NCBI GenBank assembly: GCA_049967655.1 | Contig: JBMFSH010000008.1 | Span: 39,268-103,267, forward strand | DNA: 64,000 nt | Source of the DNA: Acidobacteriota bacterium | Lineage (GTDB): Bacteria; Acidobacteriota; UBA4820; DSQY01 | Direction: 5' to 3' | Shown here: piece by piece, positions 1 to 64,000 of the stretch | Numbering within the stretch: position 1 is the first letter of the stretch | How the letters are laid out: every line of letters begins with the position of its first letter | Translations under genes and position numbers: made by a program | The notes under the pieces: generated by a model | What the model was told of the DNA's origin: nothing | Database searches by the model: none | The model's input: only the letters and a program-made list of their open reading frames with translations

Positions 1-66
1 GCATCCGTCGTCATGGGGTACCTGGGGGGAATCCATGGCTCAAAAGGTTAACGTTGGGGGTGTGCC

Positions 67-1644
67 TTGAGCCTCGAGAGTGATGTTGGGGCTGGGCTTG
101 CCAGCGGCAACCACTTGGAGAAGTGGATCATCGCGGTGACCACCAGTCTGGGCACCTTCATGGAGGTGCTCGATACCTCCGTCGCCAACGTCGCCCTCCC
201 CCACATGGCGGGGACCTACGCCGTCGGCACGGACGAGATCACGTGGGTGATCACCTCCTACCTCGTGGCCAACGCCGTGATCCTGCCCCTCACCGGCTGG
301 CTGGGCTCCTACTTCAGCCGCAAGCGGGTCTATCTGCTGTGTCTCGCCCTCTTCACCGCCGCTTCGTACGGATCGGGCATGGCCCCCACCCTCTGGTTTC
401 TCATCCTGATGCGGGTCATTCAGGGGCTCGCGGGGGGGGCTATGGTGCCCATGTCCCAGGCCATCCTCCTGGAGACCTTCCCCAAGGAGGAGCACGGCAA
501 GGCGACGGCCATCTTCGGCCTGGGAGCAGTCTTCGCTCCCGTCCTGGGGCCGCTCGTGGGCGGATGGATCACCGACCACTGGTCGTGGCCGTGGATCTTC
601 TTCATCAACATCCCCATCGGTGCACTGGCCATCCTCTTGGCCCTTCTCTTCATCACGGATCCGCCCTACCTGAAGCGGGCGGAAGGGCGCGTGGATTACG
701 CGAGCTTCCTCTTTGTCGCCGTCGGGCTGGGAAGCCTCGAAGTCATGCTCAACAGGGGGGAGCGCTTCGACTGGTTCGCCTCCAATTTCATCAAGTTTTT
801 CGCGGGGCTGGCCGTCCTGGGGCTCGCCCTTTTCGTGTGGCGCTCCCTGACCGCCGAGAACCCCCTGGTGGATCTCTCCCTCTTCAAGGACAGACAGTTC
901 TCGGCCAGTCTCGCCCTCATGTTCGCCGCCGGATTCGCCCTGTACGGCGTCTTCACCTTCCTCCCGCTGTTCGTTCAAAACCTCATGGGCTACACGGCCA
1001 CCTGGGCGGGAGTCATCCTTTCACCCGGCGGCATCGGAACGATCGTGACCATGGCCCTTTCCGCCGTCCTCGTGGGCAAGGTGGACACCCGCGTGCTGGT
1101 GGGGATCGGCCTCGCGGTCCAGGGCTGGGCCTGCTTTCTCCTCGCCGGCTCCACCTTGCAGGCGGGTCTCGCCCATTTCTGGATGGCGCTCTTCATCCAG
1201 GGGCTGGGGATGGGGCTATTCTTCGTGCCGCTCGGGGTAGCCATGGCGCAGGATGTTCCTCCGGCGAAGATGGGGACCGCCACCGCCCTCTTCAATCTGA
1301 TGCGCAACGAGGGCGGCTCCATCGGCGTCGCCCTCTCCACGACGCTGCTCTCCCAGCGGGCCCAGTTTCATAACGCACGGCTGGCGGAGCACGCCAGCGC
1401 ATTCAACCCACTGTGGCGCGAAGCCGAGTTCTCCGCCCGAGCGGTGCTGTTCCCCACCGCCGGTCAGGACCCACATTCCATGAACCAGCTCGCCAACGGT
1501 CTTCTCGGAGCGCAGGTAACGCAGCAGGCCTATCTCCTGTCCTACCTGGACGTCTTCGCCTATCTCGGAGGGGTGTTTACCGTCATCCTTCTCCTGGTCC
1601 CCTTGTTGAGAGGCCGAAGCACGGGGCCCCTCTCCCTTCACTGA
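67..1644 (+). CDS. DHA2 family (EmrB/QacA) MFS efflux permease, copy 1
   Basis: About 14 hydrophobic segments; EmrB motifs MEVLDTSVANVALP, WVITSYLVA, GPLVGGWIT, FNLMRNEGGSIG. TTG start is uncertain. Confidence 0.9.
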   Translation: MSLESDVGAGLASGNHLEKWIIAVTTSLGTFMEVLDTSVANVALPHMAGTYAVGTDEITWVITSYLVANAVILPLTGWLGSYFSRKRVYLLCLALFTAASYGSGMAPTLWFLILMRVIQGLAGGAMVPMSQAILLETFPKEEHGKATAIFGLGAVFAPVLGPLVGGWITDHWSWPWIFFINIPIGALAILLALLFITDPPYLKRAEGRVDYASFLFVAVGLGSLEVMLNRGERFDWFASNFIKFFAGLAVLGLALFVWRSLTAENPLVDLSLFKDRQFSASLALMFAAGFALYGVFTFLPLFVQNLMGYTATWAGVILSPGGIGTIVTMALSAVLVGKVDTRVLVGIGLAVQGWACFLLAGSTLQAGLAHFWMALFIQGLGMGLFFVPLGVAMAQDVPPAKMGTATALFNLMRNEGGSIGVALSTTLLSQRAQFHNARLAEHASAFNPLWREAEFSARAVLFPTAGQDPHSMNQLANGLLGAQVTQQAYLLSYLDVFAYLGGVFTVILLLVPLLRGRSTGPLSLH

Positions 1645-1669
1645 ATCCCGACTCTAGGGAAGGCTGTGC

Positions 1670-3214
1670 TTGGAGAATTCTTCTAAGACCTCCAACAAAT
1701 GGCTGATCGCCATGGCCACGCTGCTTGGCCCCCTGATGCAGAACATCGACACGGCCGTGGCCAACGTGGCGCTGCCGCACATGGCGGGGACCTTCTCGGT
1801 GGGGGTGGACGAGATCGCCTGGGTCCTGACGGCCTACCTGGTCGCCAACGCGGTCATCCTGCCCATGACGGGCTTCCTGGGGATGCGCTTCGGACGAAAG
1901 CGCTTCTACCTCTCCTGCCTGGTCCTCTTCATAGTGGCTTCCCTGGGCTCCGGCCTGGCCCCCTCCCTGGCCTTCCTGATCGTGATGCGCGTCCTTCAGG
2001 GCCTCGCGGGGGGGGCCATGGTCCCCATGTGCCAGGCCATCCTTCTGGAGACCTTCCCCAAGGAAGAGCACGGCAAGGCCATGGCCTTCTTCGGGGCCGG
2101 CCAGATCGTGGGCCCCCTGATCGGCCCCGTGCTCGGCGGATACCTCACCGACACCTACACCTGGCCGTGGGTCTTCTACGTCAACGTCCCGGTGGGCCTG
2201 ATGGCCCTCGTGCTGGGCTTCTTCTTCATCCACGACCCTCCTTACATCAAGAAGCCCGAGGGCCGGGTGGACTACTGGAGCTTCCTCTTCATCACCGTGG
2301 GCGTGGGAAGCCTGGAGGTGGTGCTCAGCCGGGGCGAGCGCTACGACTGGCTGGACAGCTCTTTCATCAAGATCTTCGCCTTCTGCGCGCTCGTGGGGCT
2401 CGCCCTCTTCGTCTGGCGCTCCCTCACGGCCGAAAAGCCCCTGGTCAATTTCGCGTTTTTCAGGAAGAAGGAGTTCACCGCGGGGGCGCTCCTCATGTTC
2501 ACCTGGGGATTCGGCCTTTACGGCGCCATGGTCACGATCCCCCTCTTCGTCCAGGAGCTGCTCGGGTACAACGCCACGTGGGCCGGCATGATCCTCTCCG
2601 TCGGCGGCCTATCGGCCCTGGCCGCCATGCCCATCGTCGGGCGCCTCACGGGGAAGGTGGATACCCGCGTGCTCGTCTTTGCCGGGCTGGCCATGAATGT
2701 CTTCTCCATGACCTTGTACCGGCAGGTCTACCTCGGCATCGACTTCCCCTACCTCGCCACCGCCCGCCTCTTTCAAAGCTTCGGGCAGGCCTTCGTCTCC
2801 ATCCCCCTTCTCGTGGCGGCCTTCGCCCGCATCCGGCCCGAGGAGACAGGGCAGGCCACGGGCCTCTACAACCTGATGCGCAACGAAGGGGGATCGGTGG
2901 GGATCGCCCTGGCCAACACGGTGCTGGCGAGGCGCGCCCAGTTCCACCAGGCCAACCTCGTGGGGCACCTAAATCCGTTCAACCCGGCCTACCGGGCGGC
3001 GCTCTCAGGCATTGAGCAGGGGCTGCGCCCGGCGACGGGGGTGGACCCAACCACCCTTCACCTCATGGCGGTCCATCTCCTGGGTCTCCAGTTGGAGCGC
3101 CAGGCGAACCTCATGGCCTTCGTGGATGTGTTTCAGATGCTGCTGGTCCTCTTCCTGGTCCTTTCGCCCCTCGTGCTGCTCCTCAAGAAACCGCGGGACG
3201 CACGTCCGGCCTAG
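1670..3214 (+). CDS. DHA2 family (EmrB/QacA) MFS efflux permease, copy 2
   Basis: Paralogue of copy 1 (DTAVANVALPHMAG, YNLMRNEGGSVG); TTG start preceded by GGAAGG. Confidence 0.9.
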   Translation: MENSSKTSNKWLIAMATLLGPLMQNIDTAVANVALPHMAGTFSVGVDEIAWVLTAYLVANAVILPMTGFLGMRFGRKRFYLSCLVLFIVASLGSGLAPSLAFLIVMRVLQGLAGGAMVPMCQAILLETFPKEEHGKAMAFFGAGQIVGPLIGPVLGGYLTDTYTWPWVFYVNVPVGLMALVLGFFFIHDPPYIKKPEGRVDYWSFLFITVGVGSLEVVLSRGERYDWLDSSFIKIFAFCALVGLALFVWRSLTAEKPLVNFAFFRKKEFTAGALLMFTWGFGLYGAMVTIPLFVQELLGYNATWAGMILSVGGLSALAAMPIVGRLTGKVDTRVLVFAGLAMNVFSMTLYRQVYLGIDFPYLATARLFQSFGQAFVSIPLLVAAFARIRPEETGQATGLYNLMRNEGGSVGIALANTVLARRAQFHQANLVGHLNPFNPAYRAALSGIEQGLRPATGVDPTTLHLMAVHLLGLQLERQANLMAFVDVFQMLLVLFLVLSPLVLLLKKPRDARPA

Positions 3215-3237
3215 GATCGGGGGAACCGTCCACGACC

Positions 3238-5169
<1,932 letters not shown>

Positions 5170-5402
5170 GGCGCACCTTTCACTCGGCCTCCCCAGGCCG
5201 CACCGAGAACCCTGGTCTCTCGCAATGCTTCTTCATACAGTAAACTCTTCCGGCTTGCAAGGAAAGCACCCGCCCCCGCGCCTCCACGACTCCTCGCTTC
5301 TGGCCCCCTGCCCTTGGTTCCCGGCCTCTCATTTGACAGCCTTCGACCTCCCTGTGTACCTTACGCAAGGACCGGCGGGACCCGCCGGGCCAAGGAGACG
5401 AC

Positions 5403-6944
5403 GTGAAGACTTCCAACAAGTACCTGATCGCCGTGACGGCCATGCTCGGCACCCTCATGGAGGTGATCGACACCTCCGTGGCCAACGTGGCCCTCCCGCA
5501 CATGGCCGGCACCTACTCGGCGGGAGTGGACGAGGTCACGTGGGTCATCACGAGCTACCTCGTGGCCAACGCCGTGGTCCTGCCCATCACGGGCTTTCTG
5601 GGAAACTACTTCGGCCGCAAGCGCTTCTTCCTCTCCTGCCTCGTGCTTTTCAGCGTCGCCTCATTCGGCTCCGGAGCCGCTCCCACCCTTTGGTTCTTGA
5701 TCATCATGCGGGTCATCCAGGGTTTCGCGGGCGGGGCCATGGTGCCCATGTCCCAGGCCATCCTCCTGGAATCTTTCCCCAAGGAGGAGCACGGCAAGGC
5801 CATGGCGCTTTTCAGCGTGGGGGTCATCTTCGGCCCCATCATCGGTCCCGCCCTGGGAGGCTGGATCACCGACAACTGGACCTGGCCCTGGATCTTTTTC
5901 ATCAACATCCCGCTGGGCCTCGTGGCGCTCGTGCTGGGCTACTTCTTCATCGAAGATCCTTCCTACATGAAGCGGCCCGAGGGCCGGGTGGACTACTGGA
6001 GCTTCCTCTTCATCGCCATGGGGCTCGGCAGCCTGGAGGTGATGCTCAACCGCGGGGACCGCTACGACTGGTTCCACAGCAACTTCATTAAAGCCTTCGC
6101 CGTCTCCGCCGCCCTGGGCATCGCCCTCTTCCTCTGGCGTTCCTTAACGGCCGAGAACCCCCTGGTGGATCTTTCCATCATGAAGAACCGCGAGTACGCC
6201 ACCGGCACGACCCTCATGTTCCTCCTGGGATTCGGTCTCTACGGCTCCTTCGTGGCCCTCCCCCTCTTCGCCCAGGATCTCTTGGGCTACACGGCCACCT
6301 GGGCCGGGCTCGTCCTCTCCCCGGGAGGCATCGCATCCCTCGTGGCGGTGTTCTTCGTGGGCAACCTCATGGGCAAGATCGACACCCGCCTCATGGTGAC
6401 GGTGGGAGTGCTGCTGAATATCGTGTCCATGGCCCTGCTCGTCTCGGTGGACCTGCACGTGAGCTTTTCCTACCTGATGTGGACGCGATGTCTCCAGGGC
6501 TTCGGCATGGGCTGCCTCTTCGTGCCCGTAGCCGTCTCCTCCTACTCGCGGATTCCCCCCGAAAAAACGGGCCAGGCCACGGGCCTGTTCAACCTCCTGC
6601 GCAACGAGGGGGGCTCCGTGGGCATCGCGCTCACCACCACCGTCCTCAGCCACCGCTCGCAGTTCCACCAGGAGCGGCTCGTGGAGCACCTCACCCCCTT
6701 CAACCCCGCCTACCGGGAGACGCTGGCACAGACCGCGCACGGCCTGTTCGCCACGGCGGGGCTCGATCCCTCCACCATGAAGCAGCTCTCCATCGGCCTC
6801 CTGTACGGCCAGGTCCAGCGCCAGGCGGCCGTGATGGCCTTCGTGGACGTCTTCTGGATGCTGATGTTGATCTTCGCCGCCATCCTGCCTCTCATCTTCC
6901 TGCTCCGGGGGAAGGCGGGCGGCCAGGCGGCCGGGATTCACTGA
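5403..6944 (+). CDS. DHA2 family (EmrB/QacA) MFS efflux permease, copy 3
   Basis: Third paralogue (MEVIDTSVANVALPHMAG); GTG start with AAGGAG RBS. Confidence 0.9.
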   Translation: MKTSNKYLIAVTAMLGTLMEVIDTSVANVALPHMAGTYSAGVDEVTWVITSYLVANAVVLPITGFLGNYFGRKRFFLSCLVLFSVASFGSGAAPTLWFLIIMRVIQGFAGGAMVPMSQAILLESFPKEEHGKAMALFSVGVIFGPIIGPALGGWITDNWTWPWIFFINIPLGLVALVLGYFFIEDPSYMKRPEGRVDYWSFLFIAMGLGSLEVMLNRGDRYDWFHSNFIKAFAVSAALGIALFLWRSLTAENPLVDLSIMKNREYATGTTLMFLLGFGLYGSFVALPLFAQDLLGYTATWAGLVLSPGGIASLVAVFFVGNLMGKIDTRLMVTVGVLLNIVSMALLVSVDLHVSFSYLMWTRCLQGFGMGCLFVPVAVSSYSRIPPEKTGQATGLFNLLRNEGGSVGIALTTTVLSHRSQFHQERLVEHLTPFNPAYRETLAQTAHGLFATAGLDPSTMKQLSIGLLYGQVQRQAAVMAFVDVFWMLMLIFAAILPLIFLLRGKAGGQAAGIH

Positions 6945-7020
6945 GGCTTTCCACGGGGAACCTCCCGTCCGCCCGTCTCCCGATCGGAAGGGGTGCCCGT
7001 TTCATCCGCGCCTGAGGACG

Positions 7021-7046
7021 AAAGGGCCCGCCGCGAGGGCGGGCCC
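7021..7046 (-). terminator. Hairpin between convergent emrB-like copy 3 and GAPDH; probable intrinsic terminator
   Basis: gggcccgcc-gcgag-ggcgggccc stem, followed by TTT on the minus strand. Confidence 0.5.
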
Positions 7047-7074
7047 GATGGATCGCTGGGTCCATGCGGCCGAT

Positions 7075-8145
7075 TCACGGTTGCTGGGCCGGGAGCGCCT
7101 TCTTGCCGGAGCGCAACAGATCCTTGACGATGCCGAGGGTGGCGTTGGTGGTTTCGATGGACTTGGCCCCGACCTTCTCCAGGCCCGTGAGCGCCCGGAT
7201 CGCGTCCACGTTCTCGGGGACCACGATGGACATGTTGTGGACCTGGTAGAAGAGGTAGAGCTCCACCCCGTCCACCGCCAGGATGTCCTCCCAGACCACC
7301 ACCTCCCACATGTCGCCGCGGGAGCGGCCCAGATCGTGGACCAGCTCCACGTTGCAGTTCAAGGCGGTGATGCCGTCGGAGGCGCGCACGAAGGCGATGC
7401 GGGGGGTCTTCCAGAGGACCTCCAGGACCTCCTCCCGGCTCGCCGGCCGGGTCATCTCGATCTGCCAGACGTGGGCGTGGCTGATGGTCTGCGGAGTCAG
7501 GATGGCCATGGTGGTGATGTTCAGGTCCGGCACGATGGTCTTGGCGTCGGGCGCCTGGTGGCTGGGCACGTGCAGCTCCGGCACGATGGTGTTCATGATG
7601 CCCGTCTGGTGAGTGTTCCAAGGATCCACGGCGCGTCGGGCCAGGGTCCCCCACCCCTTCTTCACGAGACCGGCCTTGTGCAGAGCCCCCAGGGTGCGGA
7701 CGATGGAGGTGGTGTTGCAAGAGACTACTCGCGTGGAGTTGAGACCCAGGGCGCTCTCGTAGTTGGCCTGGGCCACGAAGGAGTGGCCCGTCAGGGAGTG
7801 CTTCTCGGCGCCCTGGAAGATGGACTTGATGCCCAGTCCGTCGTAGAGGACCTTGTTCTTGGAAGCCACGGCTCTCGGTGTGCAGTCCACCACCACGTCC
7901 ACCTGCTTCAGCAGGTCGGGAAGGGTCCCGTGGACGTGGACGCCCGTCTCCCTCATGGTGGACCAAGCCTCCTCGGTCATGGCGTAGACCGGGATACCGT
8001 GGACCTCCGCCACCTGAACGCGGTAGTCCCCCACCACATCGGAAACGCCCACCAGCTCCATGTCGGGCTGGAGCCGCACCGCGTCCGCCACCCTCTTCCC
8101 GATGACCCCGTAGCCATTCACCGCCACGCGCGCTTTTCTATCCAT
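7075..8145 (-). CDS. gap: Type II (archaeal-type) phosphorylating glyceraldehyde-3-phosphate dehydrogenase
   Basis: VAVNGYGVIGKRVADAV, VVVDCTP, IFQGAEK and catalytic RVVSCNTT are type II GAPDH signatures. Confidence 0.9.
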   Translation of the reverse strand: MDRKARVAVNGYGVIGKRVADAVRLQPDMELVGVSDVVGDYRVQVAEVHGIPVYAMTEEAWSTMRETGVHVHGTLPDLLKQVDVVVDCTPRAVASKNKVLYDGLGIKSIFQGAEKHSLTGHSFVAQANYESALGLNSTRVVSCNTTSIVRTLGALHKAGLVKKGWGTLARRAVDPWNTHQTGIMNTIVPELHVPSHQAPDAKTIVPDLNITTMAILTPQTISHAHVWQIEMTRPASREEVLEVLWKTPRIAFVRASDGITALNCNVELVHDLGRSRGDMWEVVVWEDILAVDGVELYLFYQVHNMSIVVPENVDAIRALTGLEKVGAKSIETTNATLGIVKDLLRSGKKALPAQQP

Positions 8146-8207
8146 CCCGGATTCCCCTTACAATCCTTTTGCCTTCATAACCCCTTGGAACACGCCGGAG
8201 GCGGCCC

Positions 8208-8591
8208 TCAGCCGCGGTTGTACACGTCCTCTACCCGAACGATGTCCCGTTCGTCGGGATCGCCGAACCAAAACTCCAGAAAGCGGGCGGGCGCCCGGCC
8301 CACCCCGCTGGCGCGGTGCAGAACCCCGCACGCGACCCAGATCTCCTCACCGGGTTCAGGGCGCCAGACCCTCTCGCCCAGAGTCACCTCGAGGCCCTCG
8401 TCCAAGACCACCCAGTATTCGCTCCGCCGCTGGTGGTACTGCAGGGAGAGCACCCCTCCCGGCTCGAGGGTCAGGATCTTGATGCCCTCCACCTCGTCCT
8501 TCGGGTAGCGCCGGAAACGGCCCCAAGGACGGGTCTCTTCCAGGATCCCCCCGCGGAATTCTTCCGGGGTTACCTGCTCCTCTCTAGGCAT
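8208..8591 (-). CDS. Cupin protein, mannose-6-phosphate isomerase type II C-terminal-like
   Basis: RPWG, LSLQYHQRRSEYWVV, HR, EXDIVRVEDXY motifs. Start placed at the ATG of MPREEQ. Confidence 0.8.
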   Translation of the reverse strand: MPREEQVTPEEFRGGILEETRPWGRFRRYPKDEVEGIKILTLEPGGVLSLQYHQRRSEYWVVLDEGLEVTLGERVWRPEPGEEIWVACGVLHRASGVGRAPARFLEFWFGDPDERDIVRVEDVYNRG

Positions 8592-8728
8592 GCCACATCC
8601 TCCCGCGAAGCCGCAAAAAACCCCGCTCTGAGTGGCGGAGGGGCTATTGTAATCGCAGGCGGCGGTTGAAGGCAAAACCCATTCAACCCCGCCGTGAAAG
8701 CGGGTATACTCCCACTCCGGGAGGGATC

Positions 8729-9505
8729 ATGGGAGTCGGGCCTTACACCGTCCGGTCCAACGTGCGCCGGGGGCTCTATGCGACGCTTACCGTGGAGGGG
8801 CGCGTGGAGCCGAGCGCGCCCGGCCAGTTCTACATGGTCCGCGGCGACTGGGGGTCCGATCCGCTCCTGGCACGGCCCCTTTCCATCCTGAGCGACGATT
8901 CCTCTCGAGGCATCCTCCGCTTCCTTCTCAAGGTCTTCGGAGAGGGCAGCCGCCGCCTGCATGCGCTGGAGCCCGGGCAGAAGGTCCACGCCCTCGGGCC
9001 GCTGGGCCGCCCCTTTCCTCGCGGCGCGTCTGACGGAGGGGGCAAGCCGGCCTTTGTGGGAGGCGGCGTCGGCGTACCGCCGCTGGTCTACCTGGCCGAA
9101 GCCTTTGCGCGGGAGGGAAGGCCCTTCACCTTCCTCCAGGGCGCTCGGACGAGGGATGACCTGGTCTGCCTGGAGGAGCTGGCCGCACTGGGCGTGCAAC
9201 CGGAAGTGACTACCGAGGACGGGAGCGAGGGAGAGAAGGGCCTCGTCACGGCATCCCTGAAAAGAGCCATCGAAAGGGGCGCCCCCGCCGTCTACGCCTG
9301 CGGCCCCGAGGGGATGCTCAAGGCGGTGGCCGCTCTCTGCCGGGGGCGGGTTCCCTCCTACCTGAGCCTGGAAGCGCGCATGGGCTGCGGCTACGGCGTC
9401 TGCCTGGGCTGCGTTGTGCCCGTGGTCCGGGACGGCGTGCGGAGCTACGAGCGCGTCTGCCAGGAGGGTCCGGTCTTCGAAGGGGAGGTGGTGGAATGGC
9501 CGTAG
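8729..9505 (+). CDS. pyrK: Dihydroorotate dehydrogenase electron transfer subunit
   Basis: PGQF, RPLS, GPLG, GGGVGVPP, ACGPEGM and the 2Fe-2S motif MGCGYGVCLGC...C; directly upstream of pyrD. Confidence 0.9.
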   Translation: MGVGPYTVRSNVRRGLYATLTVEGRVEPSAPGQFYMVRGDWGSDPLLARPLSILSDDSSRGILRFLLKVFGEGSRRLHALEPGQKVHALGPLGRPFPRGASDGGGKPAFVGGGVGVPPLVYLAEAFAREGRPFTFLQGARTRDDLVCLEELAALGVQPEVTTEDGSEGEKGLVTASLKRAIERGAPAVYACGPEGMLKAVAALCRGRVPSYLSLEARMGCGYGVCLGCVVPVVRDGVRSYERVCQEGPVFEGEVVEWP

Positions 9506-10437
9506 AGATGGCCGTGACGCTCGGCTCCCTCCGCCTCAAGAATCCTGTCATGCTGGCTTCGGGCTGTTGCGGGTACGGCTTGGACATGGAGGGGTACCTG
9601 GACCTGAACCGGCTGGGCGGAGCATGCCTCAAGGGCCTCTCCGTGGCGGGGAGCGAGGGCAACCCTCCGCCGAGGATCTGGGAGACCCAGGGCGGCATGA
9701 TCAATGCCATCGGGCTGCAGAACGTAGGGACACGGCGGTTCATCGAGGAGAAGGCTCCCCGCCTGAGAGGCTACGACACCGCCTTCGTGGCCAACTTCTA
9801 CGGGCACACCGTGGAGGAATACGTGGAGGCGGCCCGCCAGCTCGACGGGGAGCCCTGCCTTGCGGCCCTGGAGATGAACATCTCCTGCCCCAACATCCAG
9901 GAGGGAGGCATCCACTTCGGCACCGATCCCGCCATGGTCTACGCCGTGACCAAGGCCTGCCGGGAGGTCGCGAAGAAGCCGCTCTGGGTGAAGCTGAGTC
10001 CCAACGTCTCGGACGTGGCGGCGGTGGCCAGGGCCGCCGAGGAGGCGGGGGCCGACGCCCTCACCTGCATCAACACCATGCCCGCCATGGCCATCGACGT
10101 AGAGAGGCGAGAATTTCGCATCTGGAACAAGATCGGCGGCCTCTCCGGCCCCGCCCTCCGCCCCATCGCCATCCGGATCGTCTACCAGGTGAGCCGGGCC
10201 GTGAAGATTCCGGTCGTCGGCATCGGCGGGGTCGCGACGGCGAGCGACGCCCTCGAGTTCCTTCTCGCGGGCGCCAAGGCGGTCCAGGTAGGGACGGCCC
10301 TCTTCGTGGACCCGCAGTGCCCTTACTCCATCCTCGACGGCATCGAGGCCTACTGCGAACGCCACGGGTTTCCCTCGGTGGAAGCGCTCATCGGCCAGAT
10401 CAAAGATCCGGGGCCCAGGCCCCGGTGTCACGGGTGA
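9496..10437 (+). CDS. pyrD: Dihydroorotate dehydrogenase family 1B catalytic subunit
   Basis: KNPVMLASG, NAIGLQN, EMNISCPN, VKLSPNV, GGLSGPA. Confidence 0.95.
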   Translation: MAVEMAVTLGSLRLKNPVMLASGCCGYGLDMEGYLDLNRLGGACLKGLSVAGSEGNPPPRIWETQGGMINAIGLQNVGTRRFIEEKAPRLRGYDTAFVANFYGHTVEEYVEAARQLDGEPCLAALEMNISCPNIQEGGIHFGTDPAMVYAVTKACREVAKKPLWVKLSPNVSDVAAVARAAEEAGADALTCINTMPAMAIDVERREFRIWNKIGGLSGPALRPIAIRIVYQVSRAVKIPVVGIGGVATASDALEFLLAGAKAVQVGTALFVDPQCPYSILDGIEAYCERHGFPSVEALIGQIKDPGPRPRCHG

Positions 10438-10472
10438 CCGCGATGACCATGGCTCGAACCCAGGGTGCCGGC

Positions 10473-10504
10473 CCTCATCACTTCATCCCCTCATCACCTC
10501 ATCT
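10473..10504 (+). repeat. Four tandem imperfect 8-mers (cctcatca/cttcatcc/cctcatca/cctcatct)
   Basis: Read directly; the last 16 nt recur exactly at 55254-55269. Confidence 0.7.
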
Positions 10505-10537
10505 TGAAGCCTCCATCGGGCTCCCACGGAGGTTCAG

Positions 10538-11260
10538 TTGGCAGAGTTGATCATCGCCCTCGACGTGAACGACGAGAGACGCCTGAACGACCTCGCGGCG
10601 GCCCTTGAAGGCCAGCCGGTGTGGCTCAAGTTGGGGTTGGAGGCCCTCTCGGCCTTCGGGTACGGCGTGATTGAGCGGCAGGCCGCGAAGGGCTTCAAAG
10701 TCTTTGCGGACGTGAAGTTCCACGACATTCCCAACACCGTGGGGGCGGCCTCGCGGGTGTTGACCCGGACGGGGGCGGCCCTCTTCAACGTGCACGCCGC
10801 GGGCGGGGTCGCCATGTGCGCGCAGGCCCGGGAGCAGTCGGAGCGGGAAGCCTCCACCCTGGGCCGTCCCCGGCCCCTCGCGGTGGGCGTGACCATCCTC
10901 ACGAGCCTGGGCCCCGAGGAGGTCCGCTCGGTCGGGTACGAGGGGACGCCGGGCGAGGCTGCGCTTCGGTTGGCCATGGTGGCCAAGCAGGGCAACCTGG
11001 ACGGCGTGGTCTGCTCGGTCCACGAGGCGGCCGCCGTGAAGGCAGCCTGCGGGCGGGATTTTCTCACCGTATGCCCCGGCATCCGACCGGCGGGCGCCGA
11101 TATCCAGGACCAGAAGCGCATCGCCACCCCCCGCGGCGCGGTGGAAGCAGGCGTCGACTTCCTGGTGGTGGGTCGCCCCGTCACCGGTGCACCCGATCCG
11201 GCGGCTGCCTGCGCGGCCATCCTCGATCAGATGCGCGGCCGCGGACCAGGGCCGGGTTGA
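10538..11260 (+). CDS. pyrF: Orotidine-5'-phosphate decarboxylase
   Basis: IIALD, DVKFHDIPNTV, VTILTS, PGIRP, DQKRIATP, VVGRPV. Confidence 0.95.
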   Translation: MAELIIALDVNDERRLNDLAAALEGQPVWLKLGLEALSAFGYGVIERQAAKGFKVFADVKFHDIPNTVGAASRVLTRTGAALFNVHAAGGVAMCAQAREQSEREASTLGRPRPLAVGVTILTSLGPEEVRSVGYEGTPGEAALRLAMVAKQGNLDGVVCSVHEAAAVKAACGRDFLTVCPGIRPAGADIQDQKRIATPRGAVEAGVDFLVVGRPVTGAPDPAAACAAILDQMRGRGPGPG

Positions 11261-11359
11261 CATGATCCGAAAGAAGGACAATCTCCGCTCGTTGATCGAG
11301 CAGAACCGGGAGGCTCCGCTGCCTCCCTCCCTTTTTGCTGGTGACGACAGGAGGCCCGC

Positions 11360-12343
11360 ATGCACGTCTTGAGGACGCTGAAGAGCCGCTATTACGTGTC
11401 CAGGCCGGAGGATTCCCTCCCCTCGCGCCTTTGGAAATCGGCGACCCGGCGACACGTCCCCTCCTTCCCCCGCACGGTGCAGTTCCAGACGCAGACGGGC
11501 TGCAACGCGGCCTGCATCTTCTGCCCCTACCCCGACACGGTGGAGAGCCAACCCAAGGGATTCATGTCCGCGGAGCTCTTCGAGCGGATCGTGGACGAGA
11601 TCGCCCGGCACGGCGTGCGGCGCATCTCTCCCTACCTCATGAACGAGCCCTTCCTGGATCCCGGTATCATCGACAAGATGGTCGCCATCAAGCGGAAGAT
11701 CCCCGAAGCGCGCCTCGTGGTGACCAGCAACGGATCGAGGCTCACCCCGCGGGTGGCGGAACGGCTCATTGCGGCAAACGTGCTGCACGCCCTCTATATC
11801 TCTTTCCAGGGGGTGGAGAAGGAGCCCTACGAGGCGACCATGGGCGGCGCCATGGTTTTCGAGAGAACCATGGAGAACGTCACGAGCCTCATCGAGAAGT
11901 GGCGGGCCGCCGGCGGCCGGGATCGCTTCAAGATCGTGGTGACCATGGTCGGGACCAACAGGATCGACGTGGAGAAGGCCGTGGCCTTCTGGCGGGACAA
12001 GGGCGTGGAGAGCCAATGGACGGCCTTGGAGAACCGCGGCGGAAACATCGCCATCGCCTCCGACTTGGCGCCCCGGAACCATCCCATGAAACACTTCGCC
12101 ACCTGCACCCGCCTCTTCAAGCAGGCCTACATCCTGTTCAACGGGGACATGGTGCTTTGCTGCACCGATTACAGGCGCAAGGTGATCCTCGGCAACGTGG
12201 CCAAATCCAGCATCGCCGAGGTCTGGAACTCCGAGAAAAGCGTGGCCATCCGCCGGCTCTTCTCGGAGGGCCGCATGAACCAGATCCCGCTCTGCCGCAC
12301 CTGCGAGATCAGCGACACCGACGGCGGGGAGGAGTTCAACTAG
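11360..12343 (+). CDS. Radical SAM protein with C-terminal SPASM/twitch domain, function unknown
   Basis: CNAACIFC (CxxxCxxC), NEPFLD, and C-terminal C...NGDMVLCC...LGNV...CRTC. Confidence 0.8.
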   Translation: MHVLRTLKSRYYVSRPEDSLPSRLWKSATRRHVPSFPRTVQFQTQTGCNAACIFCPYPDTVESQPKGFMSAELFERIVDEIARHGVRRISPYLMNEPFLDPGIIDKMVAIKRKIPEARLVVTSNGSRLTPRVAERLIAANVLHALYISFQGVEKEPYEATMGGAMVFERTMENVTSLIEKWRAAGGRDRFKIVVTMVGTNRIDVEKAVAFWRDKGVESQWTALENRGGNIAIASDLAPRNHPMKHFATCTRLFKQAYILFNGDMVLCCTDYRRKVILGNVAKSSIAEVWNSEKSVAIRRLFSEGRMNQIPLCRTCEISDTDGGEEFN

Positions 12344-12445
12344 GCTCCCATCGGCGCCGGAACGCGCCTTCCTGCGCTTGGCTCCGGAAGGCAGGCCCTT
12401 CAAGGGTGAATCAGAATTGTTGGACAGCTATGATTCAGCATGAAT

Positions 12446-14908
12446 CTATTTGGCTTTGCCTCTCGGCTTCGTGAGCGCTGAGTTCCTCCGGCCTTTGGCG
12501 GGCCTCGCCGCGGAGGCACGTCTGGGGCCCGCCTTCGAAGAAGTTGTCTTCTTCTTGGCCTGCCTGGGCCTGAGGGCTAGCTCGAGGGCCTGGGGAATCT
12601 CTTTGACGAAGTGGAAGGTCATGTCTTTCTTCGCCTCCTCGGTGAGATCCTCCAGGTCGTTCTCGTTGCGTTCGGGAAGGATCACGGCCGAAAGCCCAGC
12701 CCGTTTCGCAGCAAGCACCTTCTCCTTGATGCCCCCCACGGGCAGCACCTTGCCCGTGAGCGTGATCTCGCCGGTCATGGCGAGGTCGTCGCGCACGACC
12801 CTGCCCGTGAGCAGGGAGACGAGCGATGAGGTGAGCGCCACGCCCGCCGAAGGGCCGTCCTTGGGAATGGCCCCCTGCGGCACGTGGACGTGGATGTCCC
12901 GCTTGGCGAAGATGTCCTCCGAGATGCCCAGCTCCTTGGCGTGGGTGCGGATCCAGGAGAGGGCCGCGTGGGCCGACTCCTTCATCACGTCGCCGAGCTG
13001 ACCGGTCAGCGACAGGGAACCCCGCCCCTTCATGGCCGTGGACTCCACGAAGAGGATGTCGCCGCCCACGGGGGTCCAGGCCAGGCCCGTGGCAACGCCG
13101 GGCCGGTCGATGCGCTCCCTCGTCTCCAGGTAGACCTGCTGAGGGCCCAGGTATTCGCGGATATTATGGGCGGTCAGGGTCACCTTGGCCTTTCGCCCAG
13201 CGATCCGGGCCTTGGCCACCTTCCGGCAGACGGCGGACATCTCCCGCTCCAGGTTCCGGACGCCGGCCTCTCGCGTGTAGTCGGAGATGATGGCCCGCAG
13301 CCCATCGTCCGAAAACAGGACCTGGCTCCGCTTCAGGCCGTGGTTGGAGAGGACGCGCGGCAGGAGGTGCTCCTTGGCGATGTGGAGCTTCTCCTCCTCG
13401 GTGTAGCCGGGAAGCCGCAGAACCTCCATCCGGTCGAGGAGGGGTTGCGGGATGGTGTCCAGGATGTTGGCCGTGGCGATGAACATGGTCTTGGAGAGAT
13501 CGAAGGCGACCTCGAGGTAGTGGTCCGAAAAGGAGAAGTTCTGCTCGGGATCCAGAACCTCCAGGAGGGCCGACGTGGGATCGCCGCGGAAATCCATCCC
13601 GACCTTGTCCAGCTCGTCGAGCATCATGACCGGGTTGTGGCTGCCCGCCTTCCTCATGCCCTGGATGATGCGGCCGGGCAGGGCGCCCACGTAGGTGCGG
13701 CGGTGGCCCCGGATCTCGGCCTCGTCGCGGATGCCGCCCAGGCTCATGCGCACAAACTTTCGGCCGAGCGAGCGGGCGATGGAGCGCCCGAGGCTCGTCT
13801 TGCCCACGCCGGGAGGCCCCACCAGGCACAAGATGGGGCCCTTGAGATCCTTCTTGAGCTGCTGCACCGCGAGGTATTCGATGATCCGGTCCTTGACCTT
13901 CTCCAGGCCGTAGTGATCCTCGTCCAGGAACCTCTGGGCCCGCTCAATGTCGAGGCGGTCCTTAGTGCTCTTGCTCCAAGGCAGCTCGATGAGCCAGTCC
14001 AGGTAAGTGCGGGAGACGGTGTATTCGGCGGCCGAGGGGTGCATCATGGCGAGCCGGTCCACCTCCTTGAGGGCTACCTCTTCCGCCTCCTTGGGCATCT
14101 TGGCCTTGGCCACCCTGGCCTTGAGCTCATCCACTTCCCTGACGCGGTCGTCCCCCTCGCCCAGCTCCTTCTGAATGGCCTTCATTTGCTCCTTCAAGAA
14201 GTAGTCGCGCTGGGCCTTGTTCAGCTTATCGATAACCTCGGACTGGATCTTCGAACCCAGCTCCACCACCTGGAGCTCCCGAGCCAGAATGCCCGTGAGC
14301 ATTTTGAGGCGCTGTATGGTGTCGACCTCCTCCAGGATGGCCTGCTTCTCCGCCAGGGGGATGCTGAGGTTGAAACTGATGGTGTCCACCACGCGGTTGG
14401 CGTCTTCGTAACGCTGGAGCGGCGCAACCATCTCCTGGGGGATGGACGGGACCAGGCTGGCCAGCTTCTCGTATTGGGCCAGGATGTTCTTCTGGAGGGC
14501 CTCCACCTCGATGGGGCTGCCCGGGATGTTTTCAAGGAAGCTCACTCGGGCCTCGAAGTAGCTCTCCTCCGGTGTGAAGGACTCCACCCGCACCTTTCCC
14601 TGGCCGTGGACGATCACCGACAGGTTGTTGGGCGCCACACGCATGAGCCTGAGGATCTTGGCAATGACGCCCACGCGGTAGAGGTCGTCCTGCCCCGGCT
14701 CCTCCACGTCGCCGTCCTTTTGGCTCAGGATGAGCAGGTAGCCCTCTCCGCGCGTGGCCTGCTCCACCGCCTTGAGCGACTTGTCTCGCCCCACCGCGAG
14801 CGGAATGATCATGTCCGGGAAGAGCAGGGTGTTCCGCAACGGAAGGACGGGTAGGACGGGGTTTTCTTTGAGTTTCTTTTCCAGGTCCTGTTCGGCTGCG
14901 CTCGTCAT
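12446..14908 (-). CDS. lon: Lon protease (endopeptidase La)
   Basis: LPVLPLRN N-domain, GPPGVGKT Walker A, GHRRTYVGA, PKDGPSAG catalytic Ser, GGIKEK. Start placed at MTSAAEQ. Confidence 0.95.
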   Translation of the reverse strand: MTSAAEQDLEKKLKENPVLPVLPLRNTLLFPDMIIPLAVGRDKSLKAVEQATRGEGYLLILSQKDGDVEEPGQDDLYRVGVIAKILRLMRVAPNNLSVIVHGQGKVRVESFTPEESYFEARVSFLENIPGSPIEVEALQKNILAQYEKLASLVPSIPQEMVAPLQRYEDANRVVDTISFNLSIPLAEKQAILEEVDTIQRLKMLTGILARELQVVELGSKIQSEVIDKLNKAQRDYFLKEQMKAIQKELGEGDDRVREVDELKARVAKAKMPKEAEEVALKEVDRLAMMHPSAAEYTVSRTYLDWLIELPWSKSTKDRLDIERAQRFLDEDHYGLEKVKDRIIEYLAVQQLKKDLKGPILCLVGPPGVGKTSLGRSIARSLGRKFVRMSLGGIRDEAEIRGHRRTYVGALPGRIIQGMRKAGSHNPVMMLDELDKVGMDFRGDPTSALLEVLDPEQNFSFSDHYLEVAFDLSKTMFIATANILDTIPQPLLDRMEVLRLPGYTEEEKLHIAKEHLLPRVLSNHGLKRSQVLFSDDGLRAIISDYTREAGVRNLEREMSAVCRKVAKARIAGRKAKVTLTAHNIREYLGPQQVYLETRERIDRPGVATGLAWTPVGGDILFVESTAMKGRGSLSLTGQLGDVMKESAHAALSWIRTHAKELGISEDIFAKRDIHVHVPQGAIPKDGPSAGVALTSSLVSLLTGRVVRDDLAMTGEITLTGKVLPVGGIKEKVLAAKRAGLSAVILPERNENDLEDLTEEAKKDMTFHFVKEIPQALELALRPRQAKKKTTSSKAGPRRASAARPAKGRRNSALTKPRGKAK

Positions 14909-15191
14909 CTCGTTTTCCCCCTTCGGGCCCAGCCTTGTCGGGCTGGCCGGTGCGGGCGCCGGGGCTGCAAGTCCCCGATTATGCTCGCCACTGACGCCCA
15001 AGCGACGGTGGCCCCGGTGCCATGAGCGCCGGCGAATGTTTCTCTGTCTAGCATAGCGGAACTGCCACCGAACCCGCAACCCTGAGGCTTAGGGAGGGGG
15101 ACTCGGCCGGAGGTTCTTGTACACGAAGCGCTCTCCTCTTATTCCGCCCCCCAAGATCCCACGCCCCCTCCCTGGCCCGAGCGCAAGCCCC

Positions 15192-15220
15192 TTTACAGCG
15201 AGCCGGTTATGTGTTACGCT
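15192..15220 (+). promoter_or_regulatory. Putative sigma70 promoter of rpsO-pnp
   Basis: TTTACA-17 bp-TACGCT with an extended TG; 33 nt upstream of the rpsO ATG. Confidence 0.5.
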
Positions 15221-15253
15221 CTTATCTTTGAGGTGGATAGGAGAAACGCGAAG

Positions 15254-15517
15254 ATGGAGAGACAAAACAAGAAAGTCCTCATGGAGCAGTACCGGAAGCA
15301 CCCCTCCGACACGGGCTCGCCTGAGGTCCAGATCGCCCTTCTTTCGGACCGCATCAACTCCCTGACGGACCACATGAAGACCCATCGCAAGGACTTCAGC
15401 ACCCGCCGGGGCCTGTTGATGCTGGTCGGCCAGCGCCGACGCCTGCTCAACTATCTCAAAGACCGTGACATCGAGCGGTACCGCGAGCTGATCGGTCGGC
15501 TGGGCTTGCGCAAATAA
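15254..15517 (+). CDS. rpsO: 30S ribosomal protein S15
   Basis: [37 protein letters not shown]. Confidence 0.97.
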
Positions 15518-15591
15518 CACGTCAGCCCATTCTTTCCAGCTCCCGACAACAGCCGAAGCGGAAGAGGTGTGGCAGGAGATGAGGTGCGTTC

Positions 15592-17814
15592 ATGTACCGT
15601 GAAGAAACGGTCACAGTTGATGTCGGGGGCAGGGCCCTCAAATTCAGTACGGGCAAGGTAGCCAAACAGGCCCACGGAGCCACGTGGGTCCGTTACGGCG
15701 ATTCGGTGGTCCTGGTGACCGCCGCCATGGACAAGAACGGTAGGGAGGGGCTCGACTTCCTTCCCTTCACCGTGGATTACCGAGAGTACACTTACGCGGG
15801 CGGCCGCATCCCCGGCGGCTTCTTCAAGCGGGAGGGGAAGCCCACCGATCCGGAGGTGCTCATCTCCCGCATGATTGACCGGCCGCTGCGGCCACTCTTT
15901 CCCGAGGGGTTCCACTACGAGACGCAAGTCATCGCCATGGTGCTCTCGGCGGACTATGAAAACGACCCCGGGATCATGGCCATCAACGGCGCCTCCTTCG
16001 CCCTCTACTGCTCGACCATCCCCTTCACACGTCCCGTCGGAGCCGTGCGGGTTGGCCTCATGGACGGCCAGTACGTGGTCAACCCCTCCATGAAGGTCAT
16101 GGACCAAAGTCGCCTGAATCTGGTGGTGGCCGGCACCAAGGAGGCCATCTGCATGGTGGAGGCGGGGGCCGGCGAGCTCTCCGAGTCGGAGATGGTGGAG
16201 GCTCTCAAGGTCGCCCACGCTGAGATCCGCAAGATCGTTCAGGCTCAGGAGGAGCTCTTCACCCGCCTGGGCATCCAGAAGATGGTGGTAGAGAGGCCCG
16301 GCGTGGACCCCGCCCACCTCGCCGAGGTGGAAGAGAAGATCGCCGCGCCGCTCAAACAGGCCATGGCCGTCAAGGGCAAGCTGGCCATGTACGCCGCCCT
16401 CGACAAGGTCCGGGACGACCTGCTGGCCACCTACCCCGAGGACCAGCCCGAACGCAAGGCCGAGGCGGGCAGGATCTACCACGAGGTCCTCGTGAAGACC
16501 TTCCGCTCCGTCCTGCTGCGCGAGGGCCGCCGCGTGGACGGCCGCCTCTTCGACGAGATCCGGCCGGTCTGGAGCGAGGTGGGAGTGCTCCCCAGAACCC
16601 ACGGCTCGGCCCTCTTCACCCGCGGCGAGACCATGGCCCTGGCCAACTGCACCCTCGGCACGGCCGCGGATGCCCAGCGCCTCTCGGGCCTTCTCGAAGG
16701 CCAGCAGAAGCACTTCATCCTGCACTACAACTTCCCTCCCTTCAGCGTTGGCGAGGTCAAGTTCCTACGCGGACCCGGCCGGCGCGAAATCGGACACGGA
16801 GCCCTGGCGGAGCGGGCCATCGCGCCCATGATCCCCGACGAGAAATCCTTCCCCTACACCATCCGCGTGGTCTCCGATATCCTCGAATCCAACGGCTCCT
16901 CTTCACAGGCCACCATCTGCGGTGCCACCCTGGCCCTCATGGACGCGGGCGTCCCCATCAAGGCCCCCGTGGCCGGAGTGGCCATGGGCCTCATCATGGA
17001 AGGGGACCGATACGCCATCCTCTCGGACATCGCCGGACTGGAGGACCACTACGGGGACATGGACTTCAAGGTGGCCGGCACCTCCAAGGGGATCACGGCC
17101 CTCCAGATGGACATCAAGGTGGACGGCATCTCCTTCGAGATCATGACTGAGGCGCTGGAGCAGGCCCGCAAGGGCCGCCTGCACCTGCTGGAGCTCATGG
17201 CCCAGACCCTCCCGGCCCCGCGCGCCGACATTTCGCCTTACGCTCCCCGGATCTACGCCATCCAGATCCCCAAGGCCAAGATCGGCGAGCTGATCGGCCC
17301 CGGAGGCAAGAACGTGCGCGCCATCCAGGAATCAACCGGCGTGGACATCAACATCGAGGAGGACGGCACCGTCCAGGTGGCCTCCAACGATGCGGCGGCC
17401 GCCGAGAAGGCCCTCGCCATGATCCGTGCCCAGATGGAAGAGCCCGAGCTGGGGCGAATCTACAAGGGCGTGGTGAAGCGCGTGGAACCGTACGGGGCCT
17501 TTGTGGAGATCCTTCCCGGCACGGACGGCCTCCTGCACGTTTCCGAGCTGGACTGGAACCGCGTGGACAGCGTGGACGACGTGCTGAAACTGGGCGACGA
17601 GATCGAGGTCAAGCTCGTGGATTACGAGCGCGGCGGCAAGCTCCGTTTGAGCCGGAAGGTCCTTCTGCCGAAGCCCGAGGGCTACGTGGAGCGTCCGCGC
17701 GCGCCGCGCGATGACCGCCCGCCCCGCAGCGGCCCCAGGGGAGACCGACGTGACGACCGCCGAGGCGATCGCGACAGGGGCGGCGACCGAGGCCGGCCCA
17801 GCCGGCCCCGCTGA
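15592..17814 (+). CDS. pnp: Polyribonucleotide nucleotidyltransferase (PNPase)
   Basis: Two RNase PH domains, RREIGHG, ESNGSSS, GDMDFKVAG, KH and S1 domains; follows rpsO as usual. Confidence 0.97.
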   Translation: MYREETVTVDVGGRALKFSTGKVAKQAHGATWVRYGDSVVLVTAAMDKNGREGLDFLPFTVDYREYTYAGGRIPGGFFKREGKPTDPEVLISRMIDRPLRPLFPEGFHYETQVIAMVLSADYENDPGIMAINGASFALYCSTIPFTRPVGAVRVGLMDGQYVVNPSMKVMDQSRLNLVVAGTKEAICMVEAGAGELSESEMVEALKVAHAEIRKIVQAQEELFTRLGIQKMVVERPGVDPAHLAEVEEKIAAPLKQAMAVKGKLAMYAALDKVRDDLLATYPEDQPERKAEAGRIYHEVLVKTFRSVLLREGRRVDGRLFDEIRPVWSEVGVLPRTHGSALFTRGETMALANCTLGTAADAQRLSGLLEGQQKHFILHYNFPPFSVGEVKFLRGPGRREIGHGALAERAIAPMIPDEKSFPYTIRVVSDILESNGSSSQATICGATLALMDAGVPIKAPVAGVAMGLIMEGDRYAILSDIAGLEDHYGDMDFKVAGTSKGITALQMDIKVDGISFEIMTEALEQARKGRLHLLELMAQTLPAPRADISPYAPRIYAIQIPKAKIGELIGPGGKNVRAIQESTGVDINIEEDGTVQVASNDAAAAEKALAMIRAQMEEPELGRIYKGVVKRVEPYGAFVEILPGTDGLLHVSELDWNRVDSVDDVLKLGDEIEVKLVDYERGGKLRLSRKVLLPKPEGYVERPRAPRDDRPPRSGPRGDRRDDRRGDRDRGGDRGRPSRPR

Positions 17815-17842
17815 GCCCCACTCTTCCTTTCGCACCAATTCC

Positions 17843-17878
17843 GGGCACGGACATAAAAGGTCCGTGCCCTTTTCGTTT
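17843..17878 (+). terminator. Intrinsic terminator after pnp
   Basis: gggcacggac-ataaaag-gtccgtgccc 10-bp stem followed by ttttcgttt. Confidence 0.75.
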
Positions 17879-17968
17879 CTCCATCCATCATCCCTATCAC
17901 TCCCATCCCCTCTTGACCCCTCCCACACTGAGGCATTACGCTGTTCAGTAAGGGACGGGGCAGGGAAC

Positions 17969-18340
17969 ATGAAGCAGACGATCCTCGTTATCGACGACAA
18001 CCCCGATCTGCTGGATATCGTCGATGCGATCCTCTCGGAAGCGGGTTTTTTAGTGGCCAAGGCCCTTTCGGGCGAGGACGGGCTGGGCGTGGCGCGAAAC
18101 CTTCGTCCCCACCTGATCCTCCTCGATCTGAACATGCCCAGGATGGACGGCTGGGAGGTCCTCAATCTCCTCAAGGCCGACGCCGTCACCAGGGAGATCC
18201 CCGTGGCCATCTTCTCGGTGCGCACCGACCTCAAGGACAAGATCTTCGGCCTCCAGCGGGGGGCCGTCGACTACATCCCCAAGCCCTTCCAGTACGACCG
18301 CCTGGCCGCGCGCGTCTCGCGGATCCTCGAGCACGCCTGA
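17969..18340 (+). CDS. Single-domain response regulator (receiver)
   Basis: ILVIDD, LLDLNMPRMDG, DYIPKPF. Confidence 0.9.
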   Translation: MKQTILVIDDNPDLLDIVDAILSEAGFLVAKALSGEDGLGVARNLRPHLILLDLNMPRMDGWEVLNLLKADAVTREIPVAIFSVRTDLKDKIFGLQRGAVDYIPKPFQYDRLAARVSRILEHA

Positions 18341-18488
18341 AACAACCAGCACCGTCGAAGCTGGACCACGGCACTGCGGGACGCGCAAGGCCCCTTGATG
18401 TCTGCTTGCCACGGGACGCGGCCCCTCGCCTCACGCCGAGGGGCCGCTCAAGGTCGGTTGCATGACGAAGGGAACGGCGGTGGCGCGC

Positions 18489-18749
18489 TCAGGCTCGGAT
18501 GCGCCCGCGTTCGATGGCGGCCTTCACCAGCGCCAGAATCTTCTCGAGTTCCTCCCGGACGGCCGCCTGGATGTGCTTGGGGTTCCCCAGCCCCTCGACG
18601 GCCGTCCTGTAGGAGGCGCGCTTCTGGAAGAGGATGCGCCCTCCCGCGTACACTCGCACCTCCAGCTCGGCGTTGCCTTCGAGATCCTCGATCTGGATGT
18701 GGAAATCGGCCCCGCCGTGCTCGAAGTGGGTGTTCACCCCGGTGATCAC
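18489..18749 (-). CDS. Small hypothetical protein
   Basis: 86 aa with protein-like composition; start overlaps the stop of the phosphoesterase gene. Confidence 0.65.
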   Translation of the reverse strand: MITGVNTHFEHGGADFHIQIEDLEGNAELEVRVYAGGRILFQKRASYRTAVEGLGNPKHIQAAVREELEKILALVKAAIERGRIRA

Positions 18750-19495
18750 GTGCCCACCTTCAGGCGGTTGGCCAAGTGGACCGGCAGCCCCGCCCTCCTG
18801 ATCCGTTCCGCCGCCACCTCCACCTCGTACTCCACCCTCCGGACCACCAGCCGCCGGGCCTCCGGGTAGAACTCCGCGAAGGCCGCCTTGGCGTTCCGGT
18901 CCCTGGGCTGGCCTACGGAGCCGGGGTTGATGAGGTAACGCGCCTCGGACGAAAGGGTCAGCTCCACCTGGTCGCCCCGGATGGGCAGGTATTCGACCCC
19001 CTCCTCGCTCTTCCGGTAGACCGCCGGGATGTGGGTGTGGCCGAAGAAGCAGATGTGGAAGGGGGCGGCCTGAAAGGCCTGGTAGGCGTCGAAATCCGAG
19101 AAGAGATAGGCGTCCTCGTCCTGGAACGAACCGTGGGCCAGCCAGATCCCGGGGAGCACCTCGACGGGCCCCACGGGCAGGCGCCGGAGGTACTCCCGGT
19201 TCTCCAGCCTCAGGTGGTGCAGCGTCCAGAGGGCCGCCTCCCGCGCGGCGCTGTTGAAGTTGTCGCCGTCCTCGATGCCGCAGCAGACCTTGTCGTGGTT
19301 GCCTCGCACCACTCGGAGGTTGCGCACCCTCCGGATCCGGCTCACCACGGGATTGGGGTTGGCCCCGTAGCCCACCAAGTCCCCGAGGCAGAAAACGCCC
19401 TCGTAGCGGCGTCGCTGGACGACCCGGAAGACGGCCTCCAGCGCCTGCTGGTTGGCGTGCACGTCCGAGATGATGAGGTAGCGCTTTCTGGCCAA
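18746..19495 (-). CDS. Metallophosphoesterase (calcineurin-like)
   Basis: SDVHAN, GDLVGYG, GNHD, GHTH, NPGSVGQPRD. Confidence 0.9.
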   Translation of the reverse strand: MARKRYLIISDVHANQQALEAVFRVVQRRRYEGVFCLGDLVGYGANPNPVVSRIRRVRNLRVVRGNHDKVCCGIEDGDNFNSAAREAALWTLHHLRLENREYLRRLPVGPVEVLPGIWLAHGSFQDEDAYLFSDFDAYQAFQAAPFHICFFGHTHIPAVYRKSEEGVEYLPIRGDQVELTLSSEARYLINPGSVGQPRDRNAKAAFAEFYPEARRLVVRRVEYEVEVAAERIRRAGLPVHLANRLKVGT

Positions 19496-19519
19496 CCCGT
19501 CTCCCTGCTTGGTTTCACG

Positions 19520-20008
19520 TTAGATGAAACGCAGAATCGCGTCAACCACCTCGTCCACCGTGAGCCCCTCCGTCCAGACCCGGTGGGAGGCCCTGGCGTA
19601 CCAGCGCCGGCGGCGGAGGAAGAGCCCGAAGAGGTCGGGGTCCTTCAGCATGGGCCGCCGGGCGTCACCGGCTACGCGCCTTTGCACCTCCTGGAAGGTG
19701 AGGTCGAGGTGAACGGTGGGGCCGAGCCGGTTCAGAAGAGGTGCGGTCTCGTCGTTAAAGCCCCCGCCCCCCACGGCGAGCACCCGCTGGCCCTCCTCCG
19801 GCGTGGAGAGGATGATCCGGCGCTCCAGGTCCCGGAAATAGGGCTCCCCTTTCTGGGCGAAGATCCGCGCGATGGGCATGCCCTCCTGCTCCTCGATGAG
19901 CGCGTCCGTATCCTTGAAGGGCCAGCGCAGGCGCATGGCCAGCACTCGCCCCACGGTGCTCTTGCCGCTCCCCATGAATCCCACGAGGGTGATAGTCCTG
20001 CCGCTCAT
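19520..20008 (-). CDS. aroK: Shikimate kinase
   Basis: GFMGSGKSTVG, DTD, GEPYFRDLE, GGG, RP. Confidence 0.9.
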   Translation of the reverse strand: MSGRTITLVGFMGSGKSTVGRVLAMRLRWPFKDTDALIEEQEGMPIARIFAQKGEPYFRDLERRIILSTPEEGQRVLAVGGGGFNDETAPLLNRLGPTVHLDLTFQEVQRRVAGDARRPMLKDPDLFGLFLRRRRWYARASHRVWTEGLTVDEVVDAILRFI

Positions 20009-20045
20009 GGGCTAACGGTAGCACAGCTTGTGGCGGGCAGCCTCC

Positions 20046-20139
20046 GGGAAACAGGGAATCAGGGAGAGCGCTCCAGAGACTTCGGGCTCTCCAGTTCCCT
20101 TTCCCTGTCACCCTGTCTCGCCGTCTCCCTGTTTCTCTC
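20046..20139. repeat. Imperfect inverted array of 8-mer purine-rich/pyrimidine-rich units
   Basis: ggaaacag-ggaatcag-ggagag on the left; ccctgtca-ccctgtct-cgccgtct-ccctgttt on the right. Confidence 0.45.
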
Positions 20140-20203
20140 CGAGAAGGAGGGGGGCCCCCATAAGCCGAAGAGGGAGCCGAAGCTCCCTCTCGTCAAATTA
20201 GGA

Positions 20204-20278
20204 TGGTGGGCGATGCTGGATTCGAACCAGCGACTCCTACCGTGTGAGGATAGTACTCTCCCGCTGAGTTAATCGCCC
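20204..20278 (-). tRNA. tRNA-Val (anticodon CAC)
   Basis: Reverse complement folds as a cloverleaf: GGGCGAT/ATCGCCC acceptor stem, anticodon loop CT-CAC-AC, TTCGAAT T-loop, encoded CCA. Confidence 0.95.
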
Positions 20279-20486
20279 ACGGGTTGTTCATGATAGGGGA
20301 GGCCCCAGTGCCCTGTCAAGTGGAACGGCGGGCCCCTCGGGTTGCCCGGAGTCTGGGTGTTCGAGTAGACTCTGAGTCTGTCCGCCAGCCTCAAGGCCTT
20401 TGGCGGGTGGAGGATGAACGCCGGCTCTCCTCGAACGAGCCGCCCGAACCCCGTCGCACAGCGGGTTCCACGCTGGAGGTTCACCC

Positions 20487-22118
20487 ATGGCCAATAATCT
20501 GATCCCCGTCCCGAAGCCGCAGAACGAGCCGGTCTTCTCCTACGCCCCCGGCTCCCCCGAGAAGAAAATCCTCAAGGCCGAACTGAGCCGCATGCTCCGC
20601 GAGGAGATCGAGATCCCCCTCGTCATCGGCGGGAAGGAAGTCCGCACGGGCAACACGGCGAAGGCCGTCTGCCCCCACGACCACAAGCACGTTCTGGCCA
20701 CCTACCACCAGGCCGGCCCGAAGGAGGTGGAGCAGGCCATCGTCGCCTCCCAGGAGGCCTGGAAGGAGTGGTCGGCCATGCCATGGGAGCACCGGGCGGC
20801 CATCTTCCTGAAGGCCGCCGACCTCCTGGGCGGCCCCATGCGTGCGACGGCCAACGCGGCGACCATGCTCAACCAGAGCAAGACGGCCTTCCAGGCGGAG
20901 ATCGACTCGGCCTGCGAGCTCATCGACTTCTACCGCTTCAACCCCTACTACATGCAGTTCGTCTACCAGCAGCAGCCGGACAGCGTGAAGGGCATCTGGG
21001 ACTACGCCGAGTACCGTGCGCTGGAGGGCTTCATCTTCGCCGTGACGCCCTTCAACTTCACCTCCATCGCGGGCAATCTGCCCACGGCGCCCGCCATGAT
21101 GGGCAACGTGGTGCTCTGGAAGCCCGCCTCCTCGGCGGTCTTCTCGGCCTACCAGATCCTCAAAGTCCTGCAGGCGGCGGGGCTACCCGACGGCGTGATC
21201 AACTTCGTACCGGGCCGCGGCGGGGCGGTAGGTGACCCCGTCCTCGCCAGCCCCCACTTCGCCGGCGTCCACTTCACCGGCTCCACGGCGGTCTTCCAGG
21301 GTATGTGGAGGACCATCGGCGCCAACATCGCGAAGTACAAGAGCTACCCGCGCATCGTTGGAGAGACGGGCGGCAAGGACTTCGTCTTCGCCCACGCCAG
21401 CGCCGACTCCGCAGCCCTCGTCACGGCCCTGGTGCGCGGCGCCTTCGAGTTTCAGGGTCAAAAGTGTTCGGCCGCCTCCCGCGCTTACATCCCGAAGAGC
21501 CTCTGGCCCAAGGTGAAGGAGCAGCTCCTGGCCCAGATCGCCGAGATCAAGATGGGTTCTCCCCTCGATTTCCGAAACTTCATGACGGCGGTCATCGACC
21601 AGAACGCCTTCAAGGACCACAAGGGCTACATCGACTTCGCCAAGGCCTCGCCCGAGGCAGAGATCCTGTGCGGCGGCGGCTGCGACGACTCCCTCGGCTA
21701 CTTTATCCAGCCCACCGTGGTCCAGACCACCAATCCCAAGTTCAAGCTCATGGAGGAAGAGATCTTCGGCCCCGTCCTCACCCTCTACGTCTACGAGGAC
21801 ACCAGGCTGGACGAAACCCTCGAGCTCTGCGACACCACGAGTCCCTACGCCCTCACGGGCGCCGTCTTCGGCACCGACCGCAAGGCCATCATGAAGATGA
21901 TGGAGCGCCTGCGGCACTCCTCGGGGAATTTCTACATCAACGACAAGCCCACGGGCGCCGTGGTGAGCCAGCAGCCCTTCGGCGGCGGCCGCGCCAGCGG
22001 CACCAACGACAAGGCGGGCTCCTACCTCAACCTCATTCGCTGGACCAGCATGCGCGCCGTCAAGGAGACCTTCGTCCCCCCCACCCACTTCGCCTACCCC
22101 TTCATGGCGGAGGAGTAG
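20487..22118 (+). CDS. pruA: L-glutamate gamma-semialdehyde (delta-1-pyrroline-5-carboxylate) dehydrogenase
   Basis: NEPVFSYAPGSPE, FTGST, GETGGKDF, QGQKCSA, EEIFGP, FGGGRASGTNDKAG. Confidence 0.93.
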   Translation: MANNLIPVPKPQNEPVFSYAPGSPEKKILKAELSRMLREEIEIPLVIGGKEVRTGNTAKAVCPHDHKHVLATYHQAGPKEVEQAIVASQEAWKEWSAMPWEHRAAIFLKAADLLGGPMRATANAATMLNQSKTAFQAEIDSACELIDFYRFNPYYMQFVYQQQPDSVKGIWDYAEYRALEGFIFAVTPFNFTSIAGNLPTAPAMMGNVVLWKPASSAVFSAYQILKVLQAAGLPDGVINFVPGRGGAVGDPVLASPHFAGVHFTGSTAVFQGMWRTIGANIAKYKSYPRIVGETGGKDFVFAHASADSAALVTALVRGAFEFQGQKCSAASRAYIPKSLWPKVKEQLLAQIAEIKMGSPLDFRNFMTAVIDQNAFKDHKGYIDFAKASPEAEILCGGGCDDSLGYFIQPTVVQTTNPKFKLMEEEIFGPVLTLYVYEDTRLDETLELCDTTSPYALTGAVFGTDRKAIMKMMERLRHSSGNFYINDKPTGAVVSQQPFGGGRASGTNDKAGSYLNLIRWTSMRAVKETFVPPTHFAYPFMAEE

Positions 22119-22171
22119 GGAGAACCCATCACCACGGTGCCACAGGCACGGTGGCAGCAAGCTTTCGTGGA

Positions 22172-22199
22172 AAGGGCGGGCCGGCGGTCCGCCCTTCTT
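22172..22199. terminator. Probable bidirectional terminator between pruA and the ACT-domain gene
   Basis: aagggcgg(gcc)-ggc-(ggt)ccgccctt stem between convergent genes. Confidence 0.55.
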
Positions 22200-22203
22200 G
22201 TAT

Positions 22204-22860
22204 TTACGGCCAGAAGTAGGCCTTGAGGATGGAGAAGGCCCGGTCCACGTCGCGCTTTTCCAGAACGATGGTGAGCTCGGTGTAGGTGGAGACGAGCTCC
22301 ACCACGTTGATGCCGGCCCACATCAGCTGTTTGAGGATGGAGTAGTAGACGCCGGGCATGTCCACGATGCGGGGGGTGTAGTGGATGCCCACGGCGGCGA
22401 GATCCCGGAGGCGGGCCACGCGTCGCTCCTGCTCGAACACCCTCTCCACGAGAGGCTCCAGCCCCGCGTTCACCATGACGGTCATCTCGTGCACGCCGTG
22501 GGTGAAGGTCACGAAGGCGTGGCCCTCCCCGCGCACCTCCGCCAGGAGGGCCGTCTGACACCGGAGAATGGTGGGGGAATGCTGAAAGGTGAACTCGGTG
22601 ATGTCGGAGCGCACCGTCACATCCTGGATCTGGCGGCCCACCTTCTTGGGGGTGGAGGCCTTCCGGGCGAGCCGCCCCGAAAGGCGGCTCAAGGCTACGA
22701 TCACGGCCCCCTCACCCACGGGCTTCCGAGCCTCGGCCTCCACCTGGGGGCGGATGGCGCGCGCCACCGCCGAGAGGTTCAGGATCCCCGAGGCCAGTCC
22801 CTCTTCGAGGACCGGCGCCCCCCGGACGATGCGCCCCACGGCCGCGGCGACGGTGATCAT
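22204..22860 (-). CDS. ACT-domain protein with helical N-terminus (aspartate-kinase-regulatory-like); possible regulator
   Basis: C-terminal PGVYYSILKQLMWAGINVVELVSTYTELTIV is ACT-like; no kinase domain; divergent from lysW. Confidence 0.7.
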   Translation of the reverse strand: MITVAAAVGRIVRGAPVLEEGLASGILNLSAVARAIRPQVEAEARKPVGEGAVIVALSRLSGRLARKASTPKKVGRQIQDVTVRSDITEFTFQHSPTILRCQTALLAEVRGEGHAFVTFTHGVHEMTVMVNAGLEPLVERVFEQERRVARLRDLAAVGIHYTPRIVDMPGVYYSILKQLMWAGINVVELVSTYTELTIVLEKRDVDRAFSILKAYFWP

Positions 22861-22910
22861 GTTCGAAATATAACACTTTTCTTCGAATCATGAAAGATTC
22901 ATCCAGATTT

Positions 22911-22939
22911 TTGACGTCCGCGTTCCCGCGGGCCAGAAT
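22911..22939 (+). promoter_or_regulatory. Putative sigma70 promoter of the lysW operon
   Basis: TTGACG-17 bp-CAGAAT, then a GGAGGT RBS before lysW. Confidence 0.55.
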
Positions 22940-22962
22940 GCGCCCTCTTGTGGAGGTGCAAC

Positions 22963-23139
22963 ATGACCGCTTCCTACGCTCTCTGCCCCGTCTGCGACGC
23001 CCAAGTCCCCGTTCCCCCGAACCCTGTGCTTTCCGAACTCCTGGTCTGCGAATCGTGCAGCGTGGCCTTGGAGGTCCGCGCGCTAGACCCCGTGGTCCTG
23101 GACGAGGCCCCCCAGGAAGAAGAGGACTGGGGCCAGTGA
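22963..23139 (+). CDS. lysW: Amino-group carrier protein LysW (variant C-terminus EEEDWGQ)
   Basis: 58 aa acidic protein; zinc ribbon CPVC...CESC; ends APQEEEDWGQ; strong RBS; first gene of a lysX/Y/Z/J cluster. Confidence 0.93.
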   Translation: MTASYALCPVCDAQVPVPPNPVLSELLVCESCSVALEVRALDPVVLDEAPQEEEDWGQ

Positions 23140-24350
23140 GCCTCACCATCCTGGACACCACCCTGCGCGAAGGCGAGCAGACGCCGGGCGTCTGCTTCGA
23201 CGTCCACATCAAGCTCGCCATCGCCGACCTGCTCGACCGCGTGGGGGTGGAGGTGATCGAGGCGGGTCATCCCGCCGTCACCGAGGAGATTCGTCGCTCC
23301 GTGACGCTTCTGGCGGCCGGGGGCCTGGGCCCCCGCGTGGGCGCCCACGCCCGCTCGCTGGAGAGCGACGTGGACCTGGCCCTCGCGTGCGGCGTCGGCT
23401 TCCTCGGAGTCTTCTACTGCGTCACCGACGAGCGGCTGGAGGACCACCGCCAGACCCTGACCCGCGCCCTGGACCGCATCGCTCGCGTCATCGCCTATGC
23501 GCGGGAGCGGCGGCCGGACCTCTGGATCCGCTACACCCCCGAGGACACCGTGCGGAGCCCCTTCGAGAACGTCCTCTCGGCCGCCACGGCCGCCGTGCAC
23601 GCCGGGGCCGACATCATCAGCGTGGCGGACACCACGGGCTTCCTGATCCCGGGGACTCCCCGAGACATGTACGGCTTTGTGGCCCGCCTGCGCGACGGTC
23701 TCGCGGCGCGCGGGGCCTTTCCCAAGATTGCCGTGCACTGCCACAACGATCGCGGGCTTGCCCTCGCCAACGTGCTGGACGGCCTTCGCGCGGGAGCCGA
23801 GGTCGTGGACGCGAGCGTCCTGGGCCTCGGCGAGCGGGCCGGCATCGTGGACCTGGCGACGCTGCTCGCGGTGCTGGCCCACGATTTCGGAGAGGCGGAG
23901 CGGTGGGATCTCACCGTCCTGCCCGAGCTCTACGATCTCGTGTCGCGCTACGCCCGCATCCCGGTTCCGGCGCACTTCCCGGTCACGGGGCGCAACGCCT
24001 TCACCCACTGCGCCGGCATCCACACCCAGGCCGCCACCCGCAACCCGCTGCACTACCAGAGCCTGCCCGCCGAGCTCGTGGGCCGGAAATCGGAGATCGC
24101 CCTCGACCACATGTCGGGGTTGGCCTCGGTCCGCCACTGCCTGGCGCTCCTCGGAATCGAGGCCGGCGCGGAGCTGGCGCGCGCGGTGCTCCGCAGGGTC
24201 AAGGATGTGGGCCAGACGGGCCGCACCGTGGACCTCATCGAGCTCAAGTACATCGTGCGCGCCCTGGAAGCGTCAGAGGGGGGATGGCGCGTTGACGCCG
24301 TCGCGACCTCGCTCGGGCCGGAGCCCGAGGAGAAGACCGGCACCTGCTGA
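23136..24350 (+). CDS. Homocitrate synthase-like (DRE-TIM/LeuA family) enzyme
   Basis: LDTTLREGEQTPG, ADTTG, HCHNDRG, GLGERAG, FTHCAGIH; GTGA overlap with the lysW stop; lysine-operon context. Confidence 0.8.
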   Translation: MSLTILDTTLREGEQTPGVCFDVHIKLAIADLLDRVGVEVIEAGHPAVTEEIRRSVTLLAAGGLGPRVGAHARSLESDVDLALACGVGFLGVFYCVTDERLEDHRQTLTRALDRIARVIAYARERRPDLWIRYTPEDTVRSPFENVLSAATAAVHAGADIISVADTTGFLIPGTPRDMYGFVARLRDGLAARGAFPKIAVHCHNDRGLALANVLDGLRAGAEVVDASVLGLGERAGIVDLATLLAVLAHDFGEAERWDLTVLPELYDLVSRYARIPVPAHFPVTGRNAFTHCAGIHTQAATRNPLHYQSLPAELVGRKSEIALDHMSGLASVRHCLALLGIEAGAELARAVLRRVKDVGQTGRTVDLIELKYIVRALEASEGGWRVDAVATSLGPEPEEKTGTC

Positions 24351-24374
24351 AGGGGCCGGGCCGAAGGAGAGACG

Positions 24375-25250
24375 ATGGTCCGCATCGGTTTTCTGCATTC
24401 CGTCATCCGACGCGAGGAGAAGCTCCTCCTCGAAACCCTGGCCGCCCAGGCCGGCGTGGAGGTGGTGCCCCTGGATGACCGTACGCTCACCTTCGCCCTG
24501 CCGGGCCGCCCGGCCGCCATGGACCTGGTGCTGGACCGCTCCCTCACGCACTCCAGGGCCCTCTACGCGCTTCGTCTCTTCGAGAGCGCCGGCGTGCGGT
24601 GCGTCAACCCCTCCCGCGCCGTCGCCCTCTGCGGCGACAAGCTCCTGACCAGCATCGCCCTGGCGGAGGCGGGCATCCCTCAGCCAGAGGTTCGGACCGC
24701 CTTCACGCCCGAGGCCGCCCTCGCCGCCATCGAGGAGATGGGCTACCCCGTGGTCCTCAAGCCCTGCGTGGGCTCGTGGGGGCGCCTGCTGGCCAAGGTG
24801 AATGACCGCGACGCGGCGGAGGCGCTGCTCGAACACAAGGTCACCCTCGGCAGCTACCAGCACGGCATCTTCTACATCCAGCGCTACGTGGAGAAGCGCG
24901 GGAGGGACATCCGCGCCTTCGCGGTGGGCGGGGAGTGCGTGGCCGCCATCTACCGGACGTCGGACCACTGGATCACCAACACGGCACGGGGAGGCGTGGC
25001 CACGAACTGCCCCGTGAACGACGGCCTGGCCGATCTCTGCGCGCGGGCGGCGCGGGCCGTGGAGGGCGACGTGGTGGCCCTCGACCTCTTCGAGGGCGAG
25101 GCGGGCTACCTCGTCAACGAGGTCAACCACACCATGGAGTTCAAGAACAGCGTGGCACCCACGGGCGTGGACATCCCCGGGCTCATCGTCCGGCACGTCC
25201 TCTCGCTCGCCCGCGGTGTGGCAAGCCTGGCCGAGGCCGCCCATGGCTAA
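24375..25250 (+). CDS. lysX: Alpha-aminoadipate--LysW ligase (RimK/ATP-grasp)
   Basis: [40 protein letters not shown]. The last two are LysX-type rather than ArgX-type. Confidence 0.92.
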
Positions 25251-26289
25251 GCTCCGCGTGGCCATCGTGGGAGCCTCCGGCTACACGGGCGGGGAACTGC
25301 TGAGAATCTTCCTCCACCACCCGAGCGCCGAGGTGGTCCAGGCCACCTCCGAGCGCCACGCCGGTCGCGGCGTGGGCACGGTGCATCCCAACCTGCGCGG
25401 CCGCAGCTCGCTCTCCTTCAGCAAGCGGGACGACCTGGCCCCCTGCGACGCCCTCTTCCTCTGCCTTCCCCACGGGGAGACGGCGCCCGCCGCCGAGGCC
25501 CTCCTGCCCATGGCCGAGCGGGTGCTGGACCTGAGCGCCGACTTCCGCCTGCGCGACCAAGCTGCCTATCCGCGCTGGTACGGCTTCGACCACCCAAGGC
25601 CCGACCTCTTGGGGCACTTCGTCTACGGCATCCCGGAACTGCACCGCGACCAGATCCGCGCCTCGCGCCTTGTGGCCGTGGCCGGCTGCAACGCCACGGC
25701 CGTCATCCTCGCGCTCCATCCGCTCTTCGCCGAAGGGATCGCCCCGGCCGACGGCACCGTGGTGGAGGTGAAGGTGGGCTCCAGCGAGGGCGGCGCCGCC
25801 TTTTCGGCCTCCAGCCACCACCCCGAACGCGCCCACTGCCTGCGCTCCTATCGCCCCACGGGCCACCGCCACCAGGTGGAAATCGAGCAGGAGCTGGCCC
25901 TTCGCGGCCCCGTCCGCGTGCACCTCTCGGCCACCGCCGTGGACGAGGTCCGCGGCCTCCTCGCCACGGCCCACGTCTTTCCCACCCGGCCCGTCGATGA
26001 GAAGGAGATTTGGCGCCTCTACCGGCGCGCTTACGGAGAGGAGCCCTTCGTCCGCATCGTCAAGGGCCGCGACGGGAACTACCGCTACCCGGAGCCCAAG
26101 GTGCTCTGGGGCACCAACACCTGCGAGGTGGGCTTCGAGCTGGACGCCGCCTCGGGCCGCCTCGTGGTGATCTCCGCCCTGGACAACCTGGTCAAGGGAG
26201 GAGCGGGCCAGGCCGTCCAGTGCTTCAACCTCATGCACGGCTTTCCCGAAACGGCTGGGCTGGAATTCCCCGGCCTCCATCCGGTGTGA
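25243..26289 (+). CDS. lysY: LysW-gamma-aminoadipyl-phosphate reductase (ArgC family)
   Basis: [43 protein letters not shown]. Confidence 0.9.
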
Positions 26290-26291
26290 CC

Positions 26292-26939
26292 ATGTGTCGC
26301 CTCCTCGCCGTCGCCTCCACGAATCCCATCGACGCGGGCCGCCACCTCGATGCCTTCCGGCGCCTCTGCCGACAAAGCCGCGGATACCAGGGCCACGGCT
26401 GGGGCTGCGCCGTCTGGCGGGAGGGACGCTGGGAGCGCTACCGTACGGTGCGTCCCGTCTGGGAGGACGACTACCGGCCCGAGGGCGAGGTGCGCGCCTT
26501 CGTGGCTCACGCCCGCAGCGCCTTCCGCGACGAGGGCATCGAGGAGGAGAACAACATGCCGTTTCTCATGGGGCCGCGGGCCTTCGTCTTCAACGGCGAG
26601 ATGCGGGGCGTCCGGCTGGGCCTTCGCGGGCGGACCGGTGCCGACAAGCTCTTGGGCCTGATCAGCGCCATGGACCGGGGCGACACTGCGGAGGCCATCG
26701 AACGCACGAGGGCGGTCCTGGTCCGGCGAAGCGCGCGCATCCGGGCCTGCAACTTCATCCTCGCGGAGCCGGGGCGCTTCCACCTTCACGTCCTCTTCGA
26801 CGGCGAGGCCGACTACTTCACCATGGTTCAGAGGCGCGCGGACGGCGAGCTCGTGATTTGCTCGGAGCCGTACCCGGAGGATGAAGGCCCATGGGAGCCC
26901 CTGCCCTCGGGGACGCGGAGGGCCATTCCGTGGTCATAG
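26292..26939 (+). CDS. Class II glutamine amidotransferase-like Ntn hydrolase (YafJ/EgtC/Dug3-like)
   Basis: Starts M-C-R-L-L (Cys2 nucleophile); GHGWG, AHARSA, NNMPF, FVFNG, CSEP; 2 nt after the lysY stop and overlapping the lysZ start. Confidence 0.85.
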   Translation: MCRLLAVASTNPIDAGRHLDAFRRLCRQSRGYQGHGWGCAVWREGRWERYRTVRPVWEDDYRPEGEVRAFVAHARSAFRDEGIEEENNMPFLMGPRAFVFNGEMRGVRLGLRGRTGADKLLGLISAMDRGDTAEAIERTRAVLVRRSARIRACNFILAEPGRFHLHVLFDGEADYFTMVQRRADGELVICSEPYPEDEGPWEPLPSGTRRAIPWS

Positions 26940-27721
26940 TGAAGGTAGGCGGAGGGAAGGGCCTCAACCTGGAGGGCCTCGCCGAGGACGTCGCGCGCCT
27001 CGATGAGGGCGTGCTCATCGTGCATGGCGCCAACGCCTGGCGCGACGAGCTGGCCGAGAGGCTCGGCGTGCGCCTGGAGGTGCTCACTTCGGCCAGCGGT
27101 TACGCCAGCGTCCTCTCCGACGAGCCCCTGATGGAGCTCATGCTCATGGCCTACGCTGGGCTGCGCAACAAGCGGCTGGTGGAGGCTTTGTTGCGGCGGG
27201 GCGTGCGCGCCGTTGGGCTCACGGGCCTCGACGGTGCCGTGATTCGCGGGCGCCGGAACGCGGCCATCCGCGCCCGCGAAGGGGACAAGATCGTCCTCAA
27301 GCGCGACCTCTCGGGCAAGCCGCGGGAGGTCAACGCGCCGCTCCTGCGGATGCTGCTCGATGGGGGCTACACGCCCGTCCTCACGGTGCCCATCGCCGAC
27401 GAGAACGGCTTCGCGGTGAACTCGGAGAACGATGAGGTGGTGGCGCTCTTCCAGGAGACCTTCCGCGCCCGGTGCGTGGTCCACCTCATCGAGGCCGCGG
27501 GCCTCCTCGCGGACCGAGCCGCCCCGGCCTCGGCCGTTGCCTCGCTGAGCAGGGACGAACTCGCGCGCCTCGAGGCCGATGCGCCGGGCCGCTTCCGGCG
27601 CAAGCTCCGCGCCATCCTGCGGACGCTGGAGGCTGGGCCCGTGTGGGTCGCCATCGCCGACGGCCGCACCGCCCATCCGCTCGAAGGGGCGCTGTCAGGA
27701 AAGGGGACGGTGATCCAATGA
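26930..27721 (+). CDS. lysZ: LysW-gamma-aminoadipate kinase (ArgB family)
   Basis: VIVKVGG, IVHGAN, SGYASV, GLTGLDG, C-terminal GTVI. Confidence 0.88.
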   Translation: MVIVKVGGGKGLNLEGLAEDVARLDEGVLIVHGANAWRDELAERLGVRLEVLTSASGYASVLSDEPLMELMLMAYAGLRNKRLVEALLRRGVRAVGLTGLDGAVIRGRRNAAIRAREGDKIVLKRDLSGKPREVNAPLLRMLLDGGYTPVLTVPIADENGFAVNSENDEVVALFQETFRARCVVHLIEAAGLLADRAAPASAVASLSRDELARLEADAPGRFRRKLRAILRTLEAGPVWVAIADGRTAHPLEGALSGKGTVIQ

Positions 27722-28872
27722 CCGATTTCGCCTCCATGGAGGAGGCCCACGCCCTACCCCTCTACGCCAAGCGCGGCATCGTCCTCGTGCGCGGGGAGAA
27801 GGCCCGCGTCTGGGACCAGGATGGCCGCTGCTACATTGATTGCGTGGCGGGCCACGGGACGGCCAGCCTCGGCCACTGCCACCCCGCCGTGGTGGAGGCC
27901 GTGCGCCAGCAGGCCGGGCGCCTCATCAGCTGCAGCAACACCTTCTACAACGACGCCCGCGCCCTCTTCCTCGAACGCCTGGCCGGCGCGGCGCCACCGG
28001 GCCTGGGCCGCGCCTTCCTCTGCAACTCCGGCGCCGAGGCGGTGGAGGCCGCTCTCAAGCTCGCCCGCTTCACCACGGGCCGCGCGCGGTTCGTCTGCGC
28101 GAGGCAGGCCTTCCACGGCCGCACCCTCGGCGCCCTGAGCGCCACCCACAACCCACTCTACCGCGACGGCTTCGGCCCTTTGGTGGAAGGCTTCAGCTTC
28201 GTCCCCTTCAACGACCTCCAGGCTGCCGAGGCCGCCGTCACAGGCGAGACGGCGGGCGTCCTCCTGGAGGTGGTCCAGGGGGAGGGCGGGGTGCACGTGG
28301 CGGACGGCGACTACCTGGCCGGCGTCGCGGCCCTCTGCCGGGAGCGCGGCGCGCTCCTGCTCATCGACGAAGTCCAGACGGGCTTCTGCCGCACGGGGCG
28401 CCTCTTCGCCTTCGAGCGCTTCGGCCTCGAGCCCGACCTCGTCTGTCTTGCCAAGGCCATCGCGGGCGGCCTCCCCATGGGCGCCGTGCTCTGTTCGTCC
28501 GCCATCCAGGCCCAGCCCAACAAGCACGGCACCACCTTCGGCGGCAACCCCCTCTGCTGCGCCGCCGCTTCGGCCTCCCTCGGCGTCATGGTGGAGACGC
28601 GGCTCTGGGAGCAGGCCGAGCGAAAGGGCGAGGCCCTCATGGCGCGCCTCGGCGCCATCCGCAGCCCCCGCGTGCGCCAGGTCCGCGGCCTCGGCCTGAT
28701 GGTGGGGATCGAGCTTCGCGAGAAGGTGCGGCCCCACCTGGACCGGCTCGCCGCCGAGGGCGTCCTCGCCCTGCCCGCCGGCCCCAACGTCCTGCGCCTC
28801 TTGCCCCCGCTGACCATCGAGGAGGACGACCTCGACCGCGTGGCCGAGGCCGTTGAGCGCGTCCTGGGCTGA
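27718..28872 (+). CDS. lysJ: LysW-aminoadipate semialdehyde transaminase (ArgD family, PLP)
   Basis: YIDCVAG, CNSGAEA, FHGRT, DEVQTG, AKAIAGG, HGTTFGGNP. Confidence 0.88.
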   Translation: MTDFASMEEAHALPLYAKRGIVLVRGEKARVWDQDGRCYIDCVAGHGTASLGHCHPAVVEAVRQQAGRLISCSNTFYNDARALFLERLAGAAPPGLGRAFLCNSGAEAVEAALKLARFTTGRARFVCARQAFHGRTLGALSATHNPLYRDGFGPLVEGFSFVPFNDLQAAEAAVTGETAGVLLEVVQGEGGVHVADGDYLAGVAALCRERGALLLIDEVQTGFCRTGRLFAFERFGLEPDLVCLAKAIAGGLPMGAVLCSSAIQAQPNKHGTTFGGNPLCCAAASASLGVMVETRLWEQAERKGEALMARLGAIRSPRVRQVRGLGLMVGIELREKVRPHLDRLAAEGVLALPAGPNVLRLLPPLTIEEDDLDRVAEAVERVLG

Positions 28873-29243
28873 CCGGGAGAGAGCGCCGGCAACGGCGCGC
28901 GGCTCAGGCTCCCCGTGCCTCGCCCCCCGCGGGAATTTCGTGCGGAGCGTCTTCGGTGGGACGGCCCTAGGAGAGGTCACGGCGCCGGGTCGGCTCCACC
29001 AGAGAACCCCAGAGAGCCCCCCGTGCCTTGCCGCATCCCTGGACCTATGGTCCGTCTCGAGATTCCTCGGCGCCTCTGCGCCTCTGTGGTGATCCCTTTG
29101 CCCCTCTTTCTCCGCCGGGGCCGGGCAGGCTACAGCCCCCGGACCATGGCCTGCATGAGGTAGGGTTCGCGGGTCATCTGGCTCACCGCGCAGGCCACTT
29201 CGCCCTTGGGGCGCCAGCCCTCGCGGCCCCTGCGCCCCATCAG

Positions 29244-30455
29244 TCAGAACCCCTCATCCAGGAGCCCCTTCACCGCCTCCGCCAGCTTTTCGTAGTGGGC
29301 CGGCTCGTTGTAGAGCTGGGCCGAGAGCCGCAGGACCCTGCGGGGAAAGGCGGGCCAGTAGATGACGGGCACCTCCATGCGGTGCCTCTCCCACAGGGCG
29401 ACCTGGAGCGGGTCCAGAAAGAGGGGCGGCTGGGGCTTCGGCCCTGGCGCGTCGGGCAGGGGGACGGCGGCCATGGAGCCCACCATGGACTCGGGGCACG
29501 GTTCGGCGATGCGTAGGGCGTCACAGAGGAGCCGCCGGCCCCGGAGGGCCAGGGCCCGGTTCCTGGCCATCACCTCGGGCCAACCCCCCGGAAGCAGGGA
29601 GCCGAGAAAGCGGATGGCTTCAGCCACGCAGAGGTAGGGCGTGGGATCGTGGGTGCCCGTCCAGCCGAACTCCAGCAGGAAACGCGAGCGGTCGGTGCGG
29701 GGGGAGTTGGCCCCGTGGCTGACGACCAGCGGGCGCACGCCCGGCTGAAGGTCCCGACGCACGTGGAGGAGGGCGGCCCCCTTCGGGGCGCAGAGCCACT
29801 TGTGGCAGTTGCCCGTGTAGTAGGCCGCTCCGAGGGAGGAGAGGGCGAGGGGCAGCATCCCGGGGCCGTGGGCTCCGTCCACGAGCGTCTCCACGCTCCG
29901 CGCCGCCATCTCGCGAACGAGGGCGGCGACGGGCATCACGAGGGCCGTCTGGCTCACCACGTGGTCCACGAGCAGGAGGCGCGTGCGGGGGGTGACCCGG
30001 CGCAGGATCGCCTCCACGGCCGCCTCTGGCGAGGCGCCGGGAAAGGGGAGGGCCGCCACTACCACCCGCGCTCCTGTGCGGCGGGCGGCCTCCTCCAGGG
30101 CGTTGCGGCAGGCGTTGTACTCCTGGTCGGTGACGAGGAGCTCGTCCCCCGGCGAGAGCCGAAGGGAGGCCAGGACGGTGTTGACGCCGGCGGTGGCGTT
30201 CGATACGAAGACCATGTCGTCGGGATCGGCGCCGACGAAGGCGGCGAGGGAGGCCCGAGCCGCGTCCCAGAGGGGCTCCAGCTCGACGCCAAGGAAGCGC
30301 ACCGGCTCCTGCTCCATCCGCTCCCTGAAGCTTTGCTGCAGGGCGAGGACGGGCCTGGGGCAGGCCCCGAAGGAGCCGTGGTTCAGAAAGAGGACGGACG
30401 GATCCAGCCCCCAGTGGGTGTTGACCTCCAAGTCCGCCAGGCTCTCGTCGCTCAT
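29244..30455 (-). CDS. Class V PLP-dependent enzyme (isopenicillin N epimerase/cysteine lyase-like)
   Basis: FLNHGSFGACP, VDGAH, GNCHKWLCAPKG, WTGT, RLSAQLYN. Confidence 0.85.
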   Translation of the reverse strand: MSDESLADLEVNTHWGLDPSVLFLNHGSFGACPRPVLALQQSFRERMEQEPVRFLGVELEPLWDAARASLAAFVGADPDDMVFVSNATAGVNTVLASLRLSPGDELLVTDQEYNACRNALEEAARRTGARVVVAALPFPGASPEAAVEAILRRVTPRTRLLLVDHVVSQTALVMPVAALVREMAARSVETLVDGAHGPGMLPLALSSLGAAYYTGNCHKWLCAPKGAALLHVRRDLQPGVRPLVVSHGANSPRTDRSRFLLEFGWTGTHDPTPYLCVAEAIRFLGSLLPGGWPEVMARNRALALRGRRLLCDALRIAEPCPESMVGSMAAVPLPDAPGPKPQPPLFLDPLQVALWERHRMEVPVIYWPAFPRRVLRLSAQLYNEPAHYEKLAEAVKGLLDEGF

Positions 30456-30552
30456 CGCTTCGCCCTCCGGCCCCGGCAGGGCCTTCTTTTTTTACTATAG
30501 CAAAGGACTAAGCGAGGCGGTTGGGGGCGAATGAGCCCCGGATGTCGAAGGC

Positions 30553-30796
30553 TCACGCCCAGTCCCGGGGCTTCCGGCAGACCTCCAGCAGCCGGGCCTC
30601 CTCGCTGCCGGCTTCGGGCTCGCGGGCATACTCCCATCGCGCTTCGAGGGGCAGGGACATGCGGATGCTCTCGACGCGCCCACCGGTCCTCTCGGAAGGG
30701 AGTTCCGTCCAATCGCTCGATGGCCAGACAGATCTCGTCCTGCGTCCGCCGGACGAGGGACTCCATGTTCCGGCGCATGGCGGGCATGGCCTCCAT
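30553..30796 (-). pseudogene. hemF: Internally deleted oxygen-dependent coproporphyrinogen III oxidase remnant
   Basis: One frame gives the HemF-like N-terminus ([21 protein letters not shown]); another gives the HemF-like C-terminus ([20 protein letters not shown]...KPRDW). The middle is missing. Confidence 0.8.
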
Positions 30797-30991
30797 GGCG
30801 GCCTCCCACCCCTCTTTAGCCCAGTCCGGGCGCCCCGGGCTAGGGGCGGTTGGCCCTTCCGATGGGGCGCGGGCGAGCCCCTTCGCTTGACTTTCGGTCC
30901 CCGGGCTTCGAAAATCGGTTCGTGATGGATGGACAGAAAAGCATGCGCCGGGGCGGTGCGCCGTCCCGGACCCTTATGACGGAGGCGATCC

Positions 30992-31465
30992 ATGAAAGGG
31001 AATGCCAAGCTTCTCAAGGTTCTCAACGAGCTGCTCGCTGAGGAGCTCACCTCGATCAACCAGTACATGGTCCACTCGGAGATGTGCGACAACTGGGGCT
31101 ACGGCAAGCTCCACAAGGCCATCGAAAAGCAGGCCATCGACGAGATGCACCACGCCGAGTGGCTCATCGGCCGCCTGCTCTTCCTGGAGGGCGCTCCCAC
31201 GGTCTCCAAACTCAACCCCATGAAGATCGGGCAGAGCGTGAAGGACATCGTGCTCAACGACTACGGCGCCGAGCTCGACGCGGTGAAGGGCTACAACAAC
31301 GCGATCAAGCTGGCCGTAGAGGTGGGCGACAACGGTACGCGGGACCTGCTCACCAAGATCCTCAAGGACGAGGAGCTCCACGTGGACTGGGCCGAGCAGC
31401 AACGCGACCAGATCGAACAAATGGGGCTTCAGATCTATTTGACCAATCAGACAGAAGGCGCTTGA
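30992..31465 (+). CDS. bfr: Bacterioferritin
   Basis: MKG start, [15 protein letters not shown] ferroxidase ligands and heme Met, DEELH. Confidence 0.93.
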
Positions 31466-31516
31466 ACGAGGACGGTGGACGGCGGCCCTGGTTCACCGCC
31501 CACCGGAGGTCCCTCC

Positions 31517-32503
31517 ATGAAGACGCAGCGAGGTCACACGGGCCGCCAGGAGACCGAGAACCCTCTCAGGATCGGGGTGTCGGCGTGCCTCTTAGGCGAG
31601 GAGGTCCGCTTCGACGGCGGCCACAAGCGCGATGTCTTCGTGACGGAGACCCTCGCCCCTTTCGTGACCTACGTTCCCGCCTGCCCCGAGGTGGAGATCG
31701 GCCTGGGTATCCCGAGGGAGACCCTCCGGCTCGTCCGGAGCGATGAGGGGCTGCGACTGATCATGCCCAGAAGTGGGCGGGACCTGACCGAGGCCATGCG
31801 CCGCTACGCCGCCGCCAAGGCCGACGAGATCGCCGGCATGGATCTCTCCGGCTACATCCTCAAGAAGGACAGCCCCAGCTGCGGTATGGAGCGCGTGCGG
31901 GCCTACGACCGGAACGGCGTCCCCACCAAGTCTGCCCGGGGGCTCTTCGCCGAGGCGCTCCTTACGGCCAACTCGCTGCTGCCCGTGGAGGAGGAGGGGC
32001 GGCTGCGCGACCCCTGGCTGCGCGAGAACTTCATCGAGCGGGTCTTTGCCTACAGGCGGCTGAAGGATTTCTTCGCCGGCCCCTTCACCCTGGGCGACCT
32101 GGTGGCCTTTCACTCCCGTGAGAAGCTGCTCCTGATGGCCCACGAGCCGGTGGCCTACGAGGAGCTGGGGCGGCTCGTGGCCCACGCCAAGGGGCTGACA
32201 CGGGAGGAGCTCGGCCCAAGCTACCAGGCGCGATTCATGGCGGGGATGGCCCAGATCGCCACCACGCGCAAGCAGACCAACGTCCTCCAGCACATGCAGG
32301 GGTATTTCAAGAGGGTGCTCGATGCCGCGGAAAAGGCCGAGCTTTTGGCACTGATCCAGGATTACAGAGCGGGCCTAGTCCCGCTGGTCGTGCCCCTCAC
32401 GCTGATCAGGCACTACGTGAGGATGCACGGAGTCGAGTACCTGCAGGGACAGACCTACCTGGAACCCCACCCCAAAGAGCTCATGCTGCGCAACCACGTG
32501 TGA
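31517..32503 (+). CDS. DUF523/DUF1722 (YbgA-like) protein
   Basis: IGVSACLLGEEVRFDGGHK, CPEVEIG, KDSPSCG, EEEGRL, QTYLEPHP. Confidence 0.85.
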   Translation: MKTQRGHTGRQETENPLRIGVSACLLGEEVRFDGGHKRDVFVTETLAPFVTYVPACPEVEIGLGIPRETLRLVRSDEGLRLIMPRSGRDLTEAMRRYAAAKADEIAGMDLSGYILKKDSPSCGMERVRAYDRNGVPTKSARGLFAEALLTANSLLPVEEEGRLRDPWLRENFIERVFAYRRLKDFFAGPFTLGDLVAFHSREKLLLMAHEPVAYEELGRLVAHAKGLTREELGPSYQARFMAGMAQIATTRKQTNVLQHMQGYFKRVLDAAEKAELLALIQDYRAGLVPLVVPLTLIRHYVRMHGVEYLQGQTYLEPHPKELMLRNHV

Positions 32504-32506
32504 GGC

Positions 32507-33526
32507 TCAGGGTGCCTCTCCGGCCAGTTTTCGAAGGGCCTCCACCTGCTCGCGGGTCCCGATGACGACCAGCACGTCCTCCGGCTGGACGGTCCGATCG
32601 GCCGGCGGGTTGAACTCGTAGCCCTTTCCCCCCCGGCGAAGGGCCACCACGAGGGCGCCCGTGCGCCGCGCCACGTCCGCCTCCCGAAGGCTCCGGCCAT
32701 CCAGGTGGGAGCCTCGGCGGCAGCGGGCCTCCTCCACCCTTAGGACCGATTCGCGGTCGCTGCGCATCTCGTCCAGGAAGGTCACCACAGCCGGCCGGAT
32801 CATCTCCGAGGCCATCCTCAACCCGCCGATGGAGGAGGTGCATATGACGGCGTCCGCGCCGGCCCGCACGAGCTTGGGGCGGGTCTCCTCGTCGTCCGCC
32901 CGGGCCACGATGCGAAGCTGGGGGTTCAGGCCCCGCGCCGAGAGCACCACGAAGAGGTTGTCCTTGTCCGTGCCGAGAGCCGCAAAGAGCCCCTTGGCCC
33001 GCAGGATTCCGGCCTCCAGCAGCACCTCGTCGCTCGTGGGGTCCCCCTCCAGCATCAGCACCGTGGAACTGCCCTTGAATCGGTCCGCCAGGTGCGCGAG
33101 ATTCTTCTCCACCAGGACGAGGGACCGCCCCGTGGCCTCCAGCTCTTCCAGGATGTACTCTCCCACCCGGCCCGCGCCGCACACGATGTAGTGTCCGGCC
33201 AGCTTCTCGATTTGCTTGCTCATCTTCGTTCTCCAGAGCAGGTCCCGAAGTTCTCCCTCTACCACGAAGGCCGTGAGCGTGGACACTCCGTAGAGCAGCG
33301 TCCCCATGCCGCCCAGGATCAGGGCCACCGTGAACCAGCGGCCCGTAGCGCCCAGGGGGTGGACCTCGCCGTACCCCACCGTGGCGAGGGTGATGACCGT
33401 CATGAAGGAGGCATCCTGGAAACTCCATCCCTCCAGGACCATATAGCCGACCACGCCGACGGCGTAGACCAGGACCAAAAGGGCCAGCGCCAAGGCCAGC
33501 TTCTTCAGCGCCGCGTTTTTCCACAT
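32507..33526 (-). CDS. Potassium channel with TrkA-N/TrkA-C (RCK) domains
   Basis: Selectivity filter TVGYGE between two TM helices; CGAGRVG Rossmann motif; C-terminal RCK_C. Confidence 0.9.
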   Translation of the reverse strand: MWKNAALKKLALALALLVLVYAVGVVGYMVLEGWSFQDASFMTVITLATVGYGEVHPLGATGRWFTVALILGGMGTLLYGVSTLTAFVVEGELRDLLWRTKMSKQIEKLAGHYIVCGAGRVGEYILEELEATGRSLVLVEKNLAHLADRFKGSSTVLMLEGDPTSDEVLLEAGILRAKGLFAALGTDKDNLFVVLSARGLNPQLRIVARADDEETRPKLVRAGADAVICTSSIGGLRMASEMIRPAVVTFLDEMRSDRESVLRVEEARCRRGSHLDGRSLREADVARRTGALVVALRRGGKGYEFNPPADRTVQPEDVLVVIGTREQVEALRKLAGEAP

Positions 33527-33708
33527 TCCCGTGCTCCCCGTTCGGACGATTGTACCCAAGAGCCGCCGGAAGTGAAAACATCGGGACCATAAAACCGCGA
33601 AATGGAAGGAGGCTCCCGCCCCTCCCCCTTCCCTTGTCCCCTGTCCCCCGCGTTGGACCTCCTTCTCCTCCGGACGTACACTGCACGCCTCGGGCACGGA
33701 GGGTTGAG

Positions 33709-34599
33709 GTGAGCGGACGATTGTTCCACGGCGCCATGGTTTGGGGGATCACCGCCCTCCTCTGCGCGAGCGCTCTTGCGGCCGCCTCGGGACCCGCGGG
33801 CGCGGCGGGCCGGGCGGCGGCTGATCGGAAACTCCTCTTCGTCCACAACGGGAGCGTGCGGCTCTGCGTGGAGGTGGGCGGGAAGGGCTCACCGCCGGTG
33901 ATTCTCGTGCACGGGCTGGCGGGCGATCTCACCATGTGGGACGCCCAACTGCGCCACCTTTGGAAGAGCCACCGCGCCGCCGCGCTGGACCTCAGGGGGC
34001 ACGGCCGCTCGGGGCAACCCTCCGACGGCGACTACTCCATACCGGCCATGGCCTCCGACGTGCTGGCGGTCGCCGACGCCCTCGGCATGAAGCGTTTTGT
34101 GCTCGTCGGCCACTCCCTGGGCGGGTCGGTCATCCTGGCGTGCGCGCAGGAGGCCCCCGAGCGGGTGGCCGGGCTGCTCTTCGTGGACCCGGCCGGCGAC
34201 GTGGCGCGCCTGCCCAAGGAGCGACTCGCCGCCATGCTGGAGCGCATGAAGGCTCCGACCTACCTCTCCTTCATGCGCGGATGGTTCGGCGCCAACCTGA
34301 CGGAGGCCAGAGGGTCCACGCGCCGGAAGGTCTTCGCGGATCTGGATCGCACGCCGCCCGAGGTGGTGGCGGCCTCCTACGCCGGCCTCGCCCAATTCGA
34401 TCCGCTGCCGGCCCTGCGGGCCTACCGGGGCCCCATGCTCACGGTGATCCTGCCGGGCAGCGATCGCCCTTCGAGCTTCCAGAACCTCGTCCCCGACCTG
34501 CCGGCGGTCAGGCTGCGCGGCCTGAGCCACTGGCTCATGATGGACGACCCCAAGGGCTTCGACCGGATCATGGATGACTTCTTGGCCCGAATCGGGTGA
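33709..34599 (+). CDS. Exported alpha/beta-fold hydrolase
   Basis: Signal-like N-terminus; VHG, DLRGHGRS, GHSLGG nucleophile elbow, SHW. Start is uncertain. Confidence 0.8.
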   Translation: MSGRLFHGAMVWGITALLCASALAAASGPAGAAGRAAADRKLLFVHNGSVRLCVEVGGKGSPPVILVHGLAGDLTMWDAQLRHLWKSHRAAALDLRGHGRSGQPSDGDYSIPAMASDVLAVADALGMKRFVLVGHSLGGSVILACAQEAPERVAGLLFVDPAGDVARLPKERLAAMLERMKAPTYLSFMRGWFGANLTEARGSTRRKVFADLDRTPPEVVAASYAGLAQFDPLPALRAYRGPMLTVILPGSDRPSSFQNLVPDLPAVRLRGLSHWLMMDDPKGFDRIMDDFLARIG

Positions 34600-34641
34600 C
34601 CGGCGCCGTCCGTCGCGCGGCTCCCGAGGGACGCCAAATGG

Positions 34642-35988
34642 TCAGCGCCGCGACCGCCGCGGGGCGGCCTTGGCCCTGGGCCGCCTATGGTGATGGTAGG
34701 CGATGGGCCGCTTCGGGGATCTCCGGACCACCCTGCGTCTGGGCCGGTGGTACCGGCGCCTGGGTGCCGGTCGGCTGAGGATCTCCTTCGCCTCGTGGGG
34801 CGTGGGGTCCACCAGCACCGACTCGCCTCCCTCGGCGCGGAACTGGTCCAGGTACGGCATGGTCAGGGCCGGGGGCTTGGGAAAGGTGGGCCAGGCGGCC
34901 TGCTTCGGAGGGTCGGTGGCGGCCCCTGGCTCTTCGAGGGACACCTCGGGAGTCCATCCCGGATACTTGAAGTGAAAGTCCAGAAAGGCGATGGTGCGGC
35001 TCCAGGCATCCTCGCTGGCGAGGGCATCCCAGCCACCCAGCGTGTGAAGCGTGAAGCCGTGCCCGATCTTGGGGTAGATCACCACGTCCACCGGTTTGGC
35101 CGCCAGCCGGAGCTGCTCGAAGGCCTCCAGGGACCGCCGCACGGACACCGTGTGGTCGTAAGTGCCGTGGAGCAGGAGGGTGGGCGGCATGTGTTCCTCG
35201 GCCTCCGGCATGAATCCCGGTGAAATGCCTCCGTAGAAGGCCACCACCGCCTTGACCCTCGGATCGGTGGGGGCGTAGTTCAGCGCCAGAAAAGCCCCGA
35301 GGGAGTACCCGACCAGCCCCATGCGCGACTCGTCCACGTCCGGCAGGGTGGAGGCCAGCGTGAGCGCGTCGCCGATGGTACGCATCCAATCGGCGCGGGT
35401 TCCCCGGCTGTGGTTCCTCCGTCCCCTATCGTAATATTTGACGAAGAGGCAGACGTATCCGTTGCGAGCCAGATCCTCGGCCATCTCCACGTAGTGCTCC
35501 TCGCCCAGCCTCGGGTTGCTCCCGTGGAGAAGGATCACCGCGGGGTAGCGCCCGGGCACCTTGGGCCGGTAGATCTGCACCAGCACCGAGTCGTGACCCG
35601 ACCGGAACCGTTCGCGCGTCTCCTGGACTGGCGAGGAGTCTTGGCCCTGGCCCTCTCGAGGCGCCTCCGCCAGGTCCGTAATGACCACCGGAGCGCTGGA
35701 GGGCTGCCTCACGGGGAGGTCCGTTATGCCGTGGAGCGGGGGCGGCGGAGGCAGGGTGGGGGCGTTGCGGGAGAACCGGTCCTTCCTCTCGGGGAGGCCG
35801 GGCGGAGGGGGCTGAACCGGCGCGCAACCGGCCGCGGAAGGGTCGCTGCCCTGCGCTTCCTTCGGGCACTCGGGGCCGACTACCGGAGCGGATTGAGGGG
35901 GGGGAGGCTGGGCCGCCGGGCAAGACGGCGCCGCCAAGGCGGCGGCGGTGAGGAACAACAGTGACCAGGGAATCCAGAGTCTCTTCAC
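34642..35988 (-). CDS. Exported dienelactone-hydrolase-like alpha/beta hydrolase with Pro-rich linker and Arg-rich tail
   Basis: Signal peptide; GYSLG, LLHGTYD, GHGF catalytic triad. Confidence 0.75.
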   Translation of the reverse strand: MKRLWIPWSLLFLTAAALAAPSCPAAQPPPPQSAPVVGPECPKEAQGSDPSAAGCAPVQPPPPGLPERKDRFSRNAPTLPPPPPLHGITDLPVRQPSSAPVVITDLAEAPREGQGQDSSPVQETRERFRSGHDSVLVQIYRPKVPGRYPAVILLHGSNPRLGEEHYVEMAEDLARNGYVCLFVKYYDRGRRNHSRGTRADWMRTIGDALTLASTLPDVDESRMGLVGYSLGAFLALNYAPTDPRVKAVVAFYGGISPGFMPEAEEHMPPTLLLHGTYDHTVSVRRSLEAFEQLRLAAKPVDVVIYPKIGHGFTLHTLGGWDALASEDAWSRTIAFLDFHFKYPGWTPEVSLEEPGAATDPPKQAAWPTFPKPPALTMPYLDQFRAEGGESVLVDPTPHEAKEILSRPAPRRRYHRPRRRVVRRSPKRPIAYHHHRRPRAKAAPRRSRR

Positions 35989-36081
35989 TCCACGTTCCTC
36001 CGCCGCGGGCCCGCGTCGGTGGACCCAGCCTCGTTTTTAGCCTGCCGGTGCACGGAAGTCAAGGCGGATACGGCCTTTCCA

Positions 36082-36110
36082 TTGACAACAAAGGACATCC
36101 CGGATAGAAT
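36082..36110 (+). promoter_or_regulatory. Near-consensus sigma70 promoter upstream of the APC permease
   Basis: TTGACA-17 bp-TAGAAT. Confidence 0.7.
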
Positions 36111-36152
36111 GCGCTCTCTGGTGGAGGCAAAGGCGCGTCGCGCCGCCAAGGG

Positions 36153-37463
36153 ATGGGATCGAACCGGGCTGAGCCACCGCAGGGGGTCTCCGCACTCGTT
36201 GCTTCCTTCATCGTCATCGCCAACATGGTGGGCACGGGGGTCTTCACGAGCCTGGGCTTCCAGGTGAGCGCCCTCCCGTCGCCCCTGGCCATCATGGCGC
36301 TGTGGGTGGTGGGGGGCCTCGGGGCCCTGGCAGGGGCCCTCTGCTATGGAGAGATCGGCGCCATGATGCCCCGCTCCGGGGGCGAATATCACTACCTCTC
36401 CCGGATCTACCACCCGGCCGTCGGCTTTCTCGCCGGATGGGTCTCTCTTACGGTGGGATTCGCCGCCCCCGTGGCCCTGGCCGCCATGGCCATGGCCGCC
36501 TACACTTCGAGGATTGTGGCGCTGCCCCACCCCACGCTCGTGGCCGCGGCCGTGGTCGTGCTGATCTCCGTGGTCCACAGCGCCGGCCTGAAGGCGGGCG
36601 GCCGGTTCCAGTCCCTGTTCACGACCGCCAAGATCCTTCTCATCCTGGTCTTCTCGGTCCTTGGGTTCGTGCTGGGCCATCCGCAGGCGCTTCAGTGGGC
36701 GCCCACGGCGGCGAGTCTGGGGCTCATGGCGAGCGGGAGCTTCGCCGTCTCCCTCGTGTTCGTCTCCTACGCCTACTCCGGCTGGAACGCCTCGGCCTAC
36801 ATCGCGGGCGAGATGGCGCACCCGGAGCGGGATCTGCCGCGCTCCCTGCTCCTCGGCACGGCGGTGGTCATGGGGCTCTACCTGCTCCTCAACGTCGTGT
36901 TCCTTCGCGCTGCCCCCATGAACGAGCTCTCGGGCCAGATCGACGTGGGCAACATCGCCGCCCGGCACCTTCTCGGTCCCACGGGAGCCAGCCTCATGGG
37001 CGGCCTCATCGCGCTCGGACTGGTCTCCACCATCAGCGCCATGACCTGGGCGGGCCCGCGGGTGGCCCAGGTGATCGGCGAAGACGTGCCGATCCTGCAC
37101 CCGCTGGCGAAGAGAAACGGCAAGGGAGCGCCCTACCTCGCCATTCTCTTCCAGCTCATCCTGGTGCTGGCCATGCTGGCCACCTCCTCCTTCGAGAAGA
37201 TTTTGACCTACCTGGGCTTCACGCTCGCCCTCTGCACCGTCCTAACGGTGTTCGGGGTCTTCGTGTTGAGGGTCAGGAGCCCGGAAGCGCCGAGGCCCTA
37301 CCGGACCTGGGGATACCCCGTCACCCCCCTGGTTTTTCTGGCTATCAACGGCTGGATGCTGGTGTACCTTCTCCTTCATCAACCGCTCCAATCCCTGGCG
37401 GGGCTTGGCACCATTCTGGCCGGACTGCCCCTCTACTTTCTGGCCGGCAAGAAGAAAGGATGA
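36153..37463 (+). CDS. APC family amino acid permease
   Basis: ANMVGTGVF, GGEY, YAYSGWN, RPYRTWGYP; about 12 TM segments. Confidence 0.9.
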   Translation: MGSNRAEPPQGVSALVASFIVIANMVGTGVFTSLGFQVSALPSPLAIMALWVVGGLGALAGALCYGEIGAMMPRSGGEYHYLSRIYHPAVGFLAGWVSLTVGFAAPVALAAMAMAAYTSRIVALPHPTLVAAAVVVLISVVHSAGLKAGGRFQSLFTTAKILLILVFSVLGFVLGHPQALQWAPTAASLGLMASGSFAVSLVFVSYAYSGWNASAYIAGEMAHPERDLPRSLLLGTAVVMGLYLLLNVVFLRAAPMNELSGQIDVGNIAARHLLGPTGASLMGGLIALGLVSTISAMTWAGPRVAQVIGEDVPILHPLAKRNGKGAPYLAILFQLILVLAMLATSSFEKILTYLGFTLALCTVLTVFGVFVLRVRSPEAPRPYRTWGYPVTPLVFLAINGWMLVYLLLHQPLQSLAGLGTILAGLPLYFLAGKKKG

Positions 37464-37474
37464 TAAGGGTTCCC

Positions 37475-38689
37475 ATGAAAAGATCCGTACGCAGCGTCGT
37501 TCTTCTCCTCATGGTGGCCGCTCTCGCGCTCTCCTGCGGTCGCCACCATGCCTCGGCACCCACCCAACGTTCCCCCCGGACACGGGGCCCCGCTCCCGCG
37601 GCCACATCCGAGACCGCCGTTCCGGCGATCCCGTCTCAGCCTCCCTCCGAAAGCCACGCCGATGAGCTGACGGCCAACGCCCGCCTTCTGGCGGGGTTGC
37701 CCGTTGAGGGTCAAGGGCCGTGGGCGGCCATTCAGGAGCGACCCTCCTGGCAGGCCCATGCCAAGGCCATGGGCGCGCTCTGGAGGCAGGACGATGCGGC
37801 GCGCCTGTCGAAGGTCCGCGCTTTCGCCCAGGCCCGCCTGTCCAGTCTGAACGACGCTGCTCCGACGGTCTTCTACCCCTTCGGCGGCCCCGATGCTCTC
37901 TACCCCACCGCCCTCTTCCCCAAGGCCACCACCTACGTGCTGGTGGGGCTGGAGCCCGTGGGAAGGCCGCCCGATCTCGCCTCGCTATCGGGCCCCGAGT
38001 TGGAGGCGAGCCTGAAGGCCATGCAGCAGTACATCACGCCCATCCTCCAGATTAGCTTCTTCCGCACCGACGACATGGCGCAGGAGCTTCAGAACAAGGG
38101 GGTCCTGCCGATCCTCCTGGTCTTTCTGGCCGGGACGGGGCACCGGATATGGGACGTGGAGCCCTTGGCCGTCGGCCCCGACGGCGCCCTCGCCCCCTCC
38201 TCCTGGGAGGAGAAGCCCAGGGCCGTGCGCGTTGACTTTTCCGCCGGAGACGCTCACGAACGCCAGACCCTGCTCTACTTCTCGCAGGACCTCTCGAACG
38301 CCGGGCTGAAAAAGCGTCCGGGGTTCGAGGCCTACCTGGCGACCCTGGGCCGCCCCGTCACCTTCCTGAAGGCCGCCTCTTACCTCATGTACGAGCCCTG
38401 GTTCTCTCGCATTCGCACGGCGATCCTGGACCGCTCCTCCGCCGTTCTCGAGGACGACTCGGGCCTCCCTCTCAAAGCTTTCCCCGCTAAGGAGTGGAGC
38501 CTGACTCTCTTCGGCACCTACTCGGGACCGATCCACCGCTTCAAGAACTGCCTCCAGGCGGACCTCAAGGAGGCTTACGCGAAGGGTTCCGCCCTTCCCC
38601 TGCCCTTCGGCATCGGCTACCAGCACGTCGCCGGCCACTCCAACCTCATGCTGGCCGTCCGCAAGCGCTGGAGCGCCGAAGGGCCGTGA
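37475..38689 (+). CDS. Lipoprotein of unknown function
   Basis: Lipobox LALSC after a hydrophobic stretch; globular domain (FYPFGGPD, LKAASYLM, DDSG). Alternative start at 37460 overlaps the permease stop. Confidence 0.7.
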   Translation: MKRSVRSVVLLLMVAALALSCGRHHASAPTQRSPRTRGPAPAATSETAVPAIPSQPPSESHADELTANARLLAGLPVEGQGPWAAIQERPSWQAHAKAMGALWRQDDAARLSKVRAFAQARLSSLNDAAPTVFYPFGGPDALYPTALFPKATTYVLVGLEPVGRPPDLASLSGPELEASLKAMQQYITPILQISFFRTDDMAQELQNKGVLPILLVFLAGTGHRIWDVEPLAVGPDGALAPSSWEEKPRAVRVDFSAGDAHERQTLLYFSQDLSNAGLKKRPGFEAYLATLGRPVTFLKAASYLMYEPWFSRIRTAILDRSSAVLEDDSGLPLKAFPAKEWSLTLFGTYSGPIHRFKNCLQADLKEAYAKGSALPLPFGIGYQHVAGHSNLMLAVRKRWSAEGP

Positions 38690-38766
38690 CGAGGTGGTGG
38701 GGTGATGTCGAAACGGGCGGCGGTCCGTGCCCCCCCCTGTCCCTTGTCCCCTCTTCCCCGTCCCCC
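38688..38766 (-). repeat. Dispersed intergenic element (7-mer and 8-mer units), copy A
   Basis: Reverse complement shares an exact 17-mer and a 30/40 ungapped match with 55185-55270. Confidence 0.6.
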
Positions 38767-38822
38767 GCGCTTGCCCCTGGGCCGCCTCCCCTGCTATCCT
38801 CGTGCACTCGCAGGAGGGTCCT

Positions 38823-39656
38823 ATGCCCCAGGTGATTCGGCTGGCCCACAGCCCAGACTCCGACGACGCCTTTATGTTCTACGCCCTAGCCCAGGGGCTC
38901 ATCGATACCGAGGGCATCACCTTCATGCACGAACTGGGCGACATCCAGAGCCTCAACGAGCGGGCCCTCAAGGGTGAGCTGGAGGTGACCGCCGTCTCCT
39001 TCCACGCCTACGCCTACCTCTCGGACCTCTACCTCCTGCTCCCGCACGGCGCCTCCTTCGGGGACGGCTACGGCCCTATGGTCATCTCAGCCTCCCCCAT
39101 GGCCGCTTCCGACCTCCGGGGCCTGAAGATCGCCGTGCCCGGCAGGATGACCTCGGCCTTCCTTGGCCTCCAGCTCTTTCTCCCGGAGTTTGAACCGGTC
39201 TTCATGGAGTTCGACCAGATCCTCCCGGCCGTGAAGGAGGGGCGGATCCAGGCTGGACTCATCATCCACGAGGGACAGGTCACCTACGGGCGGGAGGGGC
39301 TGCACCGCGTGGTAGACCTGGGCGCCTGGTGGAAGGAGCTCACGGGGCTCCCGCTCCCCCTGGGGGGCAACGTCATTCGCCGGGACCTGGGGCCCGAGGT
39401 CATCGCCAAGGTGAGCCGGCTGCTCCACGCCAGCATCGAATACTCCCTCAGCCACCGGCGCCCCGCCCTGGAATACGCCATGGCCTTCGGACGCGGCCTT
39501 TCCACCGAGGAGGCGGACCGCTTCGTGGGCATGTACGTGAACGACTGGACGCTCTCCTACGGGCAGCGCGGCAAGGAGGCCGTCCGGCGCCTGCTGGCCG
39601 AGGCCTTCGAGGCCGGCCTCATCCCCCGCCGAGTGGTACCCGAGTTCTCCGAGTAG
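38823..39656 (+). CDS. mqnD: 1,4-dihydroxy-6-naphthoate synthase (futalosine pathway)
   Basis: AHSPDSDDAFMF, GDGYGP, IIHEGQ, DLGAWW, PLPLG, MYVN. Confidence 0.85.
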   Translation: MPQVIRLAHSPDSDDAFMFYALAQGLIDTEGITFMHELGDIQSLNERALKGELEVTAVSFHAYAYLSDLYLLLPHGASFGDGYGPMVISASPMAASDLRGLKIAVPGRMTSAFLGLQLFLPEFEPVFMEFDQILPAVKEGRIQAGLIIHEGQVTYGREGLHRVVDLGAWWKELTGLPLPLGGNVIRRDLGPEVIAKVSRLLHASIEYSLSHRRPALEYAMAFGRGLSTEEADRFVGMYVNDWTLSYGQRGKEAVRRLLAEAFEAGLIPRRVVPEFSE

Positions 39657-39666
39657 GCCCACCTCG

Positions 39667-39705
39667 CGTTTTTCCCTGCAAAGGAAAAACGGCGTCCCGG
39701 AGCCG
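39667..39705. repeat. Hairpin-containing dispersed repeat, copy 1
   Basis: 33/39 identical to 63825-63863; stem differences are compensatory. Confidence 0.7.
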
Positions 39706-39753
39706 GCAAACGAGACCCAATTGAGGTGCTCCGGCTCGGCCGAGCCCCCTCGG

Positions 39754-39783
39754 TTGACAGCCTTCGGGATGGGCTCCCATAAT
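39754..39783 (+). promoter_or_regulatory. Putative sigma70 promoter of cheY-cheA
   Basis: TTGACA-18 bp-CATAAT, then a GGAGG RBS. Confidence 0.5.
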
Positions 39784-39798
39784 GGCTGCGGGGAGGCC

Positions 39799-40167
39799 AT
39801 GAAGACCAAGGTTCTGGTGGTGGAAGACAACAGCGCCATGCGGAGCCTGATCGCCACGGCTCTGGATCAGCATCTCAACCTAGACGTGTACGAGGCCGAA
39901 AACGGCTTCTCCGCCCTGAAGCTCATCCCCGATAACGAGTTCCAGCTTATCCTCACGGACATCAACATGCCCGACATCAACGGCCTGGAACTCATCACCT
40001 TCCTGCGGCAGCACCCCGTGTACAGTCAGGTACCCATCCTGATCATCTCGACCGAGGCCGGGGATGAGGATCGCAGGCGGGGGCTGGCCATCGGCGCCAA
40101 CGGCTACCTCACTAAACCCTTCACCGAAGGCCAACTCGTCGACCTCGTCCAGCATCACCTTCCATGA
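39799..40167 (+). CDS. cheY: CheY-like response regulator
   Basis: VLVVED, LTDINMPDING, YLTKPF; directly upstream of cheA. Confidence 0.8.
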   Translation: MKTKVLVVEDNSAMRSLIATALDQHLNLDVYEAENGFSALKLIPDNEFQLILTDINMPDINGLELITFLRQHPVYSQVPILIISTEAGDEDRRRGLAIGANGYLTKPFTEGQLVDLVQHHLP

Positions 40168-40213
40168 CGCGGGCAGACGAACGGACGGCTTCCCGAGCCG
40201 GGAGCTCCGACCC

Positions 40214-42244
40214 ATGGTAGACAAGAGCCAGGCCAAGGCGCTGCAGGATTTCGTGGTGGAGGCCGAGGAGATCCTCGAGGGCCTGGCGGAGGACCTGGAG
40301 AAGGCCCAGGAGCAGCACGAGTCCACCGGCAAGGTCAAACCGGACCTCCTGAACAAGGTGTTCCGCGAGATGCACTCCCTGAAGGGCTTGGCCTCCATGT
40401 TCAACCTGGAACGCATCACCACCCTGAGCCACGACCTGGAGAGCCTGCTGGACAAGATCCGGATGGGCAAGATCAAGGCGAGCCCCCGCCTCTTCGGGCT
40501 GCTGAACGACAGCAGGGTGGTTCTCAAGACCCTCGTCTCCCAGGCCCCTTCGGGGAGGGAGGAGGCCGCGATCGAACCCCTCCTGGCCCGGATCGAGGGC
40601 GAGGTAAATGGGAAGCCGGTGGTCTCGCCGGCGGCTCCCGGAGGGATCGCGCTGGACGAAGCGACGCTCAAATCCTTGACCGAATACGAGGAGCACCGCC
40701 TCAAGGAGAACATCGAGGAGGAGAACCACCTCTTCTCGGTGCAGGTGGGCTTCGACTTCTCCGACTTCGACACGCGCTTGAGGGCCCTCTCGGAGCGCCT
40801 CTCCGAATCGGGCGAGGTCATCTCCACTCTCCCGGTGGCCGATCCGAATCTCCCGCCCGGCATCCACTTCCGGCTGCTCTTCGGCACCCGCCTGAGCCAG
40901 GCCCAGGTGGCCTCGCTCGTGGCCGACGTTCACGGACTCGTCGCCGACCTCTTGCCGGCCCCGGCCTCGGCGCCCGAGCAGCCCCCTCCGCAAGAGCCGG
41001 GCGATCAGGGGGCGTCCGAACCCCACGAGGCCGATGCGGAGGACATGCGGGGCATCTCAAACACGGTGAAGGTGGACATCGAAAAGCTGGACACCGTCAT
41101 GGGCATCGTGGGGGAGCTGAACCTCGTCAAGAACTCACTGGAACTCTTGGCCACCAACCTCCGGGCCTCGGGGGGGCAGCAGGAGATCTCCCAGGAGCTG
41201 CTCAAGCAGGTCCGCAGCATGGACAAGAAGCTGGGCGAGCTCCAGCGCGCCATCATCGACATCCGGCTCGTGCCCATCGCTCAGATCTTCACGCGGCTCA
41301 ACCGCACGGCGCGCAGGCTGGCCCGCCAGGCGGGCAAGGAGGTCTCGGTTCAGCTCTACGGCGGCGAAACGGAGCTGGACAAGATGATGATGGACGCCCT
41401 GGTCACACCGCTCATCCACCTGATCCGAAACTCCATCGACCACGGCCTGGAGCCGCCGGAGGAACGCCTGCACGCGGGCAAGCCGGCGGAAGGGCTCTTG
41501 GCCATCAGCGCCTACCAGAAGGGCAACTCCATCGTCATCGAGGTCACGGACGACGGCCGCGGCCTTCAGGTCGAGAAGATCCGGCAGGCCGCCCTGAAGA
41601 AGGGGCTCGCCGACGCCAAGCAGGCCCTCAGCGCCGAGGAGTGCATGGAGCTCATCTTCCTGCCGGGATTCTCCTCCGCCGAGACGGTCACGGAGGTTTC
41701 GGGCCGCGGCGTCGGCCTCGACGCCGTGAAGGCCGACATCCAGGCCCTCAAGGGCAGCATCGCCCTCTGGTCCGAACCCGGGAAGGGCACGACCTTCCAG
41801 ATCACGCTCCCCATCACGTTGGCCATCATCCAGAGCCTCATCGTGCGCTGCTGCGACCAGTCCTTCGCCATCCCCATCTCCTCCGTTCTGGAGACCTTCC
41901 GCACCAGCGAGGCGGAGGTCCAGAGGGTGGACCAGAAGGAGGTCTACAACCTTCGCGGCGTTACGCTGCCGCTCCTCCGGCTGGAGGACCGCTTTCACCT
42001 AAACCGCGCGGAGAAGAGGACGAGCGACAGAATCTACGTCGTGGTTGCCCGCCGGGGCGAGAAGGCGGCGGGAATCGTGGTGGATGAGCTGTCGGGGGAG
42101 CAGGAGACCGTCGTGCACCCCATAGGCCAGAGCCTGGGGGCGGTTCCTGGCGTCGCCGGGGCCACGGAGATGGGCGAGAATCAGGTGATCCTGGTGATCG
42201 ACACCGCCAGCCTCCTCTCGACCGTCGAGTCGGTGCGCGTCTGA
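40214..42244 (+). CDS. cheA: Chemotaxis histidine kinase CheA
   Basis: Hpt FREMHSLKG, HLIRNSIDHGLE, DDGRG, GFSSA...SGRGVGLD, C-terminal CheW domain. Confidence 0.93.
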   Translation: MVDKSQAKALQDFVVEAEEILEGLAEDLEKAQEQHESTGKVKPDLLNKVFREMHSLKGLASMFNLERITTLSHDLESLLDKIRMGKIKASPRLFGLLNDSRVVLKTLVSQAPSGREEAAIEPLLARIEGEVNGKPVVSPAAPGGIALDEATLKSLTEYEEHRLKENIEEENHLFSVQVGFDFSDFDTRLRALSERLSESGEVISTLPVADPNLPPGIHFRLLFGTRLSQAQVASLVADVHGLVADLLPAPASAPEQPPPQEPGDQGASEPHEADAEDMRGISNTVKVDIEKLDTVMGIVGELNLVKNSLELLATNLRASGGQQEISQELLKQVRSMDKKLGELQRAIIDIRLVPIAQIFTRLNRTARRLARQAGKEVSVQLYGGETELDKMMMDALVTPLIHLIRNSIDHGLEPPEERLHAGKPAEGLLAISAYQKGNSIVIEVTDDGRGLQVEKIRQAALKKGLADAKQALSAEECMELIFLPGFSSAETVTEVSGRGVGLDAVKADIQALKGSIALWSEPGKGTTFQITLPITLAIIQSLIVRCCDQSFAIPISSVLETFRTSEAEVQRVDQKEVYNLRGVTLPLLRLEDRFHLNRAEKRTSDRIYVVVARRGEKAAGIVVDELSGEQETVVHPIGQSLGAVPGVAGATEMGENQVILVIDTASLLSTVESVRV

Positions 42245-42257
42245 AGCGGGAGGACGG

Positions 42258-43052
42258 GTGTACAAATCCTTTTTCGGGCTGAAGGAGCGGCCGTTCGGCA
42301 AGACGCCCGACCCGCGCTTCCTCTACCTCGCCCCGCAGTACGACGAGGCCCTCGCCCGGCTTCAGTACGCCGTCGAAGAGCGGGAGATCGCGGTGCTGAC
42401 CGGCGAGATCGGTTGCGGGAAGACCACCCTCTCGCGCGCCCTCATGGACCAGAACGGCAGGGAGCGCATGGTCCTCATGGTGAATCCCCGCCTCACCCCC
42501 AACCAGTTCCTGCGAGAGCTGGCCCTTCGCCTGGAGCTGGAGCCGAGGTACCATCGGGCCGACCTGCTGGACGCCATCTCCGACCGCCTGTTGGAGCTGC
42601 ATCAGGAGGGAAGCGGCGTGGTCCTCATCGTGGATGAGGCCCAGCTCATCCCCGGCAAGCCCACCTTCGACGAGCTGCGCCTGCTCTCCAACTTCCAATT
42701 GGACGCGGTTAACCTCATCGCCATCCTGCTCATCGGCCAGCCCGAACTCCGCCAGCGGCTCAAGCATCCGGCCTACGCCGCCCTCCGCCAGCGCGTCGGC
42801 ATGTGGTACCACCTGGCGCCCCTCTCCCCCCAGGAGACGGAGCGGTACGCCGCCTACCGGCTGGAAGTGGCCGGCGGCGACTCCGACGTGTTCAGCCCCG
42901 CGGCCATGCGCGCCCTCTACCGCCACACCCACGGCATCCCGAGGCTCATCAACAACCTCTGCACCAACGCGCTCCTCACCGCCTTCGGAAAGGAGGAGCG
43001 CCCCGTCACCGAGAGGACGGTCAACGAGGCCGCCTCGGAGCTGCAACCCTAG
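42258..43052 (+). CDS. ExeA/GspA-family AAA+ ATPase
   Basis: FFGLKERPF, GEIGCGKTT, IVDEAQ, LIGQPEL, GIPRLINNLC. Confidence 0.88.
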   Translation: MYKSFFGLKERPFGKTPDPRFLYLAPQYDEALARLQYAVEEREIAVLTGEIGCGKTTLSRALMDQNGRERMVLMVNPRLTPNQFLRELALRLELEPRYHRADLLDAISDRLLELHQEGSGVVLIVDEAQLIPGKPTFDELRLLSNFQLDAVNLIAILLIGQPELRQRLKHPAYAALRQRVGMWYHLAPLSPQETERYAAYRLEVAGGDSDVFSPAAMRALYRHTHGIPRLINNLCTNALLTAFGKEERPVTERTVNEAASELQP

Positions 43053-43064
43053 GGGGCACTTCCC

Positions 43065-43772
43065 ATGGCAGGAAGCGGACGTCGCGAAAGCAGGGGCATG
43101 GACGCCCTGCAGGCCAATCTGGGCCGTTTCTTCAGGGACGCATCCCTTCTGCGGCAGGCGCTGACCCACCCCTCCGCGGCCGCCGAGGAGGGCCTGCCGC
43201 GGATCCGCTCCTACGAGCGGCTGGAGTTCCTGGGCGACGCGCTGTTGGGCTTCGCCCTCGCGGAGTTCCTCTTCGACCGTTACCCCCGGGAGGAGGAGGG
43301 GGTTCTCTCGCGGCTCCGGGCTTACTGGGCCAGTCAGCCCGTGTTGGCGGGCGTGGCCCGCGAACTCGGGCTCCAAGCCTGCATCTGCCTGGGCGCCGGG
43401 GAATCCAGGGACGGGGGCGCCGAGAAGGACCGCATCCTGGCCAGCGCTCTGGAGGCCCTGCTCGGCGCCGTCTACCTGGACGCTGGGTTGAAGCCCGCCA
43501 CCGCTCTCGTGCGGCAGCTCTGGGCCCCCGCCATCCGGCGCCAGGGGCTGGCCGTCCTCCAGGAGGACGCCAAAACGAACCTTCAGGAGCGAAGGCAGGC
43601 GGAGGGACTTCCCCTCCCCGTGTACCGAAGCGAGCCCTCCCTGGACGGAGAGGGCTTCACCTGCATGGTCCTGATCGATGGCCAGGTTTCGGGCCGAGGA
43701 TCGGGCCCCACTCGGAAGGCCGCCGAACAGGCCGCCGCGCGCGAGGCGCTCTCCGCCCTGGACCGCGGGTAG
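43065..43772 (+). CDS. rnc: Ribonuclease III
   Basis: ALTHPS, ERLEFLGD, EALLGAVYLD, C-terminal dsRBD (DAKTNLQE...KAAEQAAA). Confidence 0.93.
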   Translation: MAGSGRRESRGMDALQANLGRFFRDASLLRQALTHPSAAAEEGLPRIRSYERLEFLGDALLGFALAEFLFDRYPREEEGVLSRLRAYWASQPVLAGVARELGLQACICLGAGESRDGGAEKDRILASALEALLGAVYLDAGLKPATALVRQLWAPAIRRQGLAVLQEDAKTNLQERRQAEGLPLPVYRSEPSLDGEGFTCMVLIDGQVSGRGSGPTRKAAEQAAAREALSALDRG

Positions 43773-43802
43773 CCGGCCGCCGGAAAGGCCTTATCGCGAT
43801 CC

Positions 43803-44264
43803 CTACTCGATCCCCACGAGCTCCACCTCGAAGATCAGCGTCGAATTCGGCGGGATCGCACCGGGGAATCCCCGCTGTCCGTAGGCCAGATCTGGCGGGA
43901 TGATGAGCTTACGCTTGCCCCCCACGTGCATGGTGGAGACCCCCTCGTCCCACCCCTTGATCACCATCCCCCTGCCGAGAACGAATTTGAGCGGTTCGCC
44001 CCGGTCGTAGGAGCTGTCGAATTTGGTGCCGTTGGTCAGCCACCCCGTGTACTGCACCAGCACGGTCTGGCCGGGCTTCGGGACGGGCCCCGACCCGACC
44101 TTCAGGTCGATGACCTTGAGGCCGGACGGGGTGGTGACCTCCCGGGGCTGTGCCTTCTCCGCCGCCTCCTTCTCGCCTTTCTTAGGGGGAGCCCCCTGGG
44201 ATACCTGCGCCAGGGTCGCCAGGGCCAGGCCCGTGAAGAGCATCAGCAGAATCGCGCGTCTCAT
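43803..44264 (-). CDS. Exported FKBP-type peptidyl-prolyl isomerase
   Basis: Signal peptide; [35 protein letters not shown]. Confidence 0.92.
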
Positions 44265-44491
44265 CGAGATCTCCTTTCCCAACTACATTCCGAGATTAAA
44301 AGGGCGGCGCTCAGCCAGAGCCGCCGGTCCAGGGACCCCTCGGGATCGCTCCCCTGAATCTGCCGGTGCGCGTGCATGGCCGTCCTCGTCCGGCGCCGCC
44401 GCCGGACCGCTTGAAGTGCAGTATAACAGAGGGCCGGCTTTGGGCCTCGGGCCTTCAAGCCCGGCCTGACCTGTGAGATCCTGACGAAGTG

Positions 44492-44990
44492 ATGGAGCCT
44501 CTCAACACCCCGGCCGTTCTGGTCTTCGAGCACGCCCCCTCGGAGGGGCCCGGGCTCATCGGCGCCGCCCTCCGGGAGCGCGGAGTTCCCTTCCGTCGCG
44601 TCCGCGGATATGCGGGGGACCCCATCCCCGGGACCCTCCGCGGCGCCGCCTGCCTGGTGATCATGGGCGGCCCCATGAACGTGGATGGGGAGGGCCGCTT
44701 CCCCTTCCTGCGAGAGGAGAAGAGGCTCATAGAGCTCGGCCTGAGAGCCGGCCTTCCGGTACGGTGCCACCCACGGCCTGCTCTTCCACCTGGAGGTGAC
44801 CCCCTCCGCCGTGGAGGCCATGGCGTCGGCGTTCCCGGGCGACCTGGCCGCCGCCGGCCTCTCCCGCCGATCCCTGGCCATCCAGACCCGGACACACGCG
44901 AGCGCCCTGGGCCGGATGGCGCGGGCCGTCTGCTCGCGCTGGGCGGCGCGGGTGCGGTGGGACGAAACCCTTCTGGAGCGTCTCCGCTGA
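44492..44990 (+). pseudogene. Internally deleted class I glutamine amidotransferase-like gene
   Basis: N-part FEHAPSEGPG...MGGPMNV...AGLPV stops just before the expected LGICLG nucleophile; another frame resumes AFRYGATHGLLFHLEVT (His-x-Glu). Confidence 0.75.
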
Positions 44991-45021
44991 AACCTCGGCC
45001 GAAAGAAAGCCCGGCCCCCGA

Positions 45022-45288
45022 TCAGGAACGATGCGACGGCGACGGCTCTCGGGCGGCGGAAAGCCACCCCTTGATCAGGGGCTCGGTGGGCATCCAACCC
45101 TGGACCAGGAGACGCCCGTTGAGAAGCAGGCCGGGAAACTTTTCCACTCCGGCGGCCCGGATGGCGCTCTGGTCCGAAAGTTCCCGGATCTCGGCCTCCA
45201 GGCCCAGCTCCTCCACGGCCTTGCGGACCATCGCCTCCAGCTCCATGCAGCGGCTGCAGCCGGGGCCGACCACCACCACTTCCAACAT
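45022..45288 (-). CDS. Small thioredoxin-like redox-active disulfide protein
   Basis: GPGCSRC (CxxC) and PGLLLNG in an 88-aa ORF; GGGGG RBS. Confidence 0.8.
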   Translation of the reverse strand: MLEVVVVGPGCSRCMELEAMVRKAVEELGLEAEIRELSDQSAIRAAGVEKFPGLLLNGRLLVQGWMPTEPLIKGWLSAAREPSPSHRS

Positions 45289-45507
45289 CCCCCCCTCCTC
45301 GCGACACCCGCCTCAGGTTCAGGAGCGGAAGTATAGGCGGATGGGGCACGGATCGCCCAAGAACCTCCCTGCTCGAGGGCCATGTGGGTGAGCTGCCCCA
45401 CCCCGGCGGGTCCATGTCGCGGGCCGTCGCCGCGCCGGGCTTGCCACACCTCGGCGCCTCATTTGGTAGACTCTCCCTTCATTGGCCTGCGCGGCCGGGA
45501 GACTGGC

Positions 45508-46632
45508 TTGAACGACGTTACCCGTTTCGCCGTGTTCCTGGGCATCGTGTTGGGCGTGTGGACCGGCATGCACCTCTTCCTCCTCTGGCGCCTGTGGGAC
45601 CTGCCTTTCATGGCCGACGCGGGAATCCGCCGCTGGGCCCTCCTCCTCGCGGCGGTCGGCTGGCTCAGTTATCCCCTCGGCCGCCTCCTGGTTCATACCC
45701 GGTCCTTTCCCTGGGCACCCGCGGTGGAGCTGGCGGGAGCCACCTGGATGGGAGTGCTGTTTTTCGCGGTGATCGCGCTTCTGGCCGTGAATCTGCCCAC
45801 GGGGTTTGGCCACCTGCTCCCCTCTTGGAGCATCCCCCTCCGCCTGACCGCGGTGGCGCTGGCTCTTCTCCTGTCGGCCGCGGCGCTCGTCCAGGGGCTC
45901 CGGCCTCCCGCCGTCCGGGAGCTGGAACTCCCCCTGCCCGGACTGCCCCGCGAGAGGGACGGGCTGGTCCTTGTGCAGCTCTCCGATCTCCACCTGGGAT
46001 CTCTCCTGGGCGCGAGGTGGCTGGCGGAGCGGATGCGGCAGGTGGACTCCCTGCGACCCGACCTGCTCGTGATCACGGGGGACGTGGTGGACGGGGACCT
46101 GACCGCCGTGGAGCCCCTCGTTCCGCTGCTGCGCCGATGGCACGCCCCCCTCGGCGTCTGGGCCGTGACCGGTAACCATGAGTTCTACGCCGGGTTGGAG
46201 AGCTCGGCGACCCTCCTGAAGAGCGCCGGATTTCGCGTGCTGCGCGACCAGTGGGAGGAGGCGGCCCCGGGGCTCATCCTGGCCGGGGTGGACGACCTGA
46301 CCGCCCGGCGCCAGTTCGGCCTTCCCGATCACCCGATCGAAGACGCCCTCGGGGGACGCCCGCCGGGAGCGACCCTGTTCCTCTGCCACAGCCCCCTGGA
46401 GGTTCAGCGCGCCTCCGAGCTCGGCGTTGGGCTCATGCTGTCGGGACACACCCACGCCGGCCAGATCTGGCCCTTCGGGTACCTGGTCCGCCTCTCCTAT
46501 CCCTATCTCGCGGGCTCCTTCCGCGTCGGGGGAATGGAGCTCGTGGTGAGCCGCGGCACCGGAACCTGGGGGCCGCGCATGCGGCTCTTCCATCGCTCCG
46601 AGATCCTGCGGATCACGCTCCGGTCGGCCTGA
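45508..46632 (+). CDS. Membrane-anchored metallophosphoesterase (YkuE-like)
   Basis: N-terminal TM helices; SDLHLG, TGDVVD, GNHE, SGHTHAGQ, VSRGTG. Confidence 0.87.
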   Translation: MNDVTRFAVFLGIVLGVWTGMHLFLLWRLWDLPFMADAGIRRWALLLAAVGWLSYPLGRLLVHTRSFPWAPAVELAGATWMGVLFFAVIALLAVNLPTGFGHLLPSWSIPLRLTAVALALLLSAAALVQGLRPPAVRELELPLPGLPRERDGLVLVQLSDLHLGSLLGARWLAERMRQVDSLRPDLLVITGDVVDGDLTAVEPLVPLLRRWHAPLGVWAVTGNHEFYAGLESSATLLKSAGFRVLRDQWEEAAPGLILAGVDDLTARRQFGLPDHPIEDALGGRPPGATLFLCHSPLEVQRASELGVGLMLSGHTHAGQIWPFGYLVRLSYPYLAGSFRVGGMELVVSRGTGTWGPRMRLFHRSEILRITLRSA

Positions 46633-46789
46633 ACCATGGGAGCGCAGGCATCGCCGCCCGAATGACATATCACCTCACCCGGGGGTGACAAAGAATGGCC
46701 ACACTACAGCTAAAAGCCTAATTCCATGTCACTTATGGATGGCACAGGATTTGCTTTTCCCATGATCTACCGTGCTGAGGAGCCGAGCG

Positions 46790-47287
46790 ATGCGCCGCGG
46801 AGGGGACGGGTTCACCCTGATCGAGGTCCTTATCGTGGTGGCGATCATCGCCATCCTGGTCGCCATCCTCGTTCCGAACTACCAGATGGCCATGAACCGG
46901 GCCCGCCAGAAGCGTGCCATGGCGGAAATGCACGGCCTGGCCACCGCCATTATCTCCTACACGACGGATACGGGCATGGTCCCGCCGGCCGGCACGGCCT
47001 GGACCGATTCCGACTCTGCCATTCCCGTATCCGCCATCGTCCCCTACTACATCATCAAGCTTCCCAACCCCGATCCGTGGTCCCACAAGTATCAGTACTC
47101 CACCAGCACCGACAACCAGTACTTCGGCATCCGGTGCCTGGGCCTCGAGGGCGTCCCTGACAGCCCGGACCTGTCCGTCCTGATGACTTCCGAACCGGTC
47201 CGCACCGTCTGCTTCGAGAACAACATCGTCTGGGTGAACAGCGGCTTCGCTTGGTGGCCCGAGGGAGTTCAGACGCAGTGCTACTGA
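46790..47287 (+). CDS. Prepilin/pseudopilin (type IV pilin N-terminal methylation motif)
   Basis: G-FTLIEVLIVVAIIAIL class III signal; DPW motif; C-terminal cysteines. Confidence 0.85.
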   Translation: MRRGGDGFTLIEVLIVVAIIAILVAILVPNYQMAMNRARQKRAMAEMHGLATAIISYTTDTGMVPPAGTAWTDSDSAIPVSAIVPYYIIKLPNPDPWSHKYQYSTSTDNQYFGIRCLGLEGVPDSPDLSVLMTSEPVRTVCFENNIVWVNSGFAWWPEGVQTQCY

Positions 47288-47415
47288 AGGGCCGTCATGG
47301 CACAGGCCCTGCCACGCCGGCTGAGATCCGATTGCTCCCGCTTACGAACAGGGGTGTATTTCAGAACCCCGCCTCTTCCCCGCGAGAAGGCCCACGCCGG
47401 ACGGCCTCCGGGATC

Positions 47416-48846
47416 TCAGCCGATGGCCCGGGGGTGGGTCATGGTGCGCGGGTCGAGGATTTCGTTGAGCTTGGCCTCCGACAGCAGATTCCGCCGGAGC
47501 ACCAGTTCGCGGACGGGTACGCCGCTGGCCAGCGCCTCTTTCGCCACCTCGCCGGCGGCCTCGTAGCCGATGTAGGGGACCAGGGCGGTCACCACGGTGA
47601 TGCTGCGCTCCACCAGGACCTTGCAGCGCTCTCGGTTGGCCGCGATGCCTTCGATGCAGCGCTCCCGGAAGGTCTCGGCCGCCCGGGTCAGCATGTGGAT
47701 CGACTGGAAGAGGTTGAGGGCGATGAGCGGCTCGAAGGGGTTGAGCTCCAGCTGGCTGGCCTCGGCGGCCATGGAGACGGCCACGTCGTTGCCGATGACC
47801 TGGAAGGCCACCTCGCTGATCACCTCGGGGATGACGGGGTTGACCTTGCCCGGCATGATGGAGGAGCCGGGCTGCACGGCGGGAAGGTGGATCTCCGCGA
47901 AGCCGGCCCTCGGCCCCGAAGAGAGCAGCCGTAGGTCGTTGGCGATCTTGGAGAGCTGCACGGCGATGCGCTTCAGGATGCCCGAGACCTCCGAGTAGTC
48001 GCCGCTGTCCTGGGTGGCCTCCACGAGGTTGTCGGCGGTCTGAAGGGGAAAGCCGGTGATGGCCCTCAGCTTTTCGCAGACGAGCCCCGCGTAGCGCGGG
48101 TCCGTGTTCAGCCCCGTGCCGATGGCGGTGGCCCCCATGGAGATCTCCTCCATCAGGAACTCGGCCCGTTCGAGCGCATTCCGGCTCTCCCGGATCATGA
48201 CGGCGTAGGCGTCGAACTCCTGCCCCAGCGTCATGGGCACCGCGTCCTGCATTTCCGTCCTCCCCACCTTAAGCACGTCGTCGAACTCGACGCCCTTGGC
48301 CGCAAAGGCGTCGCAGAGGGCGGACAGCGCCCTCTTGAGTCCCTCGAGATCGTACAGGACGGCCACCTTGATGGCCGACGGGACCACGTCGTTGGTGGAC
48401 TGGGACATGTTGACGTGGTCGTTGGGGTGGCAGTGGCGGTAGTCGCCCTTGACCTTCCCGAGCAGCTCCAGCGCGCGGTTGGCGATGACCTCGTTGGCGT
48501 TCATGTTGGTGGAGGTGCCGGCACCCCCCTGCATCATGTCCACCACGAACTGGTCGTGCCATGCCCCTTTGACGATCTCGTCGCAAGCCGCCGCGATGGC
48601 CTCGGCCACCGCCTCCTTCAAAAGACCCAGCTCCATGTTGGCCAGGGCCGCGGCCTTCTTGACCTCCGCCAGCGCCCGGATGAAAGAGGGGAACTGCGCG
48701 AGCGCGAGGCCCGTGAACTGGAAGTTCTCCAGCGCCCGCTGGGTCTGGATGCCGTAGTAGGCGTCGGCGGGCACCCGCAATTCGCCGAGCGAATCCCTTT
48801 CCGTCCGATAAGGCCGGTCGTTCTGTCCGGCCGCCTGGCTGCTCAT
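47416..48846 (-). CDS. aspA: Aspartate ammonia-lyase
   Basis: YYGIQTQRA, QGGAGTSTNMNANEV, GSSIMPGKVNPVIPE, QLELNPFEP. Confidence 0.88.
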   Translation of the reverse strand: MSSQAAGQNDRPYRTERDSLGELRVPADAYYGIQTQRALENFQFTGLALAQFPSFIRALAEVKKAAALANMELGLLKEAVAEAIAAACDEIVKGAWHDQFVVDMMQGGAGTSTNMNANEVIANRALELLGKVKGDYRHCHPNDHVNMSQSTNDVVPSAIKVAVLYDLEGLKRALSALCDAFAAKGVEFDDVLKVGRTEMQDAVPMTLGQEFDAYAVMIRESRNALERAEFLMEEISMGATAIGTGLNTDPRYAGLVCEKLRAITGFPLQTADNLVEATQDSGDYSEVSGILKRIAVQLSKIANDLRLLSSGPRAGFAEIHLPAVQPGSSIMPGKVNPVIPEVISEVAFQVIGNDVAVSMAAEASQLELNPFEPLIALNLFQSIHMLTRAAETFRERCIEGIAANRERCKVLVERSITVVTALVPYIGYEAAGEVAKEALASGVPVRELVLRRNLLSEAKLNEILDPRTMTHPRAIG

Positions 48847-48899
48847 GGATCTCCTCCCTCGGTGGTAAGACATGGCCGACCCCTCGCTCGGGGGCCGGC

Positions 48900-50390
48900 T
48901 CAGAATCCGTAGATCTCCCCGTACTTGGTCTGCAGATAGGAGAGCGCGGGCTGGACGGACAGGGGTCTGCCCGTGACCCGTTCGCAGAGATCGGGCGCGA
49001 GGTATCGGCGTCCGTGAACGTGGATGTGCTCGTTGAGCCAGCGCTTCACGACCCTCAGCTCGCCCGCTTCGAGCCGCCGGTCCAGGTCGGGCAGGTCGCG
49101 CCGCATGGCCTCCATGAACTGGGCACCGAAGAGGTTCCCCAGGGCGTAGGTGGGGAAGTAGCCGATGAGTCCGGCCGACCAGTGGATGTCTTGCAGAACG
49201 CCCTCCCGGTCGCTCGGCGGCTCGATGCCCAGGAAGCTCTTCATCTTGGCGCGCCAGGCCTCGGGCAGATCGGCGGCTTCGAGCTGACGGTGGAGGAGGG
49301 CGCTCTCGAGCTCGAAGCGCAGGATGATGTGCAGGTTGTAGGTGACCTCGTCGGCCTCCACACGGATGAGCGAGGGCTCGCAGACGTTCACGGAGCGGTA
49401 GAAGGTCTCCGCCTCCACGTCGTCCAGCACTCCGGGGAAAGCCGTCCGCAGCTTCGGATAGTAGTGGCTCCAGAAGGGCCTCGACCGGCCGATGAGGTTC
49501 TCCCACAGCCGGGACTGGGACTCGTGTATCCCCAGCGAGCAGGCCTGCCCCGACGGGTCGCGGAAGCGACTGGGATCGAGCCCCTGCTCGTAGAGGGCGT
49601 GGCCCGCCTCGTGGATCATGCCGAAGAGGGCCATGTTCAGGAAGTGCTCGTCGTAGCGCGTGGTGATGCGCACGTCGGCAAAGGTGCCGCTGGTGAAGGG
49701 GTGGGCCGAGCGGTCGAGGCGCCCGGCGGCCCGGTCGAAACCCATGTCTTGAACCACCTGAAGGCCGAAGCGCTCCTGGGCCTGGGCGGGGAAGTGGCGC
49801 TTGAGCACCTCCTGCGTGGGTTTGCGGCTGGCTCCCTGGATCCGGTCGAGCAGCGGGATGAGGCCGTCCCGCAGTTGCGAGAAGACGGTCTTCAGCGCCT
49901 CCTCGGACATCCCCGGCTCGTAGTCTTCGAGGAGGGCGTCGTAGGGGTTGGGCGTCCCGATGGCGGCGGCGGTCTGCCGCGTCAGGTCGAGGACTTGCTC
50001 GAGGTGCGGCCGGAAGCGCGCGAAGTCGGCGGCCTCCTTGGCCTCCTCCCAGGCCACCTGCGCCAGGGCGCAGGCCTTGGCGCGCTCAGCCACCAGATCG
50101 GGGGGAATCTTGACGGCCCGGCTCCAGGCGCGCTCCGCCTCTCGGAGGTCGGCCTGGAGATCCTCATCCAGGTCGTTTTTCGCCTTGAGGCCGGTGATCA
50201 GTTCGCCCATCTCCGGGTCCGTCAGCTTCGAGTGGACGACGCCGGCGAGCGCGGCCTGCTGAAGCCCCCGCTGCTCGGCCCCCTTCCGCGGCATGACCAC
50301 CTGCTGGTCCCAGTCCAGGAGCTGCTGGACCTCGGTGAGGTCGTGAATGAGGCGGCACTTCTCTCTGAAACGATCCACCTTATCGGCCAT
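48900..50390 (-). CDS. M32 carboxypeptidase (Taq family)
   Basis: HPF, DVRITTRY, HEAGH, HESQS, IRVEADE, QDIHW, GYFPTY. Confidence 0.93.
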   Translation of the reverse strand: MADKVDRFREKCRLIHDLTEVQQLLDWDQQVVMPRKGAEQRGLQQAALAGVVHSKLTDPEMGELITGLKAKNDLDEDLQADLREAERAWSRAVKIPPDLVAERAKACALAQVAWEEAKEAADFARFRPHLEQVLDLTRQTAAAIGTPNPYDALLEDYEPGMSEEALKTVFSQLRDGLIPLLDRIQGASRKPTQEVLKRHFPAQAQERFGLQVVQDMGFDRAAGRLDRSAHPFTSGTFADVRITTRYDEHFLNMALFGMIHEAGHALYEQGLDPSRFRDPSGQACSLGIHESQSRLWENLIGRSRPFWSHYYPKLRTAFPGVLDDVEAETFYRSVNVCEPSLIRVEADEVTYNLHIILRFELESALLHRQLEAADLPEAWRAKMKSFLGIEPPSDREGVLQDIHWSAGLIGYFPTYALGNLFGAQFMEAMRRDLPDLDRRLEAGELRVVKRWLNEHIHVHGRRYLAPDLCERVTGRPLSVQPALSYLQTKYGEIYGF

Positions 50391-50468
50391 GGCTTCTCCT
50401 CATCGCTTCTCGCTCGCCGGTTCTCCGGCCCTCCGTGCGGTGTACCCCGGCGCCCTCACCGCCCTCCC

Positions 50469-51896
50469 TCAGTCGGAGAAGGGGTCCCACGGGGGCAGCA
50501 CCACGGGCTTCTGGTCCGCGAGCTTGGCCAGCTCGGGGGGCACGAACCGTCGATTCACGAGCATCTCGAAGACGTGCGCGTCGAACCAGGAGTTGGTGAT
50601 GGTCCAGTACCCCTCCCGGCCGCGTTTGTCACCCCACGAATTCTCGACCTTCCACTTGTCGGGTTTGCCGGCGGTGACGTTCACACCGATGAAGACCATG
50701 CAGTGGTTGGGGGCGTCCTGCAGGTAGGCCAGGGCGTCGGCCTTGTCCATGGAGAAGTCCACGCCGAAAAGGTCGGAATAGTCCTGAATCCCTTCGTCCC
50801 AGAGCCCGGCCGCGTTGTCGCGCTGGACCGAGGAGTTGCAGCAGAACCAGACCGCCTCGTCGGCCAGGATGGACTTCATGGCCATGGTCTTCATCTCGCC
50901 GGTGGTCACGTTCACCGCCTGCATGTCGGGGGCGTCCGCCATGTCCCGGTTCCACGCGAAGCGCAGCGGCACGTGCATGGGCTTCCCCGGGTAGTTCACG
51001 AAGCGCAGGTAGTCGTGCAGGCTCACCCCCACCCACTCCTTGTAGAAGCTCTGCGGCGTGTAGGTGTGAGGCTCAGAGACCTTGTGGTCCTTGTCCTCGT
51101 AGCGCCAGGTGAACTGCCGGGGAGGCTCGCCTAGACAGAGCACGAGGATGCGGTAGACGTCCTTGAGCACCGCCATCTTCTCCTGCCGCAGGCGGGCCAC
51201 GTCGGCCCCCGAGGCGGCCGCCTTGCGGATCGCCACGATCCCCTTGCGCACGCGGGCGTCCAGCAGGTCGTTCATGGCGTCCGTGTGGGAGGCGCTCCAG
51301 GTGTCGGGCATGACGCTCTTGGGCACGAGGCCGTACTTGTCCACGAGGGCCAGAACGTAGTTCCAGTCTCCCCCATCGGGCACGGGGTCCTTGAGGAGGA
51401 GGGCATTCTTGCGGCTGTCCGGCGGCTCATTCCGGAGGGCGATGGCCAGCTCGATGGTGCGGTTGGCCCTCTCCAGCTTGTCGTAGAACTGGGAGTAGGC
51501 CTGGGAGAACTCGAAGTTCTCCAGCTTGTATTTGGCCATCACCGCCGGGCGCAGGACGTTCAGGCCCGCGAAGAGCCAGCAGCGCCCCGTCTGCTCCTGG
51601 TTGGTGATCTTGCCGGCGGCGATCACGTGCGTGAAGAGCGTATCCTGCTGCCTCGCCTTCTGGAGGTCGGTCACCACCTTTTGAAGGTCCGTGGCCGCCA
51701 GCGCGTTCTGGGCCGCCCGCAGAGCGGGCGTCTGGACGAGCGAGCCCTGGATCTCGCCGAGGGCCTTGGCATCCAGCCCAGCCGCGGCGCTGGGCTCCTC
51801 TCCTGGACCGGGGACGTACTGGGCCATGGTCCCGGCGGAGCCCGCCAGAACGAAGGCCCCCGCCAGCATCAGCATCATCGTGCCCTTGAGTCGCAT
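50469..51896 (-). CDS. C1B cysteine aminopeptidase (PepC/bleomycin hydrolase family) with signal peptide
   Basis: NQEQTGRCWLFA, DGGDW, NHCM, KVENSWG, LPPWDP. Confidence 0.9.
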   Translation of the reverse strand: MRLKGTMMLMLAGAFVLAGSAGTMAQYVPGPGEEPSAAAGLDAKALGEIQGSLVQTPALRAAQNALAATDLQKVVTDLQKARQQDTLFTHVIAAGKITNQEQTGRCWLFAGLNVLRPAVMAKYKLENFEFSQAYSQFYDKLERANRTIELAIALRNEPPDSRKNALLLKDPVPDGGDWNYVLALVDKYGLVPKSVMPDTWSASHTDAMNDLLDARVRKGIVAIRKAAASGADVARLRQEKMAVLKDVYRILVLCLGEPPRQFTWRYEDKDHKVSEPHTYTPQSFYKEWVGVSLHDYLRFVNYPGKPMHVPLRFAWNRDMADAPDMQAVNVTTGEMKTMAMKSILADEAVWFCCNSSVQRDNAAGLWDEGIQDYSDLFGVDFSMDKADALAYLQDAPNHCMVFIGVNVTAGKPDKWKVENSWGDKRGREGYWTITNSWFDAHVFEMLVNRRFVPPELAKLADQKPVVLPPWDPFSD

Positions 51897-52068
51897 CTCC
51901 TACCACCTCCCCGCGTACTCGCCGGAACCGCTCCGGGACGGGCCCCGAAGCGGCCCCGCTTCGATAGGGTAGGATACACCGCACCCCGGCGTGCAACCAA
52001 CCCTCCTGCGGGCATACAATGCCTCGCGGGCCCTTTGTACGGCCCATGCCCAAGGTGAAGGAGGCCCC

Positions 52069-54282
52069 ATGACTCGCCTGCGCCGTTGCCTGCCGCTGTT
52101 TCTGTTGGCATCCCTGCTCTTCGGGACGGCCCCCATGGCCGCCCCTCCGCCGGCCGACCTGACCGTGGAGGAGGCCCTGGCCATCGGGGCGGCCTCCCCC
52201 CTGCCGAGCGAGCTCCAGTGGATGCCCGATGGCGGCCGCTTCTGCTACCTCGCCCCCCACGCCTATGGCGAGGCGGCGGACCTCATGAATTACGACATCC
52301 GATCAGGCAAGGCCTCTCCCCTGCTCACCCAGGAGCAGTTCCGCACGGCTTTAGGCCAGGAGAGCGCGCTCTCCAAGGAGAAGCTCGGCGAGGCCAAGTT
52401 CACGAGCTACCAGCTCTCGCACGCGGGCCGCTACCTGCTCCTCGAGAGCAACGAGGGCGACTTCGTCTGGGACCTGTCGGCGCACGCCCTGACGCGCCTG
52501 ACCCAGGCGGGGGAAGGGGCGGAGAACCTGGCCTGGTCCCCCGACGACAGCCGGCTGGCCTATGCCGAAGGGGGGAACCTCTGGGTGGTAGACCGCGCCA
52601 CCGGCGCCAAGAAGATGGTGGCCGAGGGGAAGGCCCCCCTCGTAACCTGCGGGGTTCCGGACTGGCTCTACGGCGAGGAGTTGGACATGACCACGGCCTT
52701 CTGGTGGTCCCCCGACGGCTCCCGCATCGCCTACCTCCGCTTCGACGAGACCGGCGTGCCCACCTATCCGATCATCGACCAGCGGGAGCTTCAGCCGGGC
52801 GTCCGGCACCAGTTCTACCCCAGGCCCGGCCAGACCAATCCCTCCGTGAGCCTGTGGGTGGTGCAGGCCGACGGCGGCCACTCCGCTCCGGTCCCCGGCG
52901 CCGAGTCGGGGCAGGGATACCTCCCGAGGGTCGCCTGGGTTCCCGGCGGAAAGACGCTCACCTATGAGCTGCTGGACCGCGCCCAGCAGAAGCTGGCCCT
53001 CTACGCCGCCTCCCTGGACGGCCCCCCATCGAGGGAGCTCCTCCAGGAGAGCTCCTCCACCTGGGTGAATGTCCTGGAGGCCCCGCGCTTCCTCAAGGAC
53101 GGGAGGCGGTTCCTCTGGCTGAGCGAACGGGACGGCTTCGCCCACATCTATTTATATGATCTCCAGCGGGGGCTCGTCCGCCGGCTCACCAGCGGTCCTT
53201 GGGTGGTGGACCACCTCCTCGCGGTGGACCCCTCGGAGAAGAGGGTCTTCTTCTCCGCCAACAAGGATGAGGCCACCGGGCGCCAGGTCTGCTCGGTGAG
53301 CCTGGACAGCAGGGACCTGAAGACCGTCTCCCGGGGCGAGGGCTGGCACGAGGCGACCTTCTCGCCTTCGGCCGAGGAGTACCTGGACGACTACTCCCGG
53401 GCGGGCGTTCCGGCGAACCTCACCCTCACGAATACCGCCACCGGGCGGCAGAAGGTCGTGGCGGCCGGCCAGACGGGCTTCCTCCAGACCTACGGGTTCG
53501 CAAGGCCCGAGTTCTTGACCCTGCGCGCGGCCGACGGGACCGTCCTCCACGCCGAGGTCATCAAGCCCAGGGATTACGTCCCCGGCCGGCGCTACCCGGC
53601 CGTCGTGGAGGTCTACGGAGGACCGGACTTCCAGATCGTCCAGGACCGCTTCGAGCCCCGCTGGGCCACCATCGACCAGCTCTTCTCCCAGGCCGGCTTC
53701 GTCTACTTCATGCTCGACAACCGCGGCTCCAGCCGTCGCGGGACCGCCTTCGAGGGTGTGCTCCTGGACAGGATGGGCCAGACCGAGCTGGAGGACCAGC
53801 TCGCCGGAGTGCAGGCCTTGAAACAACTCCCCTACGTGGATCCCCAGCGGATCGGCATCTGGGGCTGGAGCTACGGCGGCTTCATGACCCTCTACTCCCT
53901 CACCCACTCGGACGCCTTCCGGTGCGGCGTGTCCGTGGCCCCCGTCACCAACTGGCTCAACTACGACACCTGCTACACGGAGCGCTACCTCAAGCTGCCC
54001 AAGGACGATGAAGCGGGGTACGCAAAGAGCTCGCCCGTTCACGACGCGGCGGACCTCCACGTGCCGCTCCTGATCGCTCAGGGGCTCGTGGACGACAACG
54101 TCCACTTCGGAAACAGCGCTCAGATGGTGAGCGCCCTCTACGCCGCGGCCAAACCCTTCGACATGGCCTACTACCCGGGCATGGACCACGGCATCAAGGG
54201 CCCCGCGGAGAGGAGCGATCTCTTCAAGCGGATCCTCGCCTTCTTCCACCGGCACCTGGAGGAGGCCCCGGCCAGGCCCTGA
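52069..54282 (+). CDS. S9B dipeptidyl-peptidase IV family protein, exported
   Basis: Signal peptide; DWLYGEE, beta-propeller, GWSYGG, DDNVH, H-GI. Confidence 0.92.
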   Translation: MTRLRRCLPLFLLASLLFGTAPMAAPPPADLTVEEALAIGAASPLPSELQWMPDGGRFCYLAPHAYGEAADLMNYDIRSGKASPLLTQEQFRTALGQESALSKEKLGEAKFTSYQLSHAGRYLLLESNEGDFVWDLSAHALTRLTQAGEGAENLAWSPDDSRLAYAEGGNLWVVDRATGAKKMVAEGKAPLVTCGVPDWLYGEELDMTTAFWWSPDGSRIAYLRFDETGVPTYPIIDQRELQPGVRHQFYPRPGQTNPSVSLWVVQADGGHSAPVPGAESGQGYLPRVAWVPGGKTLTYELLDRAQQKLALYAASLDGPPSRELLQESSSTWVNVLEAPRFLKDGRRFLWLSERDGFAHIYLYDLQRGLVRRLTSGPWVVDHLLAVDPSEKRVFFSANKDEATGRQVCSVSLDSRDLKTVSRGEGWHEATFSPSAEEYLDDYSRAGVPANLTLTNTATGRQKVVAAGQTGFLQTYGFARPEFLTLRAADGTVLHAEVIKPRDYVPGRRYPAVVEVYGGPDFQIVQDRFEPRWATIDQLFSQAGFVYFMLDNRGSSRRGTAFEGVLLDRMGQTELEDQLAGVQALKQLPYVDPQRIGIWGWSYGGFMTLYSLTHSDAFRCGVSVAPVTNWLNYDTCYTERYLKLPKDDEAGYAKSSPVHDAADLHVPLLIAQGLVDDNVHFGNSAQMVSALYAAAKPFDMAYYPGMDHGIKGPAERSDLFKRILAFFHRHLEEAPARP

Positions 54283-54303
54283 AGGCGGCCTCGGGGGCGG
54301 CCC

Positions 54304-55119
54304 TCAGCGGAGCGACAGCCCCGCGGCCGACCAGTGGTTCACGGGGCCGTGGCCGCGCCCGAGTCCGGGTGCGGTGCGGACTGCCTCCGTGATGAAGGCC
54401 TTGGCCTCGCTCAGGGCCTCCCGCAGCGGGAGCCCGCGGGCCAGCAGGGCCGTCAGCGCGGCCGAGAAGGTACAGCCGGTGCCGTGGGTGTGGCGATCGG
54501 GGCCGCGGGCTCCCTCCAGGGGCCACCACTCCTTCCCGTCCCAGACGAAGTCCACACAGAGTCCTTGGGGGTTCACCGGGCTGTGCCCCCCTTTCATGAC
54601 CACCACCTCCGGGCCGAGCCCCCGGATGGCTTCGGCCGCCGCTTGGAGATCGCCCTCCGTTGCGATGGAGCGCCCCCAGAGCGCCTCCGCCTCGGGCACG
54701 TTGGGCGTCACCACCCGGGCCAGGGGCAGGAGCTCGCGGACCAAAACCTCCACCGCCTCGGGCGCGATGAGCGGGTCTCCGCTCTTGGCCCTCATGACGG
54801 GGTCGACCACCAGGTTCCGCGGGTGGCGGGCGCGCAGGCGCTCAACCACGGCCGCGATCACGGCCACATCCACCAGCATGCCGGTCTTCAGGGCGTCGGC
54901 TCCGATGTCCTCGAGGCAGCTGTCGATCTGCCGGGCCACCAGTTCGGGCCCCACGGCCGCCCACCCCTGCACGCCTACGGTGTTTTCGGCCACCACGGCC
55001 GTCACCGCCGACATGCCGAAGACTCCGAAGCGGTGAAAGGTCTTCAGGTCCGCTTGGATGCCCGCCCCGCCGCTGCAGTCCGATCCCGCGATCGTGAGAG
55101 CCCTCGCCACCGTCCCCAT
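54304..55119 (-). CDS. thiD: Hydroxymethylpyrimidine/phosphomethylpyrimidine kinase
   Basis: TIAGSDCSGGAGIQADLKT, DPVM, TPNVPEA, KGGH, HGTGCT. Confidence 0.93.
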   Translation of the reverse strand: MGTVARALTIAGSDCSGGAGIQADLKTFHRFGVFGMSAVTAVVAENTVGVQGWAAVGPELVARQIDSCLEDIGADALKTGMLVDVAVIAAVVERLRARHPRNLVVDPVMRAKSGDPLIAPEAVEVLVRELLPLARVVTPNVPEAEALWGRSIATEGDLQAAAEAIRGLGPEVVVMKGGHSPVNPQGLCVDFVWDGKEWWPLEGARGPDRHTHGTGCTFSAALTALLARGLPLREALSEAKAFITEAVRTAPGLGRGHGPVNHWSAAGLSLR

Positions 55120-55184
55120 CCTCTCCTCCTCTTCGTGCGGCGATAGTGTACCTCTCTCGCGCCTCCCCGCGTGCGGGGGGAGAA

Positions 55185-55270
55185 GGACAGGGACAGGGGA
55201 CAAGGGACAGGAAGTGCGCGGTGCGGTGCGGGCCGGCGGCCCTCTCGGCATCTCCTCATCACCTCATCTC
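55185..55270 (+). repeat. Dispersed intergenic element (7-mer and 8-mer units), copy B
   Basis: ggacagg-like heptamers followed by cctcatca-like octamers; related to 38688-38766, 33630-33647 and 10489-10504. Confidence 0.6.
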
Positions 55271-55407
55271 GAACAAGGCTGAGAGCCAGGGAAAGCAAAA
55301 CATCCCTCGTTCGTTCCATTTACAATCCCCACTCCCTTGTCCAAAGCCCCCCGTGGGGGTAAGGTGGGGTGCCGCCCGGCCTCCGCGGGGGCGGAGGAGG
55401 CCCTCTC

Positions 55408-56313
55408 GTGATCGCATCCCGGCTCGGCGAACTGGCCGCACTGCTCACGGCCGTGCTGTGGGCCTTCACCGCCCTCTACTTCACGCTGGCCAGCACCCGG
55501 GTGGGCGCTCTGGCTGTGAACAGGACCCGGCTGGTCTTCGCGGTGCTCCTGCTGGGGGCGACGCACCTTTTCCTCTACGGAACCCTTCTCCCCCTGTCGG
55601 CACCTCTGGAGAGCTGGCTGTGGCTGGGCCTCTCGGGGCTCATCGGCCTGACCCTCGGGGACAGCTTCCTCTTCCAGTCCTACATCGAGCTCGGCCCGCG
55701 AAAGGCCACGCTCATCATGTCCTCCTGGCCCATCTTCTCGGCGCTCATGGGCATGGCCTTCCTGGGGGAGTCCCTCAGCTGGCTGGAGTTTCTGGGCATC
55801 CTCGTAACCCTGGCCGGCATCTCGTGGGTGGTGCTGGAGAGAAGCCCCACGACGGGCCCCGTCAGAATCGGGAGGCTCGGCCGAGGCACGGCCTTCGCAC
55901 TCGGCGGGGCGTTCTGCCAGGCCGCGGGATTGGTGGCGGCCAAGGAGGGCCTGAGGGAGGGCGTGAGCTCTCTCTCGGGGACCCTCATCCGCATGGTCGT
56001 GGCGACCTTGGGAATCCTCATCGTGACCGTGGCCCTCGGCGGCGTGCGGGAGAGCTTCGACAAGCTGAGGGACCGCCGGGCCCTGCTCTATACGGCCTGT
56101 GGCGCCGCCACGGGGCCCTTCGTGGGAGTGTGGCTCTCCCTGTACGCCGTGAGCCACGCCAAGGTGGGGGTGGCGTCGGCGCTCATGGCCCCCGTACCCG
56201 TCCTGCTCCTCCCTTTGGTATGGATCTTCTTCAAGGAACGCATCTCCAGGCGCGCGTTTTGGGGAACCCTGGTGGCCTTTCTGGGGGTGGCCATTCTCCT
56301 TCTGGAAAACTGA
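55408..56313 (+). CDS. DMT/EamA family transporter
   Basis: About 10 TM segments in two EamA repeats; GE and KERIS loop motifs. Confidence 0.85.
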   Translation: MIASRLGELAALLTAVLWAFTALYFTLASTRVGALAVNRTRLVFAVLLLGATHLFLYGTLLPLSAPLESWLWLGLSGLIGLTLGDSFLFQSYIELGPRKATLIMSSWPIFSALMGMAFLGESLSWLEFLGILVTLAGISWVVLERSPTTGPVRIGRLGRGTAFALGGAFCQAAGLVAAKEGLREGVSSLSGTLIRMVVATLGILIVTVALGGVRESFDKLRDRRALLYTACGAATGPFVGVWLSLYAVSHAKVGVASALMAPVPVLLLPLVWIFFKERISRRAFWGTLVAFLGVAILLLEN

Positions 56314-56320
56314 CGGCCCG

Positions 56321-57919
56321 TCACCCGATCGGGCGGCCCTCCTTGCGCCGCCATAACTCGTACCGCGCGTTTTGGTAAATCGGTTCGAAGCGCCGCGTCA
56401 GGTAACTCCGCCACGCCTCGCCCCCGCCGAAGCCGGCGGGCTGGGCGATCCAGTCGGTCCGGCTGCGATCCAGCGCGGAGATGGCCTCCGAGACCTGCGA
56501 CGGCGTCGTGACGTCGGGGGGAAGGAAGACGTCAAACGGAGCGGGTGAGGGGTGCCCCGTGAGAACGTTCAGCATGCCCATGAAACCCGTCGCGAAGAGC
56601 GGCACCCCCGGGCGCAGCCGGGCCGCCACCGCGTCCACGATCCCCTGCAGATCCGCCGCCTCCGAACGCGGGAGAGGCCCCACCGCCCCCGCCGGCGTCA
56701 TCACCATAGGACCCCGTTCGCTCAGGAGTCCCGGCAGGCGGGCCAGTCCAGCCCCCGCGAAGACGAGGATCACGGCCCCGGCCGCCAGCCCGGCCGCGCG
56801 GCGCTGACGGTCACCGCGGCCGGCCCACCGCTCCAGGCCCCACGCGGCGGTCAGCCCCGCCAGCGGGAGAGCCCACTCCAGGTTCACCAGGGCCAGGCAC
56901 CTGAAGGTGGGAAGGAGGAAGGCACACGCACCGGCCGCCAGGAGATAGAAACGCCAGCCGATCTCGCGCCGGCGTGTCAGGCCCGCGGCGAAAACGACCC
57001 AAGCCGCCGCCGTCTCGCCGGCCACGAGGAGCACCTTGGCATTCCACAGGCCAAAGGCCACGGGCTCCCGCCGGAAGATCCCCGTCCTCCAAAGGGCGGC
57101 CACCTCCCTCGCCATCCGCGCGAAGCCCGCTACGTTGTCGGCGAAACGATGATAGCGGGACAGCGGGAAGAGGGCCCAGTCATAGAGGAGCGTAGCGGCG
57201 GACACGCGGGGCAGGAGCCAGCACGCGAGCGCCGCGAAGAGGGCCCCGGCGCCGGCGGCCGCGGCCGCCGTGAGACGGGCGCGGGATTCCCTGGGCGCGG
57301 CCAGGAGGCACCAGAGCGCCAGGCCCACGAGCAACAGGCCTCCCTGATCCTGAAGGGTCATGGCGCACAGGGCCGCCAGGGCTCCGCCCGTTACGGCCCA
57401 TGCGGCCCGCCCTCGGTCCGCCGCAAGATCGAAGGCCAACAGGGCCCCCAACGCGAAGACGTCCGCCAGCCAGTGGTGGCTGGGCAACAGCCAAGCCGCG
57501 ACGCCGCAGGATACCAGGGGGGCGATGGCGGCAGCCTGAAAGAGAGGGCGGGTGAGCAGGCGCCGGGAGTAAACGAGGAGCAGGGCCGCCAGGGCGGCCG
57601 AATAGAGAACCGCCACCGCACGCCCGGCCGCCACCGTCACCCCGAGCAGGCGGTAGGCGCCGGCCACCATCAGGAGCGGAAGGGGCAGAACGACCTCGAA
57701 GAAGTCCCGGTAGGGCACCTGTCCCGCCAGGATCCGCCAGCCGCCGAGCGCCACCACGCCCTCGTCTCCCAGTTCGAGCCCCCTGAGGGGCGAGGCGAGA
57801 ACCATGGCCACCGACAGGGCGGCCAGGATCACCGGCAGGTAGCGAAGGCAGCCCGAGGCCACCCGACGCACCTTTCCGCCGGCTCCGGCCGTGCCCGCCG
57901 CCCCGCCTCGTGCGACCAT
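56321..57919 (-). CDS. Multi-TM membrane protein, GT-C (ArnT/PMT-like) glycosyltransferase-like
   Basis: N-terminal DEG...GQVPYRDFF loop followed by many TM helices. Start is uncertain. Confidence 0.6.
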   Translation of the reverse strand: MVARGGAAGTAGAGGKVRRVASGCLRYLPVILAALSVAMVLASPLRGLELGDEGVVALGGWRILAGQVPYRDFFEVVLPLPLLMVAGAYRLLGVTVAAGRAVAVLYSAALAALLLVYSRRLLTRPLFQAAAIAPLVSCGVAAWLLPSHHWLADVFALGALLAFDLAADRGRAAWAVTGGALAALCAMTLQDQGGLLLVGLALWCLLAAPRESRARLTAAAAAGAGALFAALACWLLPRVSAATLLYDWALFPLSRYHRFADNVAGFARMAREVAALWRTGIFRREPVAFGLWNAKVLLVAGETAAAWVVFAAGLTRRREIGWRFYLLAAGACAFLLPTFRCLALVNLEWALPLAGLTAAWGLERWAGRGDRQRRAAGLAAGAVILVFAGAGLARLPGLLSERGPMVMTPAGAVGPLPRSEAADLQGIVDAVAARLRPGVPLFATGFMGMLNVLTGHPSPAPFDVFLPPDVTTPSQVSEAISALDRSRTDWIAQPAGFGGGEAWRSYLTRRFEPIYQNARYELWRRKEGRPIG

Positions 57920-58012
57920 ACCGCCTCCTTCTTCTCACAGCCTAGCGCGGGCGTGAGCTTCCGGCCAGGGCACAAGTACTCCGCCTCGTCTCCAGCCCCC
58001 GCTCGAAGCCTC

Positions 58013-58040
58013 TTGACTTCGGCTTCAAAAGGTCTATATT
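58013..58040 (+). promoter_or_regulatory. Putative promoter of the KamA operon, with inverted repeat gaagcc-N10-ggcttc flanking the -35
   Basis: TTGACT-16 bp-TATATT in an AT-richer patch. Confidence 0.45.
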
Positions 58041-58290
58041 TGCCACAAGTTCAAAGCAGGCGGGCGGTCCGCGGTGCTTTGGAACCATAGGAGCTGGAGG
58101 GGCCGGGATCGCTTCCCGGCGAACAGGATGGAACAAGAGCAGCCACCAAGTCCCGCCGCCCTCAAGAAGAAGAGGGCATTACAATATGTCGGATCCTTTG
58201 GCCTCGCTCATTTCCAGCGAGGCATTGTCGTTTCTGGAGACCAAGTCGGCGAGGCACCCGGCATGGAGCCGGGGCCGCAGGGAGGCCGCC

Positions 58291-59547
58291 ATGCTGGATA
58301 GTCCAGCACCATCATCACCCCCGTCAGGAAGGTCGTCCTATTTCCCCGAGGCCACCGATGAGCAGTGGAATGACTGGCGGTGGCAATACCGAAACCGCAT
58401 CAAGGACCTCGAGACGCTCCACCGCCTCCTTCCCTACTCCAAGAGCGAGTACCAGCAGCTCAAGCTCCTCTCGCCCAGCCTGCACGTGGGCATCCCTCCT
58501 TACTACCTGAGCCTCATCGATCCGAGCGATCCCGAGGATCCCGTTCGCAAGCAGGCCGTCCCTTCGATCCTGGAGTACACCTACCGGAGCGTGGGCATCG
58601 ACGACCCCCTGGGCGAGGATGCCGACATGCCGGTAGAGGGGCTGGTGCACCGGTATCCCGACCGGTGCCTCTTCATCGCCACCAACATGTGCCCCATGTA
58701 CTGCCGCCACTGCACCCGTCGCCGGGAGTGGGAGGATGGCGAGCTGCCGAAGAACCGCCAGCAGCTCGACGCCATGATCGACTACATCCGGCGCACCCCG
58801 CAGATCCGCGACGTCATCTTCTCGGGGGGCGACCCCCTTTCCCTTCCGCTGCCGGTGCTCGACTACTGCCTCACGGAGCTCCGCAAGATCCCGCACGTGG
58901 AGATCATCCGCATCGGCACGCGATTCCCCGTGGTCCTTCCTCAGCGCATCACGGACGAGCTGGTCGGCGTTCTCGGGAAGCACCTGCCCGTTTGGATGAA
59001 CACCCACTTCAATCATCCCAACGAACTGACCCCCGAGGCCGCCGCCGCGTGCCGCAAGGTCCTCTCCGCGGGCATCCCGGTGAACAACCAGTCCGTGCTC
59101 ATGCGGGGCGTGAACGACAACGCCCAGACCATGCTGCGGCTCTGTCACGGACTCCTGAAAATGGGCGTCCGCCCCTACTATCTCTTCCAGTGCGACCCGA
59201 TCCACGGCGCCGAGCACCTTCGGACCTCCGTCTGGACGGGCGTGGAGATCATCGAGAAGATGCGCGGGTGGACCTCGGGCCTCGCCATCCCCACCTTCGT
59301 AGTGGATACGGAGGGCGGAGGCAAGGTCCCCATCACCTCCAACTACATCATGTACGCCACCGAGGACACCCTCGTGCTCCGCAACTACGAAGGCAAGATC
59401 TTCCCCTACAGGAATCCCGCTCCTGCCACCCGAAGCAAGCCAAGGCGCCCGGCGGCCCAGGCCGCCCAGGGCCGATCCAACCGAGCCACTCGCCCCCACC
59501 TCGCCCAACTCAGGTTCACCCCCGATGCGAATCGGCCTGACGTTTGA
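58291..59547 (+). CDS. KamA-family radical SAM aminomutase (lysine 2,3-aminomutase-like)
   Basis: WNDWRWQ, HRYPDR, CPMYCRHCTRRR, SGGDPL, NQSVL, YYLFQCD, DTEGGGK (PLP Lys). Start chosen for its GGAGG RBS; alternative ATG at 58186. Confidence 0.9.
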   Translation: MLDSPAPSSPPSGRSSYFPEATDEQWNDWRWQYRNRIKDLETLHRLLPYSKSEYQQLKLLSPSLHVGIPPYYLSLIDPSDPEDPVRKQAVPSILEYTYRSVGIDDPLGEDADMPVEGLVHRYPDRCLFIATNMCPMYCRHCTRRREWEDGELPKNRQQLDAMIDYIRRTPQIRDVIFSGGDPLSLPLPVLDYCLTELRKIPHVEIIRIGTRFPVVLPQRITDELVGVLGKHLPVWMNTHFNHPNELTPEAAAACRKVLSAGIPVNNQSVLMRGVNDNAQTMLRLCHGLLKMGVRPYYLFQCDPIHGAEHLRTSVWTGVEIIEKMRGWTSGLAIPTFVVDTEGGGKVPITSNYIMYATEDTLVLRNYEGKIFPYRNPAPATRSKPRRPAAQAAQGRSNRATRPHLAQLRFTPDANRPDV

Positions 59548-60526
59548 CATGAAGCCCACGGGGAGCCCGGTTCCCTCCGCGCTCCCCGATGATCTCTTCG
59601 AGGAGTACGACCCACCTTCAACCGTAGGAGCCATCGAAGCGGCCATCGCGGAGTGCGGCCATGAGGTGGTGCGCCTGGGCGGCGGGCGGGAGTTCCTGGA
59701 GCGGGTGCTCCACGAACCCGTGGACTTCGTCTTCAACATCGCCGAGGGGCGCGGCGCCTTCAGGAGCCGCGAGGGCCAAGTGCCATCGGTGCTGGAGATG
59801 CTTGGCATCCCCTACAGCTTCTCCGACCCGCTCACTCTCGCCATCAGCCTGGACAAGCCGCTCACCAAGCGCCTCGTGGCCGCCGCCGGAGTGGCGGTGG
59901 CGCCCGACTGGGTCGTGGAGAGCGAATCGGATCTCGACCGCCTGCTTCGGAGCGGCCCTCCCTTTCCACTCTTCGCCAAGCCGGCCTTCGAGGGCTCCTC
60001 CAAGGGGATCCGCGGCAGCTCGCGCCTGGAGGGGGCCGGGCAACTGAGGGAGAGGGTCGGCGACATACTGCGCTCCTACGCCCAACCGGTGATGGTGGAA
60101 GGCTTCGTGGCCGGCGACGAGTACACCGTCGGCATCATCGGGAACAACCCGCCCGAGGCCATCGGCGCCATGAGGATACGGCCCAGGAGCGGCGCGGACC
60201 CCGACTTCGTCTATTCCATCGAGGTGAAGCGCGACTGGGAGAACCAAGTCGCCTACGACGTCCCTCCGCCGCTGCCAGCGGACCTGCTGGCGCGGCTCTA
60301 CGCCGACGCGGTCAAGGCTTTCTCCGCGATCGGCTGCCGGGACGTGGCCAGGGTGGACTTCCGGATCCGCGAAGGCGTGCCCGTCTTCCTGGAGATCAAT
60401 CCCCTGCCCGGACTTTCTCCGGCCTACGGCGACCTCCCCATCCTCTCGCGCGGCATGGGCATTGCCTATCCGGCGCTGATGTCGCGCATACTGTCGGCGG
60501 CCTTCGCGCGCTGCGGACTGGCGTGA
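59525..60526 (+). CDS. D-Ala-D-Ala-ligase-like ATP-grasp enzyme 1
   Basis: FNIAEG, LDK, KPAFEGSSKGI, ARVDFR, LEINPLPG; lacks the canonical Ddl HG..GEDG motif. Confidence 0.85.
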   Translation: MRIGLTFDMKPTGSPVPSALPDDLFEEYDPPSTVGAIEAAIAECGHEVVRLGGGREFLERVLHEPVDFVFNIAEGRGAFRSREGQVPSVLEMLGIPYSFSDPLTLAISLDKPLTKRLVAAAGVAVAPDWVVESESDLDRLLRSGPPFPLFAKPAFEGSSKGIRGSSRLEGAGQLRERVGDILRSYAQPVMVEGFVAGDEYTVGIIGNNPPEAIGAMRIRPRSGADPDFVYSIEVKRDWENQVAYDVPPPLPADLLARLYADAVKAFSAIGCRDVARVDFRIREGVPVFLEINPLPGLSPAYGDLPILSRGMGIAYPALMSRILSAAFARCGLA

Positions 60527-60567
60527 AAGGGAAGGCGGGCCCGGCGGACGGCACTCAAGGCGAAGAC

Positions 60568-61584
60568 ATGACGAAAAAGGTAACCCTCATCCACAACACG
60601 AGCGATCCCACCCTGCCCGAAAGCGCCGCCGAGGAGGGGGTCATGGAGACCGTGGAGGCGGTGGAGCAGGTTCTGGGCCGCCAGGGCCAGAGCGTCTCCC
60701 GGCTTCCCCTCACGACACCCCTGTCCGCCGCCGCTGCCGCCTTGGAGCAACTGCCGAAGGGCTCCCTGGTCTTCAACCTCTTCGAAGGCTTTCCCGGCGA
60801 TCCCTCCAGCGAGGTCCAGGTGGGTCTTTTGATTAAGGCCCTGGCGCTGAGGGCCACCGGATGTCCTCCCATGGCCATGCACCTGGGCCTTCACAAGCCT
60901 CTGGCCAAGCGTCTCCTGGCCGCGGAAGGCATTCCCACGGCCGCGGGCCTTCACGTTCGGCGGATCGAGGAGGTGCCGGAGCCCCTCCCCTTCCCCTTTC
61001 CGGTCTTCCTGAAGCCGGCCGCCAACGACGCGAGCCACGGCATCGGGCCATCGAGCGTCGTGCGGGACCGCGTCTCCCTCGTCGAGAGGCTGGACGTCCT
61101 CCTGGACCGGTTCCCACAGGGGGTCCTCGTGGAGAGCTTCCTGGCCGGGCGGGAGCTGAACTGCTCGGTGGTGGAGACGGCGGAGGGCCCCCGCCCGCTG
61201 CCGCCCTCCCTGGTGGACTACTCCGCCCTTCCTCCTGGATACCCGCCGGTCTTGACCTTCGAGGCCAAGTGGGCGCCCGAGAGCCCCGTCTACCAGCAGA
61301 CCCCGACCCTCTGCCCCGCCCCCGTGGAGCCCGCACTCTTCAACCGGGCGCAGCAGCTCGCCCTGCTCTCCTACCGCGCCCTGGGCTGCCGGGGTTATGC
61401 TCGCGTGGACCTGCGCGAGGACGGCGACGGTTCGCTGTGCGTCCTGGAGGTGAATCCCAACCCCGACCTCGCCCCCTCCGCGGGGCTGGCCAAGCAGGCC
61501 CGAGCGGCGGGCTGGGACTACACCCGCCTCGTTTCAACCATCCTCGGCTCTGCCGAGAAGGGGGAGCCATGGACCTTCGAATGA
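60568..61584 (+). CDS. D-Ala-D-Ala-ligase-like ATP-grasp enzyme 2
   Basis: FNLFEG, KPAANDASHGI, GRE, YARVDLR, LEVNPNPD. Confidence 0.85.
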   Translation: MTKKVTLIHNTSDPTLPESAAEEGVMETVEAVEQVLGRQGQSVSRLPLTTPLSAAAAALEQLPKGSLVFNLFEGFPGDPSSEVQVGLLIKALALRATGCPPMAMHLGLHKPLAKRLLAAEGIPTAAGLHVRRIEEVPEPLPFPFPVFLKPAANDASHGIGPSSVVRDRVSLVERLDVLLDRFPQGVLVESFLAGRELNCSVVETAEGPRPLPPSLVDYSALPPGYPPVLTFEAKWAPESPVYQQTPTLCPAPVEPALFNRAQQLALLSYRALGCRGYARVDLREDGDGSLCVLEVNPNPDLAPSAGLAKQARAAGWDYTRLVSTILGSAEKGEPWTFE

Positions 61585-62054
61585 GAGAGCTCAGGCGGGA
61601 GGACCGATCGGAATTGAAGCAGATGCTGGAGCGGGCGGGCGTTTTCCGGACGGAGGAGATCGAGGTGGCCCTCGAGCTCATCGACGTGGCGCTGGCGAAG
61701 CCGGGACAGACCGACTACTCCTTTCTGGTGGCCGAAGGGGAAGACGGCAAGGTGGCGGGGTACGCCTGCTGGGGGGCCACGCCGTGCACGCTCGGGACCT
61801 TCGACCTCTACTGGATCGCCGCCGATCCGACCGTCCACGGAAAGGGGGCGGGGCACGCCCTCCTTCTTCGCGCGGAGGAGGAGATGCGCCGCCGCGGCGG
61901 CAGGCTCTGCGTCATCGAGACCTCCTCCCTGCCCCAGTACGAACCGGCGAGGCGGTTCTACCTGCGCCACGGGTACAAGGTGGCCGCCGAGATCCGGGAT
62001 TTCTACGCGCCGGGCGACCACCGCGTCATCTTCACCCGCGCGCTGGGGGGATGA
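61569..62054 (+). CDS. GNAT family N-acetyltransferase
   Basis: DLYWIA, HGKGAG acetyl-CoA motif, ETSS, FYLRHGY; overlaps the stop of the preceding gene. Confidence 0.88.
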   Translation: MDLRMRELRREDRSELKQMLERAGVFRTEEIEVALELIDVALAKPGQTDYSFLVAEGEDGKVAGYACWGATPCTLGTFDLYWIAADPTVHGKGAGHALLLRAEEEMRRRGGRLCVIETSSLPQYEPARRFYLRHGYKVAAEIRDFYAPGDHRVIFTRALGG

Positions 62055-62220
62055 TATAGAGAGATCATGGATGAGGGATCGTTGAGAGATGGAAAGTGCC
62101 AAGCTCTAAATCCCGTCCTGCGTGGTTCTGTTCAATGTGCATTTCACCATTCGTCTTCTCCCCCAACCTTGCGAAGGCGCGGTTCTGGTATCTATAATCG
62201 TCAATGAATGGAGGTGTGCT

Positions 62221-62772
62221 ATGAAAATGCGCTGGGGCATGAGGCTCACGCTGGTGTTGAGCACGGTTCTCTTGTTGGTTCTTCTGGCGGCCTGCGCGAA
62301 GAAGGCCCCTCCGACCTCCACGCCATCGGCCGCGGAAAACCCATCCGCCGCCGCACCTTCCACTGGCTGGACACCTGAGGCCCCAACACCCTCCCTCTCC
62401 GTGGAGAGCAGCGCGGACGCCTTCAACAAGCAGGGCGTTCTCAAGCGCATTCACTTCGACACGGACAAGTGGGCCATCCGTCCCGAGGACCGCGAGATCC
62501 TCAAGCAGAACGCGGCCTGGCTGCTGGCGCATCCCCAGTTCCAGGTCATCGTCGAGGGGAACTGCGACGAGCGGAACACGGAGGCCTACAACCTTGCCCT
62601 CGGCGAGCGCCGGGCCAATGCCGCCAAGGAGTACCTGATCGGCCTCGGCGTGGCGGCCAGTCACATCCAGACGGTCTCCTACGGGAAGTCGCACCCCCTG
62701 TGCACCGAGCACACGCCCGAGTGCTGGCAAATTAACCGCCGCGACGACTTCGTGCTTCAGGACATGAAGTAA
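62221..62772 (+). CDS. pal: Peptidoglycan-associated lipoprotein
   Basis: Lipobox LAAC; IHFDTD, EGNCDER, YNLALGERRA, SYGK, NRR. Confidence 0.92.
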   Translation: MKMRWGMRLTLVLSTVLLLVLLAACAKKAPPTSTPSAAENPSAAAPSTGWTPEAPTPSLSVESSADAFNKQGVLKRIHFDTDKWAIRPEDREILKQNAAWLLAHPQFQVIVEGNCDERNTEAYNLALGERRANAAKEYLIGLGVAASHIQTVSYGKSHPLCTEHTPECWQINRRDDFVLQDMK

Positions 62773-62777
62773 GGCTC

Positions 62778-63608
62778 ATGCGTCGAACCTTCATTCTCGT
62801 CTGTACCCTGGTTTTCGTGGTGCCTCTGTCTCTTCTTGCGGGGACCCGGGCCGACATCGACCGGCTGGACCAGCAGGTGGCGACCTTAAACCAGCAGGTC
62901 CAGCAGATCCAGGGGCAGGTGGCCGCCATTCAGAAGAGCCTCCAGGAGATGAACGGCCGGCTGGAGGCCATCGCACGCTCCGCTCAGACGGCCGATCTCC
63001 GGGCGGATGTGGAGGATCTCAAGGCTCAGGTGGAGGTCTTGTCGACCCAGCTCGGACAGTTGAAGTCCGGGGGGGAGGAGCGCGCTCCCGCGCCCCCCGC
63101 GACGGCTCCCGCGTCCGCCGCTGAGCCGCAGGGCCGGCAGCCGCAGTCCACCCCCCCCCCTCCGGAGGGACCTGCGGCACCGCGCCCGCGCGTCGCCCAG
63201 TCCGCTCCCCCTGACGCGACTCTCCAAGGGGTCAGCCCCGAACTGTACAACCAAGCCTACAGCGACTACCTGCAGGGCAAGTACGAGCTGGCCTCCTCCG
63301 AATTCCAGCAGTTCATGGAGGCATTCCCCAACGATCCCAAGGCGGGCAACTGCCAGTTCTGGATGGGGCAGTGCGCCTACAACCAGAAGAGGTACGCCGA
63401 CGCCCAGCAGGCTTTCGAGACGGTGATCCAGCGTTACCCCACCAGTCCCAAGGTGCTGGCGGCGCGCCTGAAGCTGGGCCTGACCTATCTTTCCCTGAAT
63501 GAGACGGCCCAGGGCATCGCTACCCTCAAGGCGCTGATTCAGGCCGCGCCCAACAGCGACGAAGCGCTCATCGCGAAGGACCGGCTGTCCCGGCTCCAGG
63601 CGCCTTAG
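62778..63608 (+). CDS. cpoB: Tol-Pal system TPR protein
   Basis: Signal peptide, coiled coil, C-terminal TPRs; immediately after pal. Confidence 0.85.
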   Translation: MRRTFILVCTLVFVVPLSLLAGTRADIDRLDQQVATLNQQVQQIQGQVAAIQKSLQEMNGRLEAIARSAQTADLRADVEDLKAQVEVLSTQLGQLKSGGEERAPAPPATAPASAAEPQGRQPQSTPPPPEGPAAPRPRVAQSAPPDATLQGVSPELYNQAYSDYLQGKYELASSEFQQFMEAFPNDPKAGNCQFWMGQCAYNQKRYADAQQAFETVIQRYPTSPKVLAARLKLGLTYLSLNETAQGIATLKALIQAAPNSDEALIAKDRLSRLQAP

Positions 63609-63638
63609 ATAAGGATACCGCACAGAGTGTAGACTCCG

Positions 63639-63670
63639 GCGGCCGGCTGAAGAAGCCGGCCGCATTGTTA
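63639..63670 (+). terminator. Hairpin after cpoB, probable terminator
   Basis: gcggccggct-gaaga-agccggccgc 10-bp stem followed by attgtta. Confidence 0.55.
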
Positions 63671-63824
63671 TGCCCTAGGCCGGGATTCCACCGAGAAGGC
63701 CCGGCGCCGCGTCCTGGCCGCCGCCGGACCAAGGCCCTCACCAAAAGCCAAACCCGCTTCCTGGCCTTGCAAGGGTGGAAACCTCCCCGTTTTTCCGGCA
63801 CCTCCTCGACTGGCGCCCTCTCTT

Positions 63825-63863
63825 CGCTTTTCGCTGCAAGCGAAAAGCGGCGTCCCGGCGCCG
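63825..63863. repeat. Hairpin-containing dispersed repeat, copy 2
   Basis: cgcttttcgc-tgcaa-gcgaaaagcg followed by gcgtcccggcgccg; matches 39667-39705. Confidence 0.7.
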
Positions 63864-64000
63864 ATGGGCCTCATGCAAGGAAGCTGAGGCGGCCGCACCG
63901 GAAGCGTACTCCCTGTACGCTGAGGACGCGCCCGGCGAAGGCCCCCAGCGCCGCGCCAAAGGCGCGGCCTAGACCCAGCCGTGGTTCGGAGCCGGCAAGG

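Follow-up and report, generated by a model that had tools for sequence, protein, structure and literature searches.

To our knowledge, the LysW pathway of lysine biosynthesis has been described with LysK as the sole release enzyme and with the C-terminal glutamate of the carrier protein as the essential attachment point. In known LysW complexes, the linkage is formed via the γ-carboxyl group, and RimK-family ligases, to which the loading enzyme LysX belongs, have α-carboxylates as target in other systems. LysK ([LysW]-lysine/ornithine hydrolase; TIGR01902), a member of the M20, ArgE/DapE family found in Thermus, Sulfolobus, and Thermococcus, catalyzes the last step of the pathway by cutting the γ-glutamyl-lysine bond. 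A literature search with most subscription journals outside its scope yielded no paper on a LysK-replacing hydrolase or a Gln-ended LysW, and the term EDWGQ remained unmatched. In Actinobacteria, the enzyme Dop frees target proteins from the tag Pup and also deamidates Gln-ended Pup, whose terminal residue is encoded as Gln in some species and as Glu in others, and which is loaded by a separate ATP-dependent ligase (as given in a section of PMC8599861).

The window, that is, the whole stretch of 64,000 nucleotides of an Acidobacteriota genome analysed here, carries a LysW (amino-group carrier protein) α-aminoadipate lysine operon on the forward strand. Its first gene, lysW (22963..23139), encodes a 58-residue protein (MTASYALCPVCDAQVPVPPNPVLSELLVCESCSVALEVRALDPVVLDEAPQEEEDWGQ) with the zinc-ribbon core and the two CxxC pairs (CPVC and CESC) of the TIGR01206/PF21344 family, and its scores lie above the cut-offs in both the NCBIfam (57.1 bits, cut-off 53.2) and the Pfam profile search (42.3 bits, cut-off 27), the match ending at model position 53 of 54. 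As stated in the initial annotation, the gene closes with the codons GAG GAC TGG GGC CAG (23134-23136) and TGA (23137-23139); the encoded tail EEEDWGQ ends in Gln where Glu is expected, and the protein departs in this residue from the EDWGE ending of the LysW family. LysX, LysY, LysZ, and LysJ, the partners with which a LysW is co-encoded, are all specified by the same tightly coupled operon.

A promoter-like site 5' of lysW (22911..22939, forward strand; TTGACG-17-CAGAAT) is a consensus match only and the sole σ70-like one in the region 22700-29300, where shuffled sequences gave 0.1 matches on average. The stop codon of lysW is overlapped by 4 nt (GTGA) by the GTG start of a homocitrate synthase-like gene (23136..24350) with HMGL-like and HCS_D2 domains (PF00682, 180 bits; PF22617, 51.8 bits), whose top NCBIfam match, TIGR02146 homocitrate synthase, reaches 309.5 bits and stays under the cut-off of 413.55; this gene between lysW and lysX was missing from the initial annotation. 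Downstream are located lysX (24375..25250), encoding the ATP-grasp ligase that loads LysW (TIGR02144, 332.8 bits, cut-off 275.6; Pfam domains RimK and LysX_preATP_grasp), and lysY (25243..26289), encoding a reductase of the ArgC family (TIGR01850, 382.9 bits, cut-off 233.6); a second, canonical argC is present on another contig of the genome. After the gene of an Ntn-type amidohydrolase (26292..26939), the operon continues with lysZ (26891..27721) for the [LysW]-aminoadipate kinase (AA_kinase; NF010659, 212.8 bits, cut-off 223, aligned from residue 15) and lysJ (27715..28872) for a class III aminotransferase (TIGR00707, 429.2 bits, cut-off 410), whose best-scoring family is LysJ (NF042418). 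The lysX gene runs 8 nt into lysY, and 2 nt separate lysY from the Ntn gene that precedes lysZ. The overlap between the Ntn gene and lysZ amounts to 10 nt if lysZ begins at GTG 26930, likely the true start, or to 49 nt if it begins at ATG 26891, and lysZ in turn extends 7 nt into lysJ. The earlier description of lysX/Y/Z/J as intact and tightly coupled is borne out. Upstream of lysW, a divergent gene on the reverse strand (22204..22860) with weak ACT_7 and DUF7523 matches possibly encodes a regulator, and one metagenome contig likewise carries a gene of this kind upstream of its Gln-ended lysW. Since a genome-wide profile search found no lysA over the cut-off, the LysW pathway is needed in this organism.

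The lysW gene is the only one in the genome, which is 99.3% complete. All 12 of its 12 homologues, with identities of 59-97%, share the EDWGQ tail, which is thus not unique to this genome, a point on which the initial annotation had asked for a check. The 3' end of lysW is also spanned by contigs of relatives (90-95% identical; four public runs from four studies), which show no listed difference at 23104-23139, a comparison that involves contigs rather than raw reads and has 22 differences outside the listing. The Gln codon is real and not an artefact, because the 12 homologues and the relatives' contigs from the four runs all keep it.

The product of the Ntn gene is an EgtC-like cysteine amidohydrolase of 215 residues with the class II GATase fold and Cys2 as nucleophile, for which a function as [LysW]-γ-glutamyl amidase is put forward here. 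The extra Cys2 Ntn-hydrolase gene noticed before is confirmed both by the N-terminus MCRLLAV, in which Cys directly follows the initiator Met, and by the predicted structure (pLDDT 92), which shows the four-layer Ntn architecture known from solved members and for which Foldseek returned EgtC as the first match (TM 0.75, E 5e-13), followed by the glutaminase domains of GlmS, PurF, and GFAT. Met1 is presumably removed, which would expose Cys2. This residue is invariant in an alignment of eight sequences and at least 90% conserved in one of 63 sequences, in which R75 and N101-G102 are invariant; the latter align with R and NG of EgtC and, by analogy to PurF and GlmS, we take the Arg to serve for the substrate α-carboxylate and the Asn-Gly pair to be the oxyanion hole. 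A profile comparison matches EgtC with an E-value of 1.6e-6, but the protein reaches just 39.6 bits with the TIGR03442 equivalog model, whose cut-off is 218.65, and the neighbours are lys genes, so that it is not EgtC proper. No Pfam family was matched at E ≤ 0.001, and hence no class II GATase family such as PF13230, for which some relatives have a precomputed match. A model of the hydrolase-LysW complex reached an ipSAE of 0.67 (best control 0.00). In the calibration, which is approximate because alignments were built separately for this analysis, 116 of the 157 solved complexes attained this mark, as did 2 of the 215 mismatched pairs. Three runs share at least 60% of contacts with a partner pLDDT of at least 77, and the interface comprises hydrolase residues 1-2, 75-78, 100-111, and 115-120 against LysW 51-58, so that the LysW tail is predicted to lie at Cys2.

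Relatives of the hydrolase occur at LysW operons in at least 517 loci, each in a species-level genome of the collection searched, from many phyla, and in 80 of 80 loci retrieved the gene adjoins lysY and/or lysZ. In five Acidobacteriota genomes, a divergent clade is encoded directly after lysJ, the usual place of lysK; in a sixth, the hydrolase of this clade starts another contig and the operon contig stops at lysJ. Four metagenome contigs also have the hydrolase after lysJ. Among 401 Acidobacteriota genomes sampled, none of the 19 with the hydrolase has a LysK over its cut-off, as opposed to 22 of the 24 that lack the hydrolase and whose LysW ends in Glu; these counts, like all distribution counts given here, overstate the statistical weight since related genomes are not independent. 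LysK was likewise below the cut-off in all five hydrolase genomes from other phyla (best score 67.5 bits), and the 11 LysW genomes among 151 sampled Gemmatimonadota divide into nine with only the hydrolase and two with only LysK. In the genome studied here, no LysK (TIGR01902) was found over the cut-off of 163 bits and no M20 domain in the operon; the top match, at 70 bits, is an M20 gene of the ArgE/DapE family between argB and argH. Hydrolase and LysK are thus mutually exclusive in the LysW genomes sampled.

Of the 62 hydrolase-type operons with a readable LysW, 44 encode a Glu and 18 a Gln tail; one of the six Acidobacteriota genomes that combine Glu with the hydrolase is unpublished. The co-occurrence of terminal Gln and Ntn gene, proposed as a check in the initial annotation, holds in 10 of 10 Acidobacteriota genomes with a Gln tail, in the single such Gemmatimonadota genome (G553; G444 and G498 have LysK and a Glu tail), and in 12 of 12 metagenome contigs reaching at least 700 nt past lysJ, besides six shorter contigs. 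No LysK ORF accompanies any of the 49 true Gln-ended LysW loci on metagenome contigs. Gln tails, which recur across several phyla, are therefore limited to hydrolase-bearing operons among the genomes and contigs sampled. On the hydrolase tree, at least 12 changes between Glu and Gln are needed, seven of them forced by starred branches, and no column of the LysX, hydrolase, LysY, or LysZ alignments tracks the tail; within hydrolase-type operons the two residues are interchangeable. As to the original proposal of a deamidation of Gln-ended LysW by the Ntn enzyme, the reaction itself gains from the restriction of Gln to hydrolase operons, the likeness to EgtC, and the modelled position of the tail at Cys2, whereas the role of a dedicated pro-carrier activator is not retained, because the 44 Glu-tailed operons keep the hydrolase with nothing to deamidate.

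We consider it probable (about 0.6) that the hydrolase replaces LysK as LysW γ-glutamyl amidase and that the same chemistry deamidates newly made LysW-Gln once. After loss of Met1, Cys2 would attack the γ-carbonyl of the terminal Glu or Gln of LysW. With LysW-γ-Glu-Lys as substrate, lysine would be released and LysW-Glu regenerated, and with LysW-Gln the same reaction would liberate ammonia and form LysW-Glu, which could then be loaded with α-aminoadipate by LysX, the extra deamidation being required once per carrier molecule. Product release is most likely the main job and deamidation a second use of the chemistry, because the Glu-tailed operons keep the hydrolase, its distribution mirrors that of LysK, and one clade is located after lysJ; the hydrolysis of LysW-γ-Lys is inferred from LysK exclusion, gene position, and the complex model. 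The change from Glu to Gln takes one G-to-C transversion, and we propose that swaps are frequent because a one-time deamidation would make this change nearly neutral where the hydrolase is present. Against this reading stand that both activities are predicted from sequence and models, that lysine might in principle be released by the product of the M20 gene located between argB and argH, that the hydrolase has no Pfam match and an EgtC score far under the cut-off, and that the EgtC substrate has a free α-amino group, whereas the LysW tail is peptide-linked; that a peptide-linked Glu or Gln may fit the site is suggested solely by the complex model.

Several other explanations have to be weighed. 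That CAG stems from faulty sequencing or assembly, or that lysW is decaying, deserves hardly any credence: the strain itself is in none of the public runs searched (largest share of sampled words 0.19), but the Gln is kept by every homologue and by the relatives in four runs and turns up in several phyla, the operon is intact, and lysA is missing from the genome. A dedicated maturase or gate acting only on pro-LysW(Gln), with lysine released elsewhere, for instance by the ArgE-like M20 enzyme encoded among the arginine genes, would account for Gln tails being seen only alongside the hydrolase, and the Thermus LysK is indeed described, in a passage of PMC12998189, as a dual-specificity homologue of ArgE that serves both pathways. 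We nevertheless regard such a maturase as quite improbable in view of the many Glu-tailed operons, the mutual exclusion of hydrolase and LysK, the clade in the place after lysJ, and the low score and arginine-gene surroundings of the M20 gene.

The hydrolase could also release lysine in LysK's stead while Gln is converted to Glu by another amidase, by LysX, or by spontaneous deamidation, which would make its link to the tail indirect. This agrees with the lack of a hydrolase column that tracks the tail, but appears unlikely given that the hydrolase is present with every Gln tail that could be scored, that enzymes of this fold natively hydrolyse the γ-amide of glutamine, and that LysW residue 58 belongs to the same modelled interface as Cys2. 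Use of LysW-Gln unchanged, with LysX joining aminoadipate to the terminal α-carboxylate or another acidic residue, is very improbable: the α-carboxylate exists in both forms and is a known target of RimK-family ligases in other systems, yet no LysX column follows the tail across at least 7-12 switches, the confinement of Gln to hydrolase-type operons would be left unexplained, and known LysW complexes are linked via the γ-carboxyl. A more speculative view, which we hold to be doubtful, is that the Gln tail is a selected, zymogen-like control point and not neutral drift: LysW would be an inert pro-carrier, unloadable until the release enzyme acts, and entry into the pathway would be tied to unloading capacity. 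In its bolder form, the Cys2 thioester would pass the LysW γ-glutamyl group from the Gln amide or LysW-Lys straight to α-aminoadipate, so that the hydrolase would act as a transamidase and reload the carrier without ATP.

If release by the hydrolase, together with deamidation, is correct, at least 517 species-level genomes, spread over many phyla, complete the LysW pathway with an enzyme from an unrelated family that lacks annotation. Metabolic reconstructions score the pathway as incomplete in hydrolase genomes because these proteins are currently named 'hypothetical' or 'predicted glutamine amidotransferase' in databases. LysW would moreover be a biosynthetic carrier protein requiring post-translational Gln-to-Glu priming.

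In comparison with known systems, the LysW described here has its zinc-ribbon core, an acidic EDWG tail, and an operon with LysX, LysY, LysZ, and LysJ in common with the LysW/AmCP proteins of Thermus thermophilus, Sulfolobus, and Thermococcus (EDWGE), but differs in the absence of lysK and in the terminal Gln, which is not phosphorylatable by an ATP-grasp ligase. The hydrolase, the proposed functional equivalent of LysK with a complementary distribution, has no sequence similarity to it, differs in fold and mechanism (N-terminal Cys nucleophile versus di-metal M20 site), and is mostly encoded between lysY and lysZ and not at the operon end. EgtC, the Ntn amidohydrolase of the ergothioneine pathway (PDB 4zfj, 4zfk, 4zfl), is its best match in structure and sequence; the nucleophile is an N-terminal Cys in either enzyme, the Arg and Asn-Gly positions align, and EgtC cuts a γ-glutamyl amide to an amino-acid α-amine, the bond type proposed for the hydrolase. 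The identity is, however, 22-27%, no ergothioneine genes are located near the hydrolase, and a free γ-glutamyl compound is cut by EgtC, whereas the hydrolase is proposed to act on the C-terminus of a protein, where the α-amino group is part of a peptide bond. The logic matches that of Dop, which is both depupylase and deamidase of Gln-ended Pup, although Dop has a glutamine-synthetase fold and uses ATP-derived phosphate, and Pup is a degradation tag on proteins whereas LysW carries a biosynthetic intermediate; the hydrolase would thus represent a second, independent instance of the Pup/Dop logic on a different fold.

The operon of the Gln-ended carrier starts with lysW (22963-23139, +), which encodes a 58-residue Zn-ribbon protein with the tail EEEDWGQ; it matches PF21344 (42.3 bits, cut-off 27) and TIGR01206 (57.1 bits, cut-off 53.2) and is the single lysW of the genome (99.3 % complete). 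It is followed by a homocitrate-synthase-like gene (23136-24350), which was absent from the initial annotation, and by lysX (24375-25250), lysY (25243-26289), the gene of a 215-residue Ntn amidohydrolase with the N-terminus MCRLLAV (26292-26939, here termed hydrolase), lysZ, for which there are two candidate starts (26891 or 26930 to 27721), and lysJ (27715-28872). Neighbouring genes mostly overlap or follow one another at 2 nt, the exception being a 24-nt gap between the synthase-like gene and lysX.

In the open reading frame, lysW ends with the codons GAG GAC TGG GGC CAG TGA. The strain itself was not found in public runs (top share of sampled words, 0.19). The EDWGQ ending is present in 12 of 12 LysW homologues (59-97 % identity), and the 3′ end of lysW is covered, in four public runs that each stem from a different study, by contigs of 90-95 % identical relatives, which differ from the window at many positions elsewhere but not at 23104-23139 among the differences listed (all but 22); this comparison is one with assembled contigs of relatives, not with raw reads. 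A sequencing error as the source of the Gln codon was rejected, as both the homologues and the contigs keep Gln, and the combination of a Gln-ended LysW and an Ntn gene in one operon, which had been noticed in the initial annotation, is confirmed.

One promoter-like site was found just upstream of the operon (22911-22939), and an Rfam search of window positions 18000-30000 gave no riboswitch upstream of lysW, the sole match at gathering score being a tRNA (20207-20278). The AT-rich spacer (22862-22900) between lysW and a divergent ACT-domain gene contains two TTCGAA palindromes (22862-22867 and 22882-22887) and an inverted repeat GAATC-N6-GATTC (22885-22900), and its letters are near-identical in the contigs of relatives; these elements may represent an operator. 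The divergent gene (22204-22860, −) shows weak matches to ACT_7 and DUF7523 and may regulate the operon. A like gene, also divergent from a Gln-ended lysW, is located on an unrelated metagenome contig (L202:892-1554, −).

The operon most likely constitutes the lysine route, because separate canonical argC and argB genes are present in the genome and the operon carries its own homocitrate synthase-like gene. Since no lysA above the cut-off was found in the genome, the LysW pathway matters to this organism; dapA is represented by a partial match at a contig edge (153 bits vs 206), so that the negative result for the DAP pathway extends to lysA alone. Elsewhere in the window, positions 58186-61581 (+) contain a gene for a KamA-family aminomutase (best match lysine 2,3-aminomutase, 482.6 bits vs 525.4 at the cut-off) and, after it, two D-Ala-D-Ala-ligase-like ATP-grasp genes, a putative cluster that may be concerned with a beta-amino-acid peptide, and a type II (archaeal-type) glyceraldehyde-3-phosphate dehydrogenase is encoded in this bacterial genome at 7075-8145 (−; NF003251, 447.7 bits vs 185).

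A Pfam search with the hydrolase gave no family at E ≤ 0.001, and its NCBIfam match to EgtC is weak (39.6 bits, cut-off 218.65). The AlphaFold model of the protein is confident (pLDDT 92), and its top solved structural matches are EgtC (4zfl, 4zfj, and 4zfk; TM 0.75, E 5e-13), with the GlmS, PurF, and GFAT glutaminase domains next. EgtC and 3mdn are also found by a sequence profile of the hydrolase (E 1.6e-6), in which R75 and N101-G102 of the hydrolase fall opposite the Arg and Asn-Gly of EgtC. In an alignment of 63 relatives, H73-A74, R75, and N101-G102 are invariant and C2 is present in at least 90 % of the rows; in an alignment of eight sequences, C2 is invariant. The Arg and the Asn-Gly presumably contact the α-carboxylate and form the oxyanion hole, respectively, roles which we transfer from PurF and GlmS. 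At E ≤ 1e-10, 2224 relatives were obtained, named "hypothetical protein" or "predicted glutamine amidotransferase" in their sources. Four relatives in total are longer, two of them with an amino-acid-kinase domain and one with LysY-type domains, and may be either rare true fusions or frameshift artefacts; in an Acidobacteriota MAG, hydrolase and LysZ share one 481-aa open frame (L041:10001-11446, P0133; see also P0134 and P0136).

When genomes were scanned with each species represented once, 517 loci encoding hydrolase relatives emerged, in Acidobacteriota, the phylum of the window, and in Gemmatimonadota, Gammaproteobacteria, Ignavibacteriota, Calditrichota, KSB1, and others. In 80 of 80 fetched loci the hydrolase gene adjoins lysY and/or lysZ, the commonest order being lysW-(hcs)-lysX-lysY-hydrolase-lysZ-lysJ. 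Members of a more divergent clade, which also start with Met-Cys, are encoded directly 3′ of lysJ, the usual place of lysK, in five Acidobacteriota genomes and four metagenome contigs. In G164, the sixth Acidobacteriota genome with this clade, the gene lies at the start of another contig and the operon contig stops at lysJ. Most operons with the hydrolase gene after lysJ (L133, L140, L146-L148, L166, L206, and L219) contain a weakly HCS-like HMGL-type gene (124-143 bits) between lysY and lysZ, except L133, in which an HCS gene scoring 474 bits is located between lysW and lysX. A strong HCS gene (529 bits) occupies the latter position in L145, and L197 has none.

The distribution of LysK, the usual M20 release enzyme (TIGR01902), is complementary to that of the hydrolase. 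Among 401 sampled Acidobacteriota genomes, LysK above the cut-off is present in 0 of 19 with the hydrolase, including one unpublished genome (G170), and in 22 of 24 with LysW and without the hydrolase, the other two having no match (G376) or a partial one of 143 bits (G185); one further genome (G244) has LysK, and LysW was not found in it. The same holds for Gemmatimonadota (151 sampled, 11 with LysW), with LysK in 0/9 genomes with and 2/2 without the hydrolase, and LysK is likewise below the cut-off in all five hydrolase genomes of other phyla (best match, 67.5 bits). Hydrolase and LysK thus exclude each other.

As the word-index search for homologues gave 12 close relatives only, carrier tails were read from the fetched loci. 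The 80 hydrolase-centred loci comprise 44 with EDWGE, 18 with EDWGQ, and 18 in which LysW was not seen. In Acidobacteriota, Gln tails occur in ten LysW genomes, all with the hydrolase, and Glu tails in 6 genomes with and 24 without it; in Gemmatimonadota, G553 combines hydrolase and Gln tail, and G444 and G498 combine LysK and Glu tail. A metagenome scan for EEDWGQ plus stop gave 80 loci, 31 of which were chance matches and were dropped, leaving 49 true LysW loci, none with a LysK ORF. The hydrolase is present on 12/12 contigs running at least 700 nt past lysJ (an unbiased count) and also on six shorter ones, and the other 31 stop too early to be scored, among them L202, which runs on into hcs and homoaconitase genes. 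Every scorable Gln tail in the sampled genomes and contigs is accompanied by the hydrolase (10/10, G553, and 12/12), which bears out the association suspected in the initial annotation. In the hydrolase tree (63 labelled rows), the Glu/Gln label requires at least 12 changes, seven of them forced by starred branches. In the alignments of LysX, the hydrolase, LysY, and LysZ, the type of tail is not mirrored by any column, the top mutual information being 0.40-0.52 bits vs a label entropy of 0.80-0.90, with similar values for control proteins.

Using an HMM match that stops at model position 53 as a proxy for a Gln tail proved unreliable, as the carriers of G084, G357, and G202 end in EDFG[A/I/L]. 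These three genomes were left out of the Glu/Gln counts, as were LysW-like Zn ribbons with poly-Asp/Glu/Tyr, EDWNE, EEWTE, or DEWEE tails. The three Zn ribbons (L135, G084:C1:2024-2176; L136, G357:C391:137-292; L137, G202:C9:319670-319831) adjoin a homocitrate-synthase-like gene, and their tails AEDFGA, AEDFGI, or AEDFGL terminate in neither Glu nor Gln. Zn ribbons whose tail is a long poly-Asp/Glu/Tyr stretch (for example ...DDDDEYYDDDDDEY) are found in many Acidobacteriota (L021, L141, L143, and L144; many weak TIGR01206 matches), and lysX and lysY were not seen within the stretches fetched around them. Two metagenome contigs carry two tandem LysW-like ORFs 5′ of lysX (L179:3157-3333 and 3517-3690; L226:2651-2848 and 2909-3115).

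In the genome carrying the window, no LysK exceeds the cut-off, the best match (70 bits vs 163) being an ArgE/DapE-family gene between argB and argH, and lysine release by this ArgE-like M20 enzyme could in principle take place, a point against the reading given here. Most likely, the main role of the hydrolase would itself be the release step, i.e. the hydrolysis of LysW-γ-Glu-Lys, because the hydrolase is kept in most operons with nothing to deamidate, excludes LysK, and in one clade occupies the place of LysK. In deamidation, Cys2 would attack the γ-carbonyl of the terminal Gln, yielding LysW-Glu and ammonia, so that a Gln-encoded carrier would become usable after one extra turnover; deamidation by the same enzyme would explain why Gln tails occur only with the hydrolase and why Glu and Gln interchange frequently. 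Binding of LysW is supported by a predicted model of the complex, in which LysW residues 51-58 are placed against hydrolase residues 1-2, 75-78, 100-111, and 115-120, with at least 60 % of the contacts agreeing across three runs and a partner pLDDT of at least 77. Its ipSAE of 0.67 (best control, 0.00) is reached by 116/157 solved complexes and 2/215 mismatched pairs, a calibration that holds roughly, as own alignments were used. The initial proposal that LysW is made as an inactive Gln form and deamidated by the neighbouring enzyme is plausible and supported by the co-occurrence, but not as the sole role, given the 44 hydrolase-type loci ending in Glu; the hydrolase is more aptly seen as a probable substitute for LysK that would have deamidation as an additional activity.

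In the literature searched, with most subscription journals outside its range, no paper describing this system was found and the string "EDWGQ" did not occur in any. EgtC, the closest structural relative, cleaves a γ-glutamyl amide; its substrate is a free γ-glutamyl compound and not a protein terminus, whereas the substrate proposed for the hydrolase is the LysW terminus, a difference which counts against our reading. A precedent for one enzyme performing both jobs is documented for Dop, the depupylase that also deamidates Gln-ended Pup (PMC8599861).

Follow-up and report, generated by a model that had tools for sequence, protein, structure and literature searches.

A putative Ntn-fold cysteine amidohydrolase predicted to take the place of LysK in LysW-dependent lysine operons

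Lysine made through the LysW pathway is attached to the gamma-carboxyl of the terminal glutamate of its carrier protein, LysW, and LysK, the usual final enzyme of the pathway, detaches the finished lysine from the carrier. To our knowledge, characterised LysW/AmCP pathways release their product by means of an M20 metallo-hydrolase. Assembly is performed by LysX, LysZ, LysY and LysJ, which build lysine on LysW via the alpha-amino group (PMC12998189). Two further described systems bear on the locus reported here. EgtC removes a glutamyl residue (PMC9103826), and Dop, the Pup deamidase and depupylase, is a single enzyme that both deamidates a glutamine-ended tag and cleaves the amide on the gamma-carboxyl of its terminal glutamate (PMC8599861). 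The general Ntn mechanism has been described elsewhere (PMC3249071).

Here, we describe a lysW operon from an Acidobacteriota bacterium that carries, in the middle of its lys genes, a gene for an Ntn-fold protein. We consider it highly probable that this protein releases lysine from LysW and thereby replaces LysK as the final enzyme, its predicted catalysis proceeding by unrelated cysteine chemistry. No description of an Ntn-fold LysK alternative was found in the open literature searched. Nor is such an alternative listed in the available text of GapMind 2026 or its six term-searched supplementary files (PMC13759103). The ‘lysW’ of PMC5584792 proved to be an unrelated transporter.

The lys operon and the lysine route of its genome

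The window, that is, the whole 64-kb stretch of DNA analysed, contains the operon in the order lysW-HCS-lysX-lysY-[Ntn]-lysZ-lysJ, confirmed by open reading frames and family profile scores (Table 1). The genes are tightly packed: the GTG start of the homocitrate-synthase-like gene overlaps the lysW stop codon, and the Ntn reading frame begins 2 nt past the stop codon of lysY, while its 3' end overlaps by 10 nt with the inferred start of lysZ. The gene 3' of lysJ is a convergent aminotransferase-V gene, not lysK. lysW, lysX and the Ntn gene each occur once in the genome.

Table 1. Genes of the lys operon and its divergent neighbour, with positions in the window
Feature	Position	Strand	Basis
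DUF7523/ACT-domain gene, 218 aa	22204..22860	-	Weak Pfam DUF7523 and ACT_7 matches, both sub-cut-off; similar Atlas proteins match these families too
lysW carrier protein, 58 aa, C-terminus EDWGQ	22963..23139	+	TIGR01206 57.1 bits, cut-off 53.2
Homocitrate-synthase-like gene	23136..24350	+	TIGR02146 309.5 (best NCBIfam), below cut-off 413.55; PF00682 and PF22617
lysX	24375..25250	+	TIGR02144 332.8, cut-off 275.6; signature F182-I192-T203-N258S259
lysY (ArgC/LysY)	25243..26289	+	TIGR01850 382.9, cut-off 233.6; operon position
Ntn (class II GATase-like) putative cysteine amidohydrolase, 215 aa	26292..26939	+	Met-Cys start; Cys2, Arg75, Asn101, Gly102, Gly116
lysZ, GTG start inferred	26930..27721	+	NF010659 215.5 bits, just under cut-off 223
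lysJ (LysJ/ArgD), last operon gene	27718..28872	+	TIGR00707 429.2, cut-off 410; best match NF042418

A DUF7523/ACT gene divergent from lysW is present in 26 of 48 Ntn-type loci but in none of the 33 LysK-type loci; when the count is restricted to loci showing 1.3 kb or more of sequence upstream of lysX, the figures are 25/46 and 0/27. It may encode an undescribed regulator, sensing lysine or another amino acid, that accompanies the Ntn type of operon. The AT-rich spacer between this gene and lysW (22856-22962) contains two TTCGAA hexamers and an imperfect inverted repeat, a possible operator.

No gene in the genome, which is 99.32% complete, scores over the LysK family cut-off. The best TIGR01902 match reaches 70.4 bits against a cut-off of 163.1, in a search for which 4 of 14 control genomes passed; it belongs to a cluster on another contig that includes argC- and argB-like genes, and its NF003367 score is 85 against 363. 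Five M20 genes occur in the genome. Thus, both the operon order and the missing lysK of the preliminary description stand, the latter now genome-wide.

No lysA over the cut-off was found in this genome (G000; best 94.5 bits against 297.9), nor in G004, G010 or G012; dapF is present in this genome. The only match to the lysA model is a group IV decarboxylase-like gene within the window (about 4075-4956, minus strand), at the same, far sub-cut-off, 94.5 bits. The LysX signature F-I-T-NS, read against Table 1 of PMC12998189, is of the type there assigned to aminoadipate-loading enzymes. With no lysA over the cut-off and a LysX of the aminoadipate type, lysine is probably made through this operon, whose last step is without the usual gene. 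In G004 the operon also includes homoaconitase-like and homoisocitrate-dehydrogenase-like genes, so that the release step alone is left without its usual gene.

Distribution of LysK and the Ntn gene

We examined the occurrence of both enzymes in 85 sampled Acidobacteriota genomes with the lysW/lysX pathway. The Ntn gene is present in 51, LysK in 33, neither in one, and both in none, so that in this sample the test for mutual exclusivity proposed at the outset was passed. Expressed differently, 51 of the 52 pathway genomes without LysK possess the Ntn gene. These whole-genome tests cover the one phylum and combine two samples. The first comprised 401 genomes, 41 of which encode LysX at E 1e-60: 22 have LysK over the cut-off and no Ntn gene, 18 (G000 and G152 included) have the Ntn gene and no LysK over the cut-off, and one has neither. 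The second was drawn from the class of G248, where the LysW model matched in 160 of 251 genomes, and 55 new ones were tested (all new matches in families f52, f64, f99 and f101; G610; six of f103; and five of the 58 f42 matches). lysW lies beside lysX in 44 of these, divided into 33 with Ntn and 11 of LysK type (10 over the cut-off, and G168, whose truncated operon contains part of a lysK); the two enzymes never coincide. The remaining 11, which carry orphan LysW-like genes, no adjacent lysX and neither enzyme, were left out of the counts.

Swaps between LysK and Ntn happen within families. In f101 the Ntn gene is found in 17 of 18 genomes, the exception, G446, having LysK; in f44, G063 has Ntn whereas G669 has LysK (no lysX was detected in its region and it is uncounted). 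Related genomes are not independent, however: the LysX tree of 80 rows needs just three LysK/Ntn switches. Several of the Ntn genomes that lack LysK are assembled into a single contig (G004, G412, G420, G432, G452, G470 and G500). G043 has lysA in addition to its Ntn operon, and G376 (94% complete) is the genome with lysW-lysX-lysY and neither enzyme.

In a scan of 301 genomes, 16 of 19 Ntn matches fall in LysX genomes; the remainder are two weak matches and G027, whose 5'-truncated Ntn piece lacks the N-terminal Cys and in which no lysX or lysW was found. No Ntn match was found on plasmids. In the class of G270, LysK occurs in 3 of 137 genomes, and neither of two matches to the glutamine-ended pattern is a LysW. 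G092 has the Ntn gene and no lysW found in its genome; at this locus (L036:11573-13013) HCS and the ACT gene are shortened and lysX-lysY-Ntn-lysZ-lysJ is apparently intact, reflecting a deletion or an assembly gap.

Metagenomes add a view of the locus. Of 529 confirmed Ntn matches, the best 80 were examined, a set in which near relatives of the query are over-represented. In 78 of these, the Ntn gene is preceded by lysY or followed by lysZ, the two exceptions being contigs of 1.0-1.6 kb. No lysK was found at any of the 80 loci, and 22 of them contain the whole operon, with sequence that starts at lysW and continues for 1.5 kb or more beyond lysJ. A divergent Ntn subfamily sits after lysJ (L041, L043, L045, L151 and L152), the position held by lysK in LysK operons.

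Several unusual LysW-related loci were also recorded. Orphan LysW-like zinc-ribbon genes with no lysX nearby (L205, L210, L211, L213, L214, L236-L239, L258 and L259) end in EDWNE, EDWSE, EDWTE, DDWEE or GEWGEI and are very common in f42 and f103, the LysW model matching in 58 of 59 f42 genomes. Two viral contigs (L176:6403-6555 and L177:8001-8153) each carry an intact lysW whose product ends in EDWGE; no lys operon partner was detected at either locus. The LysK-type operon of G669 (L273, G669:C2:690000-702000) has a divergent LysW tail and neighbours that look broken; transfer or contamination is possible.

Fold, active site and predicted mechanism of the Ntn protein

No M20 or LysK family matches the Ntn protein in Pfam or NCBIfam at E 0.1, and its matches to other families are weak: GATase_4 at E 0.037, and the EgtC model TIGR03442 at 39.6 bits, where two relatives score 50.0 and 31.9 against a cut-off of 218.65. 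The predicted model (pLDDT 92.1) has the class II glutamine-amidotransferase (Ntn alpha-beta-beta-alpha) fold. Its closest solved fold is EgtC (Foldseek E 2.7e-13; Z 24.9, rmsd 1.9 A over 201 residues, 24% identity), followed by GlmS (Z 21.6) and PurF, and the Ntn-fold match spans residues 2-215. The initial comparison with EgtC-type Ntn hydrolases agrees with the N-terminal Cys and the closest fold of the model, although by its profile score the protein is not EgtC. A synthase domain would not fit in the 215-residue reading frame, and the long matches P0310 and P0369 resemble frameshift read-throughs.

The family is large, with 2224 clusters at E 1e-3 and, for a second query, 3145 clusters (90% identity) at E 1e-20; clustering at 50% identity gives 138 representatives that match at E 1e-30 or better. 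Names among its members include Acidobacteriota, Ignavibacteria, Calditrichota, Planctomycetota, Delta- and Gammaproteobacteria, Woesearchaeota and Dojkabacteria; the names found are at the level of MAGs, some annotated ‘glutamine amidotransferase’ at source. The closest relatives (91-92%) are from Acidobacteria MAGs, and a single-protein scan of genome contigs returned only two close relatives.

Cys2 is invariant in two alignments (59/59 and 45/45), and we infer that removal of Met1 exposes it. Among 100 representatives, kept from 151 as full-length with a Cys-Arg/Lys start and hence by a filter that favours Cys, conservation is 94 for Cys2 (with 6 gaps), 100 for Arg75, 99 for Asn101, 97 for Gly102, 99 for Gly116 and 100 for Lys/Arg119. 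Arg75, Asn101 and Gly102 align with the invariant R72, N99 and G100 of a class II alignment of GlmS, PurF and AsnB domains. Conversely, the T-D-[ST]-E motif of those enzymes reads [IT]-G-[AS]-[EQ] in the Ntn family, and Gly116 aligns with an Asp that is invariant in 9/9 GlmS/PurF/AsnB domains from five genomes, an equivalence drawn from a weak profile alignment (probability 52%, E 1.4e-4) and not from superposed residues. In GlmS and PurF, glutamine is held at its alpha-carboxylate by the Arg and at its free alpha-amino group by the Asp of T-D-[ST]-E. At the C-terminal glutamate of LysW the alpha-carboxylate is free but the amino group is engaged in a peptide bond, so that retention of the Arg and loss of the Asp is the pattern to be expected. 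On these residues, Arg75 together with Gly116 in place of Asp would fit a protein C-terminal glutamate as the substrate.

The two proteins are also of complementary charge, with 11 basic columns kept in at least 75% of 45 rows of the Ntn alignment and 11 acidic and one basic residue in the LysW carrier. A predicted complex of Ntn residues 2-215 with LysW scores 0.36, whereas the best of three controls scores 0.00. In calibration, 116 of 157 solved pairs and 2 of 215 mismatched pairs reached the mark; only 18 of the 157 solved pairs, but both mismatches, did so at 0.60 or under. Runs share at least 79% of contacts, with a partner pLDDT of at least 76. The modelling with the acidic LysW that had been proposed at the outset therefore separates the pair from its controls and weakly suggests a complex.

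We propose the following mechanism. After removal of Met1, Cys2 would serve as the nucleophile. The acidic LysW tail would enter the glutamine pocket, where Arg75 would hold the free C-terminal carboxylate of the carrier, Asn101 and Gly102 would form the oxyanion hole, and Gly116, in place of the GlmS/PurF Asp, would let the peptide chain pass. Attack by Cys2 on the gamma-glutamyl amide would allow lysine to leave, and hydrolysis of the resulting gamma-glutamyl thioester would recycle LysW-Glu. The non-homologous replacement of LysK suggested in the preliminary description is hence retained as the predicted role, in accord with the genome-wide lack of lysK, the exclusivity in 85 genomes and, weakly, the complex model.

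Glutamine-ended carriers, alternative readings and known systems

The LysW of the window ends in EDWGQ, encoded by CAG followed by TGA, whereas the three solved LysW sequences matched end in EDWGE. This is not a sequencing error, as the same Gln is found in G067 and G151 of the same genus; the four zinc-ribbon Cys are invariant (45/45). Of 50 Ntn genomes, 13 have a LysW that ends in Gln (no LysW being found in G092, the fifty-first) compared with 0/33 LysK genomes; so do 11 of 44 metagenome loci. The Gln is encoded by CAG in some genes and by CAA in others, and all three stop codons are used. Gln-ended carriers are known beside LysK in ammonia-oxidising archaea, which speaks against a strict link between Gln and the Ntn gene. 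By analogy with Dop, the Ntn site may also deamidate newly made Gln-ended LysW to the Glu form; we think this somewhat probable, and likely a side activity. The priming by the same enzyme that was originally envisaged is consistent with the 13/50 and 0/33 counts, but the kin-aware test gives P ~0.06 and the remaining 37 of the 50 Ntn genomes have Glu-ended carriers. Gln deamidation cannot, therefore, be the reason that the gene is kept.

A different possibility, tentative yet deserving of weight, is that the enzyme frees lysine while Gln-ended LysW is matured otherwise, either by LysK-type or other amidases or through loading of the alpha-carboxyl by LysX, the link between Gln and Ntn being partly lineage history. 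The branch-length test that returned P ~0.06, on a tree of which LysK branches make up about one-fifth, leaves room for this; an independent-pairs test was uninformative, and a Fisher test (p 0.0012, with G669 added to the LysK side) was rejected as overstated because kin are not independent. Set against lineage history, the LysX tree requires at least 13 Q/E changes, all in Ntn rows, genus g34 includes both Q- and E-ended LysW, and no Gln-ended LysW was found in the 33 LysK genomes, G669 or three named plasmid clusters with an M20 hydrolase.

It is very unlikely, in our judgement, that the Ntn protein merely primes or repairs the carrier, by deamidating Gln or removing mis-loaded glutamate, and that an ArgE-like M20 enzyme elsewhere frees the lysine. 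Candidates for such a moonlighting hydrolase can be named: other M20 peptidases are kept in every Ntn genome checked, ArgE-like M20 matches below the cut-off occur in 5/5 genomes checked, G000 has an ArgE/DapE-like M20 in an arg-like cluster, and Thermus LysK itself also acts on acetylated arginine-pathway substrates (PMC12998189). Nevertheless, G004, G043, G151 and G173 have no TIGR01902 match at E 1e-10, the gene is retained in the 37 genomes whose carriers already end in Glu, and neither priming nor proofreading predicts its absence from 33/33 LysK genomes and presence in 51/52 without LysK. Least credible is an ordinary glutaminase, or a gamma-glutamyl hydrolase of small molecules (EgtC/YafJ-like), travelling with the operon, as the best folds (EgtC, GlmS and PurF) and the source annotations might imply, given the EgtC score (39.6 against 218.65 bits), the Gly in the Asp column, an exclusion with lysK left unexplained, and our knowing of no ammonia-requiring step in the LysW lysine pathway.

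If release of lysine by the Ntn protein is correct, a cysteine Ntn enzyme would constitute a clean non-orthologous replacement of LysK, and an annotation gap would be closed in many genomes (3145 clusters at 90% identity), one such gap being in print. The paper on the genome of Caldithrix abyssi places LysWXZYJ and Hcs within a locus of eight tags (Cabys_3146-3153), names no LysK in its available text, and suspects non-orthologous displacement in lysine synthesis (PMC5317091). Calditrichota MAGs hold the Ntn family, and a MAG LysW under the name Caldithrix abyssi ends in Gln. Furthermore, the class II fold would gain a protein-bound substrate, and how Gln-ended carriers can work would be explained. 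It is tempting to go further, to a picture in which we place roughly even confidence: that the Ntn family is a second, metal-free LysW-lysine hydrolase, widespread and undescribed, which also matures Gln-ended carriers; that such a carrier is made inactive and then activated by its own recycling enzyme, following a Pup/Dop-like logic that arose independently in primary metabolism; and that Gln arose repeatedly once the enzyme was present.

Taken together, the Ntn protein resembles several known systems in part. With LysK (TIGR01902, NF003367) it shares operon partners, the missing step, the position after lysJ in one subfamily and the proposed reaction. LysK, however, is an M20 metallopeptidase with metal ions, whereas the Ntn protein has an unrelated sequence and predicted fold and a putative cysteine nucleophile, and the two are never found together in 85 genomes. 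EgtC, the ergothioneine amidohydrolase (PDB 4zfj, 4zfk and 4zfl), is the closest solved fold and likewise a stand-alone Cys-Ntn enzyme that removes a glutamyl group; the Ntn protein differs in falling far under the TIGR03442 cut-off, in its lysW-operon context and in its proposed substrate, the terminal Glu of a protein rather than a small molecule. The class II glutaminase domains of GlmS, PurF and AsnB share the positions of Cys1, Arg and Asn-Gly (Z ~21), yet belong to enzymes with a synthase domain that is absent from the Ntn reading frame, and their T-D-[ST]-E motif is altered in it. Dop provides the functional analogy, having the same dual activity on the terminal residue of a small protein as is proposed for the Ntn protein; unlike it, Dop is glutamine-synthetase-like, uses ADP/phosphate and serves protein tagging rather than biosynthesis, while the Ntn model matches Ntn folds.

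Follow-up and report, generated by a model that had tools for sequence, protein, structure and literature searches.

What do a lysine 2,3-aminomutase-like enzyme, two ATP-grasp ligases and an N-acetyltransferase, encoded side by side in an acidobacterial genome, make together? An earlier note on this DNA had read the four genes as a route to an acetylated beta-amino-acid amide, and no description of such a cassette was found in the literature searched. In the window (the whole stretch of 64,000 nucleotides that was analysed), the genes and their 3' boundary are:

58291-59547, plus strand: kamA, lysine 2,3-aminomutase-like radical SAM/PLP enzyme of 418 aa without the Zn site
59525-60526, plus strand: ligA, Ddl-fold ATP-grasp ligase with putative acidic donor and acceptor pockets
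60568-61584, plus strand: ligB, Ddl-fold ATP-grasp ligase with a remodelled site, frequently fused to GNAT
61569-62054, plus strand: gnat, GNAT N-acetyltransferase of the PDB 2R7H family
62169..62198, plus strand: promoter-like site of the downstream pal gene, 3' boundary of the four-gene unit

The genes are overlapping or closely spaced and form one unit, as first described: kamA and ligA overlap by 23 nt, ligB and gnat by 16 nt, and an in-frame GTG at 60523 would make ligB overlap the ligA stop. The kamA start at 58291 is favoured over the first ATG (58186) because GGAGG and this ATG are conserved in seven aligned host-family members. A contig from an RNA library, 93% alike, crosses the kamA-ligA junction; it proves neither transcription nor an operon, and no RNA read was found over the region ahead of kamA.

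A survey of operon conservation bore out the proposal that the four genes belong together, with linkage far above chance. Among 80 related loci, kamA is present in 79 and the GNAT gene in 69, and 10 of the 11 GNAT-less loci stop at a contig edge. Within Acidobacteriota, whose related genomes are not independent, a close KamA was found in 63 of 70 LigA-positive and 19 of 231 LigA-negative genomes, using score thresholds (219 bits for LigA, 380 bits for KamA) picked after inspection of the data; the seven LigA-positive genomes without a close KamA all have a distant KamA-family gene. A LigA relative is encoded in at least 491 stretches of one-genome-per-species data and is carried by 70/301 Acidobacteriota and 23/151 Planctomycetota genomes. 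A metagenome scan with one fusion protein as the query gave 11 loci, and a search for plasmid copies returned only distant matches (~33%). Fusions are common: 150 representatives include 17 LigA-LigB, 3 LigB-LigA and 4 KamA-LigA proteins, and all 37 GNAT homologues of extra length are nearer LigB than LigA, 36 of them with both Ddl_C and GNAT Pfam domains. In genus g6 (4/4 genomes) and in genome G004, kamA is retained at the same locus and ligA, ligB and gnat are missing. The four genes, kept together in many unrelated bacteria, most likely convert lysine via beta-lysine into a small cationic molecule that can be acetylated.

The system that comes to mind first is AblA/AblB, which synthesizes the osmolyte N-epsilon-acetyl-beta-lysine. 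Its two enzymes correspond to NCBIfam TIGR03820 and TIGR03827. The analogy drawn earlier stands at the level of function, in that a lysine 2,3-aminomutase is paired with a GNAT whose substrate would be beta-lysine or a compound derived from it, and fails at the level of family: the host GNAT does not match TIGR03827, and only 1 of 48 homologues does (E 3e-4). The closest solved relative of the cassette GNAT is instead PDB 2R7H (E 1e-33; profile E 2.5e-49), whose name, "putative D-alanine N-acetyltransferase", is itself only putative. The cassette further differs from AblA/AblB in nearly always having two ATP-grasp ligases, with LigB often fused to the GNAT, in a KamA without the Zn tail, in an optional deacetylase and in an acidic-Pro-Pro leader.

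This deacetylase turned up when recurring partner genes were surveyed, in 10/80 and 3/60 loci. Its best PDB matches are acetylpolyamine amidohydrolases (APAH; E 5e-75), and its gene lies twice between kamA and ligA and is once fused to the cassette GNAT; it is absent from the host genome (29% match only) and from all 20 Planctomycetota loci. The pairing of a GNAT with an APAH-clade deacetylase resembles polyamine acetylation and deacetylation (PDB 3Q9B, 6PHR, 9GKZ), whereas the cassette amine would arise by amide ligation from beta-lysine, and no link was found from the cassette to arginine decarboxylase or spermidine synthase. Since the distribution of arginine-decarboxylase-family genes does not follow that of the cassette (they occur in 3/4 g6 genomes and were not found in several carriers) and no spermidine synthase was found in the host genome, a standard polyamine acceptor is without support. 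Agmatine or putrescine as the acceptor had been suggested by one genome and was rejected on 59 genomes.

Both ligases have FNxxEG where Ddl has HG..GEDG, the absence of which had already been noticed. Their scores, 149 and 116 bits, fall short of the 243-bit Ddl cut-off, and they match only the C-terminal Ddl Pfam model, not the N-terminal one. In structure predictions both adopt a compact Ddl fold, and every top structural match is a Ddl (TM about 0.75-0.79). The catalytic residues K, K, E, R, D, E/D and N, the ATP/metal/Arg set shared with DdlA/B and VanA/C, are retained in 98-100% of 77 LigA and 72 LigB sequences. The pockets differ, as judged from alignments to Ddl with presumed residue roles; a paper on Ddl subsites was sought and none was found in the literature searched. 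LigA has E27, D29, E74 and R82 in 100% of sequences and an Asp in the S281/L282 region in 71/77 (Ser/Gly-Asp303 in the host), and LigB (E. coli DdlB numbering) has G149>D, S150>A, Y216>W, G276>D and L282>G, plus E73; Gly replaces L282 in 72/72 LigB sequences, and G276 is D in 53 and C in 19. A FastTree phylogeny with one outgroup did not resolve the origin of LigA and LigB. The suggestion that they form a heterodimer gains weak support from a complex model and further support from the LigA-LigB fusions. The model scored 0.33 against 0.01 for the best control, above a mark reached by 116/157 solved and 2/215 mismatched pairs; just 18 of the 157 solved pairs, and both mismatches, reach it at 0.60 or under. 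Runs share at least 83% of contacts, the partner pLDDT is 82, and the predicted contact may mirror the solved Ddl homodimer.

A beta-amino-acid amide pathway with acetylation is the best reading of these sequences, as the earlier note had it. On balance, we consider it probable that the cassette is a cytoplasmic pathway to a feedback-regulated, polyamine-like, cationic small beta-lysine amide. KamA would, with good reason to think so, convert L-lysine to beta-lysine, a pool that in the host family probably also supplies EpmA and EF-P. LigA would use ATP to phosphorylate the beta-lysine carboxyl and couple it to lysine, to another beta-lysine or to a diamine as the basic acceptor, a step suggested by the intact catalytic set, the extra donor-pocket acids and the Asp that stands where Ddl has its specificity residue Leu282. 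LigB with GNAT would make another amide bond, here with a substrate that is bulkier or N-acetylated, and a LigA-LigB heterodimer may be involved. GNAT would cap a free amine, reversibly where a GNAT-acetylpolyamine amidohydrolase gene exists. In the least certain step, ribosome pausing at an acidic-Pro-Pro motif, in the KamA N-terminus or in a terminator-crossing leader, would lower expression, plausibly as product feedback.

Instead of building a small molecule, the ligases might transfer beta-lysine, which would then be acetylated and deacetylated, to a macromolecule such as a lipid or a protein (not EF-P Lys34). Protein modification is an established activity of ATP-grasp enzymes, the invariant Gly at L282 would open the acceptor side of LigB, a GNAT paired with an HDAC-fold enzyme fits a reversible mark, and no transporter recurs beside the cassette in 80+60 loci. 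However, the fold is compact with Ddl as the top match throughout, no target gene recurs near the cassette in the same 80+60 loci, and the deacetylase belongs to the small-molecule APAH clade. We regard a macromolecular target as unlikely.

For the small-molecule amide pathway, the region ahead of kamA suggests how expression might be set. It contains:

58013..58040, plus strand: sigma70-type promoter TTGACT-N16-TATATT, from a scan and conservation
58128..58301, plus strand: leader ORF of 57 codons, starting MEQEQPPS, which spans the hairpin and has its stop 11 nt into kamA
58201..58233, plus strand: terminator-like hairpin, conserved in the host family, followed by a weak T-rich tail

This arrangement of promoter, leader ORF and terminator-like hairpin is conserved ahead of the first gene. 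The promoter scan found 2 sites with 0.4 expected, and both hexamers are kept in 7/7 aligned host-family members. An ORF crosses the hairpin in all 13 cassette-bearing host-family members examined (in 11 it terminates shortly after the kamA start, in 1 it shares the KamA frame and in 1 it ends beyond the hairpin), and QPP occurs in 5 of these 13. The terminator scan by itself was at chance level (3 found, 2.2 expected); the hairpin has an energy of -13 to -21 kcal/mol in 13/13 members, and its 5' arm CCTCGC is invariant (11/11). Similar hairpins occur in 2/4 g6 genomes, all four of which lack the leader. A single fold of the leader RNA gave a z of -2.1 (one fold), and Rfam detected no riboswitch or other RNA beyond rRNA and tRNA in 10 loci. 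Judging from these alignments, a short leader peptide, read across the terminator-like hairpin, appears to control the cassette in the host family.

An acidic-Pro-Pro motif, [ED]PP[SG], a pattern chosen post hoc from data already seen, lies at or just upstream of the KamA start in 85/110 cassettes led by kamA versus 0/19 ligase-free genomes, with a background of 162/3000 windows. Most motif-positive cassettes come from related Dehalococcoidia. Because it is found in only 1/17 KamAs encoded inside an operon and in 1/33 LigAs that lead one, the motif may be a feature of a KamA lineage. In most carriers it stands in frame at the KamA N-terminus, often twice, and it tracks KamA rather than the first gene, so this Glu-rich segment could be a carrier or docking site for the ligase substrate, presumably comparable to a LysW-like carrier, and not a translational sensor. 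On the other hand, in the host genus and genus g4 the motif is preserved through synonymous changes in an ORF whose reading frame differs from that of KamA, and many complete cassettes lack it (25/110; 16/17 inner KamAs), which makes a carrier or docking role improbable. As to the motif as a sensor, PMC4140641 states that most PPX motifs cause no strong pause, and PMC8705083 provides a precedent in AZIN1, where polyamine feedback works through a PPW motif and eIF5A; here a Pro-Pro motif in a leader would be a putative bacterial sensor.

KamA aligns with Clostridium subterminale lysine 2,3-aminomutase (2A5H) at E 6e-135. As had been seen by eye, both aspartates that presumably bind the substrate amine, D293 (FQCD) and D330 (VVD), are retained, together with R134 and K337, which we take to be the PLP lysine (R178, D337, D374 and K380 in the 453-aa numbering). 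These residues and the CxxxCxxC cluster are invariant in 28/28 homologues. The Zn cysteines C268/C375/C377/C380, the C-terminal ones of which had likewise been noted as missing, are not kept: C268 is N312, and since none of 71 homologues has a CxCxxC within its final 120 residues, the site is missing across the family. KamA exceeds the KamA-subfamily cut-off (TIGR00238; 352 vs 199 bits); of the NCBIfam substrate models, lysine scores highest (482.6 bits; glutamate 439, arginine 372), and none is above its cut-off. It is the only KamA-family gene in the host genome; a search for lysine 5,6-aminomutase had no match there, and its control also matched nowhere. Because it is the sole KamA of a genome that also encodes EpmA and an EF-P with PGKG, lysine is its likely substrate. 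The earlier alternatives of beta-lysine or beta-arginine can therefore be narrowed, with beta-lysine favoured and beta-arginine not. The score below the TIGR03820 cut-off (525 bits) and the clade-specific RREW that follows the cluster motif, together with Y290F, could point to another substrate (arginine, ornithine) and a different beta-amino-acid amide. The retained D293, D330 and R134, the lower arginine and glutamate scores, the EpmA and PGKG EF-P in the same genome, and the retention of kamA with EpmA-like genes after ligase loss make this quite improbable.

The host genome encodes EpmA and a PGKG EF-P with Lys34, the acceptor side of EpmB/EpmA/EF-P beta-lysylation (PMC12856214). The likeness lies in beta-lysine supply, the host-family KamA being the only candidate supplier for EpmA. 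The cassette differs in its clostridial-type KamA (EpmB model 238 bits, cut-off 369), in ligases that are ATP-grasp and not LysRS-like, and in that most carriers lack both EpmA (present in 1/24 Dehalococcoidia-type and 4/42 other Acidobacteriota carriers) and EF-P Lys34 (present in 4/31). Because 27/31 carrier EF-Ps lack the PGKG lysine, the ligases are probably not EF-P modifiers; as such they were rejected on the loop tips (PGN, GRG, QQR). An EpmA-independent route to beta-lysylated EF-P would fit the scarcity of EpmA among carriers, the loss of ligases where EpmA exists (g6) and the Pro-Pro leader, yet given those EF-P loops, and no cassette gene beside efp in 31 loci, it is very unlikely.

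A cell-envelope role, in D-Ala-D-Ala-type dipeptide synthesis or peptidoglycan modification, draws on the Ddl fold, the database names and the downstream pal, and is very unlikely, being largely refuted by canonical Ddl, MurF and Alr encoded elsewhere in the host genome, altered ligase positions His63, Ser150, Tyr216, Gly276 and Leu282, a pal promoter-like site of its own, and MurF and Alr over cut-off in 0/4 and 0/4 Dehalococcoidia carriers tested (draft genomes). The last point is why the peptidoglycan modification once proposed is disfavoured, and with the altered pockets, sub-threshold scores and canonical ddl it agrees with the earlier view that these are not D-Ala-D-Ala ligases.

Relative to the first reading of the locus, the additions are the acidic, remodelled ligase pockets, the leader or attenuator, the acidic-Pro-Pro motif, the deacetylase partner and a probable second KamA role in EF-P lysylation. 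A bolder and rather unlikely version of the amide pathway is an undescribed, widespread one, in which a free beta-lysyl amide polycation (e.g., beta-lysyl-lysine) acts at the ribosome of bacteria whose EF-P offers no lysine for modification. Acetylation and deacetylation would adjust its level, together with a sensor in the kamA N-terminus or leader that relies on Pro-Pro stalling. Such an amide would imitate, as a small molecule, hypusine or the beta-lysyl-lysine arm that modified EF-P carries, and the sensor would be the bacterial equivalent of polyamine sensing by AZIN1/eIF5A.

In databases the cassette ligases carry the name D-alanine-D-alanine ligase, a label that for Dehalococcoidia wrongly suggests a role in building the cell wall. 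Once the product is identified, PDB 2R7H would have a function, and the known repertoire would grow by two ligase specificities and one beta-lysine metabolite. Should the leader prove to be a product sensor, it would offer an easy reporter in the search for the molecule, as well as a bacterial example of metabolite sensing through Pro-Pro.

All four ORFs reported in the earlier note were found as stated, with 58291 as the conserved start of kamA. They form a bounded unit, because promoter-like sites flank them on both sides, the second belonging to the downstream gene pal:

58013-58040, promoter-like site ahead of the operon
58128-58301, leader ORF with MEQEQPPS, between promoter and kamA
58201-58233, hairpin with a T-rich tail, between promoter and kamA
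58291-59547 (+), kamA, lysine 2,3-aminomutase-like
59525-60526 (+), ligA, diverged Ddl-fold ATP-grasp ligase
60568-61584 (+), ligB, diverged Ddl-fold ATP-grasp ligase
61569-62054 (+), gnat, N-acetyltransferase
62169-62198, promoter-like site of pal

Divergent from the operon lies a 532-aa membrane-protein-like ORF (56321-57919, minus strand) with no Pfam or NCBIfam match; in genomes of genus g6, the eamA-kamA interval showed no such ORF.

The conservation survey called for earlier found the four genes kept together: kamA was present in 79/80 and GNAT in 69/80 fetched LigA loci (by title, 8 Acidobacteriota, 70 Chloroflexota, and 2 others), and 10 of the 11 loci without GNAT stop at a contig edge. 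Among 301 Acidobacteriota genomes (the unpublished G046 enters the tallies only as one of these), a close KamA was detected in 63/70 genomes with LigA vs 19/231 without it. LigA was also identified in 23/151 Planctomycetota genomes, where 20 fetched loci contain the same genes in several orders; in some carriers the cassette is split. Gene fusions tie its parts together: longer GNAT homologs contain a LigB-type domain in 37/37 cases, and 150 representative proteins include LigA-LigB (17), LigB-LigA (3), and KamA-LigA (4) fusions. Many of these representatives (P0042-P0059 and others) are tandem proteins with two LigA-like domains each. Seven genomes of family f35 (L115-L119, L166, L167) have the reversed order GNAT-LigB-LigA, and their sole KamA-family gene, of a distant ~480-aa type, is located elsewhere. 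A methyltransferase fused to a LigB-like ligase (L096:6566-8569, plus strand) shows the same non-canonical ligase clade joined to a different partner. In a recurring two-gene module that lacks KamA, a LigB-like ligase comes after a Peptidase_Mx gene (L098, L158-L160). A divergent small MarR-like HTH gene upstream of kamA in 25/80 loci (within L027-L094) is a candidate regulator in Dehalococcoidia.

KamA aligns with clostridial lysine 2,3-aminomutase (2A5H) at an E value of 6e-135. It retains R134, D293, D330, and K337, which we take to be functional positions of that enzyme and which are invariant across 28/28 aligned homologs; D293 and D330 are the substrate-amine aspartates noted previously. 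The reported lack of a Zn-cysteine cluster also holds, the motif being absent from 71/71 homologs. The best family score is to lysine aminomutase, though below the cut-off. The predicted substrate is lysine, which is favored because kamA is the only KamA-family gene in a 99%-complete genome that encodes EpmA (above cut-off) and an EF-P with PGKG. Since EpmA ligates (R)-beta-lysine (available text of PMC12856214), the KamA product may be the (R) isomer. Four g6 genomes and G004 keep kamA at the same locus before pal and lack ligA, ligB, and gnat, and a second, EpmA-like match occurs in 14/14 tested genomes of the order; thus, KamA probably serves two customers in this family. A second KamA-family protein (634 aa; L186:4717-6618, minus strand) is present in g6 and G004. 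The only PF02784 match in the source genome is a SpeA-like arginine decarboxylase (3241-5232, minus strand), so LysA was not found there, and lysine may be imported. This genome also has two deoxyhypusine-synthase-like genes elsewhere.

Predicted structures of LigA and LigB (pLDDT 94.7) both match Ddl structures, and both ligases should be active because the ATP, metal, and Arg residues are retained. In E. coli DdlB numbering, the His63 position is Glu in LigA (77/77) and LigB (72/72). LigA retains a Glu15-like E27, Ser/Thr150, and Gly276; D29 and R82 are additional, and 71/77 sequences have an Asp beside the Ser281 position, from which we infer a pocket that binds a diamino donor together with a cationic acceptor. 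LigB has no fixed acid at the Glu15 position and several changes (G149D/H, S150A/G, Y216W, G276D/C, and L282G); its predicted substrate differs from that of LigA and is perhaps N-acylated or larger, which would fit the fusion of LigB with GNAT. The LigA-LigB complex model (0.33 vs 0.01 for the best control) hints at the heterodimer suggested in the earlier note, a signal that may echo the Ddl dimer. The peptidoglycan option of the earlier note is disfavored: canonical Ddl, MurF, and Alr are encoded elsewhere in the source genome, and neither MurF nor Alr scored above cut-off in four Dehalococcoidia carriers tested (0/4 each; draft genomes), which makes a cell-wall role very unlikely.

EpmA is missing from most carriers, and the ligases had therefore been suggested to replace it on EF-P. 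This was rejected, as 27/31 carrier EF-Ps (loci from 30 of 39 genomes with a match, plus the source genome) lack the PGKG lysine. The predominant loop tips of carrier EF-Ps (L195-L223), namely PGN(W/L)R, K(M/I/V)GRG, and KMQQR, are not among the types in the available text of PMC12856214. One carrier, G098 (L194), has an EF-P with PGKG, an EpmA-model match only of LysRS length, and a cassette with a deacetylase gene.

The cassette GNAT is of another family than AblB, the acetyltransferase of AblAB; its closest structure is 2R7H. The only recurrent enzyme partner in the 80 + 60 loci is a GNAT-like/acetylpolyamine-amidohydrolase protein (10/80 and 3/60), in one case fused to the cassette GNAT, which points to a small acetylated amine as the product. 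This partner is absent from the source genome and the 20 Planctomycetota loci, and standard polyamine genes do not co-track with the cassette.

In 13/13 cassette-bearing family members examined, an ORF runs across a hairpin like the one at 58201-58233; it ends a short way into kamA in 11 members, shares the KamA frame in one, and stops earlier in another. QPP occurs in 5/13 of these leaders, with synonymous changes between genera; the leader ORF is missing in all four g6 genomes. Within 110 codons of the gene start, an acidic-PP motif (background 5.4%) was found in 85/110 leading KamAs, mostly in frame and often twice, in 1/17 inner KamAs, 1/33 leading LigAs, 5/10 unlinked KamA-family genes from ligase-positive genomes, and 0/19 KamAs from ligase-free genomes. 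Ribosome pausing at this motif, in the in-frame or leader layout, would lower expression. Pausing at PPG and PPS can depend on EF-P, but most PPX motifs are not strong pause sites (available text of PMC4140641). AZIN1 is regulated through polyamine-induced pausing at PPW (PMC8705083, accessible part); thus, it is a reasoned guess that the motif mediates product feedback. That the acidic-PP segment is a carrier or docking site instead of a translational sensor seems quite improbable.

Our literature searches, which were not exhaustive of older ATP-grasp surveys, found no description of the cassette, nor did the accessible portions of bioRxiv 10.1101/2023.09.18.558224 and PMC13602936. LigA and LigB are mislabeled as D-Ala-D-Ala ligases. 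The best reading is that the cassette is a real, widespread, uncharacterized, predicted beta-lysine amide pathway built from known kinds of enzymes, and its conserved leader makes this pathway testable.
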